Shown in pieces: positions 1 through 64,000 of a stretch of DNA of 64,000 bases; the stretch's first letter is position 1, and each line of letters opens with the position of its first letter. The notes beneath the pieces were generated by a model that was given only the letters and a program-made list of their open reading frames with translations, had not been told where the DNA came from and searched no databases. The stretch is from a virus: the IMG/VR virus record IMGVR_UViG_3300030107_001446, positions 1-64,000 of that record. One strand, written 5' to 3'. Made by a program: the position numbers and the translations under genes.

Positions 1-3000
1 GATGACCTAGTAGTAGGAGATGCTGGTTCATTCGGTGGTAACGTTGACATCACAGGAACTTTAGATGTCACAAATGACTTTGCAGTATCTAATAAGTTTA
101 GCGTTGCATCTTCAACAGGTAATACCAACATTGAAGGTACACTTACTGTTGATGGTAATGCTACCATTGGTGATGCAGCAGGTGATTCACACACAGTAAC
201 TGGTGTTGTCCAGTTTAACCAAGCAATAACTTCTACAGATATCACTGCTGATCAGATTAAGATCGGTGTTGATGCTGCTAATGAGATCAGTACTACTGCT
301 GGTAACTTAATACTAGATTCTGACGGAGGCACAGTTAATGTAACTGATGACCTTGATGTAGACAATAATTTAAACGTAGATGGAAATGCTAAAGTCGATG
401 GTACCTTTACAGTTGATGGGAATGCTACTATCGGGGATGCTTCTGGTGACAATCATGTGGTTAATGGAACAATTACTTTCAACCAAGCCATTACATCAAC
501 AAACATCACTGCTGATTCTGTTACCATTGGCGTGGATTCTGATGGTGAGATTAGCACAACTTCTGGCGTTAACCTCATCCTCGACTCTGCCACTGGAGAG
601 ACTCAGGTTGATGATAACCTAACTGTTACAGGTACATTAGATGTAGATGGTAACACACAGATTGGTAACAACTCTAGTGATGCTCATGCCTTTACAGGTA
701 CAGTAACATTCAATCAGGCAGTCACTTCTACTGACATCACTGCTGATAACGTCCGTATTGGTGTAGCAGGTGCATCTGAAATTGATACTTCTTCTGGTAA
801 CTTAACTCTTGACTCTAATACAGGAGAGACAGTTATTGATGATAACGTCACTGTATCTGGCACAGCAGACATTGGTGGTTTAACTACTATCACTGATTCT
901 CTAACAGTCAAGGCAGATAATAAGTTAGTTTCTATTCAGAATGCTGCTGGTCTAACCAAGTTTGAGATTGATACAGACAACGGTAATACAGATATTCAAG
1001 GCACTGTAAACATAGAGGGTGCTACAACTGTTGATGATACATTCAATGTAACTCAGGCAACTGATTTAGATGGCACTCTAAATGTAGATGGCACTGCAAC
1101 ATTCCAAAACGATGTTGTATTGAATGCTGACAATAAGAACTTTAAGATTCAGTTAGATAATGGCACAGACAAATTCACTGTTGCTTCAGCATCAGGTAAC
1201 ACGGATATTCAAGGAACACTGGATGTCAATGGAGCTACTAATGTTACTAACACTGTTGGTATCACTGGTGTTACCTCCGTTACTAATGCTACTAATCCTT
1301 CTAACCTAATTGACACTGCTGCGTTTAACGTGACAGGTGGTGCAGTTATTAATAAGGATGTCTTCTTCGGTGAAGACTTCTATATGGGTCCAAACAATGC
1401 TCCTACCTTATCAGTTGTAGGTGCATCTGGAAATACAACTATTCTTGGTACTCTTAACGTTACCAACACAACTACATTAGGGACTGCTGCTATCAGCACA
1501 CTTAACCTATCATCGAATGCTAATATCACAGGTTCGATTATAGTTAACACTGACAAATTTATTGTTGCAGGACTTACAGGTAATACTGACATCTTTGGTA
1601 CCTTAGATGTTAATGGTGCTACTACTATTACTAACACTCTTAATGTCACACAGAATGTAGACTTTGATGCTGACCTTAACGTAGATGGTAATCAGCAATT
1701 AGATGGCACACTTACTGTCGATTCAACTTCACTATTCAAAGATAGTCTTGTATTGAGAGGTGGTAGTAAGACATTAAAACTTCAGAATGGATCTGGCACT
1801 GACAAGGTTACATTACATTCCACAACTGGTAATGCTGAGATAACTGGTACTTCAACTCTTGGCACTCTTGACGTAACAAACAACACCACCATAGGTGGCA
1901 CACTTGGTGTAACAGGACAAATCACTGGTAACGTAACTGGTGACCTAACTGGTAATGCAGACACAGCATCGTTGGTTGACGTAACTGAGACTGCTACATC
2001 AAACTTGACATACTATCCTACTTTTGTTTCTACTACATCTGGTAACACTGAAGTCAGGACAGACTCTTCAAACTTACAATACAATCCTTCAACTAATACT
2101 CTTACAGTTACTAACTTTAAATCAGTTACTGACTTTGAGATTCAAGGTAACTTAAACGTTACTGGAGCATTGACATTCTTCCAGTCACAGGTTGGTAGTA
2201 TTGCTAACCATGATACTGATGCTCTTACTGAAGGAAGCACAAATCTTTATTTCACCAACGAGAGAGTTGATGATAGGGTTAACAACCTAATCAACGCTGG
2301 TACAGGTATATCTGCAACATATGATGATGCAGGTAATATGCTCACCTTGAGTGCAGTCCAGTCAGACCTTAATACTGACAACTTCACTGAAGGATCTACC
2401 AACCTCTTCACCACTGCAGCTAGAACGAGGACTCATTTCACGTATGGTAACGGTGTTGAGTTATCGGGTGGTGGAGAACTTTCTGTTACTCAGGCAGACA
2501 TTAATACTGATAACGTAACTGAAGGTTCTACTAATCTATTCACCACTGCTGCTAGGACTCGTGGACATGTTAGTGCTACTGGAGACATAGCATATAATGC
2601 TGCTACTGGTGTATTCTCATACACAACTCCTACAACTATTGCATCTCTATCTAACCATGATACTGATGACCTTGCTGAAGGATCAAATCTATACTATACA
2701 GATGAGAGAGTTGATGACAGAATCAATGCTCTAATCATTGCTGGTACTGGTGTTACTAAGGTCTATGACGATGGTGCTAATACATACACACTATCTGTTA
2801 CTCAGGCAGATGTTAACTCTGATAACATCACTGAGGGATCAACAAATCTCTTTACCACTGCTGCCAGAACAAGGACACACTTTACATATGGCACAGGTAT
2901 AACACATAGTGGTGGCACTCTATCTGTTACACAGGCAGATATTAATACTGATAATGTAACTGAAGGATCTACCAATATCTTCTATACAGAGGGACGTTTC

Positions 3001-3825
3001 GACGCAAGTCTTGGAGGTAAGAGTACAGCAGATTTGGCAGAGGGAGCTAACCTCTACTATACAGATGCTAGAGCAGACGCAAGAATTGCTGCTGCTGACA
3101 CTGGAGATCTTAGTGAGGGTAGTAACCTTTACTGGACTAATGCTCGTGGTGATGCTCGTATTGCATTACAAGTTGGTGCAAACCTTGACCTATCAAGTAA
3201 GTCAACTTCTGACCTATCTGAAGGCACAAATCTTTACTACACAGATGCTAGAGCAGACGCAAGAATTGCTGCTGCTGATACAGATGACCTATCTGAAGGA
3301 TCATCTAACCTTTACTTCACTAATGCTAGAGCAGATGCACGTATCGCTGCTGCTGATACTGGAGACCTTGCAGAAGGAAGTAATCTTTACTACACCGATG
3401 CACGTGCTGATGCTCGTGTAACAGCAGGTATTACTGGAAAACTTGATGCTTCTGCTGTTAGCACCTTCGGTGGAACTCTAATTGATGACGCAGACGCTGC
3501 TGCTGCAAGGACAACTCTTGGACTTGGTACTGCTGCTCAATCTGCTACAGGTGACTTCGCTACTGCTGCACAAGGTACTAAAGCAGATGATGCTGCACCA
3601 TTAGCATCTCCTACACTGACAGGTACACCTGCTGCACCTACTGCTGCTCAAGCAACCAACACAACACAGATTGCTACCACAGCATTTGTCCAGTCTAATT
3701 TAACTGCTGCATTACTTCGCACTGCTCTTGGTATTGTTTCAGCAGCAAACGATGCTGGTTCTGGACTTGCATCTGGAGAGATGTATTTCAATACCACATC
3801 TAACACCTACGTACTTGTAGCATAA
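1..3825 (+). CDS. Large tail fibre / virion structural protein (5' truncated by window edge)
   Basis: Frame 1 is open from base 1 to the stop at 3825. Thr/Gly/Asp/Asn-rich beta repeats, 11 EGS-N-LY-T repeats and a C-terminal SPTLTGTPAAPT...IATTAFV tail-fibre motif; lies just before gp13. Confidence 0.85.
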   Translation, partial: DDLVVGDAGSFGGNVDITGTLDVTNDFAVSNKFSVASSTGNTNIEGTLTVDGNATIGDAAGDSHTVTGVVQFNQAITSTDITADQIKIGVDAANEISTTAGNLILDSDGGTVNVTDDLDVDNNLNVDGNAKVDGTFTVDGNATIGDASGDNHVVNGTITFNQAITSTNITADSVTIGVDSDGEISTTSGVNLILDSATGETQVDDNLTVTGTLDVDGNTQIGNNSSDAHAFTGTVTFNQAVTSTDITADNVRIGVAGASEIDTSSGNLTLDSNTGETVIDDNVTVSGTADIGGLTTITDSLTVKADNKLVSIQNAAGLTKFEIDTDNGNTDIQGTVNIEGATTVDDTFNVTQATDLDGTLNVDGTATFQNDVVLNADNKNFKIQLDNGTDKFTVASASGNTDIQGTLDVNGATNVTNTVGITGVTSVTNATNPSNLIDTAAFNVTGGAVINKDVFFGEDFYMGPNNAPTLSVVGASGNTTILGTLNVTNTTTLGTAAISTLNLSSNANITGSIIVNTDKFIVAGLTGNTDIFGTLDVNGATTITNTLNVTQNVDFDADLNVDGNQQLDGTLTVDSTSLFKDSLVLRGGSKTLKLQNGSGTDKVTLHSTTGNAEITGTSTLGTLDVTNNTTIGGTLGVTGQITGNVTGDLTGNADTASLVDVTETATSNLTYYPTFVSTTSGNTEVRTDSSNLQYNPSTNTLTVTNFKSVTDFEIQGNLNVTGALTFFQSQVGSIANHDTDALTEGSTNLYFTNERVDDRVNNLINAGTGISATYDDAGNMLTLSAVQSDLNTDNFTEGSTNLFTTAARTRTHFTYGNGVELSGGGELSVTQADINTDNVTEGSTNLFTTAARTRGHVSATGDIAYNAATGVFSYTTPTTIASLSNHDTDDLAEGSNLYYTDERVDDRINALIIAGTGVTKVYDDGANTYTLSVTQADVNSDNITEGSTNLFTTAARTRTHFTYGTGITHSGGTLSVTQADINTDNVTEGSTNIFYTEGRFDASLGGKSTADLAEGANLYYTDARADARIAAADTGDLSEGSNLYWTNARGDARIALQVGANLDLSSKSTSDLSEGTNLYYTDARADARIAAADTDDLSEGSSNLYFTNARADARIAAADTGDLAEGSNLYYTDARADARVTAGITGKLDASAVSTFGGTLIDDADAAAARTTLGLGTAAQSATGDFATAAQGTKADDAAPLASPTLTGTPAAPTAAQATNTTQIATTAFVQSNLTAALLRTALGIVSAANDAGSGLASGEMYFNTTSNTYVLVA
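2209..3420 (+). repeat. 11 imperfect coding repeats (TDxLxEGS(T)NLY/F-T-x2-R) in the tail fibre
   Basis: Counted in the translation; includes an exact 38-nt DNA repeat at 3061-3098 and 3241-3278. Confidence 0.9.
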
Positions 3826-4631
3826 TGGCAACACCCACATCAAAAGCTGAATTAAAAGAATATGCTTTACGCAGGTTAGGTAAACCTGTACTAGAGATCA
3901 ACGTCTCTGATGATCAATGCGATGACGCTATTGATTATACCTTACAGAAGTTTCAACAGTTCCATTATGATGGTGCTGAAAGAGTCTACCTAAAGCATAA
4001 GATAACTCAGGCGGATCTTGATAGGGCAAAGGATACTAATGATACTACAACTACTTCAGTAGCTGGAAATTCCACGTGGTTGGAATCAAATACTTATATA
4101 GAAATACCACAACATATACTTTCCATTGAAGGAATATTCTCCTTCACTGATAAGGGTACTGCAAACATATTTGATATTAGATATCAGATGCGTTTGAATG
4201 ACTTGTATGATTTTACATCTACACAGTTCTATCATTACTATATGATTCAGCAACACTTGGGTACAATTGATTTTCTATTAGAAGGAATCAAACCTACTCG
4301 TTATATTGCTACTCAGAATAGATTATATCTTGATATGGATTGGCAAGCAGATGTATTATTAGATCAGTATTTTGTTATTAAATGTTGGAGAGCATTGGAT
4401 CCTCTCACATGGACAGAGATATATGACAACATGTGGGTCAAGGATTACACTGCTGCTAAGATTAAGAAGCAGTGGGGTGCTAATATGACCAAATTCCAAA
4501 ACGTCCAGATGCCAGGTGGTGTCACTCTTAACGGAGAGATGATTTATAATGATGCAGTCCAAGAGTTAAAAGATTTGGATGAGCAACTCAGACAACAGTG
4601 GGAAACTCCACCATTAGACATGATAGGATAA
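3825..4631 (+). CDS. gp13: Neck protein gp13
   Basis: ELKEYALRRLGKPVLEINV and KKQWGANMTKF...MPGGVTLNG motifs; synteny. Confidence 0.92.
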   Translation: MATPTSKAELKEYALRRLGKPVLEINVSDDQCDDAIDYTLQKFQQFHYDGAERVYLKHKITQADLDRAKDTNDTTTTSVAGNSTWLESNTYIEIPQHILSIEGIFSFTDKGTANIFDIRYQMRLNDLYDFTSTQFYHYYMIQQHLGTIDFLLEGIKPTRYIATQNRLYLDMDWQADVLLDQYFVIKCWRALDPLTWTEIYDNMWVKDYTAAKIKKQWGANMTKFQNVQMPGGVTLNGEMIYNDAVQELKDLDEQLRQQWETPPLDMIG

Positions 4632-4632
4632 C

Positions 4633-5508
4633 ATGGCTACTAACCCTTATTTTACTCAAGGAACTACAGGTGAGCAAGACATGCATGAAAGTCTTGTCAT
4701 TGAGCAGATTAAGATGTACGGTAAGAATGTTTATTATATCCCAAGGACTTTAGTTAAAACTGATAGTGTATTCGGTGAGGATACAATGTCGAAGTTTGAG
4801 GGAGCATTTGAGATAGAAGCATACATTGAAGACAACACAGGATTCCGAGGAGACGGTGATATGTTCTCCAAATTCGGAGTCCAAATTGCTGATCAGGCAA
4901 CGTTTGTTATCTCAAGAACAAGATTCACTACTGCGGTAGATGATAACGCAACCTTAATAGTGGAGGGTAGACCAAATGAAGGCGATCTCGTATACTTCCC
5001 GATGGCAAATAAGATCTTTGAGATCCAGTTTGTCGAGTATGAAGTACCATTTTTCACGTTGGGTAAACAATATACTTGGGGACTCAGATGTGAACTCTTC
5101 CAGTACAGCGACGAAGATATCGACACAGGAATCACAGAAGTTGATGCAGTGGAGGTCAATTATGCCAATGCAATAAGTGTTAACGTTGCTGATGGTGGTA
5201 GCGGAGACTTCGTTGCTGAGGAGATTGTAACAGGTGGTAACTCTAATGTCACTGCTACTGTTAAGTCTTGGAATAGTGCTACACGTCAGTTAGTTGTATA
5301 CAATAGGTCAGGAATCTTCAGTATACCTGAGACTCTTACTGGTAATACATCTAGTGCTGCGTGGACTTCTGCTACATATAATACACTAAATAATGTGAAT
5401 GACGAATCACAAGCCAACTTTGTCATAGAGACACAGGCAGATGGTATCATTGATTTCACTGAAGGCAATCCCTTTGGTGAGTTTGGAAATAAAGGAAGTA
5501 GTATCTAA
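4633..5508 (+). CDS. gp14: Neck protein gp14
   Basis: ESLVIEQIKMYG..VYYIPR, PNEGDLVYFP, NPFGE motifs; follows gp13. Confidence 0.92.
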   Translation: MATNPYFTQGTTGEQDMHESLVIEQIKMYGKNVYYIPRTLVKTDSVFGEDTMSKFEGAFEIEAYIEDNTGFRGDGDMFSKFGVQIADQATFVISRTRFTTAVDDNATLIVEGRPNEGDLVYFPMANKIFEIQFVEYEVPFFTLGKQYTWGLRCELFQYSDEDIDTGITEVDAVEVNYANAISVNVADGGSGDFVAEEIVTGGNSNVTATVKSWNSATRQLVVYNRSGIFSIPETLTGNTSSAAWTSATYNTLNNVNDESQANFVIETQADGIIDFTEGNPFGEFGNKGSSI

Positions 5509-6305
5509 TGTTAGGAACTTATTCATATCACGAAATTATTAAGAAGACAGTGGTCGGTTTCGGTACACTGTTTAATAATATTGAACTTCGTAGGGTAACA
5601 TCTGGTAAAACAGAAGTTATGAAAGTGCCTCTGGCATATGGTCCTCGTCAGAAATTTCTACAACGTCTGCAACAGGTAGGTCTTAATAAGACTACAACTC
5701 AAATTACTCTACCTCGTATCTCCTTTGAGATACAAGGGTTTAATTATGATGCTACTCGTAAGGTATCTCCTACTCAGTATTTAAGGTCTACTCAAGCTGA
5801 TGGTAAAGAGTTTAAATCCTTTATGCCAATACCATATAATTTGAATTTTGAATTGGCAATCATGGCAAAGAATCAAGACGATGGTCTTCAGATTCTTGAG
5901 CAGATATTACCTTACTTTCAACCAAGTTTTAGTATCACACTAAACCTTGTGCCTACTATGGATGAGAAGAAGGACTATCCAATTACATTAACATCTATAG
6001 ATTATCAGGATGTATATGAGGGTGACTACGATACTCGTAGGACTCTGGTATATACTTTACAGTTTGTTGCTAAGACTTACCTATACGGTCCAGTCCAAGA
6101 CAAGTCTGGAGAGGTTATCAAGAAGGCTATTGTTGATTACACTGCTGATACTAAGAATGCACCTAATGCACCACGTGAGATTAGATATCAGGTAACACCT
6201 GATCCAATCACTGCTGACGCAGATGACGATTTTGGATTCAGTGAGATGACCAGTGAGTTTGTAGATGCTAAACAGTATAACCCAGTGACAGGACAAGATG
6301 AGTGA
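5508..6305 (+). CDS. gp15: Tail sheath stabilizer / tail terminator gp15
   Basis: YHEIIKKTVVGFGTLFNNI, KVPLAYGPRQKF, LPRISFE, QILEQILPYFQP. Confidence 0.92.
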   Translation: MLGTYSYHEIIKKTVVGFGTLFNNIELRRVTSGKTEVMKVPLAYGPRQKFLQRLQQVGLNKTTTQITLPRISFEIQGFNYDATRKVSPTQYLRSTQADGKEFKSFMPIPYNLNFELAIMAKNQDDGLQILEQILPYFQPSFSITLNLVPTMDEKKDYPITLTSIDYQDVYEGDYDTRRTLVYTLQFVAKTYLYGPVQDKSGEVIKKAIVDYTADTKNAPNAPREIRYQVTPDPITADADDDFGFSEMTSEFVDAKQYNPVTGQDE

Positions 6306-6726
6306 TTTTGAAGCTATTGAAAATGCAATGAACGTGGACACTTCCATTGTTGAAAATGAAGGTGGTTGCGTTAAACGCAGTGATAAGGCACTTGAGGTCG
6401 CACAAGATACTAAAAAACAACTGAGGAAAGACTATGACTATACAAGAGGTAATTTATATTCTCTAATAGAAAAAGGTCAAGAAGCAGTTGATGGTATACT
6501 TGAGTTAGCACAAGAGTCAGACCAACCAAGAGCATATGAAGTAGCAGGACAACTTATCAAACATGTCGGTGACGTTGCTGATAAACTTGCAGACCTTCAT
6601 AAAAAAGTTAATGAGATAGAGAATCCGAAAGGATCTTCATCTGATAAACAAGTCACCAACAACACCATGTTTGTTGGTAGCACAGCAGAACTTGCTAAAT
6701 TCTTAAAACAAAAGCAAGATAAATAA
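6298..6726 (+). CDS. gp16: Terminase small subunit gp16
   Basis: DYDYTRGNL, PRAYEVAGQLIK, FVGSTAELAKFLK. Confidence 0.9.
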   Translation: MSDFEAIENAMNVDTSIVENEGGCVKRSDKALEVAQDTKKQLRKDYDYTRGNLYSLIEKGQEAVDGILELAQESDQPRAYEVAGQLIKHVGDVADKLADLHKKVNEIENPKGSSSDKQVTNNTMFVGSTAELAKFLKQKQDK

Positions 6727-6749
6727 TCTAGTAAAGGTATTCTTTAAAC

Positions 6750-7283
6750 ATGTCAGTATTAAATGTTATTGATACGCAAACAGTAAGTGGTTCGGGTACT
6801 GCCTACATCACAGTTAAATCTGGTGTACTGCGTGTCCTTGCAACTTCAGCGTCTTCAATACAAGTTAACGCTGGACCTGCAATCACCCTCGCAGCAGGTG
6901 TCCCTGAGTTAATCTCATGTGGCAAACCTGCAAACGCAAGAATTGCATCTGCAACTGATGCTAACCCTATGGTTATCACTGTAGAAAGTGGTGGTACTCC
7001 TGCACATAAATTTGTGGCTGGAGATTATATCTCTACTCAGAATGGTGGTGACTCTAACTTCGCAGCAGCATTTGTTTCTGTTGTAGGTGGGGGTAAAGCA
7101 GTTGCTTCTGTAACTGATACTACTATTACTACTAACATCGATTCATCTGGTGCTAGTGGAGACTATAGTAATGCTGATGCACAACTAATAGCTGGTGAAA
7201 CTCCTCAAGTTAATAGAGCAGTTAAACTAACAGCAGGTAGTGCTGATGTAATCGTAGAGCAAGTCCAAATCGTTGGTGGATAA
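6750..7283 (+). CDS. Hypothetical late protein, probably virion-associated
   Basis: 177 aa small-residue beta-rich ORF; late-promoter-like ATAAATA at about 6719-6725. Confidence 0.6.
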   Translation: MSVLNVIDTQTVSGSGTAYITVKSGVLRVLATSASSIQVNAGPAITLAAGVPELISCGKPANARIASATDANPMVITVESGGTPAHKFVAGDYISTQNGGDSNFAAAFVSVVGGGKAVASVTDTTITTNIDSSGASGDYSNADAQLIAGETPQVNRAVKLTAGSADVIVEQVQIVGG

Positions 7284-7284
7284 C

Positions 7285-8889
7285 ATGTTATCTTTCTCAC
7301 AACTTAATGAGCTGAAGAATTCAACTTTATTAAGTTACAGTCAAAAAGCAACAAATGATTTAGCCTTCAGTGGTGATGGTAAAAAGAAAGCTCGTAAGAG
7401 AGCTACTGGAATCAAAACCGCTACAGGGAGATTAGCATTGAGAGCTACTGATCCTGATGGTAAGTTAGGAGTCAATAAGAATCCTAAGAATGAAGAGTTT
7501 GAGCAGGAAGGTACAACTTGGGGTCTCTATAAGGGAGACGGTAAACCTAAAGGTGCTGCTGCTGCTTTTGTTAAGAAAAAGAAAGATAAGAAAAAGGAAG
7601 AAAAGAAGACTGTAGATGAGGCAAAGGTAGATAAAGGTCGTAGCGATTACGGTAAAGCATCTATCAGAAACTACAGAAGAGCAGGTCCAGGTCACGGTGA
7701 ACCTGGTATGTTTGACCCTGAAGGTAAGAGAGGGAAAACTATTGACAAACGTAGGGAAGAGCACAAAGCACGTCGTGGTGTAAAGGGTGCTAAAGTACCT
7801 GCATATAAGAGAGAAGAGTATGTCCCAGAGGAGGGATATGACCACTGGAGAGACAAGCAACTAGAAAGAGGTACTTGGAAAGGTGGTGGTGGATCCTCTG
7901 GCGGTGGAGGTAAGAAATCCAAAGGTAAAACTGTTTACCAAAAACAAGCAGAGAAGGAGCACGGTAAGGGTGTTACTGCTCTCGACATCGTTAAGAAAAA
8001 CATTGAAAAGAAACATGGTAAAGGAGCTATTATGAAAAACGAAGAAGTAATCAGTGAATTATCTGCTGATAAACTATTAGATGCATCTAAGGCTGCTGAT
8101 AAAGACCGTGGTAAGAAAGCAGTAGCTGGCGATAGAGAAGGTGCTAAGAAGCGAGTCAAGCAAGCAGCTAAATTCTATACAGCAAGTGCTAAGAAAAGAA
8201 AGTCTGAAGCAAAGGAAGAGTATACTGTTACCAATGCTGACAAGAAAGGTAACACACCTGCATGGCAAGGATACAAGTCAGGTAAGAAGAATGCCAAGAC
8301 AGGTAAACCTCTATACAAGGCTGCTGACCATGTGAAAGAAGGTCACTGGGAGTATCACGAACCAGAAGGACTCAAGAGATTCTCTGAATTTCTTAAGGAA
8401 GGTAACCCCACTACTCGTATGATGAGTAAGTCTAAGACACAAACCACTGGAAACATTAGTGCAGACAGAGGTACAGACGCAAAAAAGAATAAAGAGTCCC
8501 GCAAGGGGCTCGAAAAAGACCTCAAGAAGAAAGGAATAGGATATAAGAAGGGAGTAGGTGAATACAAATATAAGAAGGATGGTAAAGAAGGTACTGGACG
8601 TGAAGTATCATACCAAACCTCACCAGGTAAAGGTATGAGTAAGAGACGCTTTGGTAAAGTTATGCGACGATTGGGTCGTAAACATGGACAAGAAAGTGTT
8701 ATAACTAAAGATAAGGATAAGCCAGCACGTTTACATGACACCCAGTCTAAGAAACCAGGCAAGTCAGAAAAGTTAGGTAAGACAAAAGCTGGTAAACATC
8801 CTAAGGGATACGGTGAGACATCTGGTACAAAGGTCAGAAGTAAAAACTTATCTAAGAAGACAAACAAACCGAGTTACCATTATGGCTAA
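7285..8889 (+). CDS. Lys/Gly-rich modular protein, putative capsid-internal polyprotein
   Basis: ATG at 7285 (the track start at 7273 is TTG). Very basic modules separated by acidic xxE motifs, including LKRFSEFLKE. Confidence 0.6.
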   Translation: MLSFSQLNELKNSTLLSYSQKATNDLAFSGDGKKKARKRATGIKTATGRLALRATDPDGKLGVNKNPKNEEFEQEGTTWGLYKGDGKPKGAAAAFVKKKKDKKKEEKKTVDEAKVDKGRSDYGKASIRNYRRAGPGHGEPGMFDPEGKRGKTIDKRREEHKARRGVKGAKVPAYKREEYVPEEGYDHWRDKQLERGTWKGGGGSSGGGGKKSKGKTVYQKQAEKEHGKGVTALDIVKKNIEKKHGKGAIMKNEEVISELSADKLLDASKAADKDRGKKAVAGDREGAKKRVKQAAKFYTASAKKRKSEAKEEYTVTNADKKGNTPAWQGYKSGKKNAKTGKPLYKAADHVKEGHWEYHEPEGLKRFSEFLKEGNPTTRMMSKSKTQTTGNISADRGTDAKKNKESRKGLEKDLKKKGIGYKKGVGEYKYKKDGKEGTGREVSYQTSPGKGMSKRRFGKVMRRLGRKHGQESVITKDKDKPARLHDTQSKKPGKSEKLGKTKAGKHPKGYGETSGTKVRSKNLSKKTNKPSYHYG

Positions 8890-9001
8890 ATTAGTATGTC
8901 AGCACTGTGGACTGACACCTCCTCAAGGTCACCCAGACCCAGAGAGATATATAAAACAGCATGAGGCTAACTGCCCCAAGCATCCTAATCACAACAAATA
9001 A
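8882..9001 (+). CDS. 39-aa C2HC zinc-finger-like miniprotein
   Basis: MAKLVCQHCG...KQHEANCP gives C-x2-C-x17-H-x3-C; start overlaps the upstream stop. Confidence 0.5.
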   Translation: MAKLVCQHCGLTPPQGHPDPERYIKQHEANCPKHPNHNK

Positions 9002-9005
9002 AATC

Positions 9006-9248
9006 ATGGGTACATTACATATGAGAGAGCAACTATTACGTGCTATGTTGGCACATGCTCAAGGTGAAATTGAAAAGCATAAGGCAAACGTCAATGTTTA
9101 CCTAGAACATCCAGCTGGTATTGGAGAGCATTCTGATATCACCGAAGCAATCGGTCAAGAGCTTGATAAGATATCAAGATACCATGATCAGGTTGAGGTT
9201 ATAAATAAGTATTTCAGAGCCCCAACAACAGCAAGAATAAATGAGTGA
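9006..9248 (+). CDS. Hypothetical small helical protein
   Basis: Tightly packed ORF (LLRAMLAHAQGEIEKHKANV...HPAGIGEHSD). Confidence 0.65.
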   Translation: MGTLHMREQLLRAMLAHAQGEIEKHKANVNVYLEHPAGIGEHSDITEAIGQELDKISRYHDQVEVINKYFRAPTTARINE

Positions 9249-9390
9249 CACCGAAGACAAGAAGGTAGCGAAGAAGATAATTAAACAACGTAAAGCAAAC
9301 AAAAACCTTTGGACAAAGGAGGATGTTTTGTATGCTAAATTGGTCAGGAAACGCATAAAAGAGATACAAAAACAAGACAAAAAAGTATAA
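9241..9390 (+). CDS. 49-aa basic hypothetical protein
   Basis: Read manually: MSDTEDKKVAKKIIKQRK...; overlaps the previous stop. Confidence 0.5.
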   Translation: MSDTEDKKVAKKIIKQRKANKNLWTKEDVLYAKLVRKRIKEIQKQDKKV

Positions 9391-9430
9391 ATACTTACAT
9401 ACTTTGAAACTTAGTGGAGTTGAAACTATC

Positions 9431-9598
9431 ATGTCCCACTATACGGTTGGCTACCACGATACAAGCCGCAATCACTATGAAATATGTGAGTATGCAGAAG
9501 ATGCATATGAAGCAATAAAGAATTCAAAAGAGGATGTCCCTGGTCTAAGGGAGCATCCTCATTTTATTGATTACTGTACCATGGGTATGGAGCTATGA
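9431..9598 (+). CDS. Hypothetical protein (MSHYTVGYHD...EHPHFIDYC)
   Basis: ORF follows TATAAATA at 9386-9393; coupled to the next ORF via ATGA. Confidence 0.6.
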   Translation: MSHYTVGYHDTSRNHYEICEYAEDAYEAIKNSKEDVPGLREHPHFIDYCTMGMEL

Positions 9599-9708
9599 GT
9601 CGTATTACGAAGCATAAGCATGAGATAATGTGGTGGATGAGTAGACTCACAGTGATGGGAGTTTCTCTAGGATTAGCATTTAGACTTGCTGCTGAAGCAT
9701 ACGTCTAA
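9595..9708 (+). CDS. 37-aa membrane miniprotein
   Basis: Read manually: MSRITKHKHEIMWWMSRLTVMGVSLGLAFRLAAEAYV; ATGA and TAATG coupling at both ends. Confidence 0.5.
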   Translation: MSRITKHKHEIMWWMSRLTVMGVSLGLAFRLAAEAYV

Positions 9709-9878
9709 TGGTTGTGTGGGGTGTTATCTGGATGATCGCAATACTACTCATTGCGGTAGGGGTGGTAATCGTATACATATTTAAGTATGATGATTGGTAC
9801 CCCAATGGGAAAGATGACACCACCGTCGAGGAAGAGTTGCTACAACTTCCGAGTGACGGAGATAGTAAAAGTAGTTGA
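9708..9878 (+). CDS. Small single-pass membrane protein
   Basis: Read manually: MVVWGVIWMIAILLIAVGVVIVYIFKYDDWY...; overlaps the nuclease start. Confidence 0.45.
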   Translation: MVVWGVIWMIAILLIAVGVVIVYIFKYDDWYPNGKDDTTVEEELLQLPSDGDSKSS

Positions 9879-10347
9879 TGGAGATACCATTGACGTAGTA
9901 ATAGATTTAGGATTTGATATCTATAAGCACGAACGTGTAAGAATAGCTGGTATTGATACTCCTGAGAAGAGGACTAGAGATCTAGAAGAGAAGGCATTAG
10001 GAATAGATGCTACTAACTGGATGAAGGGAACTTTAGAAGATACAATTAAAGGAGACGATGAACTTACCATTAGAACTGAACTTAAAGGTGGCATGGGTAA
10101 GTATGGTAGGCTTCTTGGTTGGTTATACGTTGGCGATGCTGAGACATCACTTAACGAACAGATGATCGAAGAAGGATATGCTTGGGAGTATGATGGAGGT
10201 ACGAAGCGTAAAGATTTTGCATCACTGAGAGCAATCAGAGAAGCAAATGGTACCATTGAAGTGGAACCAAGTGAGGGAGACCCACTACCAGAGGTAGGTG
10301 ATGGAATTCAATCTACCACTGCTGCAAACTTACCAGGATTATACTAA
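9805..10347 (+). CDS. Staphylococcal nuclease-like (thermonuclease) endonuclease
   Basis: VKVVDGDTID, RVRIAGIDTPE, GKYGRLLGWLY, NEQMIEEGYA are SNase motifs. Confidence 0.88.
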   Translation: MGKMTPPSRKSCYNFRVTEIVKVVDGDTIDVVIDLGFDIYKHERVRIAGIDTPEKRTRDLEEKALGIDATNWMKGTLEDTIKGDDELTIRTELKGGMGKYGRLLGWLYVGDAETSLNEQMIEEGYAWEYDGGTKRKDFASLRAIREANGTIEVEPSEGDPLPEVGDGIQSTTAANLPGLY

Positions 10348-10538
10348 TGTTTTCTGTATTAAATGTCGTAGAGGCATGGAATGAAATTTCATGGGGAGAT
10401 GCTATCCCATTTATCCTCGTTTTAACTGGTCTTTACTGGGTTAAAGTAAAGATAGATGCATCTGTTGGCATCGGTAGAAAGAAACAGAATCAATTGAAAA
10501 GGACTATCGTAGAGGCAATCAAAGAAGCCAATGGCTGA
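10347..10538 (+). CDS. Small membrane protein
   Basis: One hydrophobic helix; coupled to both neighbours. Confidence 0.55.
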   Translation: MFSVLNVVEAWNEISWGDAIPFILVLTGLYWVKVKIDASVGIGRKKQNQLKRTIVEAIKEANG

Positions 10539-12189
10539 AAAGCAGGAGATATATCTAGGTAACCCCAATCTCAAACGGGCTAACGTTAACACTAACTTCA
10601 CACCTGATCAGGTGCAGGAGTTTATAAAGTGTAGCGAGAGTCCTGTTTATTTCATTCGTAACTATATCAAGATCGTTAACCTCGATCAAGGTATAGTTGG
10701 GTTTGACCTGTACGATTTCCAAGAAGACATGGTGAATCGATTCCATGAGCATCGATTCAATATAGCAAAGCTACCACGTCAGTCAGGTAAGTCTACAGTG
10801 GTTACTGCATATCTTTTGTGGTACGCAATCTTTAATGATAATGTCAACATCGCAATCCTCGCAAACAAAGCAGCCACTGCAAGAGAAATGTTGGGTCGCT
10901 TACAACTTTCTTACGAAAATCTCCCTAAATGGCTTCAACAAGGTGTGGTCAACTGGAACAGGGGTTCCTTGGAGTTGGAGAATGGAAGTAAGATCTTGGC
11001 TGCTTCTACTTCTGCAAGTGCTGTTCGGGGTATGTCCTTTAACATTATATTTTTGGACGAATTCGCCTTTATTCCGACGCATATTGCTGACGAGTTCTTT
11101 AGTTCTGTCTATCCTACTATATCTTCTGGTAAGAGCACTAAGGTTATAATCATATCTACCCCCAAGGGTATGAATATGTTCTATAAACTGTGGCATGACG
11201 CAGAGAAAGGACAGAATGAATACACTACAACAGAGGTACACTGGCAACAGGTACCTGGTAGAGATGCTAAATGGAAAGAAGAGACGATACGAAACACATC
11301 AGAGGAGCAATTCAACCAAGAATTTGAGTGTGAATTCCTAGGATCTGTTAATACTCTCATCAGTAGTACTAAATTAAAGACTTTAGTCTATGAAGAACCT
11401 ATTAAGAAGGAAGCAGGACTGTCAGTCTATGAAGAACCAGAGGAAGGACACTCATATCACATATGTGTTGACGTTGCTAGAGGTCTAACTAAGGATTATT
11501 CTGCATTTACAGTCATTGATACCACAGAAATACCCTATATGGTGGTAGCAAAGTATAGAAACAATAAGATTAAACCATTATTATTCCCAGATATCATTCA
11601 TAGGGTCGCCACTGCATATAACCAGGCGTATATAATGATAGAAGTTAATGATATTGGTGGACAGGTAGCAGATATTATACAATTTGACCTAGAATACGAG
11701 AATTTACTCATGTGTGCCATGAGAGGTAGGGCAGGTCAGGTAGTAGGACAAGGATTTAGTGGTACTAAGGTACAACTAGGGGTTAAGATGAGCACAACAG
11801 TCAAGAAAACTGGTTGCTCTAACCTAAAACAGTTGATTGAAGATGATAAACTCATCTTTAAAGACTATGATATTATGGCAGAGCTAACTACATTCATTCA
11901 GAGAGGTCCAGCATGGGAAGCTGAGGAAGGATGTAACGATGACCTAGCAATGTGCTTAGTTATCTTCGCATGGTTAGCAACCACAGATTACTTCAGAGAA
12001 TTACATGACGATGACGTACGTCTCCGCATGTATCAGGAGCAAAAAGATGGTATAGAAGCGGACATGGCTCCGTTTGGTTTTATCGATGACGGAGTTGGGT
12101 ACGAGGAGACCTTCACGGATGCGGAAGGTGACACTTGGAAGACAGATGAGTACGGAGATAAGGCATATATGTGGGAGTACCTCTCGTAA
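10531..12189 (+). CDS. gp17: Terminase large subunit gp17
   Basis: Walker A PRQSGKS, Walker B IIFLDEFAF, IISTPKG, RNase H-like CVDVARG and DDLAM. Confidence 0.97.
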   Translation: MAEKQEIYLGNPNLKRANVNTNFTPDQVQEFIKCSESPVYFIRNYIKIVNLDQGIVGFDLYDFQEDMVNRFHEHRFNIAKLPRQSGKSTVVTAYLLWYAIFNDNVNIAILANKAATAREMLGRLQLSYENLPKWLQQGVVNWNRGSLELENGSKILAASTSASAVRGMSFNIIFLDEFAFIPTHIADEFFSSVYPTISSGKSTKVIIISTPKGMNMFYKLWHDAEKGQNEYTTTEVHWQQVPGRDAKWKEETIRNTSEEQFNQEFECEFLGSVNTLISSTKLKTLVYEEPIKKEAGLSVYEEPEEGHSYHICVDVARGLTKDYSAFTVIDTTEIPYMVVAKYRNNKIKPLLFPDIIHRVATAYNQAYIMIEVNDIGGQVADIIQFDLEYENLLMCAMRGRAGQVVGQGFSGTKVQLGVKMSTTVKKTGCSNLKQLIEDDKLIFKDYDIMAELTTFIQRGPAWEAEEGCNDDLAMCLVIFAWLATTDYFRELHDDDVRLRMYQEQKDGIEADMAPFGFIDDGVGYEETFTDAEGDTWKTDEYGDKAYMWEYLS

Positions 12190-12200
12190 ATATACATTTC

Positions 12201-12208
12201 TATAAATA
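12201..12208 (+). promoter_or_regulatory. T4-type late promoter TATAAATA upstream of gp18
   Basis: Exact T4 late consensus in an intergenic gap. Also found at 9386, 15771, 21410, 45816 and 59123. Confidence 0.75.
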
Positions 12209-12248
12209 ATTTCAGCATCCGAATTGGAATTCATTCAGGAGATCACAC

Positions 12249-15020
12249 ATGGCTTCGACACAGCTTTCACCAGGAGTTGTTGTTCTTGAGAGAGATCTGA
12301 CCACCGTCGCAAATGCAACAGTAGATAATATTGCTGCAATCGTTGGTGCGTTTGAGAAAGGTCCTGTCGAGGAAATAACAAATGTAACTAGCGAGAAGGA
12401 ACTTCTCAGCATATTTGGTAAACCTACCGACTATAACTACGAGTATTGGTTTAGTGCAGCACAGTTTTTACTTTACGGTGGTACCGTTAAGATAGTTCGT
12501 GCAACTAACGATTCTTTAAAGAACGCAATAGACACTGCACAGTATACAGTAACAAGTTTCAGTGCAAATGACACTACTTTAACTGTTACTTCATCAACAG
12601 ATTTCGACGTAGCAGACGTACTACTAATCGACTCAGAATTATTGGTTATCCAGAGTGTATCTGGTAGCGATGTAGTTGTATTACGTGGTCAACTTTCTAC
12701 TTCTGCTGTTAGTCACGCTGCATCAGCACCAATTACTCTAATCGAAGCTGCTGGTACATCTTCTACAATCAATGAAGGGTCAACCTTTACTGATTCTGAT
12801 ACAACTCTGACTGTAACATCTGCTGCTGCACTAGGTGGTGGTACTAACAGTTACATCAGAATTGACGATGAAATCCTACAAATTTCTGGTGTTGCAGGTA
12901 ATGATTTGACAGTTGTAAGAGCACAACTAGGTACAACTGCTACATCTCATACCGATGGATCTACTGTTACCCTACAGAATGTTACATCACAGAAGACAAC
13001 AATCAATGAGCAAACTGCTACTGGTGTTGCTTCACCTCTCATTAAGAATCTTGATGCTTACGAATCTAATGTAGAGACTGCTTCTAACAACTGGAAGTGG
13101 GGTGCTAAAACAGCTGGTATTTACGGTAACTCACTAAGAGTTCTTGTAACAGACGCTGGTCCTGACCAAATTCTTTATCTTGCTCAACCAACAAGTGCTG
13201 AGTGGGAATTTGATAATAACGCTGAAGTTTCCTATTCATCTGCTAACGTATATGGTCGTGTATATTCATACACAGTTACTGTTACTTTAGCTGATGCTGC
13301 AACTTTAATAGGTAAATTTGAGACAGACAACTATATCACTGCTGTTAGTGGTGGTGTTACTGGACGTGTTGTTGCATATGATGAAGAGCATCGTAAGTTA
13401 GAAATAACTGTTGACTCCACATCTGCTGACATCATTGAAGTTGGAGACACAATTTCTGAGTTAGCAAATAACTCTAACACACCTGGCTCTGCCACTGGTG
13501 ATGCAGGGGTTGTTGAGTCTGTAACTCGTGAATTGCGTGTTGCTCTTAATCAAGGGTCACCTCAGTTCCAAGCAAACCAGACAGTTGTTGATAAGAATAC
13601 TACAACAATCGCTGTTGCTAACGTAGAGTCTGACTATGAGTCAAGAGTTTACGGAGAAAATGCTAAGTGGATTAACTTAGCTGCAAGACCTACTACTTCA
13701 GCATGGACTGCTGACCGTGGTGGACACAATGACTTAATGCACATCTTAGTCATCGATGGAGATGGAGCAGTAACAGGAGTTCCTGGATCAGTTGTTGAGA
13801 AGCATCTTAATGTTTCTAAAGCAACAGATGCTAAGTCACCTCAAGGCGATAACATCTATTACAAAGATGTAATTAAGAATTTCTCTGAGTATCTCTATTG
13901 GGGTAGTCATGAAACAGCACAGGTATATGATAAAGATACTAACGCTGCTGGATCATGGGGTGTGTCAGGTATTAATAGGGAATTTGACCTTATTAAATCA
14001 GATTCATCTCTGAATAACATGGATGACCCAAGTGGTACAAATCCATTATCACTCGCTCTACTTGGTACAAAGAATAGAGCAACACTTAAGTATAGTCTAC
14101 AAGGTGGTGTAGATGGATATACAGTTTCAAGGCCAAACTCACTCGCTGCATACGATCTATTCAACGATGCTGAGACAGTTGATGTAGACTACATTCTAAT
14201 GGGTCCATCAATGAGTGGTGTTGATGATACAATCGCTAAAGCACAGCACATAATTTCTATTGCTGCTGCTAGAAAAGATTGTATTGCTTTCGTATCTCCT
14301 TATCGTGGTGATATTATCGGTCAACCTAGAGTTTCTGATATCGTAACAAGAACAGTTAACTACTTCGACCAGTTATCAAGCACATCATATGCTGTATTTG
14401 ATAACAACTACAAGTATATCTACGACAAGTATAATGATGTTTATCGTTACATCCCATGTAACGCAGACGTTGCAGGACTTGTATTAAGCACAACTATCAA
14501 CCAAGAACCTTGGTATTCACCAGCTGGTTTCAACAGAGGACAGTTACTTAATGCAATCAAACTTGCTTACTCACCTCTTAAAGATCATAGAGACACACTT
14601 TATGCTTCAAGAGTTAACCCAATCGTAGCATTCCCTGGAGAAGGATTAGTCCTCTTCGGAGATAAGACTGCACTTTCTTATCAGTCTGCATTCGATAGAA
14701 TTAACGTAAGAAGGTTATTCTTAGTCATCGAGGAAGCAATTTCTGCTGCTGCTAAGACACAACTCTTTGAATTAAATGACGAGTTTACTCGTGCACAATT
14801 CAAGAACATAGTTGAGCCTTTCCTACGCAGTGTGCAAGCACGTCGTGGTATCGTTGACTTCTTAGTAGTCTGCGACAGCACTAACAACCCTGCCGAGTCT
14901 ATTGACCGTGGTGAATTCTATGCTGAAATCTTCGTGAAGCCAACACGTAGTATCAACTTCATCACATTGACATTCACAGCAACAAGATCTGGAGCAAGCT
15001 TCAGTGAGTTAGTATCATAA
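12249..15020 (+). CDS. gp18: Tail sheath protein gp18 (923 aa, with inserted domains)
   Basis: QLSPGVVVLERDLT, FEKGPVEE, WYSPAGFNRG, FDRINVRRLF, KPTRSINFITL. Confidence 0.97.
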   Translation: MASTQLSPGVVVLERDLTTVANATVDNIAAIVGAFEKGPVEEITNVTSEKELLSIFGKPTDYNYEYWFSAAQFLLYGGTVKIVRATNDSLKNAIDTAQYTVTSFSANDTTLTVTSSTDFDVADVLLIDSELLVIQSVSGSDVVVLRGQLSTSAVSHAASAPITLIEAAGTSSTINEGSTFTDSDTTLTVTSAAALGGGTNSYIRIDDEILQISGVAGNDLTVVRAQLGTTATSHTDGSTVTLQNVTSQKTTINEQTATGVASPLIKNLDAYESNVETASNNWKWGAKTAGIYGNSLRVLVTDAGPDQILYLAQPTSAEWEFDNNAEVSYSSANVYGRVYSYTVTVTLADAATLIGKFETDNYITAVSGGVTGRVVAYDEEHRKLEITVDSTSADIIEVGDTISELANNSNTPGSATGDAGVVESVTRELRVALNQGSPQFQANQTVVDKNTTTIAVANVESDYESRVYGENAKWINLAARPTTSAWTADRGGHNDLMHILVIDGDGAVTGVPGSVVEKHLNVSKATDAKSPQGDNIYYKDVIKNFSEYLYWGSHETAQVYDKDTNAAGSWGVSGINREFDLIKSDSSLNNMDDPSGTNPLSLALLGTKNRATLKYSLQGGVDGYTVSRPNSLAAYDLFNDAETVDVDYILMGPSMSGVDDTIAKAQHIISIAAARKDCIAFVSPYRGDIIGQPRVSDIVTRTVNYFDQLSSTSYAVFDNNYKYIYDKYNDVYRYIPCNADVAGLVLSTTINQEPWYSPAGFNRGQLLNAIKLAYSPLKDHRDTLYASRVNPIVAFPGEGLVLFGDKTALSYQSAFDRINVRRLFLVIEEAISAAAKTQLFELNDEFTRAQFKNIVEPFLRSVQARRGIVDFLVVCDSTNNPAESIDRGEFYAEIFVKPTRSINFITLTFTATRSGASFSELVS

Positions 15021-15073
15021 TGAGTAAACCGTGGCACGTCTTCGTGCTCAACCTCAAATAGGAGACAAATAAA

Positions 15074-15766
15074 ATGGCAAATGAAGTAGAAAAACTCCCT
15101 GGTCAGGAAACCAATGCTAGAGTTTCCACACCAATACTTACTTTTAGGGACAAAATTGGCGATTTAGCCCGTCCTAACCTGTTTCAGGTTGACTTAGGAT
15201 GGCCTGATGTGGTAACATCAGATGGTAAGCCTGATCCTGGTGCTGATCCTGGATCTACTGCACAAGACAATGAGTCTAAGAGTGGTGCATCTACACTTGG
15301 AACTAATGCATCTTCATCAAGTTTCGCAAGTTTCTTGATTAAGGCAGCAAACATACCCGCAGCAACAGTGGGTGTTATTGAAGTTCCTTATAGAGGTAGG
15401 ACACTTAAGATTGCAGGAGACAGGACGTTTGAACCTTGGACAATTACTGTCCTTAACGACCAAAACTTTGCACTTAGGAATAAGTTTGAAGAATGGTCTA
15501 CTAAGATTCAAGCACTTCATCAGAACAAGCAATCCACAAATCAGATTGAAAAATATCAGACTAATGCTTGGGTAAGACAATTAGGAAGACAAGGACAAGT
15601 CATTAAGACTTATAAGTTTGAGGGTATATGGCCTTCAACTATTTCCGCAATTGATCTTGCATGGGATAGTAACGATACTCCAGAAGAGTATACAGTTGAG
15701 TTCCAGGTTCAGTACTGGACATACGACTCTGACAGAAACACAGGTAACTCTACCTCTTTAAACTAG
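15074..15766 (+). CDS. gp19: Tail tube protein gp19
   Basis: ARPNLFQV, VPYRGRTLKIAGDRTFEPWTITVLND, WPSTISAIDLAWD. Confidence 0.95.
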   Translation: MANEVEKLPGQETNARVSTPILTFRDKIGDLARPNLFQVDLGWPDVVTSDGKPDPGADPGSTAQDNESKSGASTLGTNASSSSFASFLIKAANIPAATVGVIEVPYRGRTLKIAGDRTFEPWTITVLNDQNFALRNKFEEWSTKIQALHQNKQSTNQIEKYQTNAWVRQLGRQGQVIKTYKFEGIWPSTISAIDLAWDSNDTPEEYTVEFQVQYWTYDSDRNTGNSTSLN

Positions 15767-15770
15767 GGTC

Positions 15771-15778
15771 TATAAATA
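15771..15778 (+). promoter_or_regulatory. Late promoter TATAAATA upstream of gp20
   Basis: Exact consensus, intergenic. Confidence 0.75.
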
Positions 15779-15800
15779 TAATTAAATGGAGATAAGTTGA

Positions 15801-17411
15801 ATGGCACAGTTATTTGGTTATTCACTTGATCGAAAGAAGAAGGGGTCTAAAGGTTTAGGCCCTTCTTTCGTAACGAAAGATTCGGATGACGCAGCACAAC
15901 CCATTGTAGCTGGTGGTTATTTTGGACAGTACGTAGATCTAGGTGATGCGGCTAATAAAGCAAGTGATGTAGATTTGATTGGTAGATACCGTGAGATGTC
16001 TTTACATCCAGAGGTAGATCAAGCAGTCGGAGATATAGTTAATGAAGCCATTGCAGGTGACTTAGACGATAAAACAATAGAAATTAATTTAGAACACTTT
16101 CCTGGTAGTAACTCAGTTAAGACAAGAATTCGTGAAGAGTTTGAAAATGTATTAACTCTACTAGATTTTGATAGGAAAGCATATGATATCTTCCGTAGGT
16201 GGTACATCGACGGAAGACTTTTTTATCATAAGATGATTAACCCTGACAATCCTCAGGAAGGTATCACTGAGCTTAGGTATATCGACCCTAGAAAGATTAA
16301 AAAGGTGATTGAATATGATAAACCAAAAGACAGGGTTTCCCCCGCAGACCCAGAAGTTAATACTTTAATACCAAAGAGTGTAGAGTATTTCATTTATTCA
16401 CCCAAGGGGTTACGTGGGTATGAGAACCACGGAATAAAAATTGCACCTGACGCAGTATGCTTTGTCCACTCAGGACAATTAGATATGCAGCGTAACTATG
16501 TGCTATCTCATCTACATAAAGCTATTAAGGCAACTAACCAGTTGAGAATGATTGAAGATTCACTGGTTATTTACCGTATGTCTCGTGCACCAGAGCGTAG
16601 AATCTTCTATATAGATGTGGGTAACCTACCGAAGCAAAAAGCGGAGCAATATCTCCGTGAGGTTATGTCTCGCTATAGGAATAAGTTAGTATATAACGCT
16701 GACACTGGTGAAATAAGAGACGATAAGAAATTCATGTCTATGCTAGAAGACTTCTGGCTACCAAGACGTGAGGGTGGAAGAGGTACAGAAATTTCTACTC
16801 TACCAGGTGGACAAAACCTAGGTGAATTAGAAGATATTAAGTACTTCCAGAAGAAACTCTACCGTGCATTGAATGTACCTGAGTCACGTTTAGAATCTGA
16901 CAGCTCCTTTAATGTAGGACGTAGTGCAGAAATCACACGTGATGAAGTTAAATTCCAAAAGTTTGTAACCAGACTTCGTAAGAGATTCTCTGACCTATTC
17001 CTTGACCTACTTAAGACACAAATTTGTCTTAAAGGTGTCCTAACTCTTGATGAGTGGGACTTAGTTAAGGAGCACATCCAGTTTGATTTCATTGCTGACA
17101 ACTACTTTGCTGAGTTGAAAGAGCAGGAGATCATGAATGAGCGTATGAATCTAGTCGCTCAAATGGATCCGCTAACTGGTAAATATTTCTCTATAGAATA
17201 CATGCGTAGGCATGTGTTACGTCAGACTGAGGTTGAATACAATGAGATTCAAGCACAGATGGATGCAGAAATAGCAGAGGGTAAGTTAGTTTCACCTGTT
17301 GAGCTTCAAAAACTTGAAGTAGAACAGATGGAGATGGCATTACAACCTCCAGAACCAGATCCCGCAACCTTAGGTATTAGTCCTGCGGATTATAAAAAAG
17401 GAGATATCTAA
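15801..17411 (+). CDS. gp20: Portal protein gp20
   Basis: RRWYIDGR, IYRMSRAPERRIFYIDVGNLPK, EDFWLPRREGGRGTEI. Confidence 0.97.
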   Translation: MAQLFGYSLDRKKKGSKGLGPSFVTKDSDDAAQPIVAGGYFGQYVDLGDAANKASDVDLIGRYREMSLHPEVDQAVGDIVNEAIAGDLDDKTIEINLEHFPGSNSVKTRIREEFENVLTLLDFDRKAYDIFRRWYIDGRLFYHKMINPDNPQEGITELRYIDPRKIKKVIEYDKPKDRVSPADPEVNTLIPKSVEYFIYSPKGLRGYENHGIKIAPDAVCFVHSGQLDMQRNYVLSHLHKAIKATNQLRMIEDSLVIYRMSRAPERRIFYIDVGNLPKQKAEQYLREVMSRYRNKLVYNADTGEIRDDKKFMSMLEDFWLPRREGGRGTEISTLPGGQNLGELEDIKYFQKKLYRALNVPESRLESDSSFNVGRSAEITRDEVKFQKFVTRLRKRFSDLFLDLLKTQICLKGVLTLDEWDLVKEHIQFDFIADNYFAELKEQEIMNERMNLVAQMDPLTGKYFSIEYMRRHVLRQTEVEYNEIQAQMDAEIAEGKLVSPVELQKLEVEQMEMALQPPEPDPATLGISPADYKKGDI

Positions 17412-17435
17412 ATAGTAATATTGATAAGTAACATT

Positions 17436-17702
17436 ATGCCAACACAAGCAGCACGAGATATAGTTAACGCACTTTTTGCGGGTAAGAAAGATCTTTCTGA
17501 TTATGTTGTCCAAGGTATGAATGATAAAGCATTAGATGCCATAGAGACACAGAAGAAAGAGATTGGTAAAACTATGTTCAAACCACAGGAAGACGGTCCT
17601 GAAAACACCGAGCAACCTGAGGATGCATCACCCGAAGCATCTGCTGAAACTGAAACCGAAACCGAGGAACCAAAAGATGAAACTGATCAGGGAGGAAATT
17701 GA
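17436..17702 (+). CDS. Small acidic prohead core protein (gp67-like position)
   Basis: Between gp20 and gp21; Glu-rich C-terminus. Confidence 0.55.
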   Translation: MPTQAARDIVNALFAGKKDLSDYVVQGMNDKALDAIETQKKEIGKTMFKPQEDGPENTEQPEDASPEASAETETETEEPKDETDQGGN

Positions 17703-18324
17703 AACCGCTAAGGTAACAATCACCGAAGGTAAGAATGGTAAGAAGAACCATTTTATCGAGGGTGTATTTTTGCAAGGCGAAATCAAAAACCGCAATGGTC
17801 GGATGTATCCTATCTCGACTTTACAACGTGAAGCAGCTAACTACAACACTAAGTACATCGAGAAAGGTCGTGCACTTGGTGAGTTAGGTCACCCAGATGG
17901 TCCAACTATCAACCTAGATAGAGTGTCACATCTAATTACTTCTCTTAAGCAAGAAGGTAATAACTATGTTGGTAAGGCAAGACTATTGGATACACCAATG
18001 GGAAACATTGCCAAGAATCTTATCGATGAAGGTGTCAAACTAGGTGTATCGTCACGTGGTTTAGGTACCATAAGAGAAAAAGATGGTATTAAAGTCGTCA
18101 TGGATGACTTTATGCTCGCCACAGCAGCAGATATTGTTGCTGATCCTTCCGCACCTGACGCTTTTGTCAATGGTATCATGGAAGGTAAGGAATGGATCTA
18201 TAATAATGGAGCTGTTCAAGAGCAAACAGTGGAGCAAATCAAGAAAAGAATTGATAATGCTGCACTAAATCAAATGGAAGAGGTAAAACTTTCCGCATTA
18301 AACCAGTATATTTCATCACTGTAA
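17677..18324 (+). CDS. gp21: Prohead protease gp21
   Basis: MKLIREE start at 17677; RALGELGHP, GVSSRGLG, DIVADPSAPDAFV. Confidence 0.95.
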   Translation: MKLIREEIETAKVTITEGKNGKKNHFIEGVFLQGEIKNRNGRMYPISTLQREAANYNTKYIEKGRALGELGHPDGPTINLDRVSHLITSLKQEGNNYVGKARLLDTPMGNIAKNLIDEGVKLGVSSRGLGTIREKDGIKVVMDDFMLATAADIVADPSAPDAFVNGIMEGKEWIYNNGAVQEQTVEQIKKRIDNAALNQMEEVKLSALNQYISSL

Positions 18325-18381
18325 ATATCTGGTTGTCTAAATAATCTATAGCAATCGCATTTTGTCGCAAGGAGACTTCTA

Positions 18382-19428
18382 ATGTCAGAAGAGAATACTA
18401 AAACTCTGGATGAATCAAGTGTAACCGCAGGAGCGAAGCCCGCAGACCCTCAAGGAAAGCTTGAAGGTGATCAGTCTCGTCTTGGTGGAGCACAAGATTT
18501 AGGTGGACCTACACCTTTTAATTCCAAACCAACAGATGATAGTAACAAATACAAAACTATCGCAGGTGGAAACGCCCAAGCACCTACAACTAAACCATCT
18601 GATGCTTCCGCACAGAAGGCAGAATTTAGTGATAAGGGTGATGTAAAAGCAGGACACGAACCAGAAGGTGACGTGATTGCCGAAGATCCTCAAACAGAGG
18701 AAGAAAGAACTATTGAGGTAGACTTATCTGCTGACGTAGCTGCACTTACTGAAGGTGAAGAACTATCAGAAGAATTCAAAGAGAAAGCAAAAACTATCTT
18801 TGAAGCAGCAGTAGTATCTCGCCTTAATGAAGAACTAGACCGCATGCATGTAGACTATGCAAAGGCACTAGAAGAAGAAATTGAGACTGTAAAGACAGAC
18901 CTCTCTGAGAAGGTAGATGAGTACCTTACATACGCTGTAGAAGCATGGATGAAGAAGAATCACCTCCAAGTTGAAGCAGGTATTAAGGCAGAGATGGGAG
19001 AGTCAGTACTTAAAGGTCTTAAGCAAGTTTTCGTCGAGAATTACATTGAAATTCCCGATGAGAAAGTTGATTTCGTAGATGATCTACAGAGTCAGCTTAA
19101 TAATATGGAGTCTAAACTCAACGAATCAATTGAAGAAAACGTTGGTCTGTCTAAGCAGGTTGGCGGCTATATTAAGAATGGGATTGTGACAGAGATTGCA
19201 GAGGGCTTAAGTCTCTCTCAGAAAGAGAAACTTATTTCTCTAGCAGAAGCTGTTGAGTTTGTCGATGAAGAATCCTTCCGCACGAAGGTTTCTACACTAC
19301 GTGAATCCTATTTCTCTACAAAGCCTGAGAAGACAACTGTCACTGAGGATGTCCAAGTAGAGAACGCACCTGAGCAAGGCACTGCTATGGAAGCATACGC
19401 ACAAGCCATTGCAAGATGGGGCAAATAA
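18382..19428 (+). CDS. gp22: Prohead core scaffold protein gp22
   Basis: Acidic coiled coil with FKEKAKTIFEAAV; lies between gp21 and gp23. Confidence 0.9.
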   Translation: MSEENTKTLDESSVTAGAKPADPQGKLEGDQSRLGGAQDLGGPTPFNSKPTDDSNKYKTIAGGNAQAPTTKPSDASAQKAEFSDKGDVKAGHEPEGDVIAEDPQTEEERTIEVDLSADVAALTEGEELSEEFKEKAKTIFEAAVVSRLNEELDRMHVDYAKALEEEIETVKTDLSEKVDEYLTYAVEAWMKKNHLQVEAGIKAEMGESVLKGLKQVFVENYIEIPDEKVDFVDDLQSQLNNMESKLNESIEENVGLSKQVGGYIKNGIVTEIAEGLSLSQKEKLISLAEAVEFVDEESFRTKVSTLRESYFSTKPEKTTVTEDVQVENAPEQGTAMEAYAQAIARWGK

Positions 19429-19461
19429 TCCACAATCTATTTCTTACGGAGTCAGTTAACA

Positions 19462-20829
19462 ATGTTTAACGCAGAAGCACTTCAGGAAAAGTGGGACCCA
19501 ATTCTAGAGCATTCTGAGCTCGATCCTATTAAGGATACCTATAGAAAAGCGGTAACATCAGTCCTCCTGGAGAACCAAGAAAGATTTTTGAAAGAAGAGA
19601 GAGGTCTCGTAACTGAAGCAGCACCTACCAACTCACTTGGTGGTACTGGTTACTCAGGAAGTAGCACCGCTACAGGTCCTGTTGCAGGTTTCGACCCAGT
19701 TCTAATTTCATTAATCCGTCGTAGTATGCCTAAGCTAATCGCTTACGACATTTGCGGAGTTCAACCAATGACAGGTCCTACTGGACTTATCTTTGCAATG
19801 AGATCCACAAAAGGCACAAACAGAGATATCAACAACAGTGCAGTTGAAACATTCTTCAACGAAGTTGATACCGAGCATTCATCTGAGAACAGTGGCAACA
19901 GTCTTGCTTCTAATACTCAGACAGGAAGCAACCCAGGTCTACTAACTGACGGTGCAGGACAATACACCATCGGTGGTCAGGGTATGACTACTGCTCAGTC
20001 TGAAGCATTAGGTGACGCAGCTGGCAACCACTTCAACGAGATGGGATTCTCGATTGAGAAGGTTACTGTTACTGCTAAGTCACGTGCTTTGAAAGCTGAG
20101 TACAGTTTAGAGCTTGCTCAAGACTTGAAGGCAGTTCACGGACTAGACGCTGAGTCTGAATTGGCAAACATCCTCTCAACAGAGGTACTTGCTGAAATCA
20201 ACCGTGAAGTTGTAAGAACAGTCTACAAGATCGCTCGCCCAGGTGCACAGAATAACACAGCAACAGCTGGTGTTTTTGACCTCGACGTTGACTCAAACGG
20301 AAGATGGTCAGTTGAAAAGTTTAAGGGACTACTTTTCCAAATCGAAAGAGACATGAATGCCATCGGGCATGAAACTCGTCGTGGGAAGGGCAACATCCTC
20401 ATCTGCTCTGCTGATGTGGCATCTGCTCTCTCTATGGCTGGAGTTCTCGACTACTCTTCTGGCATCAATGGTGCTGTAGGAGGACTAGGAAACGTAGATG
20501 ATAACTCTTCTACTCTTGTTGGAACCCTAAACGGACGCATTAAGGTCTATGTTGACCCTTATTCAGCAAACGTAAGTGACGCTCACTTCTATGTTTCTGG
20601 ATACAAAGGTAGCTCTGCATATGACGCAGGATTATTCTACTGCCCTTACGTGCCATTACAGATGGTCAGAGCTGTAGGACAAGACACCTTCCAACCAAAA
20701 ATTGGATTCAAGACTCGTTACGGAATGGTCGCAAACCCATTCGCAGAGGGTCTAACCCAAGGTCAAGGTGCTCTAACTGCTAATGCTAACCGTTATTACA
20801 GACGTGTTAGAGTTAACAACCTAATGTAA
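19462..20829 (+). CDS. gp23: Major capsid protein gp23
   Basis: GVQPMTGPTGLIFAMR, KSRALKAEYSLELAQDLKAVHG, FQPKIGFKTRYG. Confidence 0.98.
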   Translation: MFNAEALQEKWDPILEHSELDPIKDTYRKAVTSVLLENQERFLKEERGLVTEAAPTNSLGGTGYSGSSTATGPVAGFDPVLISLIRRSMPKLIAYDICGVQPMTGPTGLIFAMRSTKGTNRDINNSAVETFFNEVDTEHSSENSGNSLASNTQTGSNPGLLTDGAGQYTIGGQGMTTAQSEALGDAAGNHFNEMGFSIEKVTVTAKSRALKAEYSLELAQDLKAVHGLDAESELANILSTEVLAEINREVVRTVYKIARPGAQNNTATAGVFDLDVDSNGRWSVEKFKGLLFQIERDMNAIGHETRRGKGNILICSADVASALSMAGVLDYSSGINGAVGGLGNVDDNSSTLVGTLNGRIKVYVDPYSANVSDAHFYVSGYKGSSAYDAGLFYCPYVPLQMVRAVGQDTFQPKIGFKTRYGMVANPFAEGLTQGQGALTANANRYYRRVRVNNLM

Positions 20830-20851
20830 TAATATCGATTACGATATCAAC

Positions 20852-20878
20852 AAAAAGACCCCTCTGGGGTCTTTTTTT
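20852..20878 (+). terminator. Intrinsic terminator after gp23 (probably bidirectional)
   Basis: AAAAAGACCCC-TCT-GGGGTCTTTTT followed by further Ts. Confidence 0.88.
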
Positions 20879-20919
20879 ATGCTAAGACACCTAAATATTA
20901 GTGTAGAATAGGTATAGCC

Positions 20920-21084
20920 ATGAACGGCAGACTGGACAAAGTTGCTATGACCTCTAGACTTATGCAACTCAAAAGAGAACTGCACTACAAGTGTGAGATC
21001 GGAGAGAAGGGTGAGTGGGAGTGTAAAGGTGCAGATGAATATTTAAATAGGACACTGGACGTACTAGACGAATATTGGATGTAA
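20920..21084 (+). CDS. 54-aa hypothetical protein
   Basis: Read manually: MNGRLDKVAMTSRLMQLKRELHYKCE...; CTAAATA lies upstream at about 20891. Confidence 0.55.
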   Translation: MNGRLDKVAMTSRLMQLKRELHYKCEIGEKGEWECKGADEYLNRTLDVLDEYWM

Positions 21085-21099
21085 TGATACAATACACAT

Positions 21100-21414
21100 A
21101 TGACAGAAGAAATGATCAGAAAGATCTCCTATACAAAGGAGGAGGTCGATATACTAATTGCTGAGGCAGTTGCAGAAGCACGACGCATCGATGAAGAATC
21201 CATGCGTAAGCATAATCGTGACGCTACTATCATCAGTATGATTCTGGGATTCACATGTTTAGCATTATTTGTTGATGGTTTATTAAGAATCTTAGGTATC
21301 ATCCCACCATTTATGAATATTGATGTTGATATAATCGATCAGATTGTAGAGAGAGTAGAGAATGATGTTATACCACAAGTTGAGAAGTATAAGAGTTATA
21401 TACCACGGATATAA
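21100..21414 (+). CDS. Hypothetical membrane protein
   Basis: Central hydrophobic segment (IISMILGFTCLALFVDGLL). Confidence 0.6.
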   Translation: MTEEMIRKISYTKEEVDILIAEAVAEARRIDEESMRKHNRDATIISMILGFTCLALFVDGLLRILGIIPPFMNIDVDIIDQIVERVENDVIPQVEKYKSYIPRI

Positions 21415-21416
21415 AT

Positions 21417-21602
21417 ATGTTAAGCAAGGACTATAGACTTAGACTAACAATCATTGCCTGTAAAACTAAACTTAACAGGGAAGTTAGTCTGGAAGATAGG
21501 ATTTGGGCTCAGAAATTAGTTGAGCATAACAATCATGCCAGAGGAATCTGGGACCGACTAACGTATAGATATGACAACCTGGAACAAGCAAATAGAGAAT
21601 AG
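21417..21602 (+). CDS. Hypothetical protein
   Basis: MLSKDYRLRL...DRIWAQKL; directly follows TATAAATA. Confidence 0.55.
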   Translation: MLSKDYRLRLTIIACKTKLNREVSLEDRIWAQKLVEHNNHARGIWDRLTYRYDNLEQANRE

Positions 21603-22125
21603 AAACTTCCTATCACCCATAGGATTTAAGTTTTCTATTGCAAAATTTCCAAAAGTATCTTACTTCTGCCAGAGTGCTAACATTCCTACCTTGAATTTAA
21701 ATATTCAAGAGCAACCAACACCTACTAGACAGTTACCTTTAGAAGGTTTCTGTACCTATGACCCACTTACTATCTCATTCTTAGTGGATGAGAATATGGA
21801 AAACTATTTGATTCTCCATAACTGGATACGTGCACTAGGTACACCAGAGTTTGGTACTGAAAGAGGAGAGTATTTAAATAAATTCAGACAGAATTTTGGT
21901 GGTAATTTACTCTATGCAGACGCTACATTGTTTGTATTGAATAGTAATTTCCAACATAACTTTGATGTAGTATTTGAAGACTTAATACCAACAGGGTTGA
22001 ATGCATTGGAATTTAATGCTACAGTAGATGGTACTGAATATGCTATGGCACAGGTATCATTCCGTTACTTGGCATACGAAATCAGAACTAAGGAAGATAC
22101 GAAGCGGAATAAACAATTAGATTAA
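21571..22125 (+). CDS. gp3: Tail completion / sheath stabilizer gp3
   Basis: NFLSPIGFKF, YFCQSANIP, FLVDENMENY...HNWIRALG. Confidence 0.88.
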   Translation: MTTWNKQIENRNFLSPIGFKFSIAKFPKVSYFCQSANIPTLNLNIQEQPTPTRQLPLEGFCTYDPLTISFLVDENMENYLILHNWIRALGTPEFGTERGEYLNKFRQNFGGNLLYADATLFVLNSNFQHNFDVVFEDLIPTGLNALEFNATVDGTEYAMAQVSFRYLAYEIRTKEDTKRNKQLD

Positions 22126-22568
22126 TGAATCTTGATAAAATTGAAGAGTTATGGAAGAAGGATTCACAAGCATTCTTTGACCATAGGGAGTTACCAGAGT
22201 TGCTTGCCAACGATAGTATGGAAACACCTAGACTCCATGCAAAATATGTGCAATTACATAATGAATTTAAACTCATGCTATCAGATGCTGAGGTTAAGTA
22301 TAAAAAATTGCTAAGAGAGAAGTGGGAATATTACTCAGGTAAAGCACCATCTCATGTATACAAAGAAAATCCTTTTGATTTAAAGATATTAAAGGGTGAC
22401 CTTGACATGTACATCCATAGTGATACTCAGATGTGCAAGGCCAAACAAAAAATAGATTACCTAGAAACTTGTATAAATTGTGTTGATAGGATTCTTAAGC
22501 AGATCGATTCACGTGGGTTTGCCATCAAGAATACTATTGAAATTGTTAAGTATTATGGAATTAGGTGA
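22125..22568 (+). CDS. uvsY: Recombination mediator UvsY
   Basis: KWEYYSGKA and IDSRGFAIKN; synteny gp3-uvsY-uvsW. Confidence 0.88.
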   Translation: MNLDKIEELWKKDSQAFFDHRELPELLANDSMETPRLHAKYVQLHNEFKLMLSDAEVKYKKLLREKWEYYSGKAPSHVYKENPFDLKILKGDLDMYIHSDTQMCKAKQKIDYLETCINCVDRILKQIDSRGFAIKNTIEIVKYYGIR

Positions 22569-24025
22569 CACTCATCTACAAAAAGAATGAAGTCTTTCTG
22601 AAAGTAGAGGCAGAACCCCATCTACATAAGGAATTATCTGATCATTTCCAGTTTGAAGTGCCTGGTGCAAAGTATATGCCAGCCGTCAAACGTAGATATT
22701 GGGATGGAAAGATAAGACTTTACTCACCTGGTACAGGAGAAATATATTGTGGTCTATTTGATTACCTAACTGATTACCTAGAAGAAAAGGGGTATGATTA
22801 TAAGGTAGTAGAAGATAAATATTATGGTAGACCTAACGAAGTAGAAGAATATGTCACACCTGAAGGCACAGCGGCTTTTATTCGTGCTCTTAGGATCCCC
22901 TTCAAAATCCGAGATTACCAACTGCGAGGAATTTACACAGCGATTAAATTTCGTCGCAAGCTTTTACTATCCCCTACAGGGTCAGGTAAATCTCTGATAA
23001 TATATGCCTTGGTACGTTGGCACTTATTAAAGAAGAGGCAGATATTAATTATTGTTCCTACGGTCTCGCTTGTAGAACAATTGTATAAGGATTTTGTAGA
23101 GTATGGTTGGAATGTCAGGCATTATGTCCACAAGATTAGTGCGGGTGAAGAGAAGTATGTTGATAATCCAGTCGTTATTAGTACTTGGCAGAGCATTTAT
23201 AAAGAATCCAAGAAGTTCTTTGAACGTTTTGATGTCGTTATCGGGGATGAAGCACACTTATATAAAGCTAAGTCGCTCACTGGCATCCTCACGAAGTGTT
23301 ATGATGCGAAGTATAAGGTAGGACTAACTGGTACCCTAGACGGTATGGAGTCGCACCAACTGGTGTTAGAAGGACTCTTTGGTAGGGTAGATAGGGTCAC
23401 CAATACAGTTGAATTGATGAAGAAAGGACATCTTACACCATTAAAGGTGCGTTGTCTAGTCCTTAAGCATGGGTGGGTACCCTTTGACCATTACCAACAG
23501 GAGATGGATTACCTATGTATGCACACCAAGCGTAGTAATTTCATCTGTAACCTAGCACTAGACCTAGAAGGTAACACATTGGTGCTTTTTAACTACATAG
23601 AGAAACACGGAGAACCACTTTGGGAATTACTAAATAGTAAAGTAAATAAGGATCGTAAGATCTTTTACATACACGGTGGTGTAGATGCTGTTGAGAGAGA
23701 AGAAGCAAGAAAAATTTGCGAATCCGAAAAGGATGCTATAATAATGGCATCATATGGAACTTTCTCCACTGGTATTAATATCAGAAACTTACACAATGTT
23801 ATCTTCGCATCCCCTAGTAAGTCTAGGGTGAGGAATCTACAGTCTATAGGACGTGTTTTAAGGAAGGGAGACAATAAAGCACAGGCAGTGTTGTATGACA
23901 TTGCTGATGACTGCTCTAAAGGGTCTCAATATAATTACACTCTTCGTCATCTTGTCGAAAGGATGAAGATATACGATGAAGAGGAATTTGATTATGATAT
24001 AACTAAAATCAACTTTAGGAAATGA
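22565..24025 (+). CDS. uvsW: SF2 helicase UvsW
   Basis: RDYQ, SPTGSGKS, GDEAH, GLTGT, QSIGRVLR. Confidence 0.95.
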   Translation: MTLIYKKNEVFLKVEAEPHLHKELSDHFQFEVPGAKYMPAVKRRYWDGKIRLYSPGTGEIYCGLFDYLTDYLEEKGYDYKVVEDKYYGRPNEVEEYVTPEGTAAFIRALRIPFKIRDYQLRGIYTAIKFRRKLLLSPTGSGKSLIIYALVRWHLLKKRQILIIVPTVSLVEQLYKDFVEYGWNVRHYVHKISAGEEKYVDNPVVISTWQSIYKESKKFFERFDVVIGDEAHLYKAKSLTGILTKCYDAKYKVGLTGTLDGMESHQLVLEGLFGRVDRVTNTVELMKKGHLTPLKVRCLVLKHGWVPFDHYQQEMDYLCMHTKRSNFICNLALDLEGNTLVLFNYIEKHGEPLWELLNSKVNKDRKIFYIHGGVDAVEREEARKICESEKDAIIMASYGTFSTGINIRNLHNVIFASPSKSRVRNLQSIGRVLRKGDNKAQAVLYDIADDCSKGSQYNYTLRHLVERMKIYDEEEFDYDITKINFRK

Positions 24026-24456
24026 TTAATTATATTAAACATGAGCAAGAATTCTACGGTATAATAAAGTTACGATCAGGTGAGACCGTTATGGGATCCA
24101 TGATTGCTACCGAAGAAGACTTTCAACCAGGTAAAACGGTATTTTATATACAAGAACCTGCTACTCCAGTTAATCATCAAGTGGAGAAGGAGGGACAGCC
24201 AGGTATGGCGGTAGGTCTTATCAAGTGGATGATGTTTTCCGATGAAGATTTCTACATGGTTAATGAAGATGATGTAATAACTTGTGCTCCCATGGCAATG
24301 GAAGCAGTATTAATGTATAAAATGTGGTTAAGAAAAGAGAAGGGTGGTAAGAATTCAGACGTTGAGATTGAGATGAATAAAAATATGGGACTTGTTGGTA
24401 AGGTCTCTGACTTTAGATCTAAATTAGAAGACTTCTGGAGACGCACTAACGCTTGA
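24022..24456 (+). CDS. Hypothetical protein between uvsW and gp55 (possible Sm-like fold)
   Basis: YGIIKLRSGETVMG beta-rich start; synteny. Confidence 0.6.
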   Translation: MINYIKHEQEFYGIIKLRSGETVMGSMIATEEDFQPGKTVFYIQEPATPVNHQVEKEGQPGMAVGLIKWMMFSDEDFYMVNEDDVITCAPMAMEAVLMYKMWLRKEKGGKNSDVEIEMNKNMGLVGKVSDFRSKLEDFWRRTNA

Positions 24457-24481
24457 CATAACTACATTAGTTCCTTATAAT
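24453..24481 (+). promoter_or_regulatory. Sigma70-type promoter of gp55
   Basis: TTGACA (24453-58), 17 nt, TATAAT (24476-81): perfect consensus. Confidence 0.85.
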
Positions 24482-24501
24482 GAATCAGGTGAGATAGAGA
24501 T

Positions 24502-24981
24502 ATGGCAAGAAAGGTGGCACGTAAACAGAAACAACATTACGTTGACAACAAAAAGTTTTTAGAAGAGATCATTAAGTATCGCCAAGCGGTTGATGATGCT
24601 CGTGCTTCCGACTGGGATAAACCTGTCATATCAAGATATCTTGCTGAATGTTTTTTAAAAATAGCAACACACTTATCATATAGACCTAACTTCATTAACT
24701 ATATGTTTAAAGAGGATATGATATCCGATGGTGTTGAAAATTGTGTCCAATATATTGATAACTTTGACCCAACTAAATCTAAGAATCCCTTTGCCTATTT
24801 CACACAGATAATATATTACGCTTTCTTAAGAAGAATAGCAAAAGAGAAGCGTCAAATGGATATCAGAGATAAACTCATAGAAAAGAGTGGATATGATCAA
24901 GTATTCCATTCAGATGATAAAGATAACCATGCTGATATGAATCAGATTAAAGGTCGTATCGAAACTAATATGCGACAGTGA
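24502..24981 (+). CDS. gp55: Late sigma factor gp55
   Basis: HYVDNKKF, EDMISDGVENC, NPFAYFTQIIYYAFLRRI. Confidence 0.95.
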   Translation: MARKVARKQKQHYVDNKKFLEEIIKYRQAVDDARASDWDKPVISRYLAECFLKIATHLSYRPNFINYMFKEDMISDGVENCVQYIDNFDPTKSKNPFAYFTQIIYYAFLRRIAKEKRQMDIRDKLIEKSGYDQVFHSDDKDNHADMNQIKGRIETNMRQ

Positions 24982-25172
24982 TGTATGAATTAACAGAGGA
25001 GGAGTGGGAATGTGTGAGAGTATGTTTATCTAACGCACCCATACCCTATGACATTAGTATGAAGAAGATACCAGCTGATATCCTAGCAAAGATAGGTGAA
25101 CCAACACCACGTAAGGGTGAACCTTTAGTGGTGGCAAAATATGATCTAACACCATACGGAATACATGACTGA
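24978..25172 (+). CDS. Hypothetical protein
   Basis: 64 aa; overlaps both neighbours. Confidence 0.5.
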   Translation: MMYELTEEEWECVRVCLSNAPIPYDISMKKIPADILAKIGEPTPRKGEPLVVAKYDLTPYGIHD

Positions 25173-25806
25173 TTTATGGGCTGGTTATAGGTCAGCAGTC
25201 TTTGATGCGTTTCCTGACCTAACATTTGAATCTAATCATGCAACGTGGGAGAATAAGAAAGGAGTTAAGTTAACTGCTGACTTATACAGTGGTAAATACT
25301 TCCTCAAGTCTAGGCATGTAGATATATGGGACGGAAAAAATCTTAATATACACAACAATATAATATATCCTAAGACACCACAGGTAGGAGACGAGATAAT
25401 CCCTTGCTTTGGTATGGACTTGATGGGATTTAGTGAGAAGAAAGTTATAATAGTATTTGATTTCCAACATCCAATAGAGAATTATCTGTATGAGGTAGAC
25501 AGTCTACCATTTGCAGAGAAAGATTATAGATTCTTTGAGAAGGGTAATCATTTTTCAAAGAATATTTACGTTAGATACTGTAAAGCATCAGAGGTAGATG
25601 ATTTTCTACCAATGTTTAAGACATATCTAATTTGGTATAAGCATTTAATAGATGAAGGAAAACCTACTGGAGAAGATGGTAACTTTTACCATGACTTTGA
25701 TAAGTATATGATTAAGTTAGACCCTATATCAGGGTATCTAGGTAGTGCCTTCGGTAAAGAAGAGTCGGAGAAAATAATCAGGGAATTCTTTTTTAGTTAT
25801 GCGTGA
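25165..25806 (+). CDS. pebS: Phycoerythrobilin synthase (ferredoxin-dependent bilin reductase)
   Basis: IIYPKT, PCFGMDLM, KKVIIVFDFQHP, YRFFEKGNHFSKNIYVRYCK and DFDKYMIKLDP match cyanophage PebS as I recall it. Confidence 0.9.
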   Translation: MTDLWAGYRSAVFDAFPDLTFESNHATWENKKGVKLTADLYSGKYFLKSRHVDIWDGKNLNIHNNIIYPKTPQVGDEIIPCFGMDLMGFSEKKVIIVFDFQHPIENYLYEVDSLPFAEKDYRFFEKGNHFSKNIYVRYCKASEVDDFLPMFKTYLIWYKHLIDEGKPTGEDGNFYHDFDKYMIKLDPISGYLGSAFGKEESEKIIREFFFSYA

Positions 25807-26506
25807 GTTAACAGAGGACATAGGTGGATTAATCCTTAGTACTATTGAGGATTTACCTGATGTAGAACCATTACCAAGTAATCATAGTATAGTTGAGAAG
25901 GATGGTCTCACCATTCGTAATAGAATGTTTAAGACACCTGAGTTAAGGAAGATTCATATAGAAGAAGCAGAGATAGGTGGGATAAAGATACTACATTGTG
26001 TATTTTTTCCTGATCCTCACTATGCTATACCTATATTTGGATGTGATATTGTATCCAATGGTAAGGTAGTTACTGCTGCTATAGTTGATGTCTCTCCTGT
26101 GCATGGTGTTGGTGAGGAATTCTATAGTGAGATAAGAGATCTTAGTAACAAGTTTACCTTTAGTGGTAAGAGAGCACTCCCACTATGGGGTGATGAGATC
26201 TTCTCACCCTACTGTAAGTTCACACGTTTGAGTGAAGAGATTGATAAGGCAAACTTTTATTGTATAGTGCTCCTATATCTTAAGGAGTATCGTGATATAG
26301 TACTCTCTAGTGAGAGAGATACCTTCTGGGTTAATACCATGAAGAGATTGGATGACCAGATATGGTACTGCGAGAGTCAGAAGCGAAATGATAAAACTCG
26401 TGGTATACTAGAGAAGTGGTTTGACAAAGACTGGACAGATAATTATATGAATGAGGTATTATTTGATGCACCAACTGCAAAATCTATTTCAAGTACCAGT
26501 ATATAA
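25799..26506 (+). CDS. pcyA: Phycocyanobilin:ferredoxin oxidoreductase
   Basis: RKIHIE, ILHCVFFPDP, PIFGCDIV, AAIVDVSP, YCESQKRNDKTRGILEKWF, YMNEVLFD are PcyA motifs. Confidence 0.88.
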   Translation: MRELTEDIGGLILSTIEDLPDVEPLPSNHSIVEKDGLTIRNRMFKTPELRKIHIEEAEIGGIKILHCVFFPDPHYAIPIFGCDIVSNGKVVTAAIVDVSPVHGVGEEFYSEIRDLSNKFTFSGKRALPLWGDEIFSPYCKFTRLSEEIDKANFYCIVLLYLKEYRDIVLSSERDTFWVNTMKRLDDQIWYCESQKRNDKTRGILEKWFDKDWTDNYMNEVLFDAPTAKSISSTSI

Positions 26507-27038
26507 AGGACATTTAGAGCAGGATTTTAAGATTCCTGACCTATGGAGTGGTCTTAGTAAGAATGTATGGTCTGGTGAAAGTGGATTCTCCACAGCACAG
26601 TGTGACCTACAACTGCATGATAGTAGTGTGGAGGTATGTGATGTCATTGAGGCACTATTTCCTCATGTAATAGAGTATTGGAATACCTTAGGGTATGCAC
26701 CTGCTCAGATAAGACCAACTGCATCATGGGCTAATTGGCATGAAGCAGGAGACCATACCTCAGAACATTCACATTGCGATGGCACTAGACAAACTCACAT
26801 AGCTTCGGTATACTATATTGAAAAGGGTGAAGGTGGAGATATCGAACTGATAAATCCATTGGATTATATCCATAGGCTAACACCACTTGCGGGAGAGCAG
26901 GGTGATATGCTAATGTCGGAAAGTATAAAGTGCGTGAGTGGTGACTTCCTATTGTTTCCAGGATGGTTACGACACCGTACACAAATCACACAGTCACCCA
27001 GAAAAGCATTAAGTATAAATTTTAACGGTTATCTATGA
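26466..27038 (+). CDS. 2OG-Fe(II) oxygenase (TIGR02466-like)
   Basis: WANWH...EHSH, ASVYY, LFPGWLRH, RKALSINF. Confidence 0.8.
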   Translation: MHQLQNLFQVPVYKGHLEQDFKIPDLWSGLSKNVWSGESGFSTAQCDLQLHDSSVEVCDVIEALFPHVIEYWNTLGYAPAQIRPTASWANWHEAGDHTSEHSHCDGTRQTHIASVYYIEKGEGGDIELINPLDYIHRLTPLAGEQGDMLMSESIKCVSGDFLLFPGWLRHRTQITQSPRKALSINFNGYL

Positions 27039-28063
27039 AAGTCTTATTAATAACAGACCAACACTTCGGTGTCAGAAATGACAACGTGCACTATGTTGAT
27101 AGGTATCGTAAGTTTTATACAGAAACTGTCCTTCCTATCATTGATAAGGAAGGTATAACAGAGATATTATGTCTTGGTGATACCTTTGATAGAAGAAAGG
27201 GGGTTAACTTTAACTCTCTAGAAGCAGCAAAGGACATGTGGTTTAGACCTCTAAAAGATAGGGGTGTAAAAATGACAATGTTGCTAGGTAACCATGACAT
27301 CTATTTCAAAAATACTCTTCGGGTTAACGCTCCTGACCTTCTCCTTGGGGAGTTTGATAATATTGAGATCATTTATTGTCCAGGTGAGAGGCTTATAGGT
27401 GGTAAGAAGATGATGCTTGTCCCTTGGATCTGTGAAGAGAATAGGGATGCATGTTTTGAAGCAATATCAGAGACAGATGCTGAATATTGCATGGGACACT
27501 TTGAATTAAATGGTTTTGAACCAGTTCCTGGTGTCGTCATGGAGAAGGGGGAAGACCCAAACAAACTATCTAAGTTTAAGATGGTATGCTCAGGTCATTT
27601 CCACTGTAAAAGTACTAAATCTAACGTCCATTACCTAGGTAATCCATGTCAACTCTACTGGAATGATTACGGTCATGATCGTGGGTTTCATATACTAAAT
27701 ACTAATACCACAAGACTTAAGTTTTATAAGAATCCTTTCGAGACATTCCATAAAATATACTACACAGGCAACAAGACAGAGATTCCTACTGGTTTAGAAG
27801 GAAAGTATGTTAAAGTTGTAGTTGAAACGAAAGGAGACCAGTTAATTTTTGATCATAAGATGCGTGAGTTACAGGACTCTGGTCTCGCTGACCTCAAAAT
27901 AATTGAGGACATGTCTTATGATACAGATGTATGGGATAACGTAGGTGATATTGAATTAGAAGACACTCTGACCCTGTTAGAGCAGTCTTTAGAGGATATG
28001 CCTAATAAGGATAATATATTTAATATACTGAAGTCATTATATATGGAAGCATCGGAGGTATGA
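27035..28063 (+). CDS. gp47: Recombination endonuclease gp47 (Mre11/SbcD-like)
   Basis: ITDQHFG, LGDTFDRR, LGNHD, GHFEL, SGHFH. Confidence 0.95.
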   Translation: MKVLLITDQHFGVRNDNVHYVDRYRKFYTETVLPIIDKEGITEILCLGDTFDRRKGVNFNSLEAAKDMWFRPLKDRGVKMTMLLGNHDIYFKNTLRVNAPDLLLGEFDNIEIIYCPGERLIGGKKMMLVPWICEENRDACFEAISETDAEYCMGHFELNGFEPVPGVVMEKGEDPNKLSKFKMVCSGHFHCKSTKSNVHYLGNPCQLYWNDYGHDRGFHILNTNTTRLKFYKNPFETFHKIYYTGNKTEIPTGLEGKYVKVVVETKGDQLIFDHKMRELQDSGLADLKIIEDMSYDTDVWDNVGDIELEDTLTLLEQSLEDMPNKDNIFNILKSLYMEASEV

Positions 28064-28794
28064 TCTCCCTAGATAAACTTAGAGCAGACATTAAAGAAGT
28101 AACAGATGACTATGAAGGTTTCCTCTACGAGATAGACGTAACTACCTTCGCTGAGGACAATAGATTTTCTAAACAAAAACCTATACCTGATAGACCACCT
28201 GAGACTCCTCCTAAGTCTGTACTCGTAATGAGTATGTTTAGCTATGTCGGTGGTGATTATTTCTATTCACATGAGATAGTCCCACGGATATATGATCATC
28301 TCAATAAAAAATATAATGCTGAACGTATATGGTTCCAAGATGATGGATATGTGTTTGATCGTAAGCAATATGCTATGAGGTCAGGGGTGGCCAAACTAAC
28401 CAAACCCTCTATCACTTTCCATCATAAGTATGGATTGAATTGGAAGTTAGAATTACTGTTTACTAACCTTGAATTTGAGGAATCGGTGACAGTTGAAGAA
28501 AGTTTATATGATAACTGTATAGGATGTGACGCACCATGTGAATCTAATTGTCCAGAAGGGTGCAGGATGAATTTTAAGTTGCTCGACTGGGAGAAGTGTG
28601 CTAACGTAGTTGAAGGAAGGCATATATTCATGTATCCTGAGAGAGTATGTAGAATTTGTCAAGATAGTTGTCCATATTCAGAAGAATTAAAACTTAAAAT
28701 ACTTGAAGACCATCCTGATTGTGGTGGTTTTATGCAACCCTTATCATACTATAAGGACTATTACTCTTTAGGCATACCCGCAGAGGACATTTGA
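28060..28794 (+). CDS. QueG / reductive-dehalogenase-like iron-sulfur protein
   Basis: CIGCDAPCESNCP, WEKC and CRICQDSCPY Cys clusters; AMRSGVAK...HHKYG...LELLFTNL resembles the QueG A-x-x-AG-x-G...G...L-x-T segment. Confidence 0.6.
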   Translation: MISLDKLRADIKEVTDDYEGFLYEIDVTTFAEDNRFSKQKPIPDRPPETPPKSVLVMSMFSYVGGDYFYSHEIVPRIYDHLNKKYNAERIWFQDDGYVFDRKQYAMRSGVAKLTKPSITFHHKYGLNWKLELLFTNLEFEESVTVEESLYDNCIGCDAPCESNCPEGCRMNFKLLDWEKCANVVEGRHIFMYPERVCRICQDSCPYSEELKLKILEDHPDCGGFMQPLSYYKDYYSLGIPAEDI

Positions 28795-29060
28795 TGTTTG
28801 TGCTATTAGATAAAAAAACTGGTGGAGTATATGCGGTCAGGGATGATGACCATACTGAAAGAGTTGTTCAGATATTCCTTGACAAAGATGACGCATCACG
28901 TTATTATGATATGTTGAAGGCCGATGATTATCCTAGGAAGTTATCGGTGACTGAAATAGGAGAGGAGCAGGTAAAAGAAAACTGCACCATACATGGGTAT
29001 GCCTTTACTATGATTAGTCCAGATGAATTTGTAATACCTCCCCCACAAGACGGTAAATGA
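28791..29060 (+). CDS. Hypothetical protein between gp47 and gp46
   Basis: GVYAV...FLDKDDASRY...VIPP; coupled to both neighbours. Confidence 0.65.
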   Translation: MMFVLLDKKTGGVYAVRDDDHTERVVQIFLDKDDASRYYDMLKADDYPRKLSVTEIGEEQVKENCTIHGYAFTMISPDEFVIPPPQDGK

Positions 29061-30679
29061 TAACTTTTGAGAAGATTCGTTGGAAGAATTTCCTATCTAC
29101 TGGTAATACTTTCACCGAAGTGACTTTGAATGGTGCTAGATCGCACCTTATAATTGGAGCAAATGGAGCAGGGAAGTCTACGATGTTAGATGCACTCTGC
29201 TTTGGTTTGTTCAATAAACCATTTCGTAAGATAAGTATTAGTCAGTTGGTTAATAGTATCAACGAGAAAGAATTAATAGTAGAGATTGAGTTTAGTATCG
29301 GATCTGTCCATTACAAAGTAAAACGAGGGAGGAAACCTAATGTATTTGAAATTTATAGAAACGGTAAACTACTTGACCAAGATGCTGCTACCAAAGATTC
29401 ACAGAAGTACCTTGAACATTCAGTCCTCAAACTTAACTTTAAGAGTTTCACACAGGTCGTCATCCTTGGTTCATCCACATTTGTACCCTTCATGCAACTC
29501 GGAGCAAGTGTCAGGAGAGAAGTTATCGAAGATATATTGGACATCCAGATCTTCTCAAGAATGAATGGTATCCTTAAGGATAAAGTAAGAGATGTAAGAG
29601 AGAATCAAATTAAAGCAGAAGGTAAACTGACTAAAGAGAAAGCAGTATTGACATTAGAGGAACAATATTTTGAAGAGAGAAAGAAGGAGAAGGGTAAGAG
29701 AATAGGTGAGATTGATGCACGAATGTATGAGTGCCATGACGAGATAGAAATACTAAGTAGGAAGGCCAAAGACCTAGGTGAAGTTAAAGCCAAGTATGAT
29801 GAGATGAAAGACATGAGAATCAAGATATCTCACAACCTAGACAAGGCCAAGAGTGATTTGAAATTGTATTGGGAGAATGATACATGTCCTACATGTAATC
29901 AAGAGATACAGGATAAGACATTGATGATATCAAATGCTCAGGAAAGAGAGAAGAAGTTTATAGAAGGTCTTAAAGTCATCACTGATGCCCTTAATCGAGG
30001 TCACAAGCAAGTAAAACAGTTACAGGGGTATGCTGATGAGATATCTCAAATTAACTACGAGCTGAAGTCATTACAGCAAGAGCAGAATGTATTATTACAG
30101 CAAGAACAGAACTATTCCAAGACGGATTTGGATAAGTATAGAGACTCAGTTGATAAACTGGCACAAGAGGTAGCGACAATCAACGAAGAGTCTGATAATC
30201 TTAAGGTGGTAGGTAGTTTACTAAGGGATACTGGGATCAAATCTAAGATCATCAGTAAGTTCATCCCCTTGATCAATCAAAAGATTAATAAATACCTGCA
30301 ATCAATGGATTTCTTTGTCAACTTTACTATTGATGAAGAGTTCAAAGAAGTTATCAAGAGTAGATACAGAGATGAGTTCTCCTATGCTTCCTTTTCAGAG
30401 GGTGAGAAGCAAAAGATTGACTTATCTGTCTTGTTTACATGGAGAGAGATAGCAAAGATGAAAAACTCTGCTGCTACCAACCTCCTGATACTGGATGAAG
30501 TATTTGATTCTTCCTTGGATGACTCTAGTACAGATGAATTACTCAAGATTCTGAAGGCACTAGACAAAACTGTGAACTTATTCGTCATTTCACATAAAGG
30601 GGAGTTACTTCTTGATAAATTCGATAAGACCCTCAAGTTCGAGAAGACCAATGATTTTTCCAAACTGGCAGCATCATAG
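29057..30679 (+). CDS. gp46: Recombination ATPase gp46 (Rad50/SbcC-like)
   Basis: WKNFLSTGN, GANGAGKST, CPTC zinc hook, FSEGEK, LILDEVFD, VISHK. Confidence 0.96.
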   Translation: MITFEKIRWKNFLSTGNTFTEVTLNGARSHLIIGANGAGKSTMLDALCFGLFNKPFRKISISQLVNSINEKELIVEIEFSIGSVHYKVKRGRKPNVFEIYRNGKLLDQDAATKDSQKYLEHSVLKLNFKSFTQVVILGSSTFVPFMQLGASVRREVIEDILDIQIFSRMNGILKDKVRDVRENQIKAEGKLTKEKAVLTLEEQYFEERKKEKGKRIGEIDARMYECHDEIEILSRKAKDLGEVKAKYDEMKDMRIKISHNLDKAKSDLKLYWENDTCPTCNQEIQDKTLMISNAQEREKKFIEGLKVITDALNRGHKQVKQLQGYADEISQINYELKSLQQEQNVLLQQEQNYSKTDLDKYRDSVDKLAQEVATINEESDNLKVVGSLLRDTGIKSKIISKFIPLINQKINKYLQSMDFFVNFTIDEEFKEVIKSRYRDEFSYASFSEGEKQKIDLSVLFTWREIAKMKNSAATNLLILDEVFDSSLDDSSTDELLKILKALDKTVNLFVISHKGELLLDKFDKTLKFEKTNDFSKLAAS

Positions 30680-30851
30680 TAAGAAGGAGGCAAAGCGTCA
30701 TCTCAAACCGCAAGCACTCCGACAGGCACGAAAAAGAACGAGACAGTTGAAAAAGTGTCTACTAAACCCTCCCAAGCGGAGGGTTTCCTATTATAATGTG
30801 AATATACACAGGAAATTAGATGACCAACGAAGTAAAAGGACAACTTGCTAA
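30651..30851 (+). CDS. Small basic hypothetical protein
   Basis: MIFPNWQHHSKKEAKRHLKPQALRQARKR; its 3' half runs through a hairpin and promoter. Confidence 0.4.
   Translation: MIFPNWQHHSKKEAKRHLKPQALRQARKRTRQLKKCLLNPPKRRVSYYNVNIHRKLDDQRSKRTTC
30752..30797 (+). promoter_or_regulatory. Putative early promoter: AAAGTGTCTAC-N29-TATAAT with internal hairpin
   Basis: Same motif-to-TATAAT spacing at 33525 and 55588; hairpin AAACCCTCC-caagc-GGAGGGTTT at 30764-30786. Confidence 0.55.
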
Positions 30852-33033
30852 ACTACTAGCAACAGAAAATCTTATAGTAGAGCATAGGGTATGTCAGACA
30901 GCAATGTTTGATGTTGATAAGAGAGTCTTGACACTTCCTATCTGGGATACAACAGAAAGAGTTTATAATATGTTGGTTGGACATGAGGTAGGACACGCAC
31001 TCTTCACTCCAACAGATGATTGGAAAGAGATGACAATACATCCTGACCTTCCTCAATCATATGTGAATGTTACAGAGGATGCACGTATCGAGAAGTTGAT
31101 GAAGAGAAAGTTTCCTGGTCTTTCTAAAGATTTCTTTGAAGGTTACAGACAATTAAATGACCAAGACTTCTTTCAGATAGAAGAGGAGATTCCTGAGGAC
31201 ATTCATCTAATCGATAGAATCAATCTACACTTCAAGATTGGTGCTTATAGTGTTATGCCATTTAATGACGCTGAGAGAGTCCTCAGAGACGCTGTAGAGG
31301 TCGCTGAGACATTCCAACAAGCAGTTGATGCAGCAGCAGCAATTTATGAATATGAAAAGAAGAAGCAAGAGCAAGAAAAAATTGAGTCACTATCAGAAGA
31401 TGGAGGTACAGATGACATAAGTCTTGACCAGAAATCAGGTGATAGTATAGGTGCAAGTCCAGATGACTCTGGTGAAGAAGGTAAAGCACAGAATAAGAAA
31501 GGTGACCATGAGGAAGGTAAGAAGGGAGATTCTGATACTACAGCAGAAGCACAGCCTGAAGGTGGACGTGAGAATAGTAACCTAGAAGCAAAGACAGATG
31601 CAGCATTAAAAGAAAGTCTCGAAGACTTGGTTGATAAGAGTGAGTCACATCCACCTGTCTATGTTACTGTCCCTAATGTAGACCTAGAGCATCATATTGT
31701 TGATGCATCGAAAGTCCATGAATTAAACAATGAGTATTGGGGTAATGATTACTATACTAATCCAGACCATGAGTATTACAGACCATTAGATTGGACATAC
31801 ACCGACAACGAGTATCGTCAGTTTAAAAAGGATTGCTCTCGTGAAGTAAACTATCTTTCTAAAGAGTTTGAAATGAAGAAAGCAGCAACTTCATATGCAA
31901 GACAATCTGTTTCTCGCACAGGAGTGTTAGATACAAAGAAACTCTTTAGTTACAAATACAATGAGGATATATTCAAGAGAATTACATCCACACCTGATGG
32001 TAAGAACCATGGTTTAATCTTCTTACTTGATTGGTCAGGGTCAATGGCAGATGAATTACTTGATACTTACAAGCAATTACTATCTCTTTGCTTATTCTGT
32101 AGGAAATCAGGTATCCCATTCGATGTTTATGCATTCGTGCAGGATGGACACTACTGGAGTCAAAACTGCACCGTAGCAGATATGGATAAAGGTAATAAAG
32201 ATGAGATGCATATTCCTCCTTCTTTCTTCCTAGTTAACTATCTTAACAGTAGACTTAACAACGCAACATTTGATACCTATGCACGTGATTTGTGGAGGAT
32301 ATGCTATATGATTGACACAAAATACACCTATAGATACAGTTCAAGAAAAAACATAGATTTTGAAAGAGCATCATCAGTACCTGATGCTGTCCCATCACAC
32401 ATGCAGTTGGGTGGCACACCATTAAACGAAGCAATAGCATGTCTTCAAAGTCTTATTCCTGACTTCCAAAGAAAGAATGGAGTAGAGAAGGTGCATGTAT
32501 CTATTCTTACTGATGGTGAAGGTGCACATCCTGGTTACTGGAGAGAACCATCAGAGCATAGGAAGCAAATTAATCAAGAGTATGGGTATAAAACTGAAGA
32601 ATGTTATAGAAGTGCAATGCCATGGTCAACTCAACTAAGAGATAGAAACAATGGTAGAGTATATTCAATGAGTATGAGAGGTCATTCTGATTATACTAAG
32701 TTACTTCTAAGATATCTTAAAGGTAGATTCCCAGAGTGTAACTTCTTAGGTTTCCGTATTGCACAGGCAAGAGAAATCAGAAGATACTTTGAGTATGAGA
32801 CAAAGGATAGTGAAAAGTATATGAAAACTTTCTCGAAGACCAAGTGTGTATCAGCACCTATCCTAGGGTATCAAGAAATCTTCTTTATTAACCCTACCTC
32901 GCTAAATACAGACGACTCATTCGAACCTAAGTCTGATTCTAAAGCAGATATCAAGAGAGCATTCACTAAATCTCTTAAGTCTAAAAAGAATAACAAGAAA
33001 ATTTTATCATCATTCATTGACCAGATAGCATGA
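30820..33033 (+). CDS. Metallopeptidase-like (HExxH) + vWA domain protein (CobT-like)
   Basis: HEVGH, NVTEDARIE, and MIDAS motif FLLDWSGSM...GGTPL...ILTDGEG. Confidence 0.8.
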   Translation: MTNEVKGQLAKLLATENLIVEHRVCQTAMFDVDKRVLTLPIWDTTERVYNMLVGHEVGHALFTPTDDWKEMTIHPDLPQSYVNVTEDARIEKLMKRKFPGLSKDFFEGYRQLNDQDFFQIEEEIPEDIHLIDRINLHFKIGAYSVMPFNDAERVLRDAVEVAETFQQAVDAAAAIYEYEKKKQEQEKIESLSEDGGTDDISLDQKSGDSIGASPDDSGEEGKAQNKKGDHEEGKKGDSDTTAEAQPEGGRENSNLEAKTDAALKESLEDLVDKSESHPPVYVTVPNVDLEHHIVDASKVHELNNEYWGNDYYTNPDHEYYRPLDWTYTDNEYRQFKKDCSREVNYLSKEFEMKKAATSYARQSVSRTGVLDTKKLFSYKYNEDIFKRITSTPDGKNHGLIFLLDWSGSMADELLDTYKQLLSLCLFCRKSGIPFDVYAFVQDGHYWSQNCTVADMDKGNKDEMHIPPSFFLVNYLNSRLNNATFDTYARDLWRICYMIDTKYTYRYSSRKNIDFERASSVPDAVPSHMQLGGTPLNEAIACLQSLIPDFQRKNGVEKVHVSILTDGEGAHPGYWREPSEHRKQINQEYGYKTEECYRSAMPWSTQLRDRNNGRVYSMSMRGHSDYTKLLLRYLKGRFPECNFLGFRIAQAREIRRYFEYETKDSEKYMKTFSKTKCVSAPILGYQEIFFINPTSLNTDDSFEPKSDSKADIKRAFTKSLKSKKNNKKILSSFIDQIA

Positions 33034-33569
33034 ATATCTTTGCAGTAGATGAGGATCCTGCACTAGCAGCATTCTCTCTACCTGACAAATACGTTGTTAA
33101 GATGCCAGTTGAGACCACGCAAATCATTGCGTTGGTCTTTTCTAAGTGGTACCATGGGTATGGAAATGTATTAAAGTCAGACAATCAACCTTACAATACT
33201 ACTAAGGGTGCATTTAGAAATCATCCTTGTACTAAATGGGCAGCAAAAACTGATGATAATCTACAATGGTTATTCCAACATGGGATATCATTATGTAATG
33301 AATATGAGTCTAGGTATGGTAAGAAACATGCGTGTGAGAGAAGTATCCGACTAGCAGCACTTACTAGGATGGAGAATGGATGTCCAGAGAAACACACACC
33401 TTTTGTTAGGGCAATGCCTGATGCATTAAAGTATGATAATAGTATTACTACTACTCATGCTTATAGATTATATCTTGCTACGAAGCCATGGATACTAGAA
33501 AATTATAAGCGTGTGCCAGATAAGAAACCGTCATGGTTACCTACACAACCTTTAGTTTTGGGGTTATAA
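33030..33569 (+). CDS. Pyrimidine-dimer DNA glycosylase (DenV superfamily)-like protein
   Basis: MNIF..D.DP..AA...DKYVVKM..ETTQ, NHPCTKW, EYESRYGKKH, AYRLY. Confidence 0.65.
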   Translation: MNIFAVDEDPALAAFSLPDKYVVKMPVETTQIIALVFSKWYHGYGNVLKSDNQPYNTTKGAFRNHPCTKWAAKTDDNLQWLFQHGISLCNEYESRYGKKHACERSIRLAALTRMENGCPEKHTPFVRAMPDALKYDNSITTTHAYRLYLATKPWILENYKRVPDKKPSWLPTQPLVLGL

Positions 33570-33570
33570 T
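33525..33570 (+). promoter_or_regulatory. Putative early promoter: AAACCGTCATG-N29-TATAAT
   Basis: Same spacing as the 30752 and 55588 sites; lies inside the end of the upstream CDS. Confidence 0.45.
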
Positions 33571-33595
33571 AAGTGTATACAAAACAAAAAGATCA

Positions 33596-34684
33596 ATGCC
33601 TCAACTTTGCACAGTGACAACAGACGACCTAAGAGATTATTTAATCAGTAACTTCGGTGAGAAGGTGGATGCTAACCACTTAAAAAAAGCACAAAAGAAA
33701 TTTAAACTTTCATATCAGACAGTAAGTAAGTATTTGAATGATTTTAAAGTTAAACGTGGTAAGTGGGACTTATCAATAGCAGAAGTTAAACAGCAGTTGG
33801 AATCAACTGTGCAATACACAGCAGGAGAGAGTCTAGTACCTGCAATAGATAGTCACTTCGTACCATTCGGTGACTTCCCTGACCTCAAGAAGGTTATAGC
33901 ATCTAAGATATTCTATCCTATATTCATCACAGGATTATCTGGTAACGGTAAGACATTCGGTGTAGAGCAAGCATGTGCAGCATCAAAGAGAGACTTAATT
34001 CGTGTTAATATTACAGTTGAAACTGATGAAGATGACTTGATTGGTGGATTCAGACTTGTCGATGGCAACACAGTATGGCATAATGGACCTGTTATTGAAG
34101 CACTTGAGAGAGGGTCAGTATTATTACTTGATGAGATTGACCTAGCATCTAATAAGATTCTATGTTTACAATCTATTCTTGAGGGTAACGGTGTATTCTT
34201 GAAGAAGGTAGGACGTTATGTTAAACCTGCACCTGGTTTTACAGTTGTAGCAACTGCTAACACTAAGGGTAAAGGATCAGACGACGGTAGATTCATTGGT
34301 ACTAATGTATTAAATGAAGCATTCCTAGAGAGATTCCCAATTACATTTGAGCAGGAGTATCCAAAACCTAAGACAGAGATAAGAATGCTCAACAACTACT
34401 GTAAGGAATTAGATTGTTGCGATGACAAATACATTGCTAACCTTACAAACTGGGCAGAGATTATCCGTAAGACATTCAAGGATGGTGGTGTTGATGAAGT
34501 TATATCAACACGTAGACTTGTCCACATTATCAGGGCATATTCTATATTCTCTGATAGAGTTAAGGCAATACAAGTATGTCTAGCACGTTTCGATGATGAA
34601 ACAAAGAGGTCATTCTTGGAATTATATGATAAGATAGACAACGAGGTTGATATCGAATCACTTGACAACCCATTAGCAAACTGA
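33596..34684 (+). CDS. cobS: MoxR-type AAA+ ATPase (cyanophage 'CobS')
   Basis: GLSGNGKT, RVNIT, LLLDEID, ATANTKGKG, NEAFLERF, ISTRRL. Confidence 0.88.
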   Translation: MPQLCTVTTDDLRDYLISNFGEKVDANHLKKAQKKFKLSYQTVSKYLNDFKVKRGKWDLSIAEVKQQLESTVQYTAGESLVPAIDSHFVPFGDFPDLKKVIASKIFYPIFITGLSGNGKTFGVEQACAASKRDLIRVNITVETDEDDLIGGFRLVDGNTVWHNGPVIEALERGSVLLLDEIDLASNKILCLQSILEGNGVFLKKVGRYVKPAPGFTVVATANTKGKGSDDGRFIGTNVLNEAFLERFPITFEQEYPKPKTEIRMLNNYCKELDCCDDKYIANLTNWAEIIRKTFKDGGVDEVISTRRLVHIIRAYSIFSDRVKAIQVCLARFDDETKRSFLELYDKIDNEVDIESLDNPLAN

Positions 34685-34690
34685 TATAGT
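34662..34690 (+). promoter_or_regulatory. Sigma70-type promoter for the sliding-clamp operon
   Basis: TTGACA (34662-67), 17 nt, TATAGT (34685-90). Confidence 0.7.
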
Positions 34691-35011
34691 ATGAAGTATA
34701 GAGAAGAGGATACGATCAAGGTCATCCAAGATTATATCTCGCAGACCTACAGGTCGCACTACTCAAATGAAGAGAAGGGGGTCCAGACTTTGGATCTCCT
34801 TGAGGCCATCGGGACAGCAGAAGCATTCTGCCAATCCAATATCATTAAGTATGCGTCTCGTTACAAAAAGAAAGGTAAGCATAAAGAAGATGTGTTAAAA
34901 ATCATTCATTATGCTATACTATTATATTACTTCTCAGGGACATCGTATCCAAATGATAAACCAGAGATAAACCAGGTTCCAACTCCCGCAGAATTTATAG
35001 ATTATGACTGA
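34691..35011 (+). CDS. Hypothetical protein (DUF3310-like)
   Basis: TYRSHY, FCQSNIIKYASRYKKKG, DVLKIIHYA. Confidence 0.7.
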   Translation: MKYREEDTIKVIQDYISQTYRSHYSNEEKGVQTLDLLEAIGTAEAFCQSNIIKYASRYKKKGKHKEDVLKIIHYAILLYYFSGTSYPNDKPEINQVPTPAEFIDYD

Positions 35012-35762
35012 TCAAAAAGACCCAAGATTGAATATCAAATTGAGTAAGGCAACGATTGACCTTCTTCGTAACTTCAGCACTATTAATAAGTCCATTCTTA
35101 TTGAGAGTGGTAAGTTTGTGCAAACGATGTCGGTCAATAAGAATATTATTGCAATGGGCACAATTAGGGAGCAAGTACCACATGACATGGCAATCTACGA
35201 CCTGCCATTATTTCTAGGAGCAGTGTCTCTGTTTAGAGAACCATGGTTATTCTTCCCTGATGACAAGAAAGTCATCATATATGATGAGGAGAGTAAGGGT
35301 AAGACAACATTCTATTATAGTGACCCTAGTGTAATCGTTACACCTCCTGAGTTTAACCCTGACTTACCTGATAAGTTGGTGCATTTTGACCTACCACAGA
35401 GAGATTTAACCCAACTGCTTCAAGCAGCAAAGGTATATGGTGTGGAAGACCTATGTATCAATGGATTTAGAGGTGAGTATAGTATCTGTGTTAAGGATAA
35501 GAAGAATGATACATCAAATGTATTCTCCTTACCTCTTAAGAAAGTTATTTTCCCACCATCAACAGGTCAAGATGGTGAGTTTCAAGCACCATCCTCTGAG
35601 GACATGACAAAGCAACGTAACTTCTGTCATTGCTTTAAGGTAGAGAATCTTAAGTTGATTGATTCATCTTATCATGTGACTTTGAGTGGTAAAAACATTG
35701 CAAACTTCACATCACTTGTTAATTCGGAGTTGAATTACTTCGTAGCGTTGGAGCCTAACTAA
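35004..35762 (+). CDS. gp45: Sliding clamp gp45
   Basis: LLRNFSTINKSI, IYDLPLFL, FYYSDPSVI, YFVALEP. Confidence 0.92.
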   Translation: MTDQKDPRLNIKLSKATIDLLRNFSTINKSILIESGKFVQTMSVNKNIIAMGTIREQVPHDMAIYDLPLFLGAVSLFREPWLFFPDDKKVIIYDEESKGKTTFYYSDPSVIVTPPEFNPDLPDKLVHFDLPQRDLTQLLQAAKVYGVEDLCINGFRGEYSICVKDKKNDTSNVFSLPLKKVIFPPSTGQDGEFQAPSSEDMTKQRNFCHCFKVENLKLIDSSYHVTLSGKNIANFTSLVNSELNYFVALEPN

Positions 35763-36694
35763 TGTTTCTATGGGTAGAGAAGTATAGACCACATACAATA
35801 GAAGAATGCGTCCTACCTGATGATACTAAGCAAGTATTCCGAGGATTTTTAGAGCAAGGGGAGATACCAAACCTCTTGCTCTCTGGGTCTGCGGGTGTAG
35901 GCAAAACCACAATAGCGAAAGCATTATGCGAAGAGTTAGGAGCAGACAGTTATGTTATTAATGGGTCTGATGAGGGTAGATTCTTGGACACTGTACGCAA
36001 TCAGGCAAAGACCTTTGCTTCTACTGTTTCTCTTACATCTTCATCAAAGCATAAGGTTATCATTGTGGATGAAGCGGATAATACAACACCAGATGTCCAA
36101 CTTCTATTACGTGCAGCGATTGAAGAGTTTCAAAAGAACTGCAGGTTCATCTTCACGTGTAATTATAAAAATAAAATCATAGACCCACTCCATAGTAGGT
36201 GTTCTGTGGTTGATTTTACTGTTAGTAAGAATAAACAGAAGTTAGCAGCAGCATTCTTCGAGAAGGTTAGAGTTATTCTTGATAAGGAATCAATTAAGTA
36301 TGAACCTAAGGTAGTAGCAGAGGTAGTAACCAAATACTTCCCTGACTTTCGTAGGACTCTTAATGAGTTGCAGAGATATTCTGCATGTGGTATCATTGAT
36401 GCAGGTATCTTAACTTCTGGTGCTGAGTTTAGCATAGAGAAGTTAGTAGGTTACCTTAAGGTGAAAGAGTTTACCAACATGAAGAAGTGGGTATCTCAGA
36501 ATTTAGATAACGAACCACAGGTTATAATGAGAAAGGTATATGATAATCTTTATCAGTATCTTAATCCTGCATCTATACCTGAGGCAGTGTTGATTATCTC
36601 TGAGTATCAATACAAATCTTCCTTTGTGGTAGACCAAGAGATAAATATGGTCGCATTTATGACCGAGTTAATGATGAGGTGTGAATTTAAGTAA
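35762..36694 (+). CDS. gp44: Clamp loader large subunit gp44
   Basis: LWVEKYRP, GSAGVGKTT, IIVDEAD, PLHSRC, PDFRRTLNELQ. Confidence 0.95.
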   Translation: MFLWVEKYRPHTIEECVLPDDTKQVFRGFLEQGEIPNLLLSGSAGVGKTTIAKALCEELGADSYVINGSDEGRFLDTVRNQAKTFASTVSLTSSSKHKVIIVDEADNTTPDVQLLLRAAIEEFQKNCRFIFTCNYKNKIIDPLHSRCSVVDFTVSKNKQKLAAAFFEKVRVILDKESIKYEPKVVAEVVTKYFPDFRRTLNELQRYSACGIIDAGILTSGAEFSIEKLVGYLKVKEFTNMKKWVSQNLDNEPQVIMRKVYDNLYQYLNPASIPEAVLIISEYQYKSSFVVDQEINMVAFMTELMMRCEFK

Positions 36695-36765
36695 TGTGGT
36701 ATACACTATTCTGGACAGTAATTATCATGTATGTTCTAATTCGTATTGGAGTGTTTAGAAAATGA
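36694..36765 (+). CDS. 23-aa hydrophobic miniprotein
   Basis: Read manually: MWYTLFWTVIIMYVLIRIGVFRK; TAATG and ATGA coupling at both ends. Confidence 0.4.
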   Translation: MWYTLFWTVIIMYVLIRIGVFRK

Positions 36766-36968
36766 CTGCTAAGTGGGTCAAGGACATTCCTAACTGGGAG
36801 AAAGAATATTTACAGTGGAACTCTGACTTATCACGTCGTCAGAAGGAAATACTAGAGGGTGATGACATCAAATCACATGAAGGTATGTTGTATGGTGAGA
36901 TGTATTCTCAATGGAAGAGGAATAAGATACTCTATGCAGCAGATATGTCGGAGGGTGAGTGTGACTAA
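36762..36968 (+). CDS. Hypothetical protein
   Basis: 68 aa; coupled to neighbours. Confidence 0.55.
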   Translation: MTAKWVKDIPNWEKEYLQWNSDLSRRQKEILEGDDIKSHEGMLYGEMYSQWKRNKILYAADMSEGECD

Positions 36969-37096
36969 TGAAAGAAGCAGACATCCTACCTATCCTCATG
37001 AAATACTTTAAAGTATACAGAGGTAAAGACCAAAACTACAAGAATATATTTTATTGTTGTGATGAGTTGGTGAAGAAATTAAATGAAGGAGTTTAA
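36968..37096 (+). CDS. 42-aa hypothetical protein
   Basis: Read manually: MKEADILPILMKYFKVYRGKDQNYKNIFYCCDELVKKLNEGV. Confidence 0.4.
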   Translation: MKEADILPILMKYFKVYRGKDQNYKNIFYCCDELVKKLNEGV

Positions 37097-37098
37097 TT

Positions 37099-37248
37099 AT
37101 GAATCCTATTGACACAAACAGAATTGCTAACGCACTCGAAAGAATCGCACAAGCATTAGAGCATTTCAATATTGAGCATGCTCACATAGATGAGATAGAT
37201 CATAATCATGTTGAAGGTGATGTCAACACTCACGCTAAAACTTGGTAA
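37099..37248 (+). CDS. 49-aa His/acidic-rich miniprotein
   Basis: Read manually: MNPIDTNRIANALERIAQALEHFNIEHAHIDEIDHNHVEGDVNTHAKTW; GAAGGAG RBS upstream. Confidence 0.55.
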   Translation: MNPIDTNRIANALERIAQALEHFNIEHAHIDEIDHNHVEGDVNTHAKTW

Positions 37249-37856
37249 TGAAAAAAGTAGAGTTGTATCCTGTAGAATGCTACGAATTTGAATCCAACCA
37301 TAAGTGGCAATGGATTGAAAAGATACATGAACTAGACTTGAAGGAGACAGGCACAGGTACTCTTAATACAGGTCCAGAATTACATAAAAATGAAAAGTTT
37401 AAACCTATTGTAGATTTTATTAATGAATGTTTGGGAAAAATTAGGTTACACTATAACTATGATTGTAGTGGTTTCAAGATTACTTCTATGTGGGGTAACT
37501 ACTACCGACCTGGCACAGACCAACACGCACACAGGCATGCCAATTCATACTATAGCGGGGTATTATACCTCAGTGGGGGTGCACCCACAGTCTTTTATGA
37601 CCCATTAGCACAGAGGTATCAAGCACAGTTTGATTTATTCACACTCCCTAAGTCATCCGTAGATGGATTTGACCAGAATGGACCGAGGTTTGAAAAGTCA
37701 GAGGCCGAAGCAGGTAAAATGATAGTATTTCCTAGTTGGTTGGTACATAGTACTGCTATAGCACAAGAGGATAGATATAGTATAGCCTTTAATGCTATGC
37801 CATATGGTAAGATTAATAGCAAGTGGGATTCTGTATTGAATATTGAGGTATTATGA
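37248..37856 (+). CDS. 2OG-Fe(II) oxygenase (TIGR02466-like)
   Basis: MWGN, HAHRHANSYYSGVLY, VFPSWLVH, RYSIAFN. Confidence 0.85.
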   Translation: MKKVELYPVECYEFESNHKWQWIEKIHELDLKETGTGTLNTGPELHKNEKFKPIVDFINECLGKIRLHYNYDCSGFKITSMWGNYYRPGTDQHAHRHANSYYSGVLYLSGGAPTVFYDPLAQRYQAQFDLFTLPKSSVDGFDQNGPRFEKSEAEAGKMIVFPSWLVHSTAIAQEDRYSIAFNAMPYGKINSKWDSVLNIEVL

Positions 37857-38515
37857 GACAGAAATATGACGAGTTACCTTTGTTCCCTGTAAGGACATTT
37901 ACTTTTATAGCACCTGAGGATCTACTGGAAGATACCTTAGAGAAGTGTAAGAAGTTACAGTATAAAGAATATAATCCTCCTGGTGGGGTAGGTACTAGCG
38001 ATGACATTCATATTAATGATGACTTTAAAGGTATCATTAATTGGTTTCAAGAGTGTATGGACACCCTACATGCAGATGAAGGGTGGTATACTGACCGTGT
38101 AGCAGTTTGTAAGGCATGGGTTAATAGATCCGATAAAGAGAGTTCAGATTGTCACGATGCTCATCGACATCCTATGTCATTGATGAGTGGTATATTCTAC
38201 CTTACTAATACACCTTATGCTCCTACTATATTTTTGGATCCCATTGATAAAAGAGAGTGGGATGCATTCTCAGTAGATGGTACACGTGATGAGTTTCATA
38301 GACAGTATGTCACACCAAAGAGAGGTGGATTAATTATCTTCCCTAGTTGGTTGATACATGCATCTATGCCTAACAACTCGTTGGATGATAGGTATACTAT
38401 TGCATTCAATACATTTCCTATGGGTGATATCAATAAGGGTGGTTGGGACCGTCCTATGGTACAAATTGATAACCCATTAGGTCCATTAGATTTAGGGACA
38501 TATGGTAAAGGTTAA
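37853..38515 (+). CDS. 2OG-Fe(II) oxygenase (TIGR02466-like)
   Basis: AWVN, AHRHPMSLMSGIFY, IFPSWLIH, RYTIAFN. Confidence 0.85.
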   Translation: MRQKYDELPLFPVRTFTFIAPEDLLEDTLEKCKKLQYKEYNPPGGVGTSDDIHINDDFKGIINWFQECMDTLHADEGWYTDRVAVCKAWVNRSDKESSDCHDAHRHPMSLMSGIFYLTNTPYAPTIFLDPIDKREWDAFSVDGTRDEFHRQYVTPKRGGLIIFPSWLIHASMPNNSLDDRYTIAFNTFPMGDINKGGWDRPMVQIDNPLGPLDLGTYGKG

Positions 38516-39143
38516 TGAAAGACATCTATTTCCAGTCGTCGTCAGGGAATACCATAAACCTGAGGATGATTTACATGAACATCTAATAGAATACTTTAAG
38601 ACATACCCTGCACAACCTTCTAATTTTCCAGAAGGTGTGTTGACAAGCAAACCAGACCTCCATAAGTCTGATAATATACATGTCAAAAGACTAATAGAAT
38701 TTTTTGATGGTTGTCTACATGAGTATCGTAATCAGTATCAGTTATACTGTGACAAGTTAGACATATCTCTTTGTTGGTTTAACCATGCACCTGCTAAGAG
38801 TGGGTATGGACACCCATTACATAGACATCCGATGTCATATTTGAGTGCAGTATATTATCTGACAGATGGTGCACCAACTATATTTGATGACCCATGCACA
38901 CCGAGGGTTTACGATACGCTCGATGTGTGGTATCATGATAAGATGGAAGCTGAACTTGGTATCAATGAGAAGATTGATGCTGAACCAGGTAAACTGATAC
39001 TCTTCCCTGCATGGTTGAGACACTTCTCAGGTAGACAGATGGAGGATTATGACAGATGGACAATATCATTTAATGCATTCCCTACTGGCCGAATAAATAC
39101 TGGACCGTGGGAGATGCCACAACTTGAGGTAAGTATAAAATGA
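38502..39143 (+). CDS. 2OG-Fe(II) oxygenase (TIGR02466-like)
   Basis: CWFN, LHRHPMSYLSAVYY, LFPAWLRH, RWTISFN. Confidence 0.85.
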   Translation: MVKVNERHLFPVVVREYHKPEDDLHEHLIEYFKTYPAQPSNFPEGVLTSKPDLHKSDNIHVKRLIEFFDGCLHEYRNQYQLYCDKLDISLCWFNHAPAKSGYGHPLHRHPMSYLSAVYYLTDGAPTIFDDPCTPRVYDTLDVWYHDKMEAELGINEKIDAEPGKLILFPAWLRHFSGRQMEDYDRWTISFNAFPTGRINTGPWEMPQLEVSIK

Positions 39144-39979
39144 AGACTAGAAAAACACCACTAAGATATCCAGGCGGTAAGTCTAGGGTTGCTAAAGATT
39201 TTATCCCTAGATTTCCTAGAGATATGACAGAGTATAGAGAACCATTTGTCGGTGGTGGCTCAGTTGCTTTATTGTTCACACAGATGTATCCTGACATCCC
39301 AGTGTGGGTTAATGATAAGTATGAATATCTTTATAACTTTTGGATTCAATTACAAAAGAATGGACAGGAGTTATCAGATACTTTAGTAGAGATTAAGAGA
39401 GAGCATAGCACAGAAGATAAAGCAAAAGAATTATTTAAGGGTGCTAAGGATAAGATTAAGAAGGAACCCGATGACTTTGAGAGAGCATGTCTCTTCTGGA
39501 TACTTAACAAGTGTTCTTACTCAGGACTAACAGAGAATAGTTCCTTCAGTGCTACTGCATCTAGACAAAACTTCACCACTCGTGGTGCTAGTTATCTCTA
39601 TGAGATATCTCAACTGATAAAGAATTGGAGAATCACTAACCATGATTACTCTGAAGTAATGCATGCACCAGGTGACAATGTATTCATGTTTTTAGATCCA
39701 CCTTATAAGATAGGGACATATCTATACGGTAGTAATGCTGAGTTACATAAGTCATTCAAACATGAAGAGTTTATACAACACTGTAGAGATTGTAAACATG
39801 ATTGGTTTGTAACATATAATGACGATGACTATCTTAAGTCAGAGTATGAAGGTTATCATCAAGAATTGTTTCAAATTACTTACGGTATGAAGCATAGGCC
39901 AGATAATAAACAGAAGAAGGAGTTGTTAGTATGCAACTACGAGATAAACAAGACACCACTAGAGGCATTGTATGCATGA
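39140..39979 (+). CDS. dam: DNA adenine methyltransferase (Dam-like)
   Basis: PLRYPGGKS, EPFVGGGSV, FLDPPY. Confidence 0.9.
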   Translation: MKTRKTPLRYPGGKSRVAKDFIPRFPRDMTEYREPFVGGGSVALLFTQMYPDIPVWVNDKYEYLYNFWIQLQKNGQELSDTLVEIKREHSTEDKAKELFKGAKDKIKKEPDDFERACLFWILNKCSYSGLTENSSFSATASRQNFTTRGASYLYEISQLIKNWRITNHDYSEVMHAPGDNVFMFLDPPYKIGTYLYGSNAELHKSFKHEEFIQHCRDCKHDWFVTYNDDDYLKSEYEGYHQELFQITYGMKHRPDNKQKKELLVCNYEINKTPLEALYA

Positions 39980-40358
39980 GTATCCGCTAAAGGATTACCT
40001 TAACAGTATCAATCTAAAGCAGGGAGATCTCTCTAATGATGAGAGAGCAATGAAGAAGTACCCTGCTTTTATTGTGAACAAATGTTTGTCTGGATTCATC
40101 GACACTGTTATGCATGCAAATGAGATGAATTCTTCGTCACATTTACCTAACATCCTCCAGTATCAATATTTTATACATAGTGTTAGGAAATCGAAGAGAT
40201 TTTCTCCTTGGGATAAGAAGTCTAAAGACAGTGACCTCGACTTAGTGAAGCAATACTATGGTTACAATACTGAGAAAGCTCAGCAAGCAATGAAGATCTT
40301 GACTAGGGAGCAACTTGAAGTTATTAAATCAAAACTGAATACTGGAGGAAGACAATGA
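39972..40358 (+). CDS. gp62: Clamp loader small subunit gp62
   Basis: YPAFIVNKCLS, ANEMN, RKSKRFSPW, KQYYGYN. Confidence 0.9.
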   Translation: MHEYPLKDYLNSINLKQGDLSNDERAMKKYPAFIVNKCLSGFIDTVMHANEMNSSSHLPNILQYQYFIHSVRKSKRFSPWDKKSKDSDLDLVKQYYGYNTEKAQQAMKILTREQLEVIKSKLNTGGRQ

Positions 40359-40771
40359 GTGAAGAGATCTCGTGGTCTCAAGATATGATGTTAGAAGTTA
40401 CCCTTAAGGAACCCGATGACTTTCTCAAAGTGAGAGAGACATTGACTCGTATAGGTGTAGCATCTCGTAAAGAGCGTAAGCTCTATCAGTCTTGTCACAT
40501 TCTACATAAGCGTGGTAAGTATTACATCGTGCACTTCAAAGAACTCTTTGCATTAGATGGGAAACCAACTAATATTACAGAGAATGATGTGCAACGTCGC
40601 AATCGTATCGCTAAACTCCTATCTGATTGGGGGTTATTAGAGATAGTAGGTAATGCCGAGAACCTAGCACCACTAAATCAAATTAAGGTACTGTCATTTA
40701 AGGATAAAAACGAATGGACTTTGGAATCCAAATATAATATTGGAAAGAAGAAGGTTACTGCGGAGGTTTAA
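40355..40771 (+). CDS. regA: Translational repressor RegA
   Basis: DDFLKVRETLTRIGVAS, QSCHILHK, YYIVHFKELF. Confidence 0.95.
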   Translation: MSEEISWSQDMMLEVTLKEPDDFLKVRETLTRIGVASRKERKLYQSCHILHKRGKYYIVHFKELFALDGKPTNITENDVQRRNRIAKLLSDWGLLEIVGNAENLAPLNQIKVLSFKDKNEWTLESKYNIGKKKVTAEV

Positions 40772-41212
40772 ATGACTGAGAAAAAAGGTGAAGAGAAAAA
40801 GAAAGGAGTTCTTGGTACCATAAAGGACAAGATACTACCAGATGAAGACGAACAAGCAGCCATCATATCTACTTTTGTGAGACTTGGTGTACTTGTTTGG
40901 AGTGGTGGAATATTGACGTTAAACTACGTCGCTATCCCAGGAGTACCACAACAGAAAATTGATCCGACTTTTATAGCCTCGGTTTTTACTGGAGTTTTAG
41001 CTAGCTTTGGGATTCAGACCGCTTCTAAGAAGGGTGATGGTACCATGAAGATGAATGGTGGTGGTAGTGCTAACATAACTAAAGATGATATGAAGATGTT
41101 GATAGAGAAGGCTGCGAATACCGCACCTGCTCAGACAATTCGTATCGAACAAGCCCCGCTAAATATAACAGCGTCAGCTCCGAAGGCAGACGATAAAAAA
41201 TACAATCTATAA
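40772..41212 (+). CDS. Two-TM membrane protein
   Basis: VRLGVLVWSGGILTL and TFIASVFTGVLASFG hydrophobic segments. Confidence 0.6.
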   Translation: MTEKKGEEKKKGVLGTIKDKILPDEDEQAAIISTFVRLGVLVWSGGILTLNYVAIPGVPQQKIDPTFIASVFTGVLASFGIQTASKKGDGTMKMNGGGSANITKDDMKMLIEKAANTAPAQTIRIEQAPLNITASAPKADDKKYNL

Positions 41213-41224
41213 AAATGAAGTATC

Positions 41225-41476
41225 ATGCAAAAATTTGTAAATGTTCTTGCGATAGCAAGTGCAACTGTAAGCCTTGCAGTTGTTAGCGGTGGAATCTATC
41301 TGTATACACAGAAAGATGCAATCATAGAGTCAGTTACTGAGAAAGCACTAGGATCTCTTGGTGGTGGTGCTCTTGGTGGTATAACAGACAGTCTTTCTAC
41401 AGAAGGTCTTGGATCAGCTGTCCCTGTACCTGATATGGAAGCACCTCAAGCAGCACCAATGGAATCTCCATTTTAA
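41225..41476 (+). CDS. N-terminal TM / Gly-rich hypothetical protein
   Basis: Hydrophobic N-terminus; Gly/Pro-rich tail. Confidence 0.6.
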   Translation: MQKFVNVLAIASATVSLAVVSGGIYLYTQKDAIIESVTEKALGSLGGGALGGITDSLSTEGLGSAVPVPDMEAPQAAPMESPF

Positions 41477-41974
41477 ATGAAGATATATAAATCCAATGTT
41501 GTTTTAGATAACGTTGGAGTGATGACTTCCATACTAGATGATGTAACGTATGAAGGTGACCTCACCATGTCATACGATAGATATAATATCTTCGGATTAA
41601 CCTCTCCAACTCAGGTCTTTTACGACCTCTTCAATGAGTTGAGAGGTTTTGTTTATGACTATACAGATGCTGATCAATTGTGGATGCAAGCATGGTTAAA
41701 TAGACATATGCCTGAGGATGTGTTACCATGGCATGACCATGCGTGGCCTATTCATGGCTATATAAGTATAAGACCCTTCAATACTACAACTGTATTTGAA
41801 GATTTTGAAATACAAAATGAAGTTGGTAATGTTTATATCGGACCAGGTTATATGAAGCATAAGGTTGTGGTTAATGAACCATTTACTACACCTCGTCTTA
41901 CTATAGGGTTTGATATACTACATGAACCAGGTAGATACTCTGCCAATTTAGGATTGATACCTTTTCCAAAATGA
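41477..41974 (+). CDS. Probable 2OG-Fe(II) oxygenase / cupin
   Basis: AWLN, PWHDH, HGYIS, MKHKV, RLTIGFD. Confidence 0.65.
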   Translation: MKIYKSNVVLDNVGVMTSILDDVTYEGDLTMSYDRYNIFGLTSPTQVFYDLFNELRGFVYDYTDADQLWMQAWLNRHMPEDVLPWHDHAWPIHGYISIRPFNTTTVFEDFEIQNEVGNVYIGPGYMKHKVVVNEPFTTPRLTIGFDILHEPGRYSANLGLIPFPK

Positions 41975-42540
41975 GTTGTCCCTTTGAAACACTAGAGAAT
42001 CCATTGACCTCTGGGTACAGAGAGCTAAAGGATTTTATATTATCTGAACAGTTTCCTTGGTTTTATAACAACCAAGCAACACCATATGCTGAAGCATTGG
42101 GGTTTGAGCAAGAGCATAAGGACTTATCCTTCTACTCTCATGCAGTCCTACATGGACCTGCACACCCTGCTACTATGAGTAGTGAGCATAGGAGATATCC
42201 TAGGTCTAACTCTCAGTATCTTGATGCTTTTGATGACGTTATCAATGACATCATGTTACATAATAATATGAATGTCCATTGTATATACAGGATAAATGCT
42301 AACGCAGTGCATCCAGTAGAGGGTAATGTATTAACTGTTCCTCATAAGGACCATGAGTTTCCTCATAAAAACTTAATAATATACTTGACAGATTCTGGTG
42401 GTAGGACTTATTGTGAAGAGGATGGCATGGACCATTACTTTGAACCTCTTGAAGATGACATTGTAACATTTGAAGGTCTACATTATATGCAACCTCCTAA
42501 ATCTAAGAGGAGAGTAGTAATAGTAGTAACGTATCTCTAA
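41971..42540 (+). CDS. 2OG-Fe(II) oxygenase-like protein
   Basis: FPWFY, RINAN, PHKDH, IIYL, GLH, RRVVIV. Confidence 0.7.
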   Translation: MSCPFETLENPLTSGYRELKDFILSEQFPWFYNNQATPYAEALGFEQEHKDLSFYSHAVLHGPAHPATMSSEHRRYPRSNSQYLDAFDDVINDIMLHNNMNVHCIYRINANAVHPVEGNVLTVPHKDHEFPHKNLIIYLTDSGGRTYCEEDGMDHYFEPLEDDIVTFEGLHYMQPPKSKRRVVIVVTYL

Positions 42541-42797
42541 TGGATTTACAGAAAGCAGCATCAACAACAACAGCAGTAGCAGTCTTAGGGACTGGTGCAT
42601 TTGTAGGGGGTAACCATGTCGTCGATCAGCAGACTGGTGGTCCTCAGAAGAGACAAGATGCTCAGATAGAAGCAATCAGGCAAGTCGTCAGGGAAGAAGT
42701 TTACCTACAACTGATAAACGCATGGCCGAAAACATCAGGACCCGTACGAGGACTTAAAAAACCAGAAGATTACAAACAGACAATACCAAAACAATGA
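42540..42797 (+). CDS. Hypothetical protein with N-terminal hydrophobic segment
   Basis: 85 aa; coupled to neighbours. Confidence 0.55.
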   Translation: MDLQKAASTTTAVAVLGTGAFVGGNHVVDQQTGGPQKRQDAQIEAIRQVVREEVYLQLINAWPKTSGPVRGLKKPEDYKQTIPKQ

Positions 42798-43057
42798 GTG
42801 GAGACCAGAAAGACCAACCAGTTATCTTCTATAGTGAGGAGACTACTAAGGCAAAACAAATAGTTATTCAACACAAAAAGGATGATTCAATGAGCGACAT
42901 ACTCTTTCACGTATATGATAAGAAGTCAGAGGTGATAGCTCATACTCTTAGTGTTGAGGAATTGGAAGAGAAATTAAGAAAGAAAGAAATATCTACAAGT
43001 AAGCATGAGATTGTCCCAGTATGGGAACCACCCTATGATATGGATCTATCGCAGTGA
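42794..43057 (+). CDS. Hypothetical protein
   Basis: 87 aa; coupled to neighbours. Confidence 0.5.
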   Translation: MSGDQKDQPVIFYSEETTKAKQIVIQHKKDDSMSDILFHVYDKKSEVIAHTLSVEELEEKLRKKEISTSKHEIVPVWEPPYDMDLSQ

Positions 43058-43938
43058 CAATACCTAACATTACGATACCTGATGCAGGTGTGCCTAACAT
43101 TATAATAAATGGTACAGGTATTAGGTTCATTCGTGATGTTAGAACATGGAATCCAGGTATAGCAAATATTCAGTTAGCAGAGTTACGTCCATGGGAGACT
43201 ACCAGTCAGGTTGTTACTCCATTGGATCCACCAGTAGTAATAAACATAGGACAACCTATTGTTGATATACCTGGATGCGTTAAAGTCCATAAGGAGAACA
43301 CAGGTAAAGACCCATCTCTCAATAAGAATCTAGTTAATGATGACCCTAAAGGTAATGTAGTAGCATGTGATGCAGGTATGCCATACTATGAACCACCTAA
43401 CTATGATGCTAGAGAGTTAACATGGCAGACAGTATATACTGAGCAAGACGAGGTTGATGAAGGAGTAGATACAGGAGATATAGCACAGGCAGAATTTGAT
43501 ACACCAGAAACACCTGAGATACCACCGACAGGTTCAGAAAAGGTAGAGTGTCCTCCACCCAATGCTAGACGCATAGGAGATAGGAATCAGAAAGGTGATG
43601 AGCAAGTAAAAGAATATAAACTAACACCTGACGGTAAAATCTGTGAGACCATCTGGGAACCAGTACCAGCAGTGGAACAGTATCTACCAACGGTTGGTAC
43701 CGTATCTACAACAGCAGTCATAGCAACAGTCGCAACAACATCAGCTTTATTTGCAAAACCCTTAGCAGATTTAATACTAAGGGTTGTGAAACCTGTTATT
43801 AAGAAGGTTATGGGTAAGGTTAACTCTATTCTTGGTCGTCAGACTCGGAGACCGTCCCGATCTGAAGTGTTGGCAGACCAATACCGTTTGAAGAAGGGGT
43901 TACTTCCACTGAAGAAGACTCTAAAGAAGAAGAAGTAG
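43054..43938 (+). CDS. Pro/acidic-rich protein with C-terminal membrane anchor
   Basis: GTG start, 4 Cys, VSTTAVIATVATTSALFA hydrophobic segment, basic tail. Confidence 0.65.
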   Translation: MTIPNITIPDAGVPNIIINGTGIRFIRDVRTWNPGIANIQLAELRPWETTSQVVTPLDPPVVINIGQPIVDIPGCVKVHKENTGKDPSLNKNLVNDDPKGNVVACDAGMPYYEPPNYDARELTWQTVYTEQDEVDEGVDTGDIAQAEFDTPETPEIPPTGSEKVECPPPNARRIGDRNQKGDEQVKEYKLTPDGKICETIWEPVPAVEQYLPTVGTVSTTAVIATVATTSALFAKPLADLILRVVKPVIKKVMGKVNSILGRQTRRPSRSEVLADQYRLKKGLLPLKKTLKKKK

Positions 43939-44760
43939 GTTGAGTCCACTTAGGTTGTGGTAACTGATGCTCGTGTGGAATTATCTGTCCACCTGGTGCT
44001 GTTACTACTACATCAGCACAAACACTATGATAAGGACTAGCGGGATGGAAAAATATCCCGCTTTTTTTCAGCTCACCACAATTTTTAAGACGAGCTAATT
44101 CAAAGTCTAATCTCTTGTTAGATATTAATTGCTCTTGCATATTAATCTGTGCTTGTGCTGCTTCATGGCACTGCTTAACTAACTTTCTATTCAATGGTAT
44201 AGACAGAGTAGCAGAGAAACCTGCATTGAATGACTGATTAGCAGACATGTCTGTCCTCACTGGTTTAAACCAAGTAGGAGTCATGGTACCATTACTTACT
44301 ACATCTGGTACTCCATCAGGACCATCTATATCCATTGTGATTTGCATGTCAGCACCATCTTCAAACCATCTACTACCATCTGCCTTGGTTCTGGTGTCAT
44401 ACCATGTCTCCCAAGGATAGTTTTTAACTGTTACTGTAGTAGGAGTCATCTTACCACTGGTATCAGTCAAATTATATTGTGGTTCATCATAAAAATCGAC
44501 CCAAGGATCCTTCCTAGAGTCGGCAAACTGCACATAGGGTGTAAGGTTAAAGGTACTACCCTGACATTGGACACCACCACCATAGGTGTTGGTTATGTAT
44601 GGACCTTGTAAAACTTGTATTGCCTGGTTCGTCACCGAGCCAGAACTATTGGCGATAGGGTTCGCTGTTGCACTAACTCCACCAACTTCTGCTCTTGCAG
44701 GTAAAGTTTGGACGCTGAGAAGTGCTGCAATTACTGGGTAAACGTACTTGTTGTGTCTGT
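43826..44760 (-). CDS. Exported protein (signal peptide; beta-hairpin + helix); true start uncertain
   Basis: KYVYPVIAALLSVQTLPARA|EVGG looks like a signal peptide. The only canonical in-frame start I found is at 45040, inside the upstream gene. Confidence 0.65.
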
Positions 44761-45198
44761 TACGCTTCGGATGGTGGTTACTCTTTGTATGAGAGTTTGG
44801 TTGGTGACCCCTGGTCCTTGATAACTCTGTACGAATTGGAACGCCTCCCCTGGAGTCGTTATCGTAAACTGAGTTTGATTGTTGAAGTCCAAGTTGTCGA
44901 AGGATGAAGTCACTGTACCTGTTATGGCTGCGTCTCCTGACCCCACGCTTGGGCTTACTGTTACTGTTGATGTATTCACGTTGGGGTTTAGTGCTTCTCC
45001 ATTGTTTGAAATGCCTACCCCACTCACGGTGTATTCCCATCCTGTCCTCATGTCAATCGAATTTATGGTTTCCGTCACGGTAGATTCAGTCTCCGTGTGG
45101 GATGTCATCGATCCCTGTTGGAAATTTGGTACCACAGGCACTGCATAAGCAGCAGTACCTCCGAAACTAAGCAGTAGTAGTACTAAAACTCGTTTCAT
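44731..45198 (-). CDS. Exported beta-rich protein
   Basis: MKRVLVLLLLSFGGTAAYA| signal peptide; Thr/Ser/Val-rich. Confidence 0.75.
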   Translation of the reverse strand: MKRVLVLLLLSFGGTAAYAVPVVPNFQQGSMTSHTETESTVTETINSIDMRTGWEYTVSGVGISNNGEALNPNVNTSTVTVSPSVGSGDAAITGTVTSSFDNLDFNNQTQFTITTPGEAFQFVQSYQGPGVTNQTLIQRVTTIRSVTDTTSTFTQ

Positions 45199-45210
45199 TA
45201 TGTAGCATCC

Positions 45211-45720
45211 TTAGCGTATGGTTATTTCTGTGACGAATTGTCCCGTAGCCGAAGTACCTGAACCTCCAGCTGTTAGAGTCATAGCACCCGAACTCAAAAT
45301 AGTTCCAGCCAAGGAACCAGCGGTACCAGGGGCAGTGGAGACTATATTACTATAACCAAGCACGTCACCTACGTCCGCAGCAGTGGTTACAATAGCATCA
45401 CCTGTAGTTATATTTTGTGTAAAACTATATGCATTTCCTTGGGTTGTCTGTGCTACGTCAGGTAGGGCAAAAGTTGCTACACCTGCTGTGCTGACAGCAG
45501 ATATACCACCTAAATCATTTGTTGCACTACCACCAGACGGTGTAATAGTTGTGCTGACACCAGATCCACTGGTGCTATAAGAATTACCTGCTCTTGAAAC
45601 TTGAGTATAACCCGCATCTACTTGGAGTTGCGTAGAGCTACTAAGTCTATGAGTCAGATCGGCACGTGCTGCTGTGCCACTCATCAAAATCATACCAAAA
45701 AGCAATACTGCTCTTTTCAT
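45211..45720 (-). CDS. Exported beta-rich protein
   Basis: MKRAVLLFGMILMSGTAARA| signal peptide; CTAAATA on the minus strand at about 45743-45749. Confidence 0.75.
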   Translation of the reverse strand: MKRAVLLFGMILMSGTAARADLTHRLSSSTQLQVDAGYTQVSRAGNSYSTSGSGVSTTITPSGGSATNDLGGISAVSTAGVATFALPDVAQTTQGNAYSFTQNITTGDAIVTTAADVGDVLGYSNIVSTAPGTAGSLAGTILSSGAMTLTAGGSGTSATGQFVTEITIR

Positions 45721-45879
45721 TTATCCTAAGTAGAAGTACTTCTATTTAGCAAAAACCGTACTGTAACAAATGTACCATTACGGATACCCCTATTGCTAGT
45801 GTCTCAGGGGTATGGTATAAATATATGTGGATGCCGAAAGGGTCCACAATTAACACTCGCTTATTTAAGGAGACCTATC

Positions 45880-46320
45880 ATGGGAAAAATACAAAGATAT
45901 CGTAGTGCGGATTTACCTGCACTAATGGACAAGATTTTTACTAACTCACTAGGGTTGGATGATTATTTTGATAGCTTTAACTCGATGGAAGCTCAGAATT
46001 ATCCACCCTATAATATTGTTCATGTAAATAATCACGAGTCAAGACTAGAGGTTGCTCTAGCAGGGTTCAAAAAGGATGAAGTCAATGTCTACACAGAATA
46101 CGGTAAACTCCACGTCGAAGGAAGCAAACCAACCAAAGAAGATATTTCTACAGAGGAACAATTCTTCCATAGAGGACTTGCACAAAGAAGTTTCAAACGC
46201 TCTTGGGCAGTTGCAGAAGACACTAAAGTAACTGATGTTACATTTGAGGATGGTCTATTGGTAGTTAAACTTGGTAAGGTAATACCTGAGCATCATGCTC
46301 GTAAAGATTACCTAACATGA
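45880..46320 (+). CDS. hsp20: Small heat-shock protein Hsp20
   Basis: YPPYNI, LEVALAGF, HRGLAQRSFKRSW, FEDGLLVV; AAGGAG RBS and TATAAATA at 45816. Confidence 0.93.
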   Translation: MGKIQRYRSADLPALMDKIFTNSLGLDDYFDSFNSMEAQNYPPYNIVHVNNHESRLEVALAGFKKDEVNVYTEYGKLHVEGSKPTKEDISTEEQFFHRGLAQRSFKRSWAVAEDTKVTDVTFEDGLLVVKLGKVIPEHHARKDYLT

Positions 46321-46499
46321 AGACAGAAGATGTCGTTATGCACCCCTTATGGATAGGGCCTGTGCTGATACTGGGTATGTTGGTCATGATACAGACCCTT
46401 CATACCCTCACCCACTGGAGGATGGAGATAGATGCTGATGCATACTGTCGAAACAATGCTGAGTGGGTAGAGTCACAGACAAATGATGATGACTACTAA
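46317..46499 (+). CDS. Small membrane protein
   Basis: Hydrophobic LWIGPVLILGMLVMI. Confidence 0.55.
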   Translation: MKTEDVVMHPLWIGPVLILGMLVMIQTLHTLTHWRMEIDADAYCRNNAEWVESQTNDDDY

Positions 46500-46509
46500 A
46501 TAATATACA

Positions 46510-46731
46510 ATGGAACAGGTATTACTAATGAGTGACCCGATAATAACACCACCAGAGTATGCTAATGACCCTCTTGCATATGTCCCAGACACAAGCATAG
46601 AGGAAAAACTAGATGAGATTAACGCTAAGTTAGATCATTTGTTAGAGCATGCACATCAACCTTACACAGGAACTATTCATTTAGATCCTCCTGCTAAGGT
46701 ATCAAGTGGTAAAGTAACAGGTGATGTTTAG
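46510..46731 (+). CDS. Hypothetical protein
   Basis: 73 aa after CTAAATA. Confidence 0.5.
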   Translation: MEQVLLMSDPIITPPEYANDPLAYVPDTSIEEKLDEINAKLDHLLEHAHQPYTGTIHLDPPAKVSSGKVTGDV

Positions 46732-46753
46732 ACACCTATATAATTTAACAACC

Positions 46754-46779
46754 AAAGAGACCTTCAGAGGTCTCTTTTT
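46754..46779 (+). terminator. Intrinsic terminator
   Basis: AAAGAGACCT-TCAG-AGGTCTCTTT followed by Ts. Confidence 0.85.
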
Positions 46780-46781
46780 AT

Positions 46782-47042
46782 ATGGAGTTGATTATTATGA
46801 ACATGTATGTTAATATATGTCCAGAGTCCAATGAAAAGAAAGATACACTGACGTTAGACCTACCGCCAGAGTTATCAGAAGAGTTTATGCAGATGGTGCA
46901 TATGCTTTCTGACCAACGAAACGTGTCTGCTAGGAAAGCATTCGGTGATTTAGTTAGAGGTACTTACTATAATTTAATGGAGGGTCAAGGATATGTCAGT
47001 AAGAGTCGCAAGAATGCAAAACGGAGAGGACGTAATAGCTGA
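46782..47042 (+). CDS. Hypothetical protein
   Basis: ORF after the terminator; the start may be at a downstream Met. Confidence 0.55.
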   Translation: MELIIMNMYVNICPESNEKKDTLTLDLPPELSEEFMQMVHMLSDQRNVSARKAFGDLVRGTYYNLMEGQGYVSKSRKNAKRRGRNS

Positions 47043-47427
47043 TATCAAGGAGATACGTCCTGATGCTACAGGTAAAACTGCTATAGCATATGAATTCATT
47101 GATGCATTCACCGTGACAATCTTGAGACAAGTTGAAGATATGTTTCAAGAGGGTGATAAAGTTGACATGGAGTCTCTTGGTAATATAGAATTAGAATTCT
47201 TTCCGTGGTCACCATTGTCAACTGGAAGAAATATTGTTACACTATATTCAGTAGTGGCAATTTCAGAGCCACATTCCAACGTCGTTGACGGATGGCAACA
47301 GGCAATAAAAAAATACAAAGAGATAAAGAAAGACGATGCTAAAGTTGATCATACTCAAACACCGCCCACAGCTGTATTTGTTGGGGAAGATAACGGAACT
47401 GGACGAGGAACCGAGTCTACTGATTGA
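46993..47427 (+). CDS. Hypothetical protein upstream of gp43 (possible Sm-like fold)
   Basis: VARMQNGEDVIADIKE...FPWSPLS. Confidence 0.65.
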   Translation: MSVRVARMQNGEDVIADIKEIRPDATGKTAIAYEFIDAFTVTILRQVEDMFQEGDKVDMESLGNIELEFFPWSPLSTGRNIVTLYSVVAISEPHSNVVDGWQQAIKKYKEIKKDDAKVDHTQTPPTAVFVGEDNGTGRGTESTD

Positions 47428-47593
47428 GAATTGTTATTCTGTTGGACCTGAAGGTGTGTTGGATACATTTCCATTACATACAGACCAACGAGATTTGTTC
47501 TTGACATCTGACCAGGTCTTGACTATACTGGATCCCTCTGCTGTTGTTGCAGAGAAATATGGAGAAGCAGTAGGTTCTGAAATTAATGAGTGA
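47336..47593 (+). CDS. Hypothetical protein upstream of gp43
   Basis: YLLGKITELDEEPSLLIENCY...LTILDP. Confidence 0.6.
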   Translation: MLKLIILKHRPQLYLLGKITELDEEPSLLIENCYSVGPEGVLDTFPLHTDQRDLFLTSDQVLTILDPSAVVAEKYGEAVGSEINE

Positions 47594-50075
47594 TTTCTAT
47601 ACAAATTTATGTCTATTAGGAAATGATATTCTCTACCGTGGGTATGAGAATGGACAACCTGTACAATACAGAGAGAAGTCACAACCAACATTGTATCTGG
47701 TACCAGATGCACAAAAGAAACCATCTAAGTATAAGACTTTAGATGGTAGGAAAGCATACCCAAAGAAGTTTGATGGTGCTAGAGAAGCAAGAGAGTTTCT
47801 TAGGCAGTATGAAGATGCTGCGGGTATGGAAGTCCATGGTTATGAGAGGTATCTGTATCAGCATATCGCTGAGAAATATCCTAGAGACATAGATTATGAT
47901 ATGACCAAGATGAAAATCTATACGATTGACATTGAGGTTGCATGTGAGAATGGTTTCCCTGATGTAGAAGCATGTGCAGAGCAGATGCTATGCATTACTA
48001 TAAAGGATTTCAATACTAAGAAGATAATCACGTGGGGTACACGAGAGTTTCAATCTCAGCATGAGTATAGAGTATTCTGGTCGGAAGATAAGATGCTTGC
48101 AGACTTTGTTGAGTGGTGGGCAAAGAATACCCCTGACATTATTACAGGATGGAACTGTAACCTCTATGACATACCTTATATTTGTCGTAGAGTAGAGAGA
48201 ATACTAGGAGAGAAGTGGAAGAAGTCTCTGTCACCTTGGAAGAGGGTGCATGACAGAGAGATTGTCATTCAAGGACGTAGGAATATTGCTTATGATCTTA
48301 CTGGTGTTAGTATTCTTGACTACCTTGACCTCTATAAGAAGTTTACTTATACAAACCAAGAGTCATATAGACTAGACCACATTGCAATGGTTGAGTTAGA
48401 TGATAAGAAGTTAGATCACTCTCAGTATGAAAACTTTAAAGACTTCTATACTAATGATTGGGATAGGTTTGTAGAGTATAACATCCATGACGTTGAACTT
48501 GTTGACCAACTGGAAGACAAGATGAAACTGGTGGAGTTGTGTGTCGCTATGGCATACGATGCCAAGGTTAACTTTGAGGATGTGTATTCTCAGGTTAAAG
48601 TATGGGACACTCTCATATATAATGACCTTAGTAAAAGAAATATTGTAGTACCACCAAGGAGTTCAACTAGAAAAGATGACAAATACGCAGGAGCATATGT
48701 CAAAGAGCCGAAGCCTGGCATCTACGATTGGGTGGTTAGTTTTGACCTCAACAGTCTATATCCTCACCTTATCATGCAGTACAACATCTCCCCCGAAACC
48801 CTCGTCGAGCGAAGACACCCCACCGCCACCGTCGAGGGAATGCTCAGTGGAGACGTTCGGATCGATGAAGACTTTGCAGTGTGTGCAAACGGAGCCCAAT
48901 ATCGGAAGGACATACATGGATTCCTCCCCGAAATGATGCAACGCATCTACGATGAGAGGACAATCTATAAGAAGAAAATGCTTAAGGCAAAGAGTGAGTA
49001 TGAAAAGAAACCAACAGCACAACTCAAGCGAGACATCGCCAAGTTCAACAACATCCAGATGGCAAGAAAGATACAACTTAACTCTGCCTATGGTGCTATC
49101 GGTAACCAATACTTCAGATATTACAATCTTGCGAACGCTGAAGCGATCACATTGTCTGGACAAGTAGCAATCCGATGGATTGAAAACAAAGTAAACAATT
49201 ATTTAAACAAAGTATTAAAAACAGAGGAGACTGATTATGTTATTGCTAGTGACACTGATTCTATTTACCTTAATCTTGGTCCTCTGGTACAAGCTGTATT
49301 CCCCAGTGGAGAGAAGGACGATCAGAGTACACTTAGGTTCCTTAAAAAGGTGTGTGATGTGGAACTTGATCGCTATATTGCGAGTGCTTATGAAGAAATG
49401 GCAACCGTTGTAAATGCTTATGAGCAGAAGATGGTGATGAAGAGAGAAAACATTGCCAACAAGGGTATATGGACAGCGAAGAAGAGATATATTTTAAACG
49501 TATGGAATAGTGAAGGTGTCCAGTATGAGAAACCTAAACTAAAGATGATGGGTATAGAGGCAGTTAAGTCTTCTACACCTATGCCATGTCGTACTGCTAT
49601 TAAGGAAGCACTTAATGTTATTATGACAGGTAGTGAGAGTGACACTCAGAAATATATTAAGGACTTCCGTGAGAGGTTTGAGAAGATGTCACCAGAGGAA
49701 GTAGCATTCCCACGTGGTTGTAATAATATACAGAAGAATACATCTAGTGCTACAATATATGGTAAGGGATGTCCCATGCATGTCAGGGGTGCATTGATGT
49801 ATAATTATCACATCAAGAAGAAGAAACTACAGCACAAGTATCCCATCATACAGGAGGGTGAGAAGATTAAATACTTACATCTTCGCACACCAAATAAGAT
49901 TAATGAGAATATAATCTCATTCTTCCAGACTCTTCCAAAGGAATTTGGGCTTGACAATTCTATTGATTATGACCTACAATTTGAGAAGAGTTTTCTTGCA
50001 CCCTTACAGGCTATACTTGATTGTATAGGGTGGAAGGCAGAGAAAATGAATACATTAGAGGCACTTTGGTCGTGA
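47586..50075 (+). CDS. gp43: DNA polymerase gp43 (family B)
   Basis: DIE exonuclease motif, [27 protein letters not shown]. Confidence 0.98.
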
Positions 50076-51079
50076 GTTTTTTAAAAGATATAGTAAAAGA
50101 AATAGACAATGAATATGCTACTATCGTTGCTGATGGTGTTGCAGCTGGGGATACTGGTTCGTTTATCGATACGGGCTCGTACATCTTTAACGGACTTGTC
50201 AGTGGATCCATCAACAAAGGGGTTCCAGGAAACAAAATCACTGCTATTGCAGGTGAATCAAGCACAGGCAAAACGTTTTTCTGTCTTGGTATCGTACGTC
50301 ATTTCCTCGAATCTAATCCTGATGGTGGGGTTATTTACTTTGAGTCTGAAAGTGCGTTAAGTAAAGAGATGATCGAGTCTAGGAATATTGATTCCAAGCG
50401 TATGATTATAGTACCTGTCACTACAGTGCAGGAGTTTCGGACACAAGCAATTAAGATTCTTGATACTTATATGAAGGATAAGAATCAACCACCTATGATG
50501 ATGGTACTTGATTCATTAGGTATGCTATCCACTTCTAAGGAGATGGAAGACAGTGAAGCAGGTAAAGAAACAAGAGATATGACACGTGCACAGGTAGTTA
50601 AATCTATCTTCCGTGTGTTGACATTGAAACTTGGTAAAGCAAATGTTCCTTTAATAGTTACCAACCATACATATGATGTGGTGGGTGCTTATATGCCTAC
50701 CAAAGAGATGGGTGGAGGTAGTGGTTTAAAATATGCTGCAACTAATATCATCTACCTTAGCAAGTCTAAGGAGAAGGATGGTAAAGAGGTTATCGGTAAT
50801 ATTATTAAAGCAAAACTTGCTAAGTCTCGACTTGCTAAAGAGAATGCTCAGGTTGCGATCCGTTTATATTATGATGAAAGAGGATTGGATCGTTACTATG
50901 GTTTGATAGAATTAGGAGAAAAATATGGAGTCTTTGAGCGTAAAGGAAATCGCATCGTTGTCGGTGATAGTTCTGTATATCCTTCTGCAATGCTTAAGGA
51001 TCCAGATAAATACTTCTCGCCAGAAATCTTACAAGCACTAGATGAGTGTGCTCAGAAGGAGTTTTCATATGGATCTTAA
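50072..51079 (+). CDS. uvsX: RecA-like recombinase UvsX
   Basis: GTG start at 50072; [28 protein letters not shown]. Confidence 0.93.
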
Positions 51080-51635
51080 AGATTATATCATCACCTATGA
51101 TGATGTTCTCGATGCAAACTTTTGCAAGAATGCTATCGATTTATTCGATAACGAGATTGATAAGATAACTCGTCAGGATACTGATTTGTGTGCTTTCTCT
51201 ATGTTAAATGTCACAGAGGAAGTAGAAAAGAATCAGAATGTAAAGTTTAATCCTGTACATCAACAGTGCTTACTTGCCATCAAGTCATGTGGTGAGAAGT
51301 ATATGAAAGATTTGGATTGTGAACGTTACTGGCCTAGACAGAACTCACTAGAGCAAGTTAAGATGATGAAGTTTCAGCACAGGACTGCTGACCACTTCAA
51401 CCGTCACATAGATGTTGGTGACTATGCATCTGCTAGACGCTTTGTTACCTATCACATGTTTTTAAACGATGACTTTGAGGATGGAGACATATACTTTGAT
51501 GACATTGACTATGCTATCCCTGCAAAACGTGGTAGAGTAGTAATGTTCCCTGCGACATGGACGTTTGCTCATTCATATAGAGCACCGAAAGAGCAGGATA
51601 AGTATTCTCTTATAACCTACTTACATTATACATGA
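51069..51635 (+). CDS. 2OG-Fe(II) oxygenase (prolyl-hydroxylase-like)
   Basis: [24 protein letters not shown]. Confidence 0.8.
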
Positions 51636-53002
51636 GTTTAAAGATAGAAGAGATCACCTTAAGTAATCTCATATTTAATGAGACATATACTAGGAAGGTC
51701 TTACCATTCATAAAGGATGAGTACTTTGATACTCATACTCATAAGGTATTGTTTAATGCCTTATCAGATTATGTAAATAAATTTGAGGCTACCCCCGAAC
51801 CTAATGCCCTAAAGATAGAAGTAGAGAAACGTCGGGACATCTCCGAGGAAATATATCAGGAGGTCGAGCAGTTTCTTAATAATTTAGATAGGGAAGCGTA
51901 TAACGAGGACTGGCTTGTTGAAACCACTGAGAAGTGGTGCAAAGAAAGAGCAATTTATCTTGCTCTAATGGAGTCTGTCAAGATAGCTGACGGACAAGAC
52001 AAGACACGTACAAAGGATGCGATACCTAGTATCATGTCTGAAGCCCTTGGTGTGTGTTTTGATGATCATGTAGGACACGATTACATACAGGACTCTGATG
52101 AACGATACGACTTCTATCACAAGAAGGAAGAGAAGATACCATTTGATCTTGAGTATCTTAACAAAATTACAAAAGGTGGTCTACCTAATAAGACTCTTAA
52201 TATCGCACTTGCTGGTACAGGTGTCGGGAAGTCTTTATTCATGTGCCATGTTGCTAGCTCCGTGCTGCTCCAAGGGAGGAACGTTCTCTACATTACAATG
52301 GAGATGGCAGAGGAGAAAATTGCAGAGCGAGTTGATGCCAACCTCTTGGACATCCCAATCCAATCACTCAACGACCCACTCCTCACAAAAGAAAAATACT
52401 CCTCCAAGTTGCTTCAGTTAAAGAAGAAGACACAGGGTAAGTTAATCATCAAGGAGTATCCCACAGCATCAGCACATGTGGGTCACTTCAAGGCACTCTT
52501 AAATGAGTTGTCCATGAAGAAAGGATTTAGTCCTGATATTATATTCATAGACTACTTAAATATATGTGCTTCAGCTAGATATAAAGGGACTATAGTTAAC
52601 AGTTATACCTATGTCAAAGCGATTGCAGAAGAACTTAGAGGTTTGGCGGTTGAGTTTAATGTTCCTATCGTCAGTGCAACCCAAACAACTCGTAGTGGGT
52701 TTGCTAACAGTGATGTCGATCTTACTGATACCTCTGAGTCATTCGGTCTTCCCGCTACTGCTGACCTTATGCTTGCTCTCATCAGTACAGAAGATATGGA
52801 ACAACTCGGACAAATAATGGTCAAGCAGTTGAAGAATCGCTATAATGATCCTACAATGTATAAGAGATTCGTTGTAGGGATTGACAGAGCGAAGATGAGG
52901 CTGTATGATTGTGAGCAAAGTGCACAAGATGATATCATCGACGCAGGTGATATCGAACCAACAACTAATACTAAGAAACAATTCGAGGGATTTAAAGTAT
53001 AA
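51632..53002 (+). CDS. gp41: Replicative helicase gp41
   Basis: AGTGVGKS, ITMEM, IKEYPT, IDYLN, TQTTRSG, KQLKNRY. Confidence 0.96.
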   Translation: MSLKIEEITLSNLIFNETYTRKVLPFIKDEYFDTHTHKVLFNALSDYVNKFEATPEPNALKIEVEKRRDISEEIYQEVEQFLNNLDREAYNEDWLVETTEKWCKERAIYLALMESVKIADGQDKTRTKDAIPSIMSEALGVCFDDHVGHDYIQDSDERYDFYHKKEEKIPFDLEYLNKITKGGLPNKTLNIALAGTGVGKSLFMCHVASSVLLQGRNVLYITMEMAEEKIAERVDANLLDIPIQSLNDPLLTKEKYSSKLLQLKKKTQGKLIIKEYPTASAHVGHFKALLNELSMKKGFSPDIIFIDYLNICASARYKGTIVNSYTYVKAIAEELRGLAVEFNVPIVSATQTTRSGFANSDVDLTDTSESFGLPATADLMLALISTEDMEQLGQIMVKQLKNRYNDPTMYKRFVVGIDRAKMRLYDCEQSAQDDIIDAGDIEPTTNTKKQFEGFKV

Positions 53003-53655
53003 TGGCAGAAAATTTAACCAACCAAGCACCTTCTGATCCAGAACAGGATAAAGCTGCTGAAGAGTTGTCGAATGCTAGTCAAGATAAAGTAGACTCTAAT
53101 AAGGATCAAGCCAAACAGATGGCTGATGATGCACCAAAGACTGCTGAGGACTATGATACTGATGAGCGTATGGGTAGTGCTCCTGCTGCTCGTAAAGTAC
53201 TACAAGATAAGAAAAAGAAATCAAAAGAGAAAGGTGGTAAGAAAGAGAAGTTTGAGATTGACTTAGATAACTACATGGCATTTGTAGATAGAGTTACATC
53301 AAATGCTAGTAAGAATTTCCCTGACTTAATAGACAGATATAAAGAGTTGCATGATGCTAAGTGTAACATCTCTCGTCTTGACACTGCTGCATCAGGTATG
53401 TGCTCTGAAGCAGGTGAGTTTATGGAGATAGTTAAGAAGTTAAAGTTCCAAGGCAAACCATATAACAGAGCAAACAAAGAGCACTTAGAGAAAGAGTTGG
53501 GTGACATCATGTGGTATGTTGCACAAGCAGCACTAGCATTAGACCTTAGATTAGATGAGGTTATCTATACTAATACTCTTAAGTTAGCAGCACGTTATCC
53601 TAATCAAATGTTTGAGGTAGGATACTCAGAAAACAGAGCACCAGGGGACATATGA
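53002..53655 (+). CDS. mazG: MazG nucleotide pyrophosphohydrolase with N-terminal extension
   Basis: SEAGEFMEIVKK...KELGDIMWY...N..KL..RYP. Confidence 0.9.
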   Translation: MAENLTNQAPSDPEQDKAAEELSNASQDKVDSNKDQAKQMADDAPKTAEDYDTDERMGSAPAARKVLQDKKKKSKEKGGKKEKFEIDLDNYMAFVDRVTSNASKNFPDLIDRYKELHDAKCNISRLDTAASGMCSEAGEFMEIVKKLKFQGKPYNRANKEHLEKELGDIMWYVAQAALALDLRLDEVIYTNTLKLAARYPNQMFEVGYSENRAPGDI

Positions 53656-53993
53656 TATCATTAATACCTGACGACAACCCTAGACCAGAAGAAGAGATAG
53701 CAAACTTCTGGTCATCTGCCAATAGGGATGCTTCCTCAAAAGAGTTACTCTATGTTATGGACAATAAGATAGATGATTTACATAGGAAGTTAGATAGATT
53801 ATCAGGTGATGACTTAGTTGCACCACCAGAGGTGGAGACACATGGTAGTCTGTCAGTTGTGGTACCAATGGATGATATGAAAGACATCGTTGCTCAACTA
53901 TGGAAGTCACGTGATACTGAACCAAGGGTGGGTGAATTATGGAGAAAATATAAAGATTTAATATTTGAGCTTGACAAGGAAGAAGAAGGGTAG
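53652..53993 (+). CDS. Hypothetical protein
   Basis: 113 aa; ATGA-coupled to mazG. Confidence 0.55.
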   Translation: MISLIPDDNPRPEEEIANFWSSANRDASSKELLYVMDNKIDDLHRKLDRLSGDDLVAPPEVETHGSLSVVVPMDDMKDIVAQLWKSRDTEPRVGELWRKYKDLIFELDKEEEG

Positions 53994-53999
53994 TATATT
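53971..53999 (+). promoter_or_regulatory. Sigma70-type promoter driving the ncRNA
   Basis: TTGACA (53971-76), 17 nt, TATATT (53994-99); no ORF immediately downstream. Confidence 0.7.
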
Positions 54000-54025
54000 A
54001 AAAGGGTGAAGAAGGCCACTTCACA

Positions 54026-54203
54026 TGGGAGTGACTGAATAAACTTACTGGCATATAGCTGGTTAAGGTGATGAGACACAGGTGGTGCTGCTCCTAGGGA
54101 ACTAGGAGAATCGACTTACCAGTCGGGTCTCAGGCAGAGGAGAAATTCTAAACTGTAGAAATGCCCTCCTCTTGATGGTACACAGGACTCCATCCTCCCC
54201 ACC
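54026..54203 (+). ncRNA. Structured non-coding RNA, probably the manA RNA motif of cyanophages
   Basis: Nested stems TGAGAC/GTCTCA, CTCCTAG/CTAGGAG, CGACT/AGTCG, GAGGAG/CTCCTC, TTCTA/TAGAA, GATGG/CCATC. Family name is recalled, not computed. Confidence 0.7.
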
Positions 54204-54220
54204 CACACACAAGAGAGACT

Positions 54221-54250
54221 AAATAGAGGGTAGAGATACCCTCTATTTTT
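54221..54250 (+). terminator. Perfect 12-bp hairpin with GAGA loop and T tail ending the ncRNA
   Basis: AAATAGAGGGTA-GAGA-TACCCTCTATTT-TT, immediately before the ATG at 54251. Confidence 0.8.
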
Positions 54251-55594
54251 ATGGCTTACGAACCGTCGGAAGGATTGTTTGCAGGTCTAGCGTTGGTTCC
54301 ACATAATGTATTAGATGCAGCAAAGGATAATAAAATTTGCTTTGAGAAATTGATGAAGACTGCTAGAGATAATCTAGCAGGTCCAAAAGTGTTAGATGCT
54401 TCAGACGAAAAGACAAAGAATGGTATGATTGCTGCCACTGATATTGATTCAGCGACAGCAGCAAAACAGAAAGCAATTTATGCTGACCTAGCAGCAGCAT
54501 TGTCTGCTATACTTGGTGCTAGAAATAAAAAAGATTCTATACCAGATAATGTATACCTGACAGGTAACAAGTGGCATCCAAACGTGGAGAAGTTTAAGAT
54601 AGAAGCGTTTGGGATGAAAGATTATAATTCATCTGACGTTATCTTACAGTTTGGTAGTGAGTATCATGGTATATCTTTAAAGAAGAAACCCAAGTCACAG
54701 TCAGCAAGTCCCACCCTTATCAACAACGCATTCTCACAGTATGTTGAGGGTGATGACTTGAAGTTTGCAAAGGATATGTTGGATGACCATAGGATTAAAT
54801 TCTTTGCGGGTGTTATCAAGGAAGCATGTGATGACCCTAAGTTATTGAAGGGGTTTGCTACCAAGTATGATAAGGGTGGTAAGTCTATCGCTGATTTGAA
54901 TCCAGATAACCTTGCTGATGCTAAGGAGTTATGGAATATAAGAGTCCCAAGAGTAAAGAATAATAAGGTAGAAAATATTGCATTGATAAACCTTAAGTCT
55001 GAGAATGAGTTAGCAGACAGAGATGGTTTGGTACGAAAAATAGATTCAACTGGTAAGCAAGAAGAGTTTAGGAAGTTTGTTAACAGTAAGCTAGTCAGTC
55101 AGGGTAATGTATTGAACCCATTGTATAAGGGTTTCTTAGATATAATGAATAGACCTAAGGTCAAAGATAAACTAGCATCCACTCTATTAAATAGGGTGTT
55201 AAAGTTAAGTCTCTTAGATGAGTTGGACACTTGGGGTGACGCAGAATTTAAATTTTATCTGACAGAAGGTGTTGGAACTGTTGGTAATAACATGGAACCA
55301 CTGGTAGGACATGCTAATGTAGTTGATTTAGATAGTATTATAGTTGCTATAGCAGCATATCGTAATGCTAAGACTACTATAGAATTAAATAAGACAGAGA
55401 CATTTAGTCCAGGTAGAGAAGCAGCAAAGGTATTCTTTACTGTTGTTAAGGGTGCTGAGAGTAAGGATAGAATGCCTATACTTGATATTGAATTGAGATA
55501 CAAGGGTAGTTTCACTGCCTATCCTCAGTTCTTTGCAGGTATGACCAAGGAATTTAAGAAATTCTTAGAGACCATGGTCCCGTACTCAAACTGA
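54251..55594 (+). CDS. Hypothetical protein, possible PD-(D/E)xK-fold nuclease
   Basis: N-terminal EPSE helix; SSDVIL...GISLKK resembles the PD...(D/E/S)xK core. Confidence 0.5.
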   Translation: MAYEPSEGLFAGLALVPHNVLDAAKDNKICFEKLMKTARDNLAGPKVLDASDEKTKNGMIAATDIDSATAAKQKAIYADLAAALSAILGARNKKDSIPDNVYLTGNKWHPNVEKFKIEAFGMKDYNSSDVILQFGSEYHGISLKKKPKSQSASPTLINNAFSQYVEGDDLKFAKDMLDDHRIKFFAGVIKEACDDPKLLKGFATKYDKGGKSIADLNPDNLADAKELWNIRVPRVKNNKVENIALINLKSENELADRDGLVRKIDSTGKQEEFRKFVNSKLVSQGNVLNPLYKGFLDIMNRPKVKDKLASTLLNRVLKLSLLDELDTWGDAEFKFYLTEGVGTVGNNMEPLVGHANVVDLDSIIVAIAAYRNAKTTIELNKTETFSPGREAAKVFFTVVKGAESKDRMPILDIELRYKGSFTAYPQFFAGMTKEFKKFLETMVPYSN

Positions 55595-55633
55595 CCACTC
55601 ATCCACCCATTACCCACACTAACCTGCTATAAT
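55588..55633 (+). promoter_or_regulatory. Putative early promoter: AAACTGACCAC-N29-TATAAT
   Basis: Third copy of the motif with identical spacing. Confidence 0.55.
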
Positions 55634-55639
55634 AAAGAC

Positions 55640-56830
55640 ATGGCAAAGAACACACACCTTGAGCACCTTGAAGATGATATATTTAATCAGGGGTATGCGG
55701 GTGCAAAGAATTCAATTAACTTCCTCAAGTCATTAGAGGAGATGCTATCTACTGGTCACGGTGGTACCAATACTAGGGTGACCGTGAAGTGGGATGGTGC
55801 ACCTGCTATTATATGTGGTAAGGAACCTCAGACAGGGATGTTTTTCGTTGGCACTAAGTCAGTATTCAATAAGACTACCCCTAAGATTTGTTTCAATGAA
55901 GAGAATATAGACTATCATTATGAAGGTGCTATCAATAATATACTTAAGAAGTGTCTCAATGAGTTATCTAAACTACCTATAGATGGTGTGTTACAAGGTG
56001 ACTTATTATATTTTGACGTACCAATGGTGGTACAGATGTGTGGTAAGAAATGTTATAAGTTTAAACCAAATACCATTACATACTGTGTGGAATCAGATAC
56101 TGAGATGGGTAAGAAGGTAGGACAAAGTAAGTTAGGTATAGTATTCCACACCACATATCATGGTGATAGTATCACTGAGATGCATGCCTCTTTTGGTGCT
56201 GATGTGAAGGGTTTGCAGGGTGTTAAGGACGTTGCAGTATTCTCTTCAGACTTCCAGAATATAGATGGTAAAGCAAACCTTGGTACCTCTGAGAAAGCAA
56301 AACTTAAGACCCTAGTAGCATCTGCCGATAGGAATCTAAGAGCAGGTCAGAAATTCTTGAATGATATCAAAGAAGAGCGTGGCACGTTTGCCCATAATGC
56401 CCTGTTTAAGATATACTTCAACAGAGTAATCAAAGAGAATAGAATACCACCTTCCTCTGCTACGATGGCCAAAGGATTCTGTCACTTCGTAGATGAAAGA
56501 TACAATGCTGAGATCAATAAGAAGAAGACAGATAAGGCAAAGAAAATGTGGCAGGAAAGAAGGAACAAAGCTATAAATTACCTAAATAAAAGTAAGAGTC
56601 CAATGTATTCTGCCCTCAGTGGGTTTAGGAATCTGATGGATGCCAAACTTATTATCATAAATAAATTGAATAAGATAGAAGGAATAGGTACCTTCTTGGA
56701 AGATGAAAATGGTTACCGTGCTACTACACCTGAGGGATTTGTAGCAATCAGAGAGGGAACCGCATTGAAATTAGTTGACAGACTTGAATTTAGTCGTGCC
56801 AACTTTACCGCAGCAAAGGATTGGGGATGA
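55640..56830 (+). CDS. Ligase-like covalent nucleotidyltransferase superfamily protein
   Basis: Motif I TVKWDG, III LQGD, IIIa IVFH, IV PEGFV, V LKLV, in the correct order. Confidence 0.6.
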   Translation: MAKNTHLEHLEDDIFNQGYAGAKNSINFLKSLEEMLSTGHGGTNTRVTVKWDGAPAIICGKEPQTGMFFVGTKSVFNKTTPKICFNEENIDYHYEGAINNILKKCLNELSKLPIDGVLQGDLLYFDVPMVVQMCGKKCYKFKPNTITYCVESDTEMGKKVGQSKLGIVFHTTYHGDSITEMHASFGADVKGLQGVKDVAVFSSDFQNIDGKANLGTSEKAKLKTLVASADRNLRAGQKFLNDIKEERGTFAHNALFKIYFNRVIKENRIPPSSATMAKGFCHFVDERYNAEINKKKTDKAKKMWQERRNKAINYLNKSKSPMYSALSGFRNLMDAKLIIINKLNKIEGIGTFLEDENGYRATTPEGFVAIREGTALKLVDRLEFSRANFTAAKDWG

Positions 56831-57906
56831 ATTTTACACAATTTTTAAAAGAAGCAACCACTAAGAAGCCTGGAAAGACTGCTGCTGAAAAGAAAGCAGA
56901 AGCACAGGAGGCTGACAATCATGTGGCGATTACTTTCGGTAGGTTTAATCCTCCTCACGCTGGCCATGGTAAACTCCTCGATGCTGTTAAGGCACATGGT
57001 GGAGACTCAGGCAATTATAGAATCTATCCGTCACGGTCACAGGACCATAAGAAAAACCCCCTAGGTGCTGACCAAAAGGTTGGACACATGAGGAAGTTAT
57101 TTCCTAGTCATAAGGATGCTATCCAAAACAATGAAGCACATAGGAATGTCTTTGACATCTTACGTGACATCAATGATGAGGGTAAAGAGCATGTAACTAT
57201 GGTGGTAGGAGACGATAGAGTAAAAGAATTTGAAAAGATTACATCAAAATATAACGGAATACATTACAACTTCAAAACAATTAATATTAAGTCAGCAGGT
57301 AAGAGAGACCCTAAGTCAGAGGATCCAGTTGAGAAACTGAGTGCATCTGGACAGAGGAAGCATGCATCTGGTGACGATTACGATAACTTCCATGCAGGTC
57401 TACCTAAAGGTACCAGTAAGAAGTATGGTAAAATCTTAATGTCTGATGTAAAGGCAGGTATGACACCTCCTAAGAAGGACGGTAAGAAGAAGGTTAAAGA
57501 ATCTGTCTGGGACTATGCTCCTAAGTTAGATTATGATTCCTTCAGAGATTACTATATGCTTAATCAAATCTATAAGGTTGGAGCATTAGTAGAGCATGAC
57601 GACACAGGATTGCGTGGTCATGTAGTCCATCGTGGTACAAATTATATAATTATGAAAGACGACAAAGATATTGAGTTACGTGCTTGGTTACAACATGTTA
57701 CTGAGGTAACAGAGGATGAAGCAGCGACCATTGCTAGGGCAGCTGACACATCTAAAGACCAGTCTAACTATTCTGCTGATGATGAGAGTGGAAACACTTG
57801 GAAAATCGGAACAGATACATATAGGATAGCACTGCAACAGATGACACCTGGTCAGGGGGTCAAGAAGTTTTCTGACTTCAATGCAGAAATCAGAAATAAT
57901 AAATAA
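56827..57906 (+). CDS. HIGH-family nucleotidyltransferase (cytidylyltransferase-like)
   Basis: ITFGRFNPPHAGH, KNPL, MVVGDDR, SAGKRDP, LSAS; N-terminus MNFTQFLKE. Confidence 0.8.
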   Translation: MNFTQFLKEATTKKPGKTAAEKKAEAQEADNHVAITFGRFNPPHAGHGKLLDAVKAHGGDSGNYRIYPSRSQDHKKNPLGADQKVGHMRKLFPSHKDAIQNNEAHRNVFDILRDINDEGKEHVTMVVGDDRVKEFEKITSKYNGIHYNFKTINIKSAGKRDPKSEDPVEKLSASGQRKHASGDDYDNFHAGLPKGTSKKYGKILMSDVKAGMTPPKKDGKKKVKESVWDYAPKLDYDSFRDYYMLNQIYKVGALVEHDDTGLRGHVVHRGTNYIIMKDDKDIELRAWLQHVTEVTEDEAATIARAADTSKDQSNYSADDESGNTWKIGTDTYRIALQQMTPGQGVKKFSDFNAEIRNNK

Positions 57907-57947
57907 TATCACGTAGAAGACAAACCTTTCTTTTTGGAACAAGACAA

Positions 57948-58538
57948 ATGACATTAGAGATGTTAGTATCGTCTGCTCTTATGGAGTATTCACAGGTAGA
58001 GCAGCAGAGAATCCTTATAGCATTAGAGGAAGGCAAAGAGATGCCAACCCCTAGACTTAAGAAGGGACTTGAGAAAATTATGGAAGTCTTAAACACTTGG
58101 GAGCCTATCGTAGAAGGTTACGCAGGATTCCCTATTGAAAGAGAACTCATTGATAGAAAGAAGCGTGAGCATGACAAGGACCGTAACATTGGTCGTGTAG
58201 TCAGACATGGTAACAACGCTTTCGTTATCAGTGGTAAGAAAGCTGACGGACGTTACATTATCGTCGGCAAAAAAGGAGAGAAAACTGCTAAAGCACCAGA
58301 GGATATGGGCTTGCAGACTCAGAAAGAATCTATTGGTATAGACATCGAAATACTTCACAGACAAATGCTTGCCGAAGCCAAGAAGGGCAAGAAAGTGAAG
58401 AGATGGTGGGATGATGATGGAGATGGTAAGGGCTATGAGAAGCACGAAGTAAAGAAAGAAGGCTTCGTGTCTAAACTTAAGGAGACAGGTATCTTCTCCG
58501 ATGAGGAACTGGCTCGTTTAGCGGAGGTTGACAAATGA
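57948..58538 (+). CDS. Hypothetical late protein
   Basis: Follows ATAAATA at about 57898; contains a KRWWDDDGDGKGYE module. Confidence 0.6.
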   Translation: MTLEMLVSSALMEYSQVEQQRILIALEEGKEMPTPRLKKGLEKIMEVLNTWEPIVEGYAGFPIERELIDRKKREHDKDRNIGRVVRHGNNAFVISGKKADGRYIIVGKKGEKTAKAPEDMGLQTQKESIGIDIEILHRQMLAEAKKGKKVKRWWDDDGDGKGYEKHEVKKEGFVSKLKETGIFSDEELARLAEVDK

Positions 58539-58903
58539 TTAATGAAGTCAACCAAAACGGTAAGTCCAATCAGGAAAACTATCTCAAAACTAAAAAGAAG
58601 GGTAACGTTACAGTTAACCCAAAAAAGGAGGATCTAATGTCCGAATTATACACAAAGAATTTACGCAACGCACTGCAAGATATTAAAGAGAAAGCAGTGA
58701 CCGCAGCAAACGAAACAAAGCAAAAAGAAAAGAAGGCACTTAAGAAGGAAGATCCTCAAGGGGGAGATGTGCAACCACAAAACCCTACATGTGAGGACCA
58801 TGATGACAGTGGTGTTAAGGCAGAGATTGCTGAGAGAATGCGTCAGCGTCTGCTCCAGCTAACTGCTGACCACGATAGTAAGTATATGCTAGAGAAAAAG
58901 TAG
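58535..58903 (+). CDS. Hypothetical charged protein
   Basis: 122 aa; ATGA-coupled. Confidence 0.55.
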   Translation: MINEVNQNGKSNQENYLKTKKKGNVTVNPKKEDLMSELYTKNLRNALQDIKEKAVTAANETKQKEKKALKKEDPQGGDVQPQNPTCEDHDDSGVKAEIAERMRQRLLQLTADHDSKYMLEKK

Positions 58904-58933
58904 TATATATAGAGTACTATACTCGTCATTATT

Positions 58934-59119
58934 ATGACTAAATTCTTACTACCTATTGCTATCAATATAATTGATAAGGCAGTAGACAAAATCCCCGAAG
59001 ACCTTGAGGATAAAATCAAGGAGTTCGTTATTGCATTGCTTAAGAAAGCTGCTGCCAAATCAGGCAACAAAGTTGACGATCAACTTGTCGCTGCTCTAGA
59101 GAAGGCACTACTTTCCTGA
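58934..59119 (+). CDS. Small amphipathic hypothetical protein
   Basis: MTKFLLPIAINIIDKAV...KSGNKVDDQLV. Confidence 0.6.
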   Translation: MTKFLLPIAINIIDKAVDKIPEDLEDKIKEFVIALLKKAAAKSGNKVDDQLVAALEKALLS

Positions 59120-59162
59120 GTTTATAAATAAAATATAGGAAACCCGTCCACGGAGAATTAAA

Positions 59163-59984
59163 ATGGCAGTCTTTGGTACAATAGACGCTGCTACGTTTGG
59201 CAATACTGTTGCTGTCACGAATGGTGATGCTACTGTTACCAAGAATGCAGCTGATAGCATCGACGTAGGAGACATCATAGTCTTAGATAGCGTTAACTAT
59301 CTTGTAAAGGAAGTAACAAGTACAACATCAATCGAATTACATAAAGTATATGCAGGTAGCACAGCAGGATCTCTTGCAGGTGCTGTTAGACGTACTGCTC
59401 CTAAGGCAGTTGCTGAGTATGTAGTTAAGGGTGGTGATAGTGTAAGTTATGACCTAGTATTCGTTGATACTACAGAGCAATCAATAGCATCAAACAAGAC
59501 AAGAGGAATCACTGGTCCTGGTTGGTGGCAGTATCAAACTTATGTAACACATAACGGTGACACACGTCACAAGGCAGAATATCTTGCACCTGCTAAAGCA
59601 ACAGCTGGTAATGCAGGAGACTTCACTGATGATACAGTCGTAGCAGACGTATTAGAAGTCATCACAGTTGGTACACAACCTGCAAACTCTACTTCTTCTA
59701 GTGGAGCTGGAACATTCGTTGCTGCTGCAACAGTGGATCAGTCAGGTACTATCACATACCAGTGGCAGAGACAGACAGCAAGTGCTACTACTCGTTGGGT
59801 AAATGTAAGTGCTTCACTTGACACAGGTATTACATATGCAAACTTCACTACAGCAACACTTGCTTACAGTGGACTAGCATCTGATGCACTAGACGGTTAC
59901 AAGTATCGCTGTGTTATTAACACAAGCAAGGGTGCTGAAACCAAGAGAACAAACGGAGCTGCCACACTTACATTCGGTAGTTAG
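59163..59984 (+). CDS. Virion structural protein with C-terminal Ig-like domain
   Basis: Late promoter at 59123; TITYQWQRQ...YKYRCVI Ig-like pattern. Confidence 0.65.
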   Translation: MAVFGTIDAATFGNTVAVTNGDATVTKNAADSIDVGDIIVLDSVNYLVKEVTSTTSIELHKVYAGSTAGSLAGAVRRTAPKAVAEYVVKGGDSVSYDLVFVDTTEQSIASNKTRGITGPGWWQYQTYVTHNGDTRHKAEYLAPAKATAGNAGDFTDDTVVADVLEVITVGTQPANSTSSSGAGTFVAAATVDQSGTITYQWQRQTASATTRWVNVSASLDTGITYANFTTATLAYSGLASDALDGYKYRCVINTSKGAETKRTNGAATLTFGS

Positions 59985-60001
59985 TAATTAAATAATTCGT
60001 A

Positions 60002-60370
60002 ATGCATTTTGAATCACTTAATGAAAAAAACTATTTGATGTTCGCTATTAAGCACTACGATAACCCTCAATCGGTGACAGTAGATGACTTCATGGAGGAT
60101 ATGAAGAAGTTTAAATACCTCAAGAGATTACTCAAGAGGTATTTAAAAACAGGTATCCTCCGAGTGAACCTCATATTGAATCATCTTATTATATTGTTTA
60201 ATGTTTTTGGTGATGCGACCATACCTTTACTAATGTATAAGTTAGAAAGAGAGTATTGGTCTCTTATTAAAACCTTCTTGATATATCTCAACCGATTACC
60301 TGAGTACCATGGTGCACTAGGGACTGTTGATACAGATGAAGAAGTCTCTTCTCTCTTAGAAAGCATATGA
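60002..60370 (+). CDS. Hypothetical protein
   Basis: MFAIKHYDNPQ...FKYLKRLL...ILNHLIILFNVFG. Confidence 0.7.
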   Translation: MHFESLNEKNYLMFAIKHYDNPQSVTVDDFMEDMKKFKYLKRLLKRYLKTGILRVNLILNHLIILFNVFGDATIPLLMYKLEREYWSLIKTFLIYLNRLPEYHGALGTVDTDEEVSSLLESI

Positions 60371-60801
60371 TTAAGGAAGATGCCCCAACAATGAGTGCTG
60401 GTACTGGTGGATTCTCTGGATCTGCTGCTGCCACTGGTCCTGTTGCGGGTTTTGATCCTATTCTGGGTGGTACTAAAAAGATAAAGAGACGTAAGTATAA
60501 GAGGAAGGAACCAGAGTCAGCTAGAAAACCATATCATCCACCAAAACATGAGAACCCACGTGCTGTAGCAGAGGGACGTGAGGAGAGGACAGGAAGAGAT
60601 TCTTACCTGCCTTTTTTAATTTCATATGATGATGCTGAATCCTATGTGCTATATGGTAGAAGCGTAGCAGAGATTAAGATTCAACTTAGAAAGATTTACA
60701 GACCAGAGAATCATAAGAAGATAAAAGTCAAGAGACTTTATCCCAATGAGGTTATTCAGTGGTACTGGAAGAAGAGACAACAGGCACTGACAAACCAATG
60801 A
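60367..60801 (+). CDS. Hypothetical protein
   Basis: MIKEDAPTMSAGTGG...GPVAGFDP N-terminus, basic body. Confidence 0.6.
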   Translation: MIKEDAPTMSAGTGGFSGSAAATGPVAGFDPILGGTKKIKRRKYKRKEPESARKPYHPPKHENPRAVAEGREERTGRDSYLPFLISYDDAESYVLYGRSVAEIKIQLRKIYRPENHKKIKVKRLYPNEVIQWYWKKRQQALTNQ

Positions 60802-61229
60802 GTGAGATTAATGCAGCAATACTAGAGCGACTGGAAAGGGTCGTTGATAAATTATCTGACAACTCCACCAAGATGGGGGAGTTACTTGCTGTTCACAACG
60901 AGAAACTAGAGAAGCAAGATAGAATAGATGCTGTACTCTTTGAGAAGATAGAGTCAGTCCATAGAGAGGTTAACAGGAGATCAGATGAGATCAAAAAAGG
61001 ATGCGAGAGGGACATCAGAAAGGTCGATGACCGTCTTCGCACGATGGAAAAGAAAATGTGGTCTATTTTTGGTGCTCTGTCTGTTATATCTGTCATCGTT
61101 AGTCCAATCGGACAAAAAGTAATACAGAGCTTGACAGGTTCAGAGCAAGCTGCTACACTTGATTCAGTTAGGAACCCTGAATGGACTACGTTGAGGACAA
61201 ATATATTAGATTCCTCAACACGAGGTTAG
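60798..61229 (+). CDS. Coiled-coil protein with C-terminal TM helix
   Basis: Heptad-like LERLERVVDKL...; MWSIFGALSVISVIVSPI. Confidence 0.6.
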   Translation: MSEINAAILERLERVVDKLSDNSTKMGELLAVHNEKLEKQDRIDAVLFEKIESVHREVNRRSDEIKKGCERDIRKVDDRLRTMEKKMWSIFGALSVISVIVSPIGQKVIQSLTGSEQAATLDSVRNPEWTTLRTNILDSSTRG

Positions 61230-62170
61230 ACAAGTTTAAAAACCTAAAATCTGGAGTATACAACTTCCGTTGTCCCTACTGTGGTGATTCTCAGAAGCAT
61301 CGCAATAAGGCTCGGGGGTATTTTTTTCTCAAGAAGTCAGAATACATTTACAAATGTCACAACTGTGGTGTAGGTAGATCACTTGGTAACTTCTTGAAAG
61401 ATCATGCACCAGACTTACATGACCAGTTTGTCATGGAGAAATATAGGCAAGGCATGACAGGAAAAGGTAGGCACACACCTAACCCTAAGTACAAGTCAGC
61501 TAAGCCTAACTTTTCACCTGACTTAGAGTCTATTGACAAACTAAATAGAAAACACCCCGCAAGAATATATCTTGAGGAGAGACAGATCCCACAAGAAAAG
61601 TTGTCCTCATTATTCTACACGGAAAGGTTCAAGACTTGGATTAACAAGAAGAAACCAGGTACATTTCAGAGTCTCCAGAATGATAGACCACGCATCATAA
61701 TTCCATTAATAGGTAAGGATGGTAAGTGGTTTGGTGTGCAAGGTAGGTCTCTCCTACCTAACACTACGATGAGATACATAACCATTCTGTTTGACGAAGA
61801 CAAGCAGAAAGTATTTGGACTTAATAATGTTAAAGAAACCGAACCAGTTTACGTCGTGGAGGGACCGTTTGATTCCCTCTTCTTGGACAATTCCATTGCG
61901 ATGGCTGGGAGTGATATTGATTGCAGGACGTTTGGTTGGGGCAATTATATTTGGGTTTATGATAACGAACCTCGTAACAGACAAATCATCGACAGACTCG
62001 ACAAGTCCATCGACAGAGGAGACAAGGTAGTTATTTGGCCTAAGTCTATGAAAGAGAAAGACATTAATGATATGTTTCTCAAGGGATATAATGTACAACA
62101 GTTGGTAGACAGTAACATCTACCAAGGATTACAAGCAAAAATAAAATTAACCGATTGGAAAAAAGTATGA
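61181..62170 (+). CDS. gp61: DNA primase gp61
   Basis: CPYCGDS...YKCHNC zinc finger, VEGPFDSLF TOPRIM, YDNEPRN, KDIND. Confidence 0.95.
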   Translation: MDYVEDKYIRFLNTRLDKFKNLKSGVYNFRCPYCGDSQKHRNKARGYFFLKKSEYIYKCHNCGVGRSLGNFLKDHAPDLHDQFVMEKYRQGMTGKGRHTPNPKYKSAKPNFSPDLESIDKLNRKHPARIYLEERQIPQEKLSSLFYTERFKTWINKKKPGTFQSLQNDRPRIIIPLIGKDGKWFGVQGRSLLPNTTMRYITILFDEDKQKVFGLNNVKETEPVYVVEGPFDSLFLDNSIAMAGSDIDCRTFGWGNYIWVYDNEPRNRQIIDRLDKSIDRGDKVVIWPKSMKEKDINDMFLKGYNVQQLVDSNIYQGLQAKIKLTDWKKV

Positions 62171-64000
62171 CCAGTAGCGTTATCAAAAGAAATGGTGAAG
62201 CCGCACCTTTAGATTTGGACAGGGTTCATCATATTGTAGAACATGCTTGCCATGGATTAGCAGGTGTGTCTGAATCACAAGTAGAAATGAATGCAAATTT
62301 ACAATTCTTTGATGGAATTGAGACTAAGGATATCCAAGAGATTCTTATTCGTTCTGCTAATGATTTGATTACGTTGGAGAATCCTAACTATCAATTCGTT
62401 GCTGCTAGACTTCTTCTATTTGGATTAAGGAAGGGAGTTTATCATGGACATCCTGACCATCCACCACACCTTTCAATACACATTGAGAATTGTATCAAGC
62501 AAGGTGTATATGATCCTGCTATTGCAACTCAGTATAGTCCTGAGGAGTGGGATGATATTAATAATTACATAGACTATGACAGGGATTACTTATTTACCTA
62601 TGCGGGTCTCCGTCAGGTGGTAGATAAATATCTTGTACAAGATAGAAGTAGTGGGGAGATCTATGAGACTCCACAGCAGATGTATATTATGATTGCTGCT
62701 ACTCTATTCCAAAACTATTCCATCGAAACTAGGATTTCCTACGTTAAAAAGTATTATGACGCAATCAGCAAGCACAAAATCAACATCCCAACACCAGTCA
62801 TGGCAGGGGTCAGAACACCCATTCGTCAATTTGCATCTTGTGTTTTGGTTGATACTGATGACACCCTCGATAGTATCTTTAGCAGTGATATGGCTATTGG
62901 CAAATATGTCGCACAGAGGGCTGGTATCGGTATTAACGCAGGTAGAATCCGTGGAATCGGATCTAAAATCAGGGGTGGAGAAGTTCAACACACAGGTGTT
63001 GTCCCCTTCCTTAAAAAATTCGAGTCAACTGTTAGGTGCTGTACTCAAAACGGTGTCCGAGGAGGGTCAGCTACTGTCCACTTTCCTATCTGGCATCAAG
63101 AAATCGAAGACATCCTCGTCCTCAAAAACAACAAAGGAACAGAAGACAACAGAGTCAGAAAGTTAGATTATAGTATACAGATAAGTGAATTATTCTATCA
63201 AAGATTCATTGACGACAAGGAGATTAGTCTTTTTTCTCCTCATGATGTGCCAGGGTTGTATGATAGTTTTGGTACAAAAGATTTTAATGAGTTATACTTA
63301 AAGTATGAATCGGATGAGAGCATTCCTCGTAACACTATCGGTGGGCAGGAGTTATTCCTTGACCTATTGAAGGAGAGAGCAGAGACAGGTCGTATATACA
63401 TTATGAATATTGACCACTGCAATGAGCACTCATCCTTTAAGGACCATGTATACATGAGTAACCTTTGTCAGGAGATTACTCTACCTACAGAACCTATTCA
63501 TCATATAGATGATGGTAATGGAGAGATTGCTTTGTGTATTCTATCTGCTATCAACGTAGGTAAGATTACAAACACAGATCAACTTGAAGAGTTATGTGAT
63601 CTATCTGTTAGAGCATTAGAAGAACTAATAGACTATCAGAGATACCCTGTTAAAGCAGCAGAGGTAAGCACCTTAGCACGTCGCTCATTAGGTATAGGGT
63701 TCATAGGTTTAGCACATTATCTTGCTAAGAATAAAGTTAACTATGCTGACCCAGAAGCATGGCAGTTAGTCCATGACCTAACAGAATCATTCCAATACTA
63801 TCTCCTTAAAGCATCTAATCAATTAGCAATAGAGAAGGGAGCATGTGGTAACTTTTCACGTACAAAGTATCACGATGGCATACTACCAATAGATACATAT
63901 AAGAGAGACGTAGATAACATCGTACAGAATAACTTAACACATGATTGGGAATCTCTTAGAGTATCTATCACCACCCACGGTCTTAGGCACTCAACATTGT
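62167..64000 (+). CDS. nrdA: Ribonucleotide reductase class Ia alpha subunit (3' truncated by window edge)
   Basis: Read manually: ATP-cone VIKRNG, ETPQQMY, PTPVMAGVRT, QFASCVL, catalytic SNLCQEI. Confidence 0.95.
   Translation, partial: MTSSVIKRNGEAAPLDLDRVHHIVEHACHGLAGVSESQVEMNANLQFFDGIETKDIQEILIRSANDLITLENPNYQFVAARLLLFGLRKGVYHGHPDHPPHLSIHIENCIKQGVYDPAIATQYSPEEWDDINNYIDYDRDYLFTYAGLRQVVDKYLVQDRSSGEIYETPQQMYIMIAATLFQNYSIETRISYVKKYYDAISKHKINIPTPVMAGVRTPIRQFASCVLVDTDDTLDSIFSSDMAIGKYVAQRAGIGINAGRIRGIGSKIRGGEVQHTGVVPFLKKFESTVRCCTQNGVRGGSATVHFPIWHQEIEDILVLKNNKGTEDNRVRKLDYSIQISELFYQRFIDDKEISLFSPHDVPGLYDSFGTKDFNELYLKYESDESIPRNTIGGQELFLDLLKERAETGRIYIMNIDHCNEHSSFKDHVYMSNLCQEITLPTEPIHHIDDGNGEIALCILSAINVGKITNTDQLEELCDLSVRALEELIDYQRYPVKAAEVSTLARRSLGIGFIGLAHYLAKNKVNYADPEAWQLVHDLTESFQYYLLKASNQLAIEKGACGNFSRTKYHDGILPIDTYKRDVDNIVQNNLTHDWESLRVSITTHGLRHSTL

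What the first reader, a model, noticed from the sequence alone, without database searches (positions are those of the whole stretch)
54026..57906. Candidate new system: ncRNA + PD-(D/E)xK-like protein + KxDG ligase-like enzyme + HxGH nucleotidyltransferase
Seen: directly after mazG come a structured RNA, a 447-aa ORF with SSDVIL...GISLKK, a 396-aa ORF with covalent nucleotidyltransferase motifs in order (KWDG, QGD, VFH, EGFV, LKLV) but no recognisable OB domain, and an overlapping FGRFNPPHAGH enzyme. Established: KxDG enzymes form a lysyl-NMP intermediate (DNA/RNA ligases, capping enzymes); HxGH enzymes make NAD+, FAD, CoA intermediates or CDP-alcohols. Inference: the coupled pair makes an activated (di)nucleotide and transfers it. 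Options are RNA repair against host anticodon nucleases, RNA capping or tagging, NAD+ restoration against NAD-depleting defences, or protein NMPylation. The ncRNA may be substrate or scaffold.
Basis: partly seen in the sequence, partly recalled or inferred. Interest (0 to 1): 0.75.

Follow-up and report, generated by a model that had tools for sequence, protein, structure and literature searches.

The report
Cyanophage ligase-like and nucleotidyltransferase gene pair
Marine cyanobacterial viruses carry, beside their DNA-replication genes, a tightly linked pair of enzymes of unknown job, one shaped like a nucleic-acid-joining ligase and one like an NAD-making enzyme, preceded in this virus by an already catalogued regulatory RNA and a restriction-enzyme-like nuclease.

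Summary
The window is a T4-like cyanomyovirus. The RNA at 54006-54204 is the catalogued manA motif (Rfam RF01745, 171 bits). It has a sigma70-like promoter and a terminator that abuts the ORF1 start.

- **ORF1 (447 aa):** folds like the monomeric restriction enzymes HinP1I and MspI (Z 7.1 and 6.4), with an invariant SD-X12-SLK.
- **ORF2 (396 aa, Pfam DUF6267):** gives a confident model (pLDDT 94). Its best 14 solved-structure matches are all RNA or DNA ligases (Z 8.3-5.9). KxDG and the later motif residues are invariant. A helical insert is present and there is no OB domain.
- **ORF3:** a T/HxGH...SxSxxR nucleotidyltransferase of NMNAT-like kind.

ORF2 and ORF3 overlap by ATGA here and are fused, in both orders, in other phages. 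That pair is the real unit. ORF1 fills a variable slot: 36 phage records carry it, against 468 for ORF2. manA precedes it in only 9 of 121 related loci.

None of 8 cyanophage-type genomes tested has a canonical ligase. I read ORF2 as a polynucleotide ligase served by ORF3, but this is inferred. The RNA as substrate or scaffold is not supported.

First readers of this scan noted the same trio or pair in seven windows of other genomes. No paper in the searched library mentions DUF6267.

The parts
53971..53999 (+). sigma70-like promoter TTGACA-17-TATATT (11 of 12), 7 nt upstream of the manA RNA
   Evidence: best of 13 promoter-like sites; the number of sites in the region is no more than in shuffles, so this is position-based only; sequence.
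54006..54204 (+). manA RNA motif (Rfam RF01745), orphan riboswitch candidate / cis-regulatory leader; the only copy in this 199-kb genome
   Evidence: 171.4 bits, gathering 55.2, model 1-192; one match in the whole genome; the fold reproduces the multi-stem junction; in 4 of 4 metatranscriptome runs the summed contig depth in bin 54013-54183 is 102-798, against 0-73 in neighbouring bins. This is a hint only, because relatives' contigs are summed.
54221..54250 (+). intrinsic-terminator-like 12-bp hairpin plus T run, ending one base before the ORF1 ATG; probable expression platform or 3' end of the manA transcript
   Evidence: Sequence; the palindromic stem is listed on the minus strand, 12 pairs; it is a separate hairpin in both the MFE and the centroid structure.
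54251..55594 (+). ORF1, 447 aa, PD-(D/E)xK nuclease-like protein of the monomeric HinP1I/MspI/HhaI restriction-enzyme kind; motif S128-D129-X12-S142-L-K144 on strands beta2/beta3; phrog_3060; no Pfam family
   Evidence: invariant residues; model pLDDT 87.4; 1ynm Z 7.1 with 204 aligned; 1sa3 Z 6.4; then Cas4-family, Hjc, AddAB nuclease and other restriction enzymes; atlas lead, RE_HaeIII in 10% of one cluster.
55640..56830 (+). ORF2, 396 aa, Pfam DUF6267: covalent (Lys-NMP) nucleotidyltransferase fold, RNA-ligase-like. Motif I is K50-W-D-G; III is Q119-G-D121; IV is E365-G; V is K377. A helical, Lys-rich insert spans about 216-344. There is no OB domain.
   Evidence: PF19782, E 1.7e-128; invariant residues; pLDDT 94, pTM 0.91; ranks 1-14 are all ligases, Z 8.3-5.9; outside its own family the best BFVD hit is an RNA ligase, E 7.7e-4.
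56827..57906 (+). ORF3, 359 aa from ATG 56827 (ORF listing gives TTG 56821); ATGA overlap with the ORF2 stop. HIGH-superfamily nucleotidyltransferase (HxGH at FGRFNPPHAGH; second motif LSASGQR), NMNAT-like, annotated 'cytidyltransferase' in cyanophages.
   Evidence: PF01467, 34.5 bits against cut-off 21; phrog_395, and the C-terminal half of the fused family phrog_455; the nearest NCBIfam models are NaMN/NMN adenylyltransferases, far below their cut-offs. for the start; motif alignment.
57463..57903 (+). C-terminal domain of ORF3 (about 147 aa) of unknown fold, conserved with the HxGH domain in related loci
   Evidence: the ORF3C profile follows HxGH in the related loci; no Pfam family and no named atlas cluster.

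Best explanation
The locus is a conserved cassette of T4-like cyanophages whose functional core is two enzymes, not four parts.

SHOWN:
- ORF2 (DUF6267) is a divergent member of the covalent lysine-nucleotidyl transferase superfamily, nearest in fold to ATP-dependent RNA ligases. The motif I, III, IV and V residues are conserved. A basic helical bundle of about 130 residues is inserted between motifs IIIa and IV. There is no OB domain.
- ORF3 is a HIGH-superfamily (T/HxGH...SxSxxR) nucleotidyltransferase. Its nearest relatives by sequence are NMN/NaMN adenylyltransferases. It has an extra C-terminal domain.
- The two genes are ATGA-coupled here and fused into one protein, in either order, in other phages.
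- These phages carry no canonical ligase.

INFERRED:
- ORF2 self-adenylylates on K50 and seals breaks in nucleic acid. The breaks could be nicks at replication or repair joints, or broken RNA.
- ORF3 makes or regenerates its adenylyl donor (NAD+ from NMN plus ATP) or otherwise feeds the same reaction.
- ORF1 is a HinP1I/MspI-like, probably nicking, nuclease. It occupies a variable slot upstream of the pair in a minority of phages, so it is an accessory at most.
- The manA RNA, with its promoter and terminator, is a known riboswitch-candidate leader. In this sub-clade only, it gates transcription into ORF1-3 or ends as a stable small RNA. It is not a substrate of the enzymes.
For: Fold of ORF2:
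- The model has pLDDT 94 and pTM 0.91, built from 115 diverse homologues.
- VIA-align against 48,161 chains: ranks 1-14 are all ligases. These are NgrRnl 5cot Z 8.3, REL1 1xdn 8.0, Trl1 7.1/6.9, T4 Rnl2 6.7/6.6, T4 Rnl1 6.7, archaeal Rnl 6.6/6.1, and DNA ligases 6.1-5.9.
- An independent program and library (Foldseek on BFVD) gives, outside the family itself, an RNA ligase at E 7.7e-4, then further RNA ligases and a capping enzyme at weaker E.
- K50, D52, H170, G366 and K377 are invariant. G53, Q119, G120, D121 and E365 are at least 90% conserved.

Coupling of ORF2 and ORF3:
- ATGA overlap.
- PHROG 455 spans both proteins.
- 14 of the 150 best cluster representatives carry a fused HxGH domain: 10 as DUF then HxGH, 4 as HxGH then DUF.
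- The S-PM2 591-aa fused protein matches the model at TM 0.94.
- Fused genes sit in the same place, gp43>uvsX>gp41>mazG>fusion>head gene>gp61.
- Counts among cyanophage-labelled records are nearly equal: ORF2 368+61+24, ORF3 375+61+24.

No other ligase:
- PF01068, PF09414 and PF01653 are absent from this 199-kb genome, rated 100% complete.
- PF01068 is absent in 8 of 8 cyanophage-type genomes and present in T4 and a Vibrio T4-like phage.
- DUF6267 is absent from T4 and present in the 4 other genomes of that call.
- gp30 and RNase H are listed among 'non-cyanophage core' proteins (PMC5349666 passages). [quoted passage not shown]

ORF3:
- PF01467 is above its cut-off. Both catalytic motifs are conserved.
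- The nearest NCBIfam models are TIGR00482, TIGR01526 and PRK01153.

ORF1. HhaI has the SD-X11-EAK motif and resembles HinP1I and MspI (PMC7026639, abstract and passages).

manA.
Against: - No biochemical datum exists.
- Z 8.3 is moderate. The tool's own note says a best Z of 7-8 is common for models without a clear Foldseek match.
- Foldseek against the PDB found nothing.
- Profile-versus-sequence hhalign to T4 Rnl2 and to a gp30-type ligase found nothing.
- I could not superpose residues, so the equivalence of K50 with the adenylated lysine rests on motif order and secondary structure.
- The best matches are RNA ligases rather than DNA ligases, so a replicative role is not favoured by fold.
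- Vibrio phage EniLVp02 has both a gp30-type ligase and a divergent DUF6267, so the two are not strictly exclusive. Host LigA may suffice for replication.
- About half of the cyanophage loci carry a short form of about 300 aa without the helical insert.
- ORF3 misses the NMNAT equivalog cut-offs by far: 21.9 against 112 bits and 16 against 341 bits.
- The genome has no Nampt-type partner.
- Homologues of ORF3 were found in virion proteomes of S-SZBM1 and S-CREM2 (PMC9146016 and PMC10665884 passages). A replication-ligase helper does not explain this.
Confidence: 0.45

Rival explanations
1. RNA repair counter-defence. ORF2 is an RNA ligase that reseals host or phage tRNA or mRNA cut by host ribonuclease defences, as T4 Rnl1 does with Pnkp against PrrC. 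ORF3 heals or activates the ends or supplies the cofactor.
For: - The six best fold matches are RNA ligases: Rnl5, REL1, Trl1 (two entries), Rnl2 and Rnl1.
- BFVD hits outside the family are RNA ligases.
- RNA ligases in phages commonly work with partner nucleotidyltransferases (PMC7824862 passages on RlaP).
Against: - No polynucleotide kinase/phosphatase or 2H/cyclic phosphodiesterase was seen in the cassette.
- The partner is a HIGH-type, not a Pol-beta-type, nucleotidyltransferase.
- The position between helicase and primase genes is kept even in distant T4-like phages.
- PADLOC-type and anti-defence contexts are absent.
Confidence: 0.2
2. A virion-delivered NAD+ or nucleotide-cofactor enzyme with a non-ligase partner. 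ORF3 is an NMNAT carried in the capsid that raises NAD+ early in infection. ORF2 uses the product to nucleotidylate a protein or to cap or tag an RNA, rather than to join strands.
For: - NMNAT-like 'cytidyltransferases' are reported in virion proteomes of S-SZBM1, S-SCSM1, S-CBWM1 and S-CREM2, with NAD+ synthesis proposed (PMC10665884 and PMC9146016 passages).
- The nearest NCBIfam models are NMN/NaMN adenylyltransferases.
- ORF2 lacks an OB or other known nucleic-acid clamp.
- A capping enzyme and a cap-binding domain appear among weaker fold hits.
Against: - There is no Nampt-type gene in the genome, so no complete salvage route.
- ORF3 is far below the NMNAT cut-offs.
- The authors of the proteome papers themselves warn of carry-over of abundant proteins (PMC10665884 passage).
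- S-SZBM1_141, the ORF2 homologue, does not occur in the main text of the S-SZBM1 paper, though the main-text table was cut off in the passages I saw.
- The Lys-rich helical insert of ORF2 looks like a nucleic-acid binder. This is an inference from composition and from the spurious basic-region hits.
Confidence: 0.15
3. No system beyond the pair. ORF1 is a free-standing endonuclease (homing-type or host-DNA-degrading). The manA RNA is an independent regulatory or small RNA. Both merely sit in a hot spot between mazG and the conserved pair.
For: - ORF1 is in 36 of 50,697 phage records, against 468 for ORF2.
- The slot upstream of DUF6267 holds unrelated proteins in S-SZBM1, P-TIM40, Melnitz and EniLVp02.
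- manA is found in only 9 of 121 ORF1 loci, and upstream of purL in P-SSM2.
- manA has its own promoter and terminator.
- manA depth in RNA libraries greatly exceeds that of the ORFs (hint only).
Against: - Where ORF1 exists, it is followed by the HxGH gene in 78 of 79 loci with enough downstream DNA. ORF1 has diverged down to 23% identity in that same slot, which speaks for long co-residence rather than recent mobility.
- The terminator abuts the ORF1 start, as in a leader.
- One 5,081-nt contig of an RNA library runs from inside manA through ORF1-3. This does not prove a single transcript.
Confidence: 0.5

Closest known systems
ATP-dependent RNA ligases (Naegleria NgrRnl/Rnl5, T. brucei REL1 and T4 Rnl2, T4 Rnl1, fungal Trl1 ligase domain)
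   Same: The nucleotidyltransferase fold is shared (Z 8.3-6.6 over 152-189 aligned residues). The motif order KxDG ... (Q)GD ... EG ... K is shared, with invariant residues. There is no OB domain, as in RNA ligases.
   Different: - No sequence-level match to PF09414, or to T4 Rnl2 by hhalign.
- The accessory module is a helical bundle inserted inside the catalytic domain (about 216-344), not an N- or C-terminal domain.
- There is an invariant N-terminal HLEHLED segment (H9).
- It has an obligate HIGH-type nucleotidyltransferase partner, often fused.
T4 gp30 and other ATP-dependent DNA ligases (PF01068); NAD+-dependent LigA (PF01653)
   Same: Same superfamily fold (Chlorella virus, T4, T7, human and archaeal ligases at Z 6.0-5.2). 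It lies in the replication gene block of phages that lack gp30.
   Different: There is no OB domain and no DNA-binding domain of the known kinds, and no profile match. It co-exists with a gp30-type ligase in Vibrio phage EniLVp02.
NMN/NaMN adenylyltransferases (NadD, NadR, archaeal NMNAT) and other HIGH-superfamily nucleotidyltransferases (PF01467)
   Same: ORF3 has the G-x-F-x-P-x-(H/T)-x-G-H motif and a later S-x-S-x-x-R motif. PF01467 is above its cut-off. The nearest NCBIfam models are NMNAT-type.
   Different: - It falls far below every equivalog cut-off.
- It has an extra C-terminal domain of about 147 aa with no known family.
- It is linked or fused to a ligase-like enzyme.
- There is no Nampt partner as in phage NAD+ salvage pairs (PMC7824862 passage).
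Monomeric type II restriction endonucleases HinP1I, MspI, HhaI (PD-(D/E)xK)
   Same: ORF1 aligns over 204 and 198 residues at Z 7.1 and 6.4. Its invariant SD-X12-SLK sits on consecutive strands, like SD-X11-EAK of HhaI (PMC7026639 abstract).
   Different: - ORF1 is about 200 residues longer.
- The middle position is Ser, not Glu/Gln/Asn.
- There is no adjacent methyltransferase.
- It is a phage gene in a fixed slot next to the ligase-like pair.
- Z is below the level at which the tool counsels trust.
manA RNA motif (Weinberg et al. 2010, Rfam RF01745)
   Same: Full-length match at three times the gathering score, in a T4-like cyanophage, in a 5' leader position (PMC2864571 passages).
   Different: The gene classes that the main text of PMC2864571 names downstream of manA are mannose/fructose metabolism, nucleotide synthesis, ibpA and photosynthesis. 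Here the downstream genes are a nuclease-like, a ligase-like and an HxGH enzyme. The full list is in a supplementary file that I could not open.

Membership tests
Rfam RF01745 manA RNA | Covariance-model score at or above the curated gathering score over the whole model | tested here: met
   171.4 bits against 55.2, model positions 1-192 of 192.
Rfam RF01745 manA RNA | Cis-regulatory position in a 5' leader | tested here: met
   Promoter-like site at 53971-53999, the RNA at 54006-54204, a terminator hairpin at 54221-54250, then the ORF1 ATG at 54251. Regulation itself is not shown.
Rfam RF01745 manA RNA | Ligand-dependent switching (riboswitch) | not testable with these tools
   The passages I read name no ligand (PMC2864571, PMC9964418). 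The MFE fold shows no evident anti-terminator.
Covalent nucleotidyltransferase superfamily (ATP/NAD+ ligases, capping enzymes) | Motif I KxDG with the nucleotidylated lysine | tested here: met
   K50 and D52 are invariant and G53 is at least 90% conserved in 115 homologues. The motif sits at the end of strand 45-50. That K50 is the adduct site is inferred.
Covalent nucleotidyltransferase superfamily (ATP/NAD+ ligases, capping enzymes) | Motifs III, IIIa, IV and V in order on the beta strands of the fold | tested here: met
   Q119-G120-D121 lie on strand 117-124. F141 and Y148 lie on strands 136-151. E365-G366 lie at the start of strand 366-371. K377 lies on strand 374-378. The assignment is by order and secondary structure, not by superposition.
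Covalent nucleotidyltransferase superfamily (ATP/NAD+ ligases, capping enzymes) | Nucleotidyltransferase-domain fold | tested here: met
   VIA-align ranks 1-14 are all ligases, Z 8.3-5.9. A BFVD RNA ligase matches at E 7.7e-4. Foldseek against the PDB gave nothing, so support is moderate.
Covalent nucleotidyltransferase superfamily (ATP/NAD+ ligases, capping enzymes) | Formation of a covalent enzyme-NMP intermediate | not testable with these tools
   Needs labelling with alpha-32P ATP or NAD+, wild type against K50A.
Canonical DNA ligases (gp30 type PF01068; LigA PF01653) and capping enzymes | Profile match to the adenylation domain, and an OB domain after motif V | tested here: not met
   There is no PF01068 or PF01653 match in the genome. 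Only DUF6267 is found on ORF2. hhalign to a gp30-type ligase finds nothing. The model ends with one helix after motif V.
Named RNA ligase families (Rnl1, Rnl2/REL1, Rnl3, Rnl5; PF09414) | Profile match and the family's signature accessory domain | tested here: not met
   There is no PF09414 match. hhalign to T4 Rnl2 finds nothing. The accessory module is an internal helical insert. The fold is nearest to these families, so it works like them at most.
HIGH-superfamily nucleotidyltransferases (PF01467 CTP_transf_like) | Profile above the curated cut-off, the (H/T)xGH motif and the second SxSxxR-type motif | tested here: met
   34.5 bits against 21, and 33.9 bits in the genome search. The motifs are FGRFNPPHAGH and LSASGQR. 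Homologues mostly have PPTxGH and MSASKxR.
NMN/NaMN adenylyltransferase equivalogs (TIGR00482, TIGR01526) | Score above the equivalog cut-off | tested here: not met
   21.9 against 112.45 bits and 16 against 341.15 bits. The substrate remains open.
Phage NAD+ salvage pair (Nampt plus NMNAT) | A nicotinamide phosphoribosyltransferase gene in the same genome | tested here: not met
   PF04095 is absent from the complete 199-kb genome.
PD-(D/E)xK nucleases | Alpha-beta-beta-beta-alpha-beta core with an acidic residue at the start of strand 2 and (D/E/other)xK on strand 3 | tested here: met
   Helix 70-90; strands 100-103, 130-134, 137-146 and 157-160; helix 168-193. D129, S142 and K144 are invariant in 51 homologues. 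Of the first 13 fold rows, those I recognise by title as PD-(D/E)xK nucleases are 1-6, 8 and 13.
HinP1I/MspI/HhaI-type monomeric restriction endonucleases | Two-sheet catalytic plus recognition architecture, and sequence-specific nicking or cleavage | tested here: inconclusive
   Z 7.1 and 6.4 with 204 and 198 aligned residues, and Z 3.4 for HhaI. These are below the level the tool advises trusting. There is no sequence match. Activity was not tested.

The most novel reading that the evidence does not exclude
DUF6267 plus its HIGH-type partner is a previously unrecognised two-component ligase of the ocean's T4-like cyanophages and their relatives. The ligase module has no OB domain and uses an internal helical clamp. 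It is fed by a dedicated adenylyltransferase that regenerates its nucleotide donor, for example NMN + ATP -> NAD+, on the same complex or polypeptide. The system stands in for the missing gp30 ligase and possibly, together with the ORF1 nicking nuclease, for missing primer-removal functions. Part of it may be delivered in the virion.
Probability: 0.2. Interest if true: 0.8.

Novelty: new variant of a known kind. Interest (0 to 1): 0.62.

Why it matters
T4-like cyanophages are among the most abundant viruses in the sea. The pair studied here is almost universal in them: 453 and 460 cyanophage-labelled records. One member is still a Pfam 'domain of unknown function', and no paper in the searched library mentions it. 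The other is annotated 'cytidyltransferase', with its function called unclear (PMC9146016 passage).

Three things follow from showing that the DUF is a ligase-fold enzyme welded to a HIGH-type nucleotidyltransferase:
- It gives a concrete, testable candidate for how these phages, which lack gp30 and RNase H homologues, join nucleic-acid strands.
- It defines a new architecture within the ligase superfamily: an internal helical insert, no OB domain, and a partner enzyme.
- It adds a new gene context for the orphan manA riboswitch candidate, which could help in guessing its ligand.

Tried and rejected
- **Sequence searches of the PDB.** Single-sequence searches found nothing for ORF2 or ORF3, and only E 0.12 to SepRS for ORF1. 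Profile searches gave only low-complexity or basic-helix hits.
- **Foldseek against the PDB.** No match at E <= 0.001 for either model. ORF2 gave carbonic anhydrase noise. ORF1 gave weak class II aaRS-like rows at E > 0.05, which I do not interpret.
- **hhalign of the DUF6267 alignment.** Nothing against T4 Rnl2 or against the EniLVp02 gp30-type ligase. Single-sequence templates make this a weak test.
- **NCBIfam and PADLOC.** Nothing for ORF1 or ORF2, and no defence-system model for any of the three.
- **Missing N-terminal half of DUF6267 in the 'cytidyltransferase' of S-SM2-type phages.** No signal. Their short DUF6267 gene lies elsewhere, next to a helicase gene.
- **Strict gene displacement of gp30 by DUF6267.** Weakened by EniLVp02, which has both.
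- **Late-promoter box ATAAATA.** 16 sites in the window against 19.7 expected, and none upstream of ORF1 or ORF2.
- **Anti-terminator pairing between manA and the terminator.** Not evident in the MFE or centroid fold.
- **RNA libraries.** In runs X2 and X5 the bins just after manA (54184-54696) have no contig cover. All four runs are contigs, so levels, ends and strands cannot be read.
- **ORF3 C-terminal domain.** No Pfam family (best E 0.088) and no named atlas cluster. A weak BLASTP likeness to ORF4 (E 0.056) was not pursued.
- **Literature.**
  - 'DUF6267' and 'cytitidyltransferase' gave 0 papers.
  - PMC5029184 (Syn9 transcriptome) is not held, so I have no expression timing.
  - PMC3037559 has no text hit for 'cyti'.
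  - PMC12801897 passages concern a different TagD-like gene.
Additional file 3 of PMC2864571 (genes next to each manA RNA), Table S7 of PMC9964418 and the T4-GC tables of PMC3037559 may bear on the gene-context and core-gene statements.
- **Recalled, not from a call.** HinP1I and MspI carry Q and N at the middle catalytic position. S-PM2 has a genome of 196,280 bp; I used this only to recognise locus L198. LigA needs an N-terminal NMN-binding domain.

Full report
**Where we are.** The window reads as a T4-like cyanomyovirus. The genes run in this order on the plus strand:
- gp43 DNA polymerase (47586-50075)
- UvsX
- a 2OG-Fe(II) oxygenase
- gp41 helicase (51632-53002)
- MazG (53002-53655)
- a 113-aa ORF
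- the finding itself
- small ORFs and a head-protein gene
- gp61 primase (61181-62170)

The closest DNA matches in the phage collection are all cyanophages: 106 records, none covering 80% of the 4.1-kb query. The same gene order is annotated in P-TIM40, S-SM2, Syn33, Sf-CH8 and S-SZBM1. The window's own genome is a 199,258-bp virus record rated 100% complete.

**The RNA.** The structured RNA is the manA motif.
- Rfam RF01745 scores 171.4 bits against a gathering score of 55.2, across the full model, at 54006-54204.
- It is the only copy in the genome.
- A TTGACA-17-TATATT site ends 7 nt before it.
- A 12-bp hairpin with a T run (54221-54250) ends one base before the ORF1 ATG.
- The hairpin folds apart from the aptamer in the MFE and centroid structures.

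Weinberg et al. 2010 described manA as a riboswitch candidate of marine metagenomes and T4-like cyanophages. [quoted passage not shown] A 2023 paper still calls its role unverified (PMC9964418, passages).

In P-SSM2 the matching RNA lies between regA and purL. Among 121 IMG/VR loci that carry an ORF1 homologue, nhmmer with the window's manA sequence found the RNA upstream of ORF1 in 9. All 9 are from the window's own sub-clade. A single-sequence nhmmer search can miss divergent copies.

The RNA is therefore a known, mobile leader element that has landed here. I find no support for it being a substrate or scaffold.

In four metatranscriptome runs from four studies, the summed contig depth over the manA bin is 102-798, against 0-73 in neighbouring bins. 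One 5,081-nt contig runs from inside manA to beyond ORF3. These are contigs, relatives' contigs are summed, and DNA carry-over is possible. At most this hints that manA accumulates as a stable RNA.

**ORF2.**
- *Family.* Pfam places it in DUF6267 (E 1.7e-128). The family is large. The word-index search scored 8,000 of its 8,000 capped candidates at E <= 0.001. The exhaustive search found 2,546 cluster representatives at E <= 0.001.
- *Conservation.* An alignment of the window protein with 114 representatives (31-59% identity) has invariant H9, K50, D52, G60, P63, F68, Y148, H170, G366, K377 and N388. Nearly invariant are G53, Q119, G120, D121, E365, D380 and R381, among others.
- *Model.* AlphaFold2 gives pLDDT 94.0 and pTM 0.91.
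- *Fold search in solved structures.* Foldseek against the PDB finds nothing. The Foldseek-independent VIA-align search of 48,161 chains puts ligases in all of ranks 1-14:
  - NgrRnl 5cot (Z 8.3, 184 aligned)
  - REL1 1xdn (8.0)
  - fungal Trl1 (7.1, 6.9)
  - T4 Rnl2 (6.7, 6.6)
  - T4 Rnl1 (6.7)
  - archaeal RNA ligases (6.6, 6.1)
  - DNA ligases (6.1-5.9)
- *Fold search in viral models.* Foldseek against BFVD first finds the family itself, including the 591-aa S-PM2 'cytidyltransferase-like' protein at TM 0.94. It then finds an RNA ligase of phage Atu_ph07 (E 7.7e-4), followed by further RNA ligases and a capping enzyme at weaker E.
- *Motifs.* The conserved residues fall on the strands where ligase motifs I (K50-x-D-G), III (Q-G-D121), IV (E365-G) and V (K377) belong.
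- *Insert and C-terminus.* Between them, residues about 216-344 form a Lys-rich helical bundle. After motif V there is one helix only, so there is no OB domain.
- *Limits.* Sequence profiles of known ligases do not match. I could not superpose residues.

The claim is therefore 'ligase-superfamily fold with the catalytic motif set, nearest to RNA ligases'. It is not membership of any named ligase family.

**ORF3.**
- PF01467 matches at 34.5 bits (cut-off 21) over residues 37-152.
- The motif FGRFNPPHAGH and a later LSASGQR are present. In fused and other homologues these read PPTxGH and MSASKxR.
- The nearest NCBIfam models are NaMN/NMN adenylyltransferases, but far below their cut-offs. The substrate is therefore open.
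- The last ~147 residues have no known family.
- The cyanophage literature calls this gene 'cytidylyltransferase' with unclear function. It reports the protein in virion proteomes of S-SZBM1 (S-SZBM1_140, 2 peptides) and S-CREM2, and NMNAT-like proteins in S-SCSM1 and S-CBWM1 virions. The authors caution that carry-over is possible (PMC9146016 and PMC10665884, passages).
- The genome has no Nampt-type gene.

**Linkage of ORF2 and ORF3.**
- Here the ORF3 ATG overlaps the ORF2 stop as ATGA.
- PHROG 455 is a 764-position family whose N-terminal half matches ORF2 and whose C-terminal half matches ORF3.
- Of the 150 best DUF6267 representatives, my profiles find a fused HxGH domain in 14: 10 downstream of DUF6267 and 4 upstream. 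Pfam itself confirms 3 of the 10 longer proteins I submitted.
- One further protein has a GxFxPxHxGH motif in an unexplained extension. Twelve others have unexplained extensions.
- Fused genes in 80 IMG/VR loci lie in the same place as here. Fifteen loci show the full order gp43>uvsX>gp41>mazG>fusion>head gene>gp61, and the rest show parts of it.
- In the phage collection ORF2 hits 468 records and ORF3 hits 558. The counts are nearly equal among records named Synechococcus, Cyanophage or Prochlorococcus: 368/61/24 for ORF2 and 375/61/24 for ORF3.
- ORF3-like genes also occur without DUF6267 in jumbo enterobacterial and Pseudomonas phages.
- In Methylophilales phage Melnitz, DUF6267 follows gp41. 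One gene further on there is a 650-aa protein with CTP_transf_like and DUF5824 domains.

The pair is thus linked by neighbourhood, coupling and fusion in both orders.

**ORF1.**
- It has no Pfam family. It matches phrog_3060, of unknown function.
- 703 relatives were found by the word-index search, but only 36 of 50,697 phage records carry it, all cyanophages.
- A 51-sequence alignment (23-84% identity) has invariant T104, G105, W108, Y125-N-S-S-D129, I131, G140, S142-L-K144 and others.
- The model has pLDDT 87.4. It shows a helix (70-90), four strands (100-103, 130-134, 137-146, 157-160) and a helix (168-193). D129 sits before strand 2 and S142-x-K144 on strand 3. This is the PD-(D/E)xK layout.
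- VIA-align ranks HinP1I first (Z 7.1, 204 aligned) and MspI second (Z 6.4). They are followed by a Cas4-family protein, Hjc resolvases, the AddAB nuclease domain and other restriction enzymes. Foldseek finds nothing significant.
- HhaI, HinP1I and MspI are related monomeric enzymes that cut one strand at a time. HhaI carries SD-X11-EAK (PMC7026639, abstract and passages). ORF1 has SD-X12-SLK.
- The Z values are below the level the tool advises trusting. The coherence of the list and the invariant motif make the nuclease fold credible, but membership of that restriction-enzyme group is inconclusive.

**Is ORF1 part of the system?**
- Of 121 loci with an ORF1 homologue, 79 have at least 2,600 nt downstream.
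- In 78 of those 79, an HxGH gene follows within 3 kb. A full-length DUF6267 lies between in 24, a short (~300 aa, insert-less) DUF6267 in 23, and none in 31. One locus (L049) has neither. Many of these contigs are close relatives and are not independent.
- In the S-SM2 type the short DUF6267 gene lies elsewhere, next to a helicase gene.
- Conversely, phages with the pair mostly lack ORF1. The slot before DUF6267 holds unrelated proteins in S-SZBM1, P-TIM40, Melnitz and EniLVp02.

ORF1 is a long-standing but optional neighbour.

**The missing-ligase argument.**
- The window's genome has no match to PF01068, PF09414 or PF01653, and none to the 5'-3' exonuclease family of T4 RNase H.
- PF01068 is absent from all 8 cyanophage-type genomes tested: own, Melnitz, P-TIM40, S-SM2, Syn33, P-SSM2, Sf-CH8 and S-SZBM1. 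It is present in T4 and in Vibrio phage EniLVp02.
- DUF6267 is absent from T4 and present in the four others of that call.
- Published comparisons list gp30 and RNase H among 'non-cyanophage core' proteins (PMC5349666, passages). [quoted passage not shown]
- DUF6267 keeps its place between the helicase and primase genes even in EniLVp02, next to a UvsW.1-domain protein.

This makes a strand-joining role in DNA metabolism attractive. However, EniLVp02 has both enzymes, the fold is nearest to RNA ligases, and host LigA may suffice.

**Verdict.**
The pair ORF2+ORF3 is a real, widespread functional unit of unknown activity, with a new ligase-superfamily architecture.
- The nuclease is an optional neighbour. 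The RNA is the known manA leader.
- My preferred mechanism is that ORF2 is a K50-adenylylated polynucleotide ligase fed by the NMNAT-like ORF3. This is inferred, at about 45%.
- First readers of this scan noted the same trio or pair in seven windows of other genomes. No follow-up on them was shown.
- My library searches for 'DUF6267' and 'cytitidyltransferase' found no paper. The papers I read treat only the HxGH gene and leave its function open.

Noticed in passing
window 54013-54183: In four marine metatranscriptome runs from four studies, the contigs over the manA RNA have far higher depth (102-798 summed; one 185-nt contig at 186) than contigs over the flanking genes (0-73). This suggests manA accumulates as an abundant, stable RNA in the sea. 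Contigs of related phages are summed, so it is only a hint.
   Followed up: partly
window 57948-58903: ORF4 (196 aa) matches only the first 176 of 492 positions of phrog_27523. The homologous gene in S-SZBM1 and P-TIM40 is about 455 aa and was detected in the S-SZBM1 virion proteome (S-SZBM1_139). Here it seems shortened or split into ORF4 plus the 122-aa ORF that overlaps its end (PMC9146016 passage).
   Followed up: partly
window 57463-57903 and 57948-58535: The C-terminal domain of ORF3 and ORF4 share a weak motif (GHVVHRGTNYII against GRVVRHGNNAFVI; BLASTP E 0.056). PHROG families labelled 'cytidyltransferase' also hit the ORF4 homologue of S-SZBM1. There may be a shared small domain, perhaps for virion association.
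   Followed up: no
window 56657-56663, 57899-57905, 59124-59130: ATAAATA late-promoter-like boxes lie inside ORF2 (about 165 nt before the ORF3 start), just before ORF4, and just before the head-protein gene. The motif is not enriched in the window (16 against 19.7 expected).
   Followed up: no
L136 (S-SM2 53466-54374) and P-SSM2 58606-59469: In phages where DUF6267 is not next to the HxGH gene, a short form of about 300 aa without the helical insert sits elsewhere. In S-SM2 it is two genes after a helicase gene. About half of the cyanophage loci examined carry this short form.
   Followed up: partly
L093 (Vibrio phage EniLVp02 147065-148147): A Straboviridae Vibrio phage has a divergent DUF6267 (E 7e-35) between gp41 and gp61, next to a UvsW.1-domain protein and without an adjacent HxGH gene. 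It also has a gp30-type ligase elsewhere.
   Followed up: partly
L092 (Melnitz 14914-16866): The HxGH enzyme of Methylophilales phage Melnitz is 650 aa and carries a DUF5824 domain after the nucleotidyltransferase domain.
   Followed up: no
public records seen: Probable misannotations in this gene neighbourhood: a 728-aa DUF6267-containing protein of phage metaG-MbCM1 named 'NrdB ribonucleotide reductase A subunit'; the HxGH gene of RB11-B named 'tail fiber protein'; and a 113-aa gene after mazG in Syn33 named 'terminase large subunit'.
   Followed up: no
representatives P0252, P0254, P0270, P0278, P0293, P0334, P0346, P0359: Eight of the 150 DUF6267 representatives have unexplained N-terminal extensions of about 110-250 aa. 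Five have unexplained C-terminal extensions of up to 388 aa. Pfam finds no domain in the ones I scanned.
   Followed up: partly
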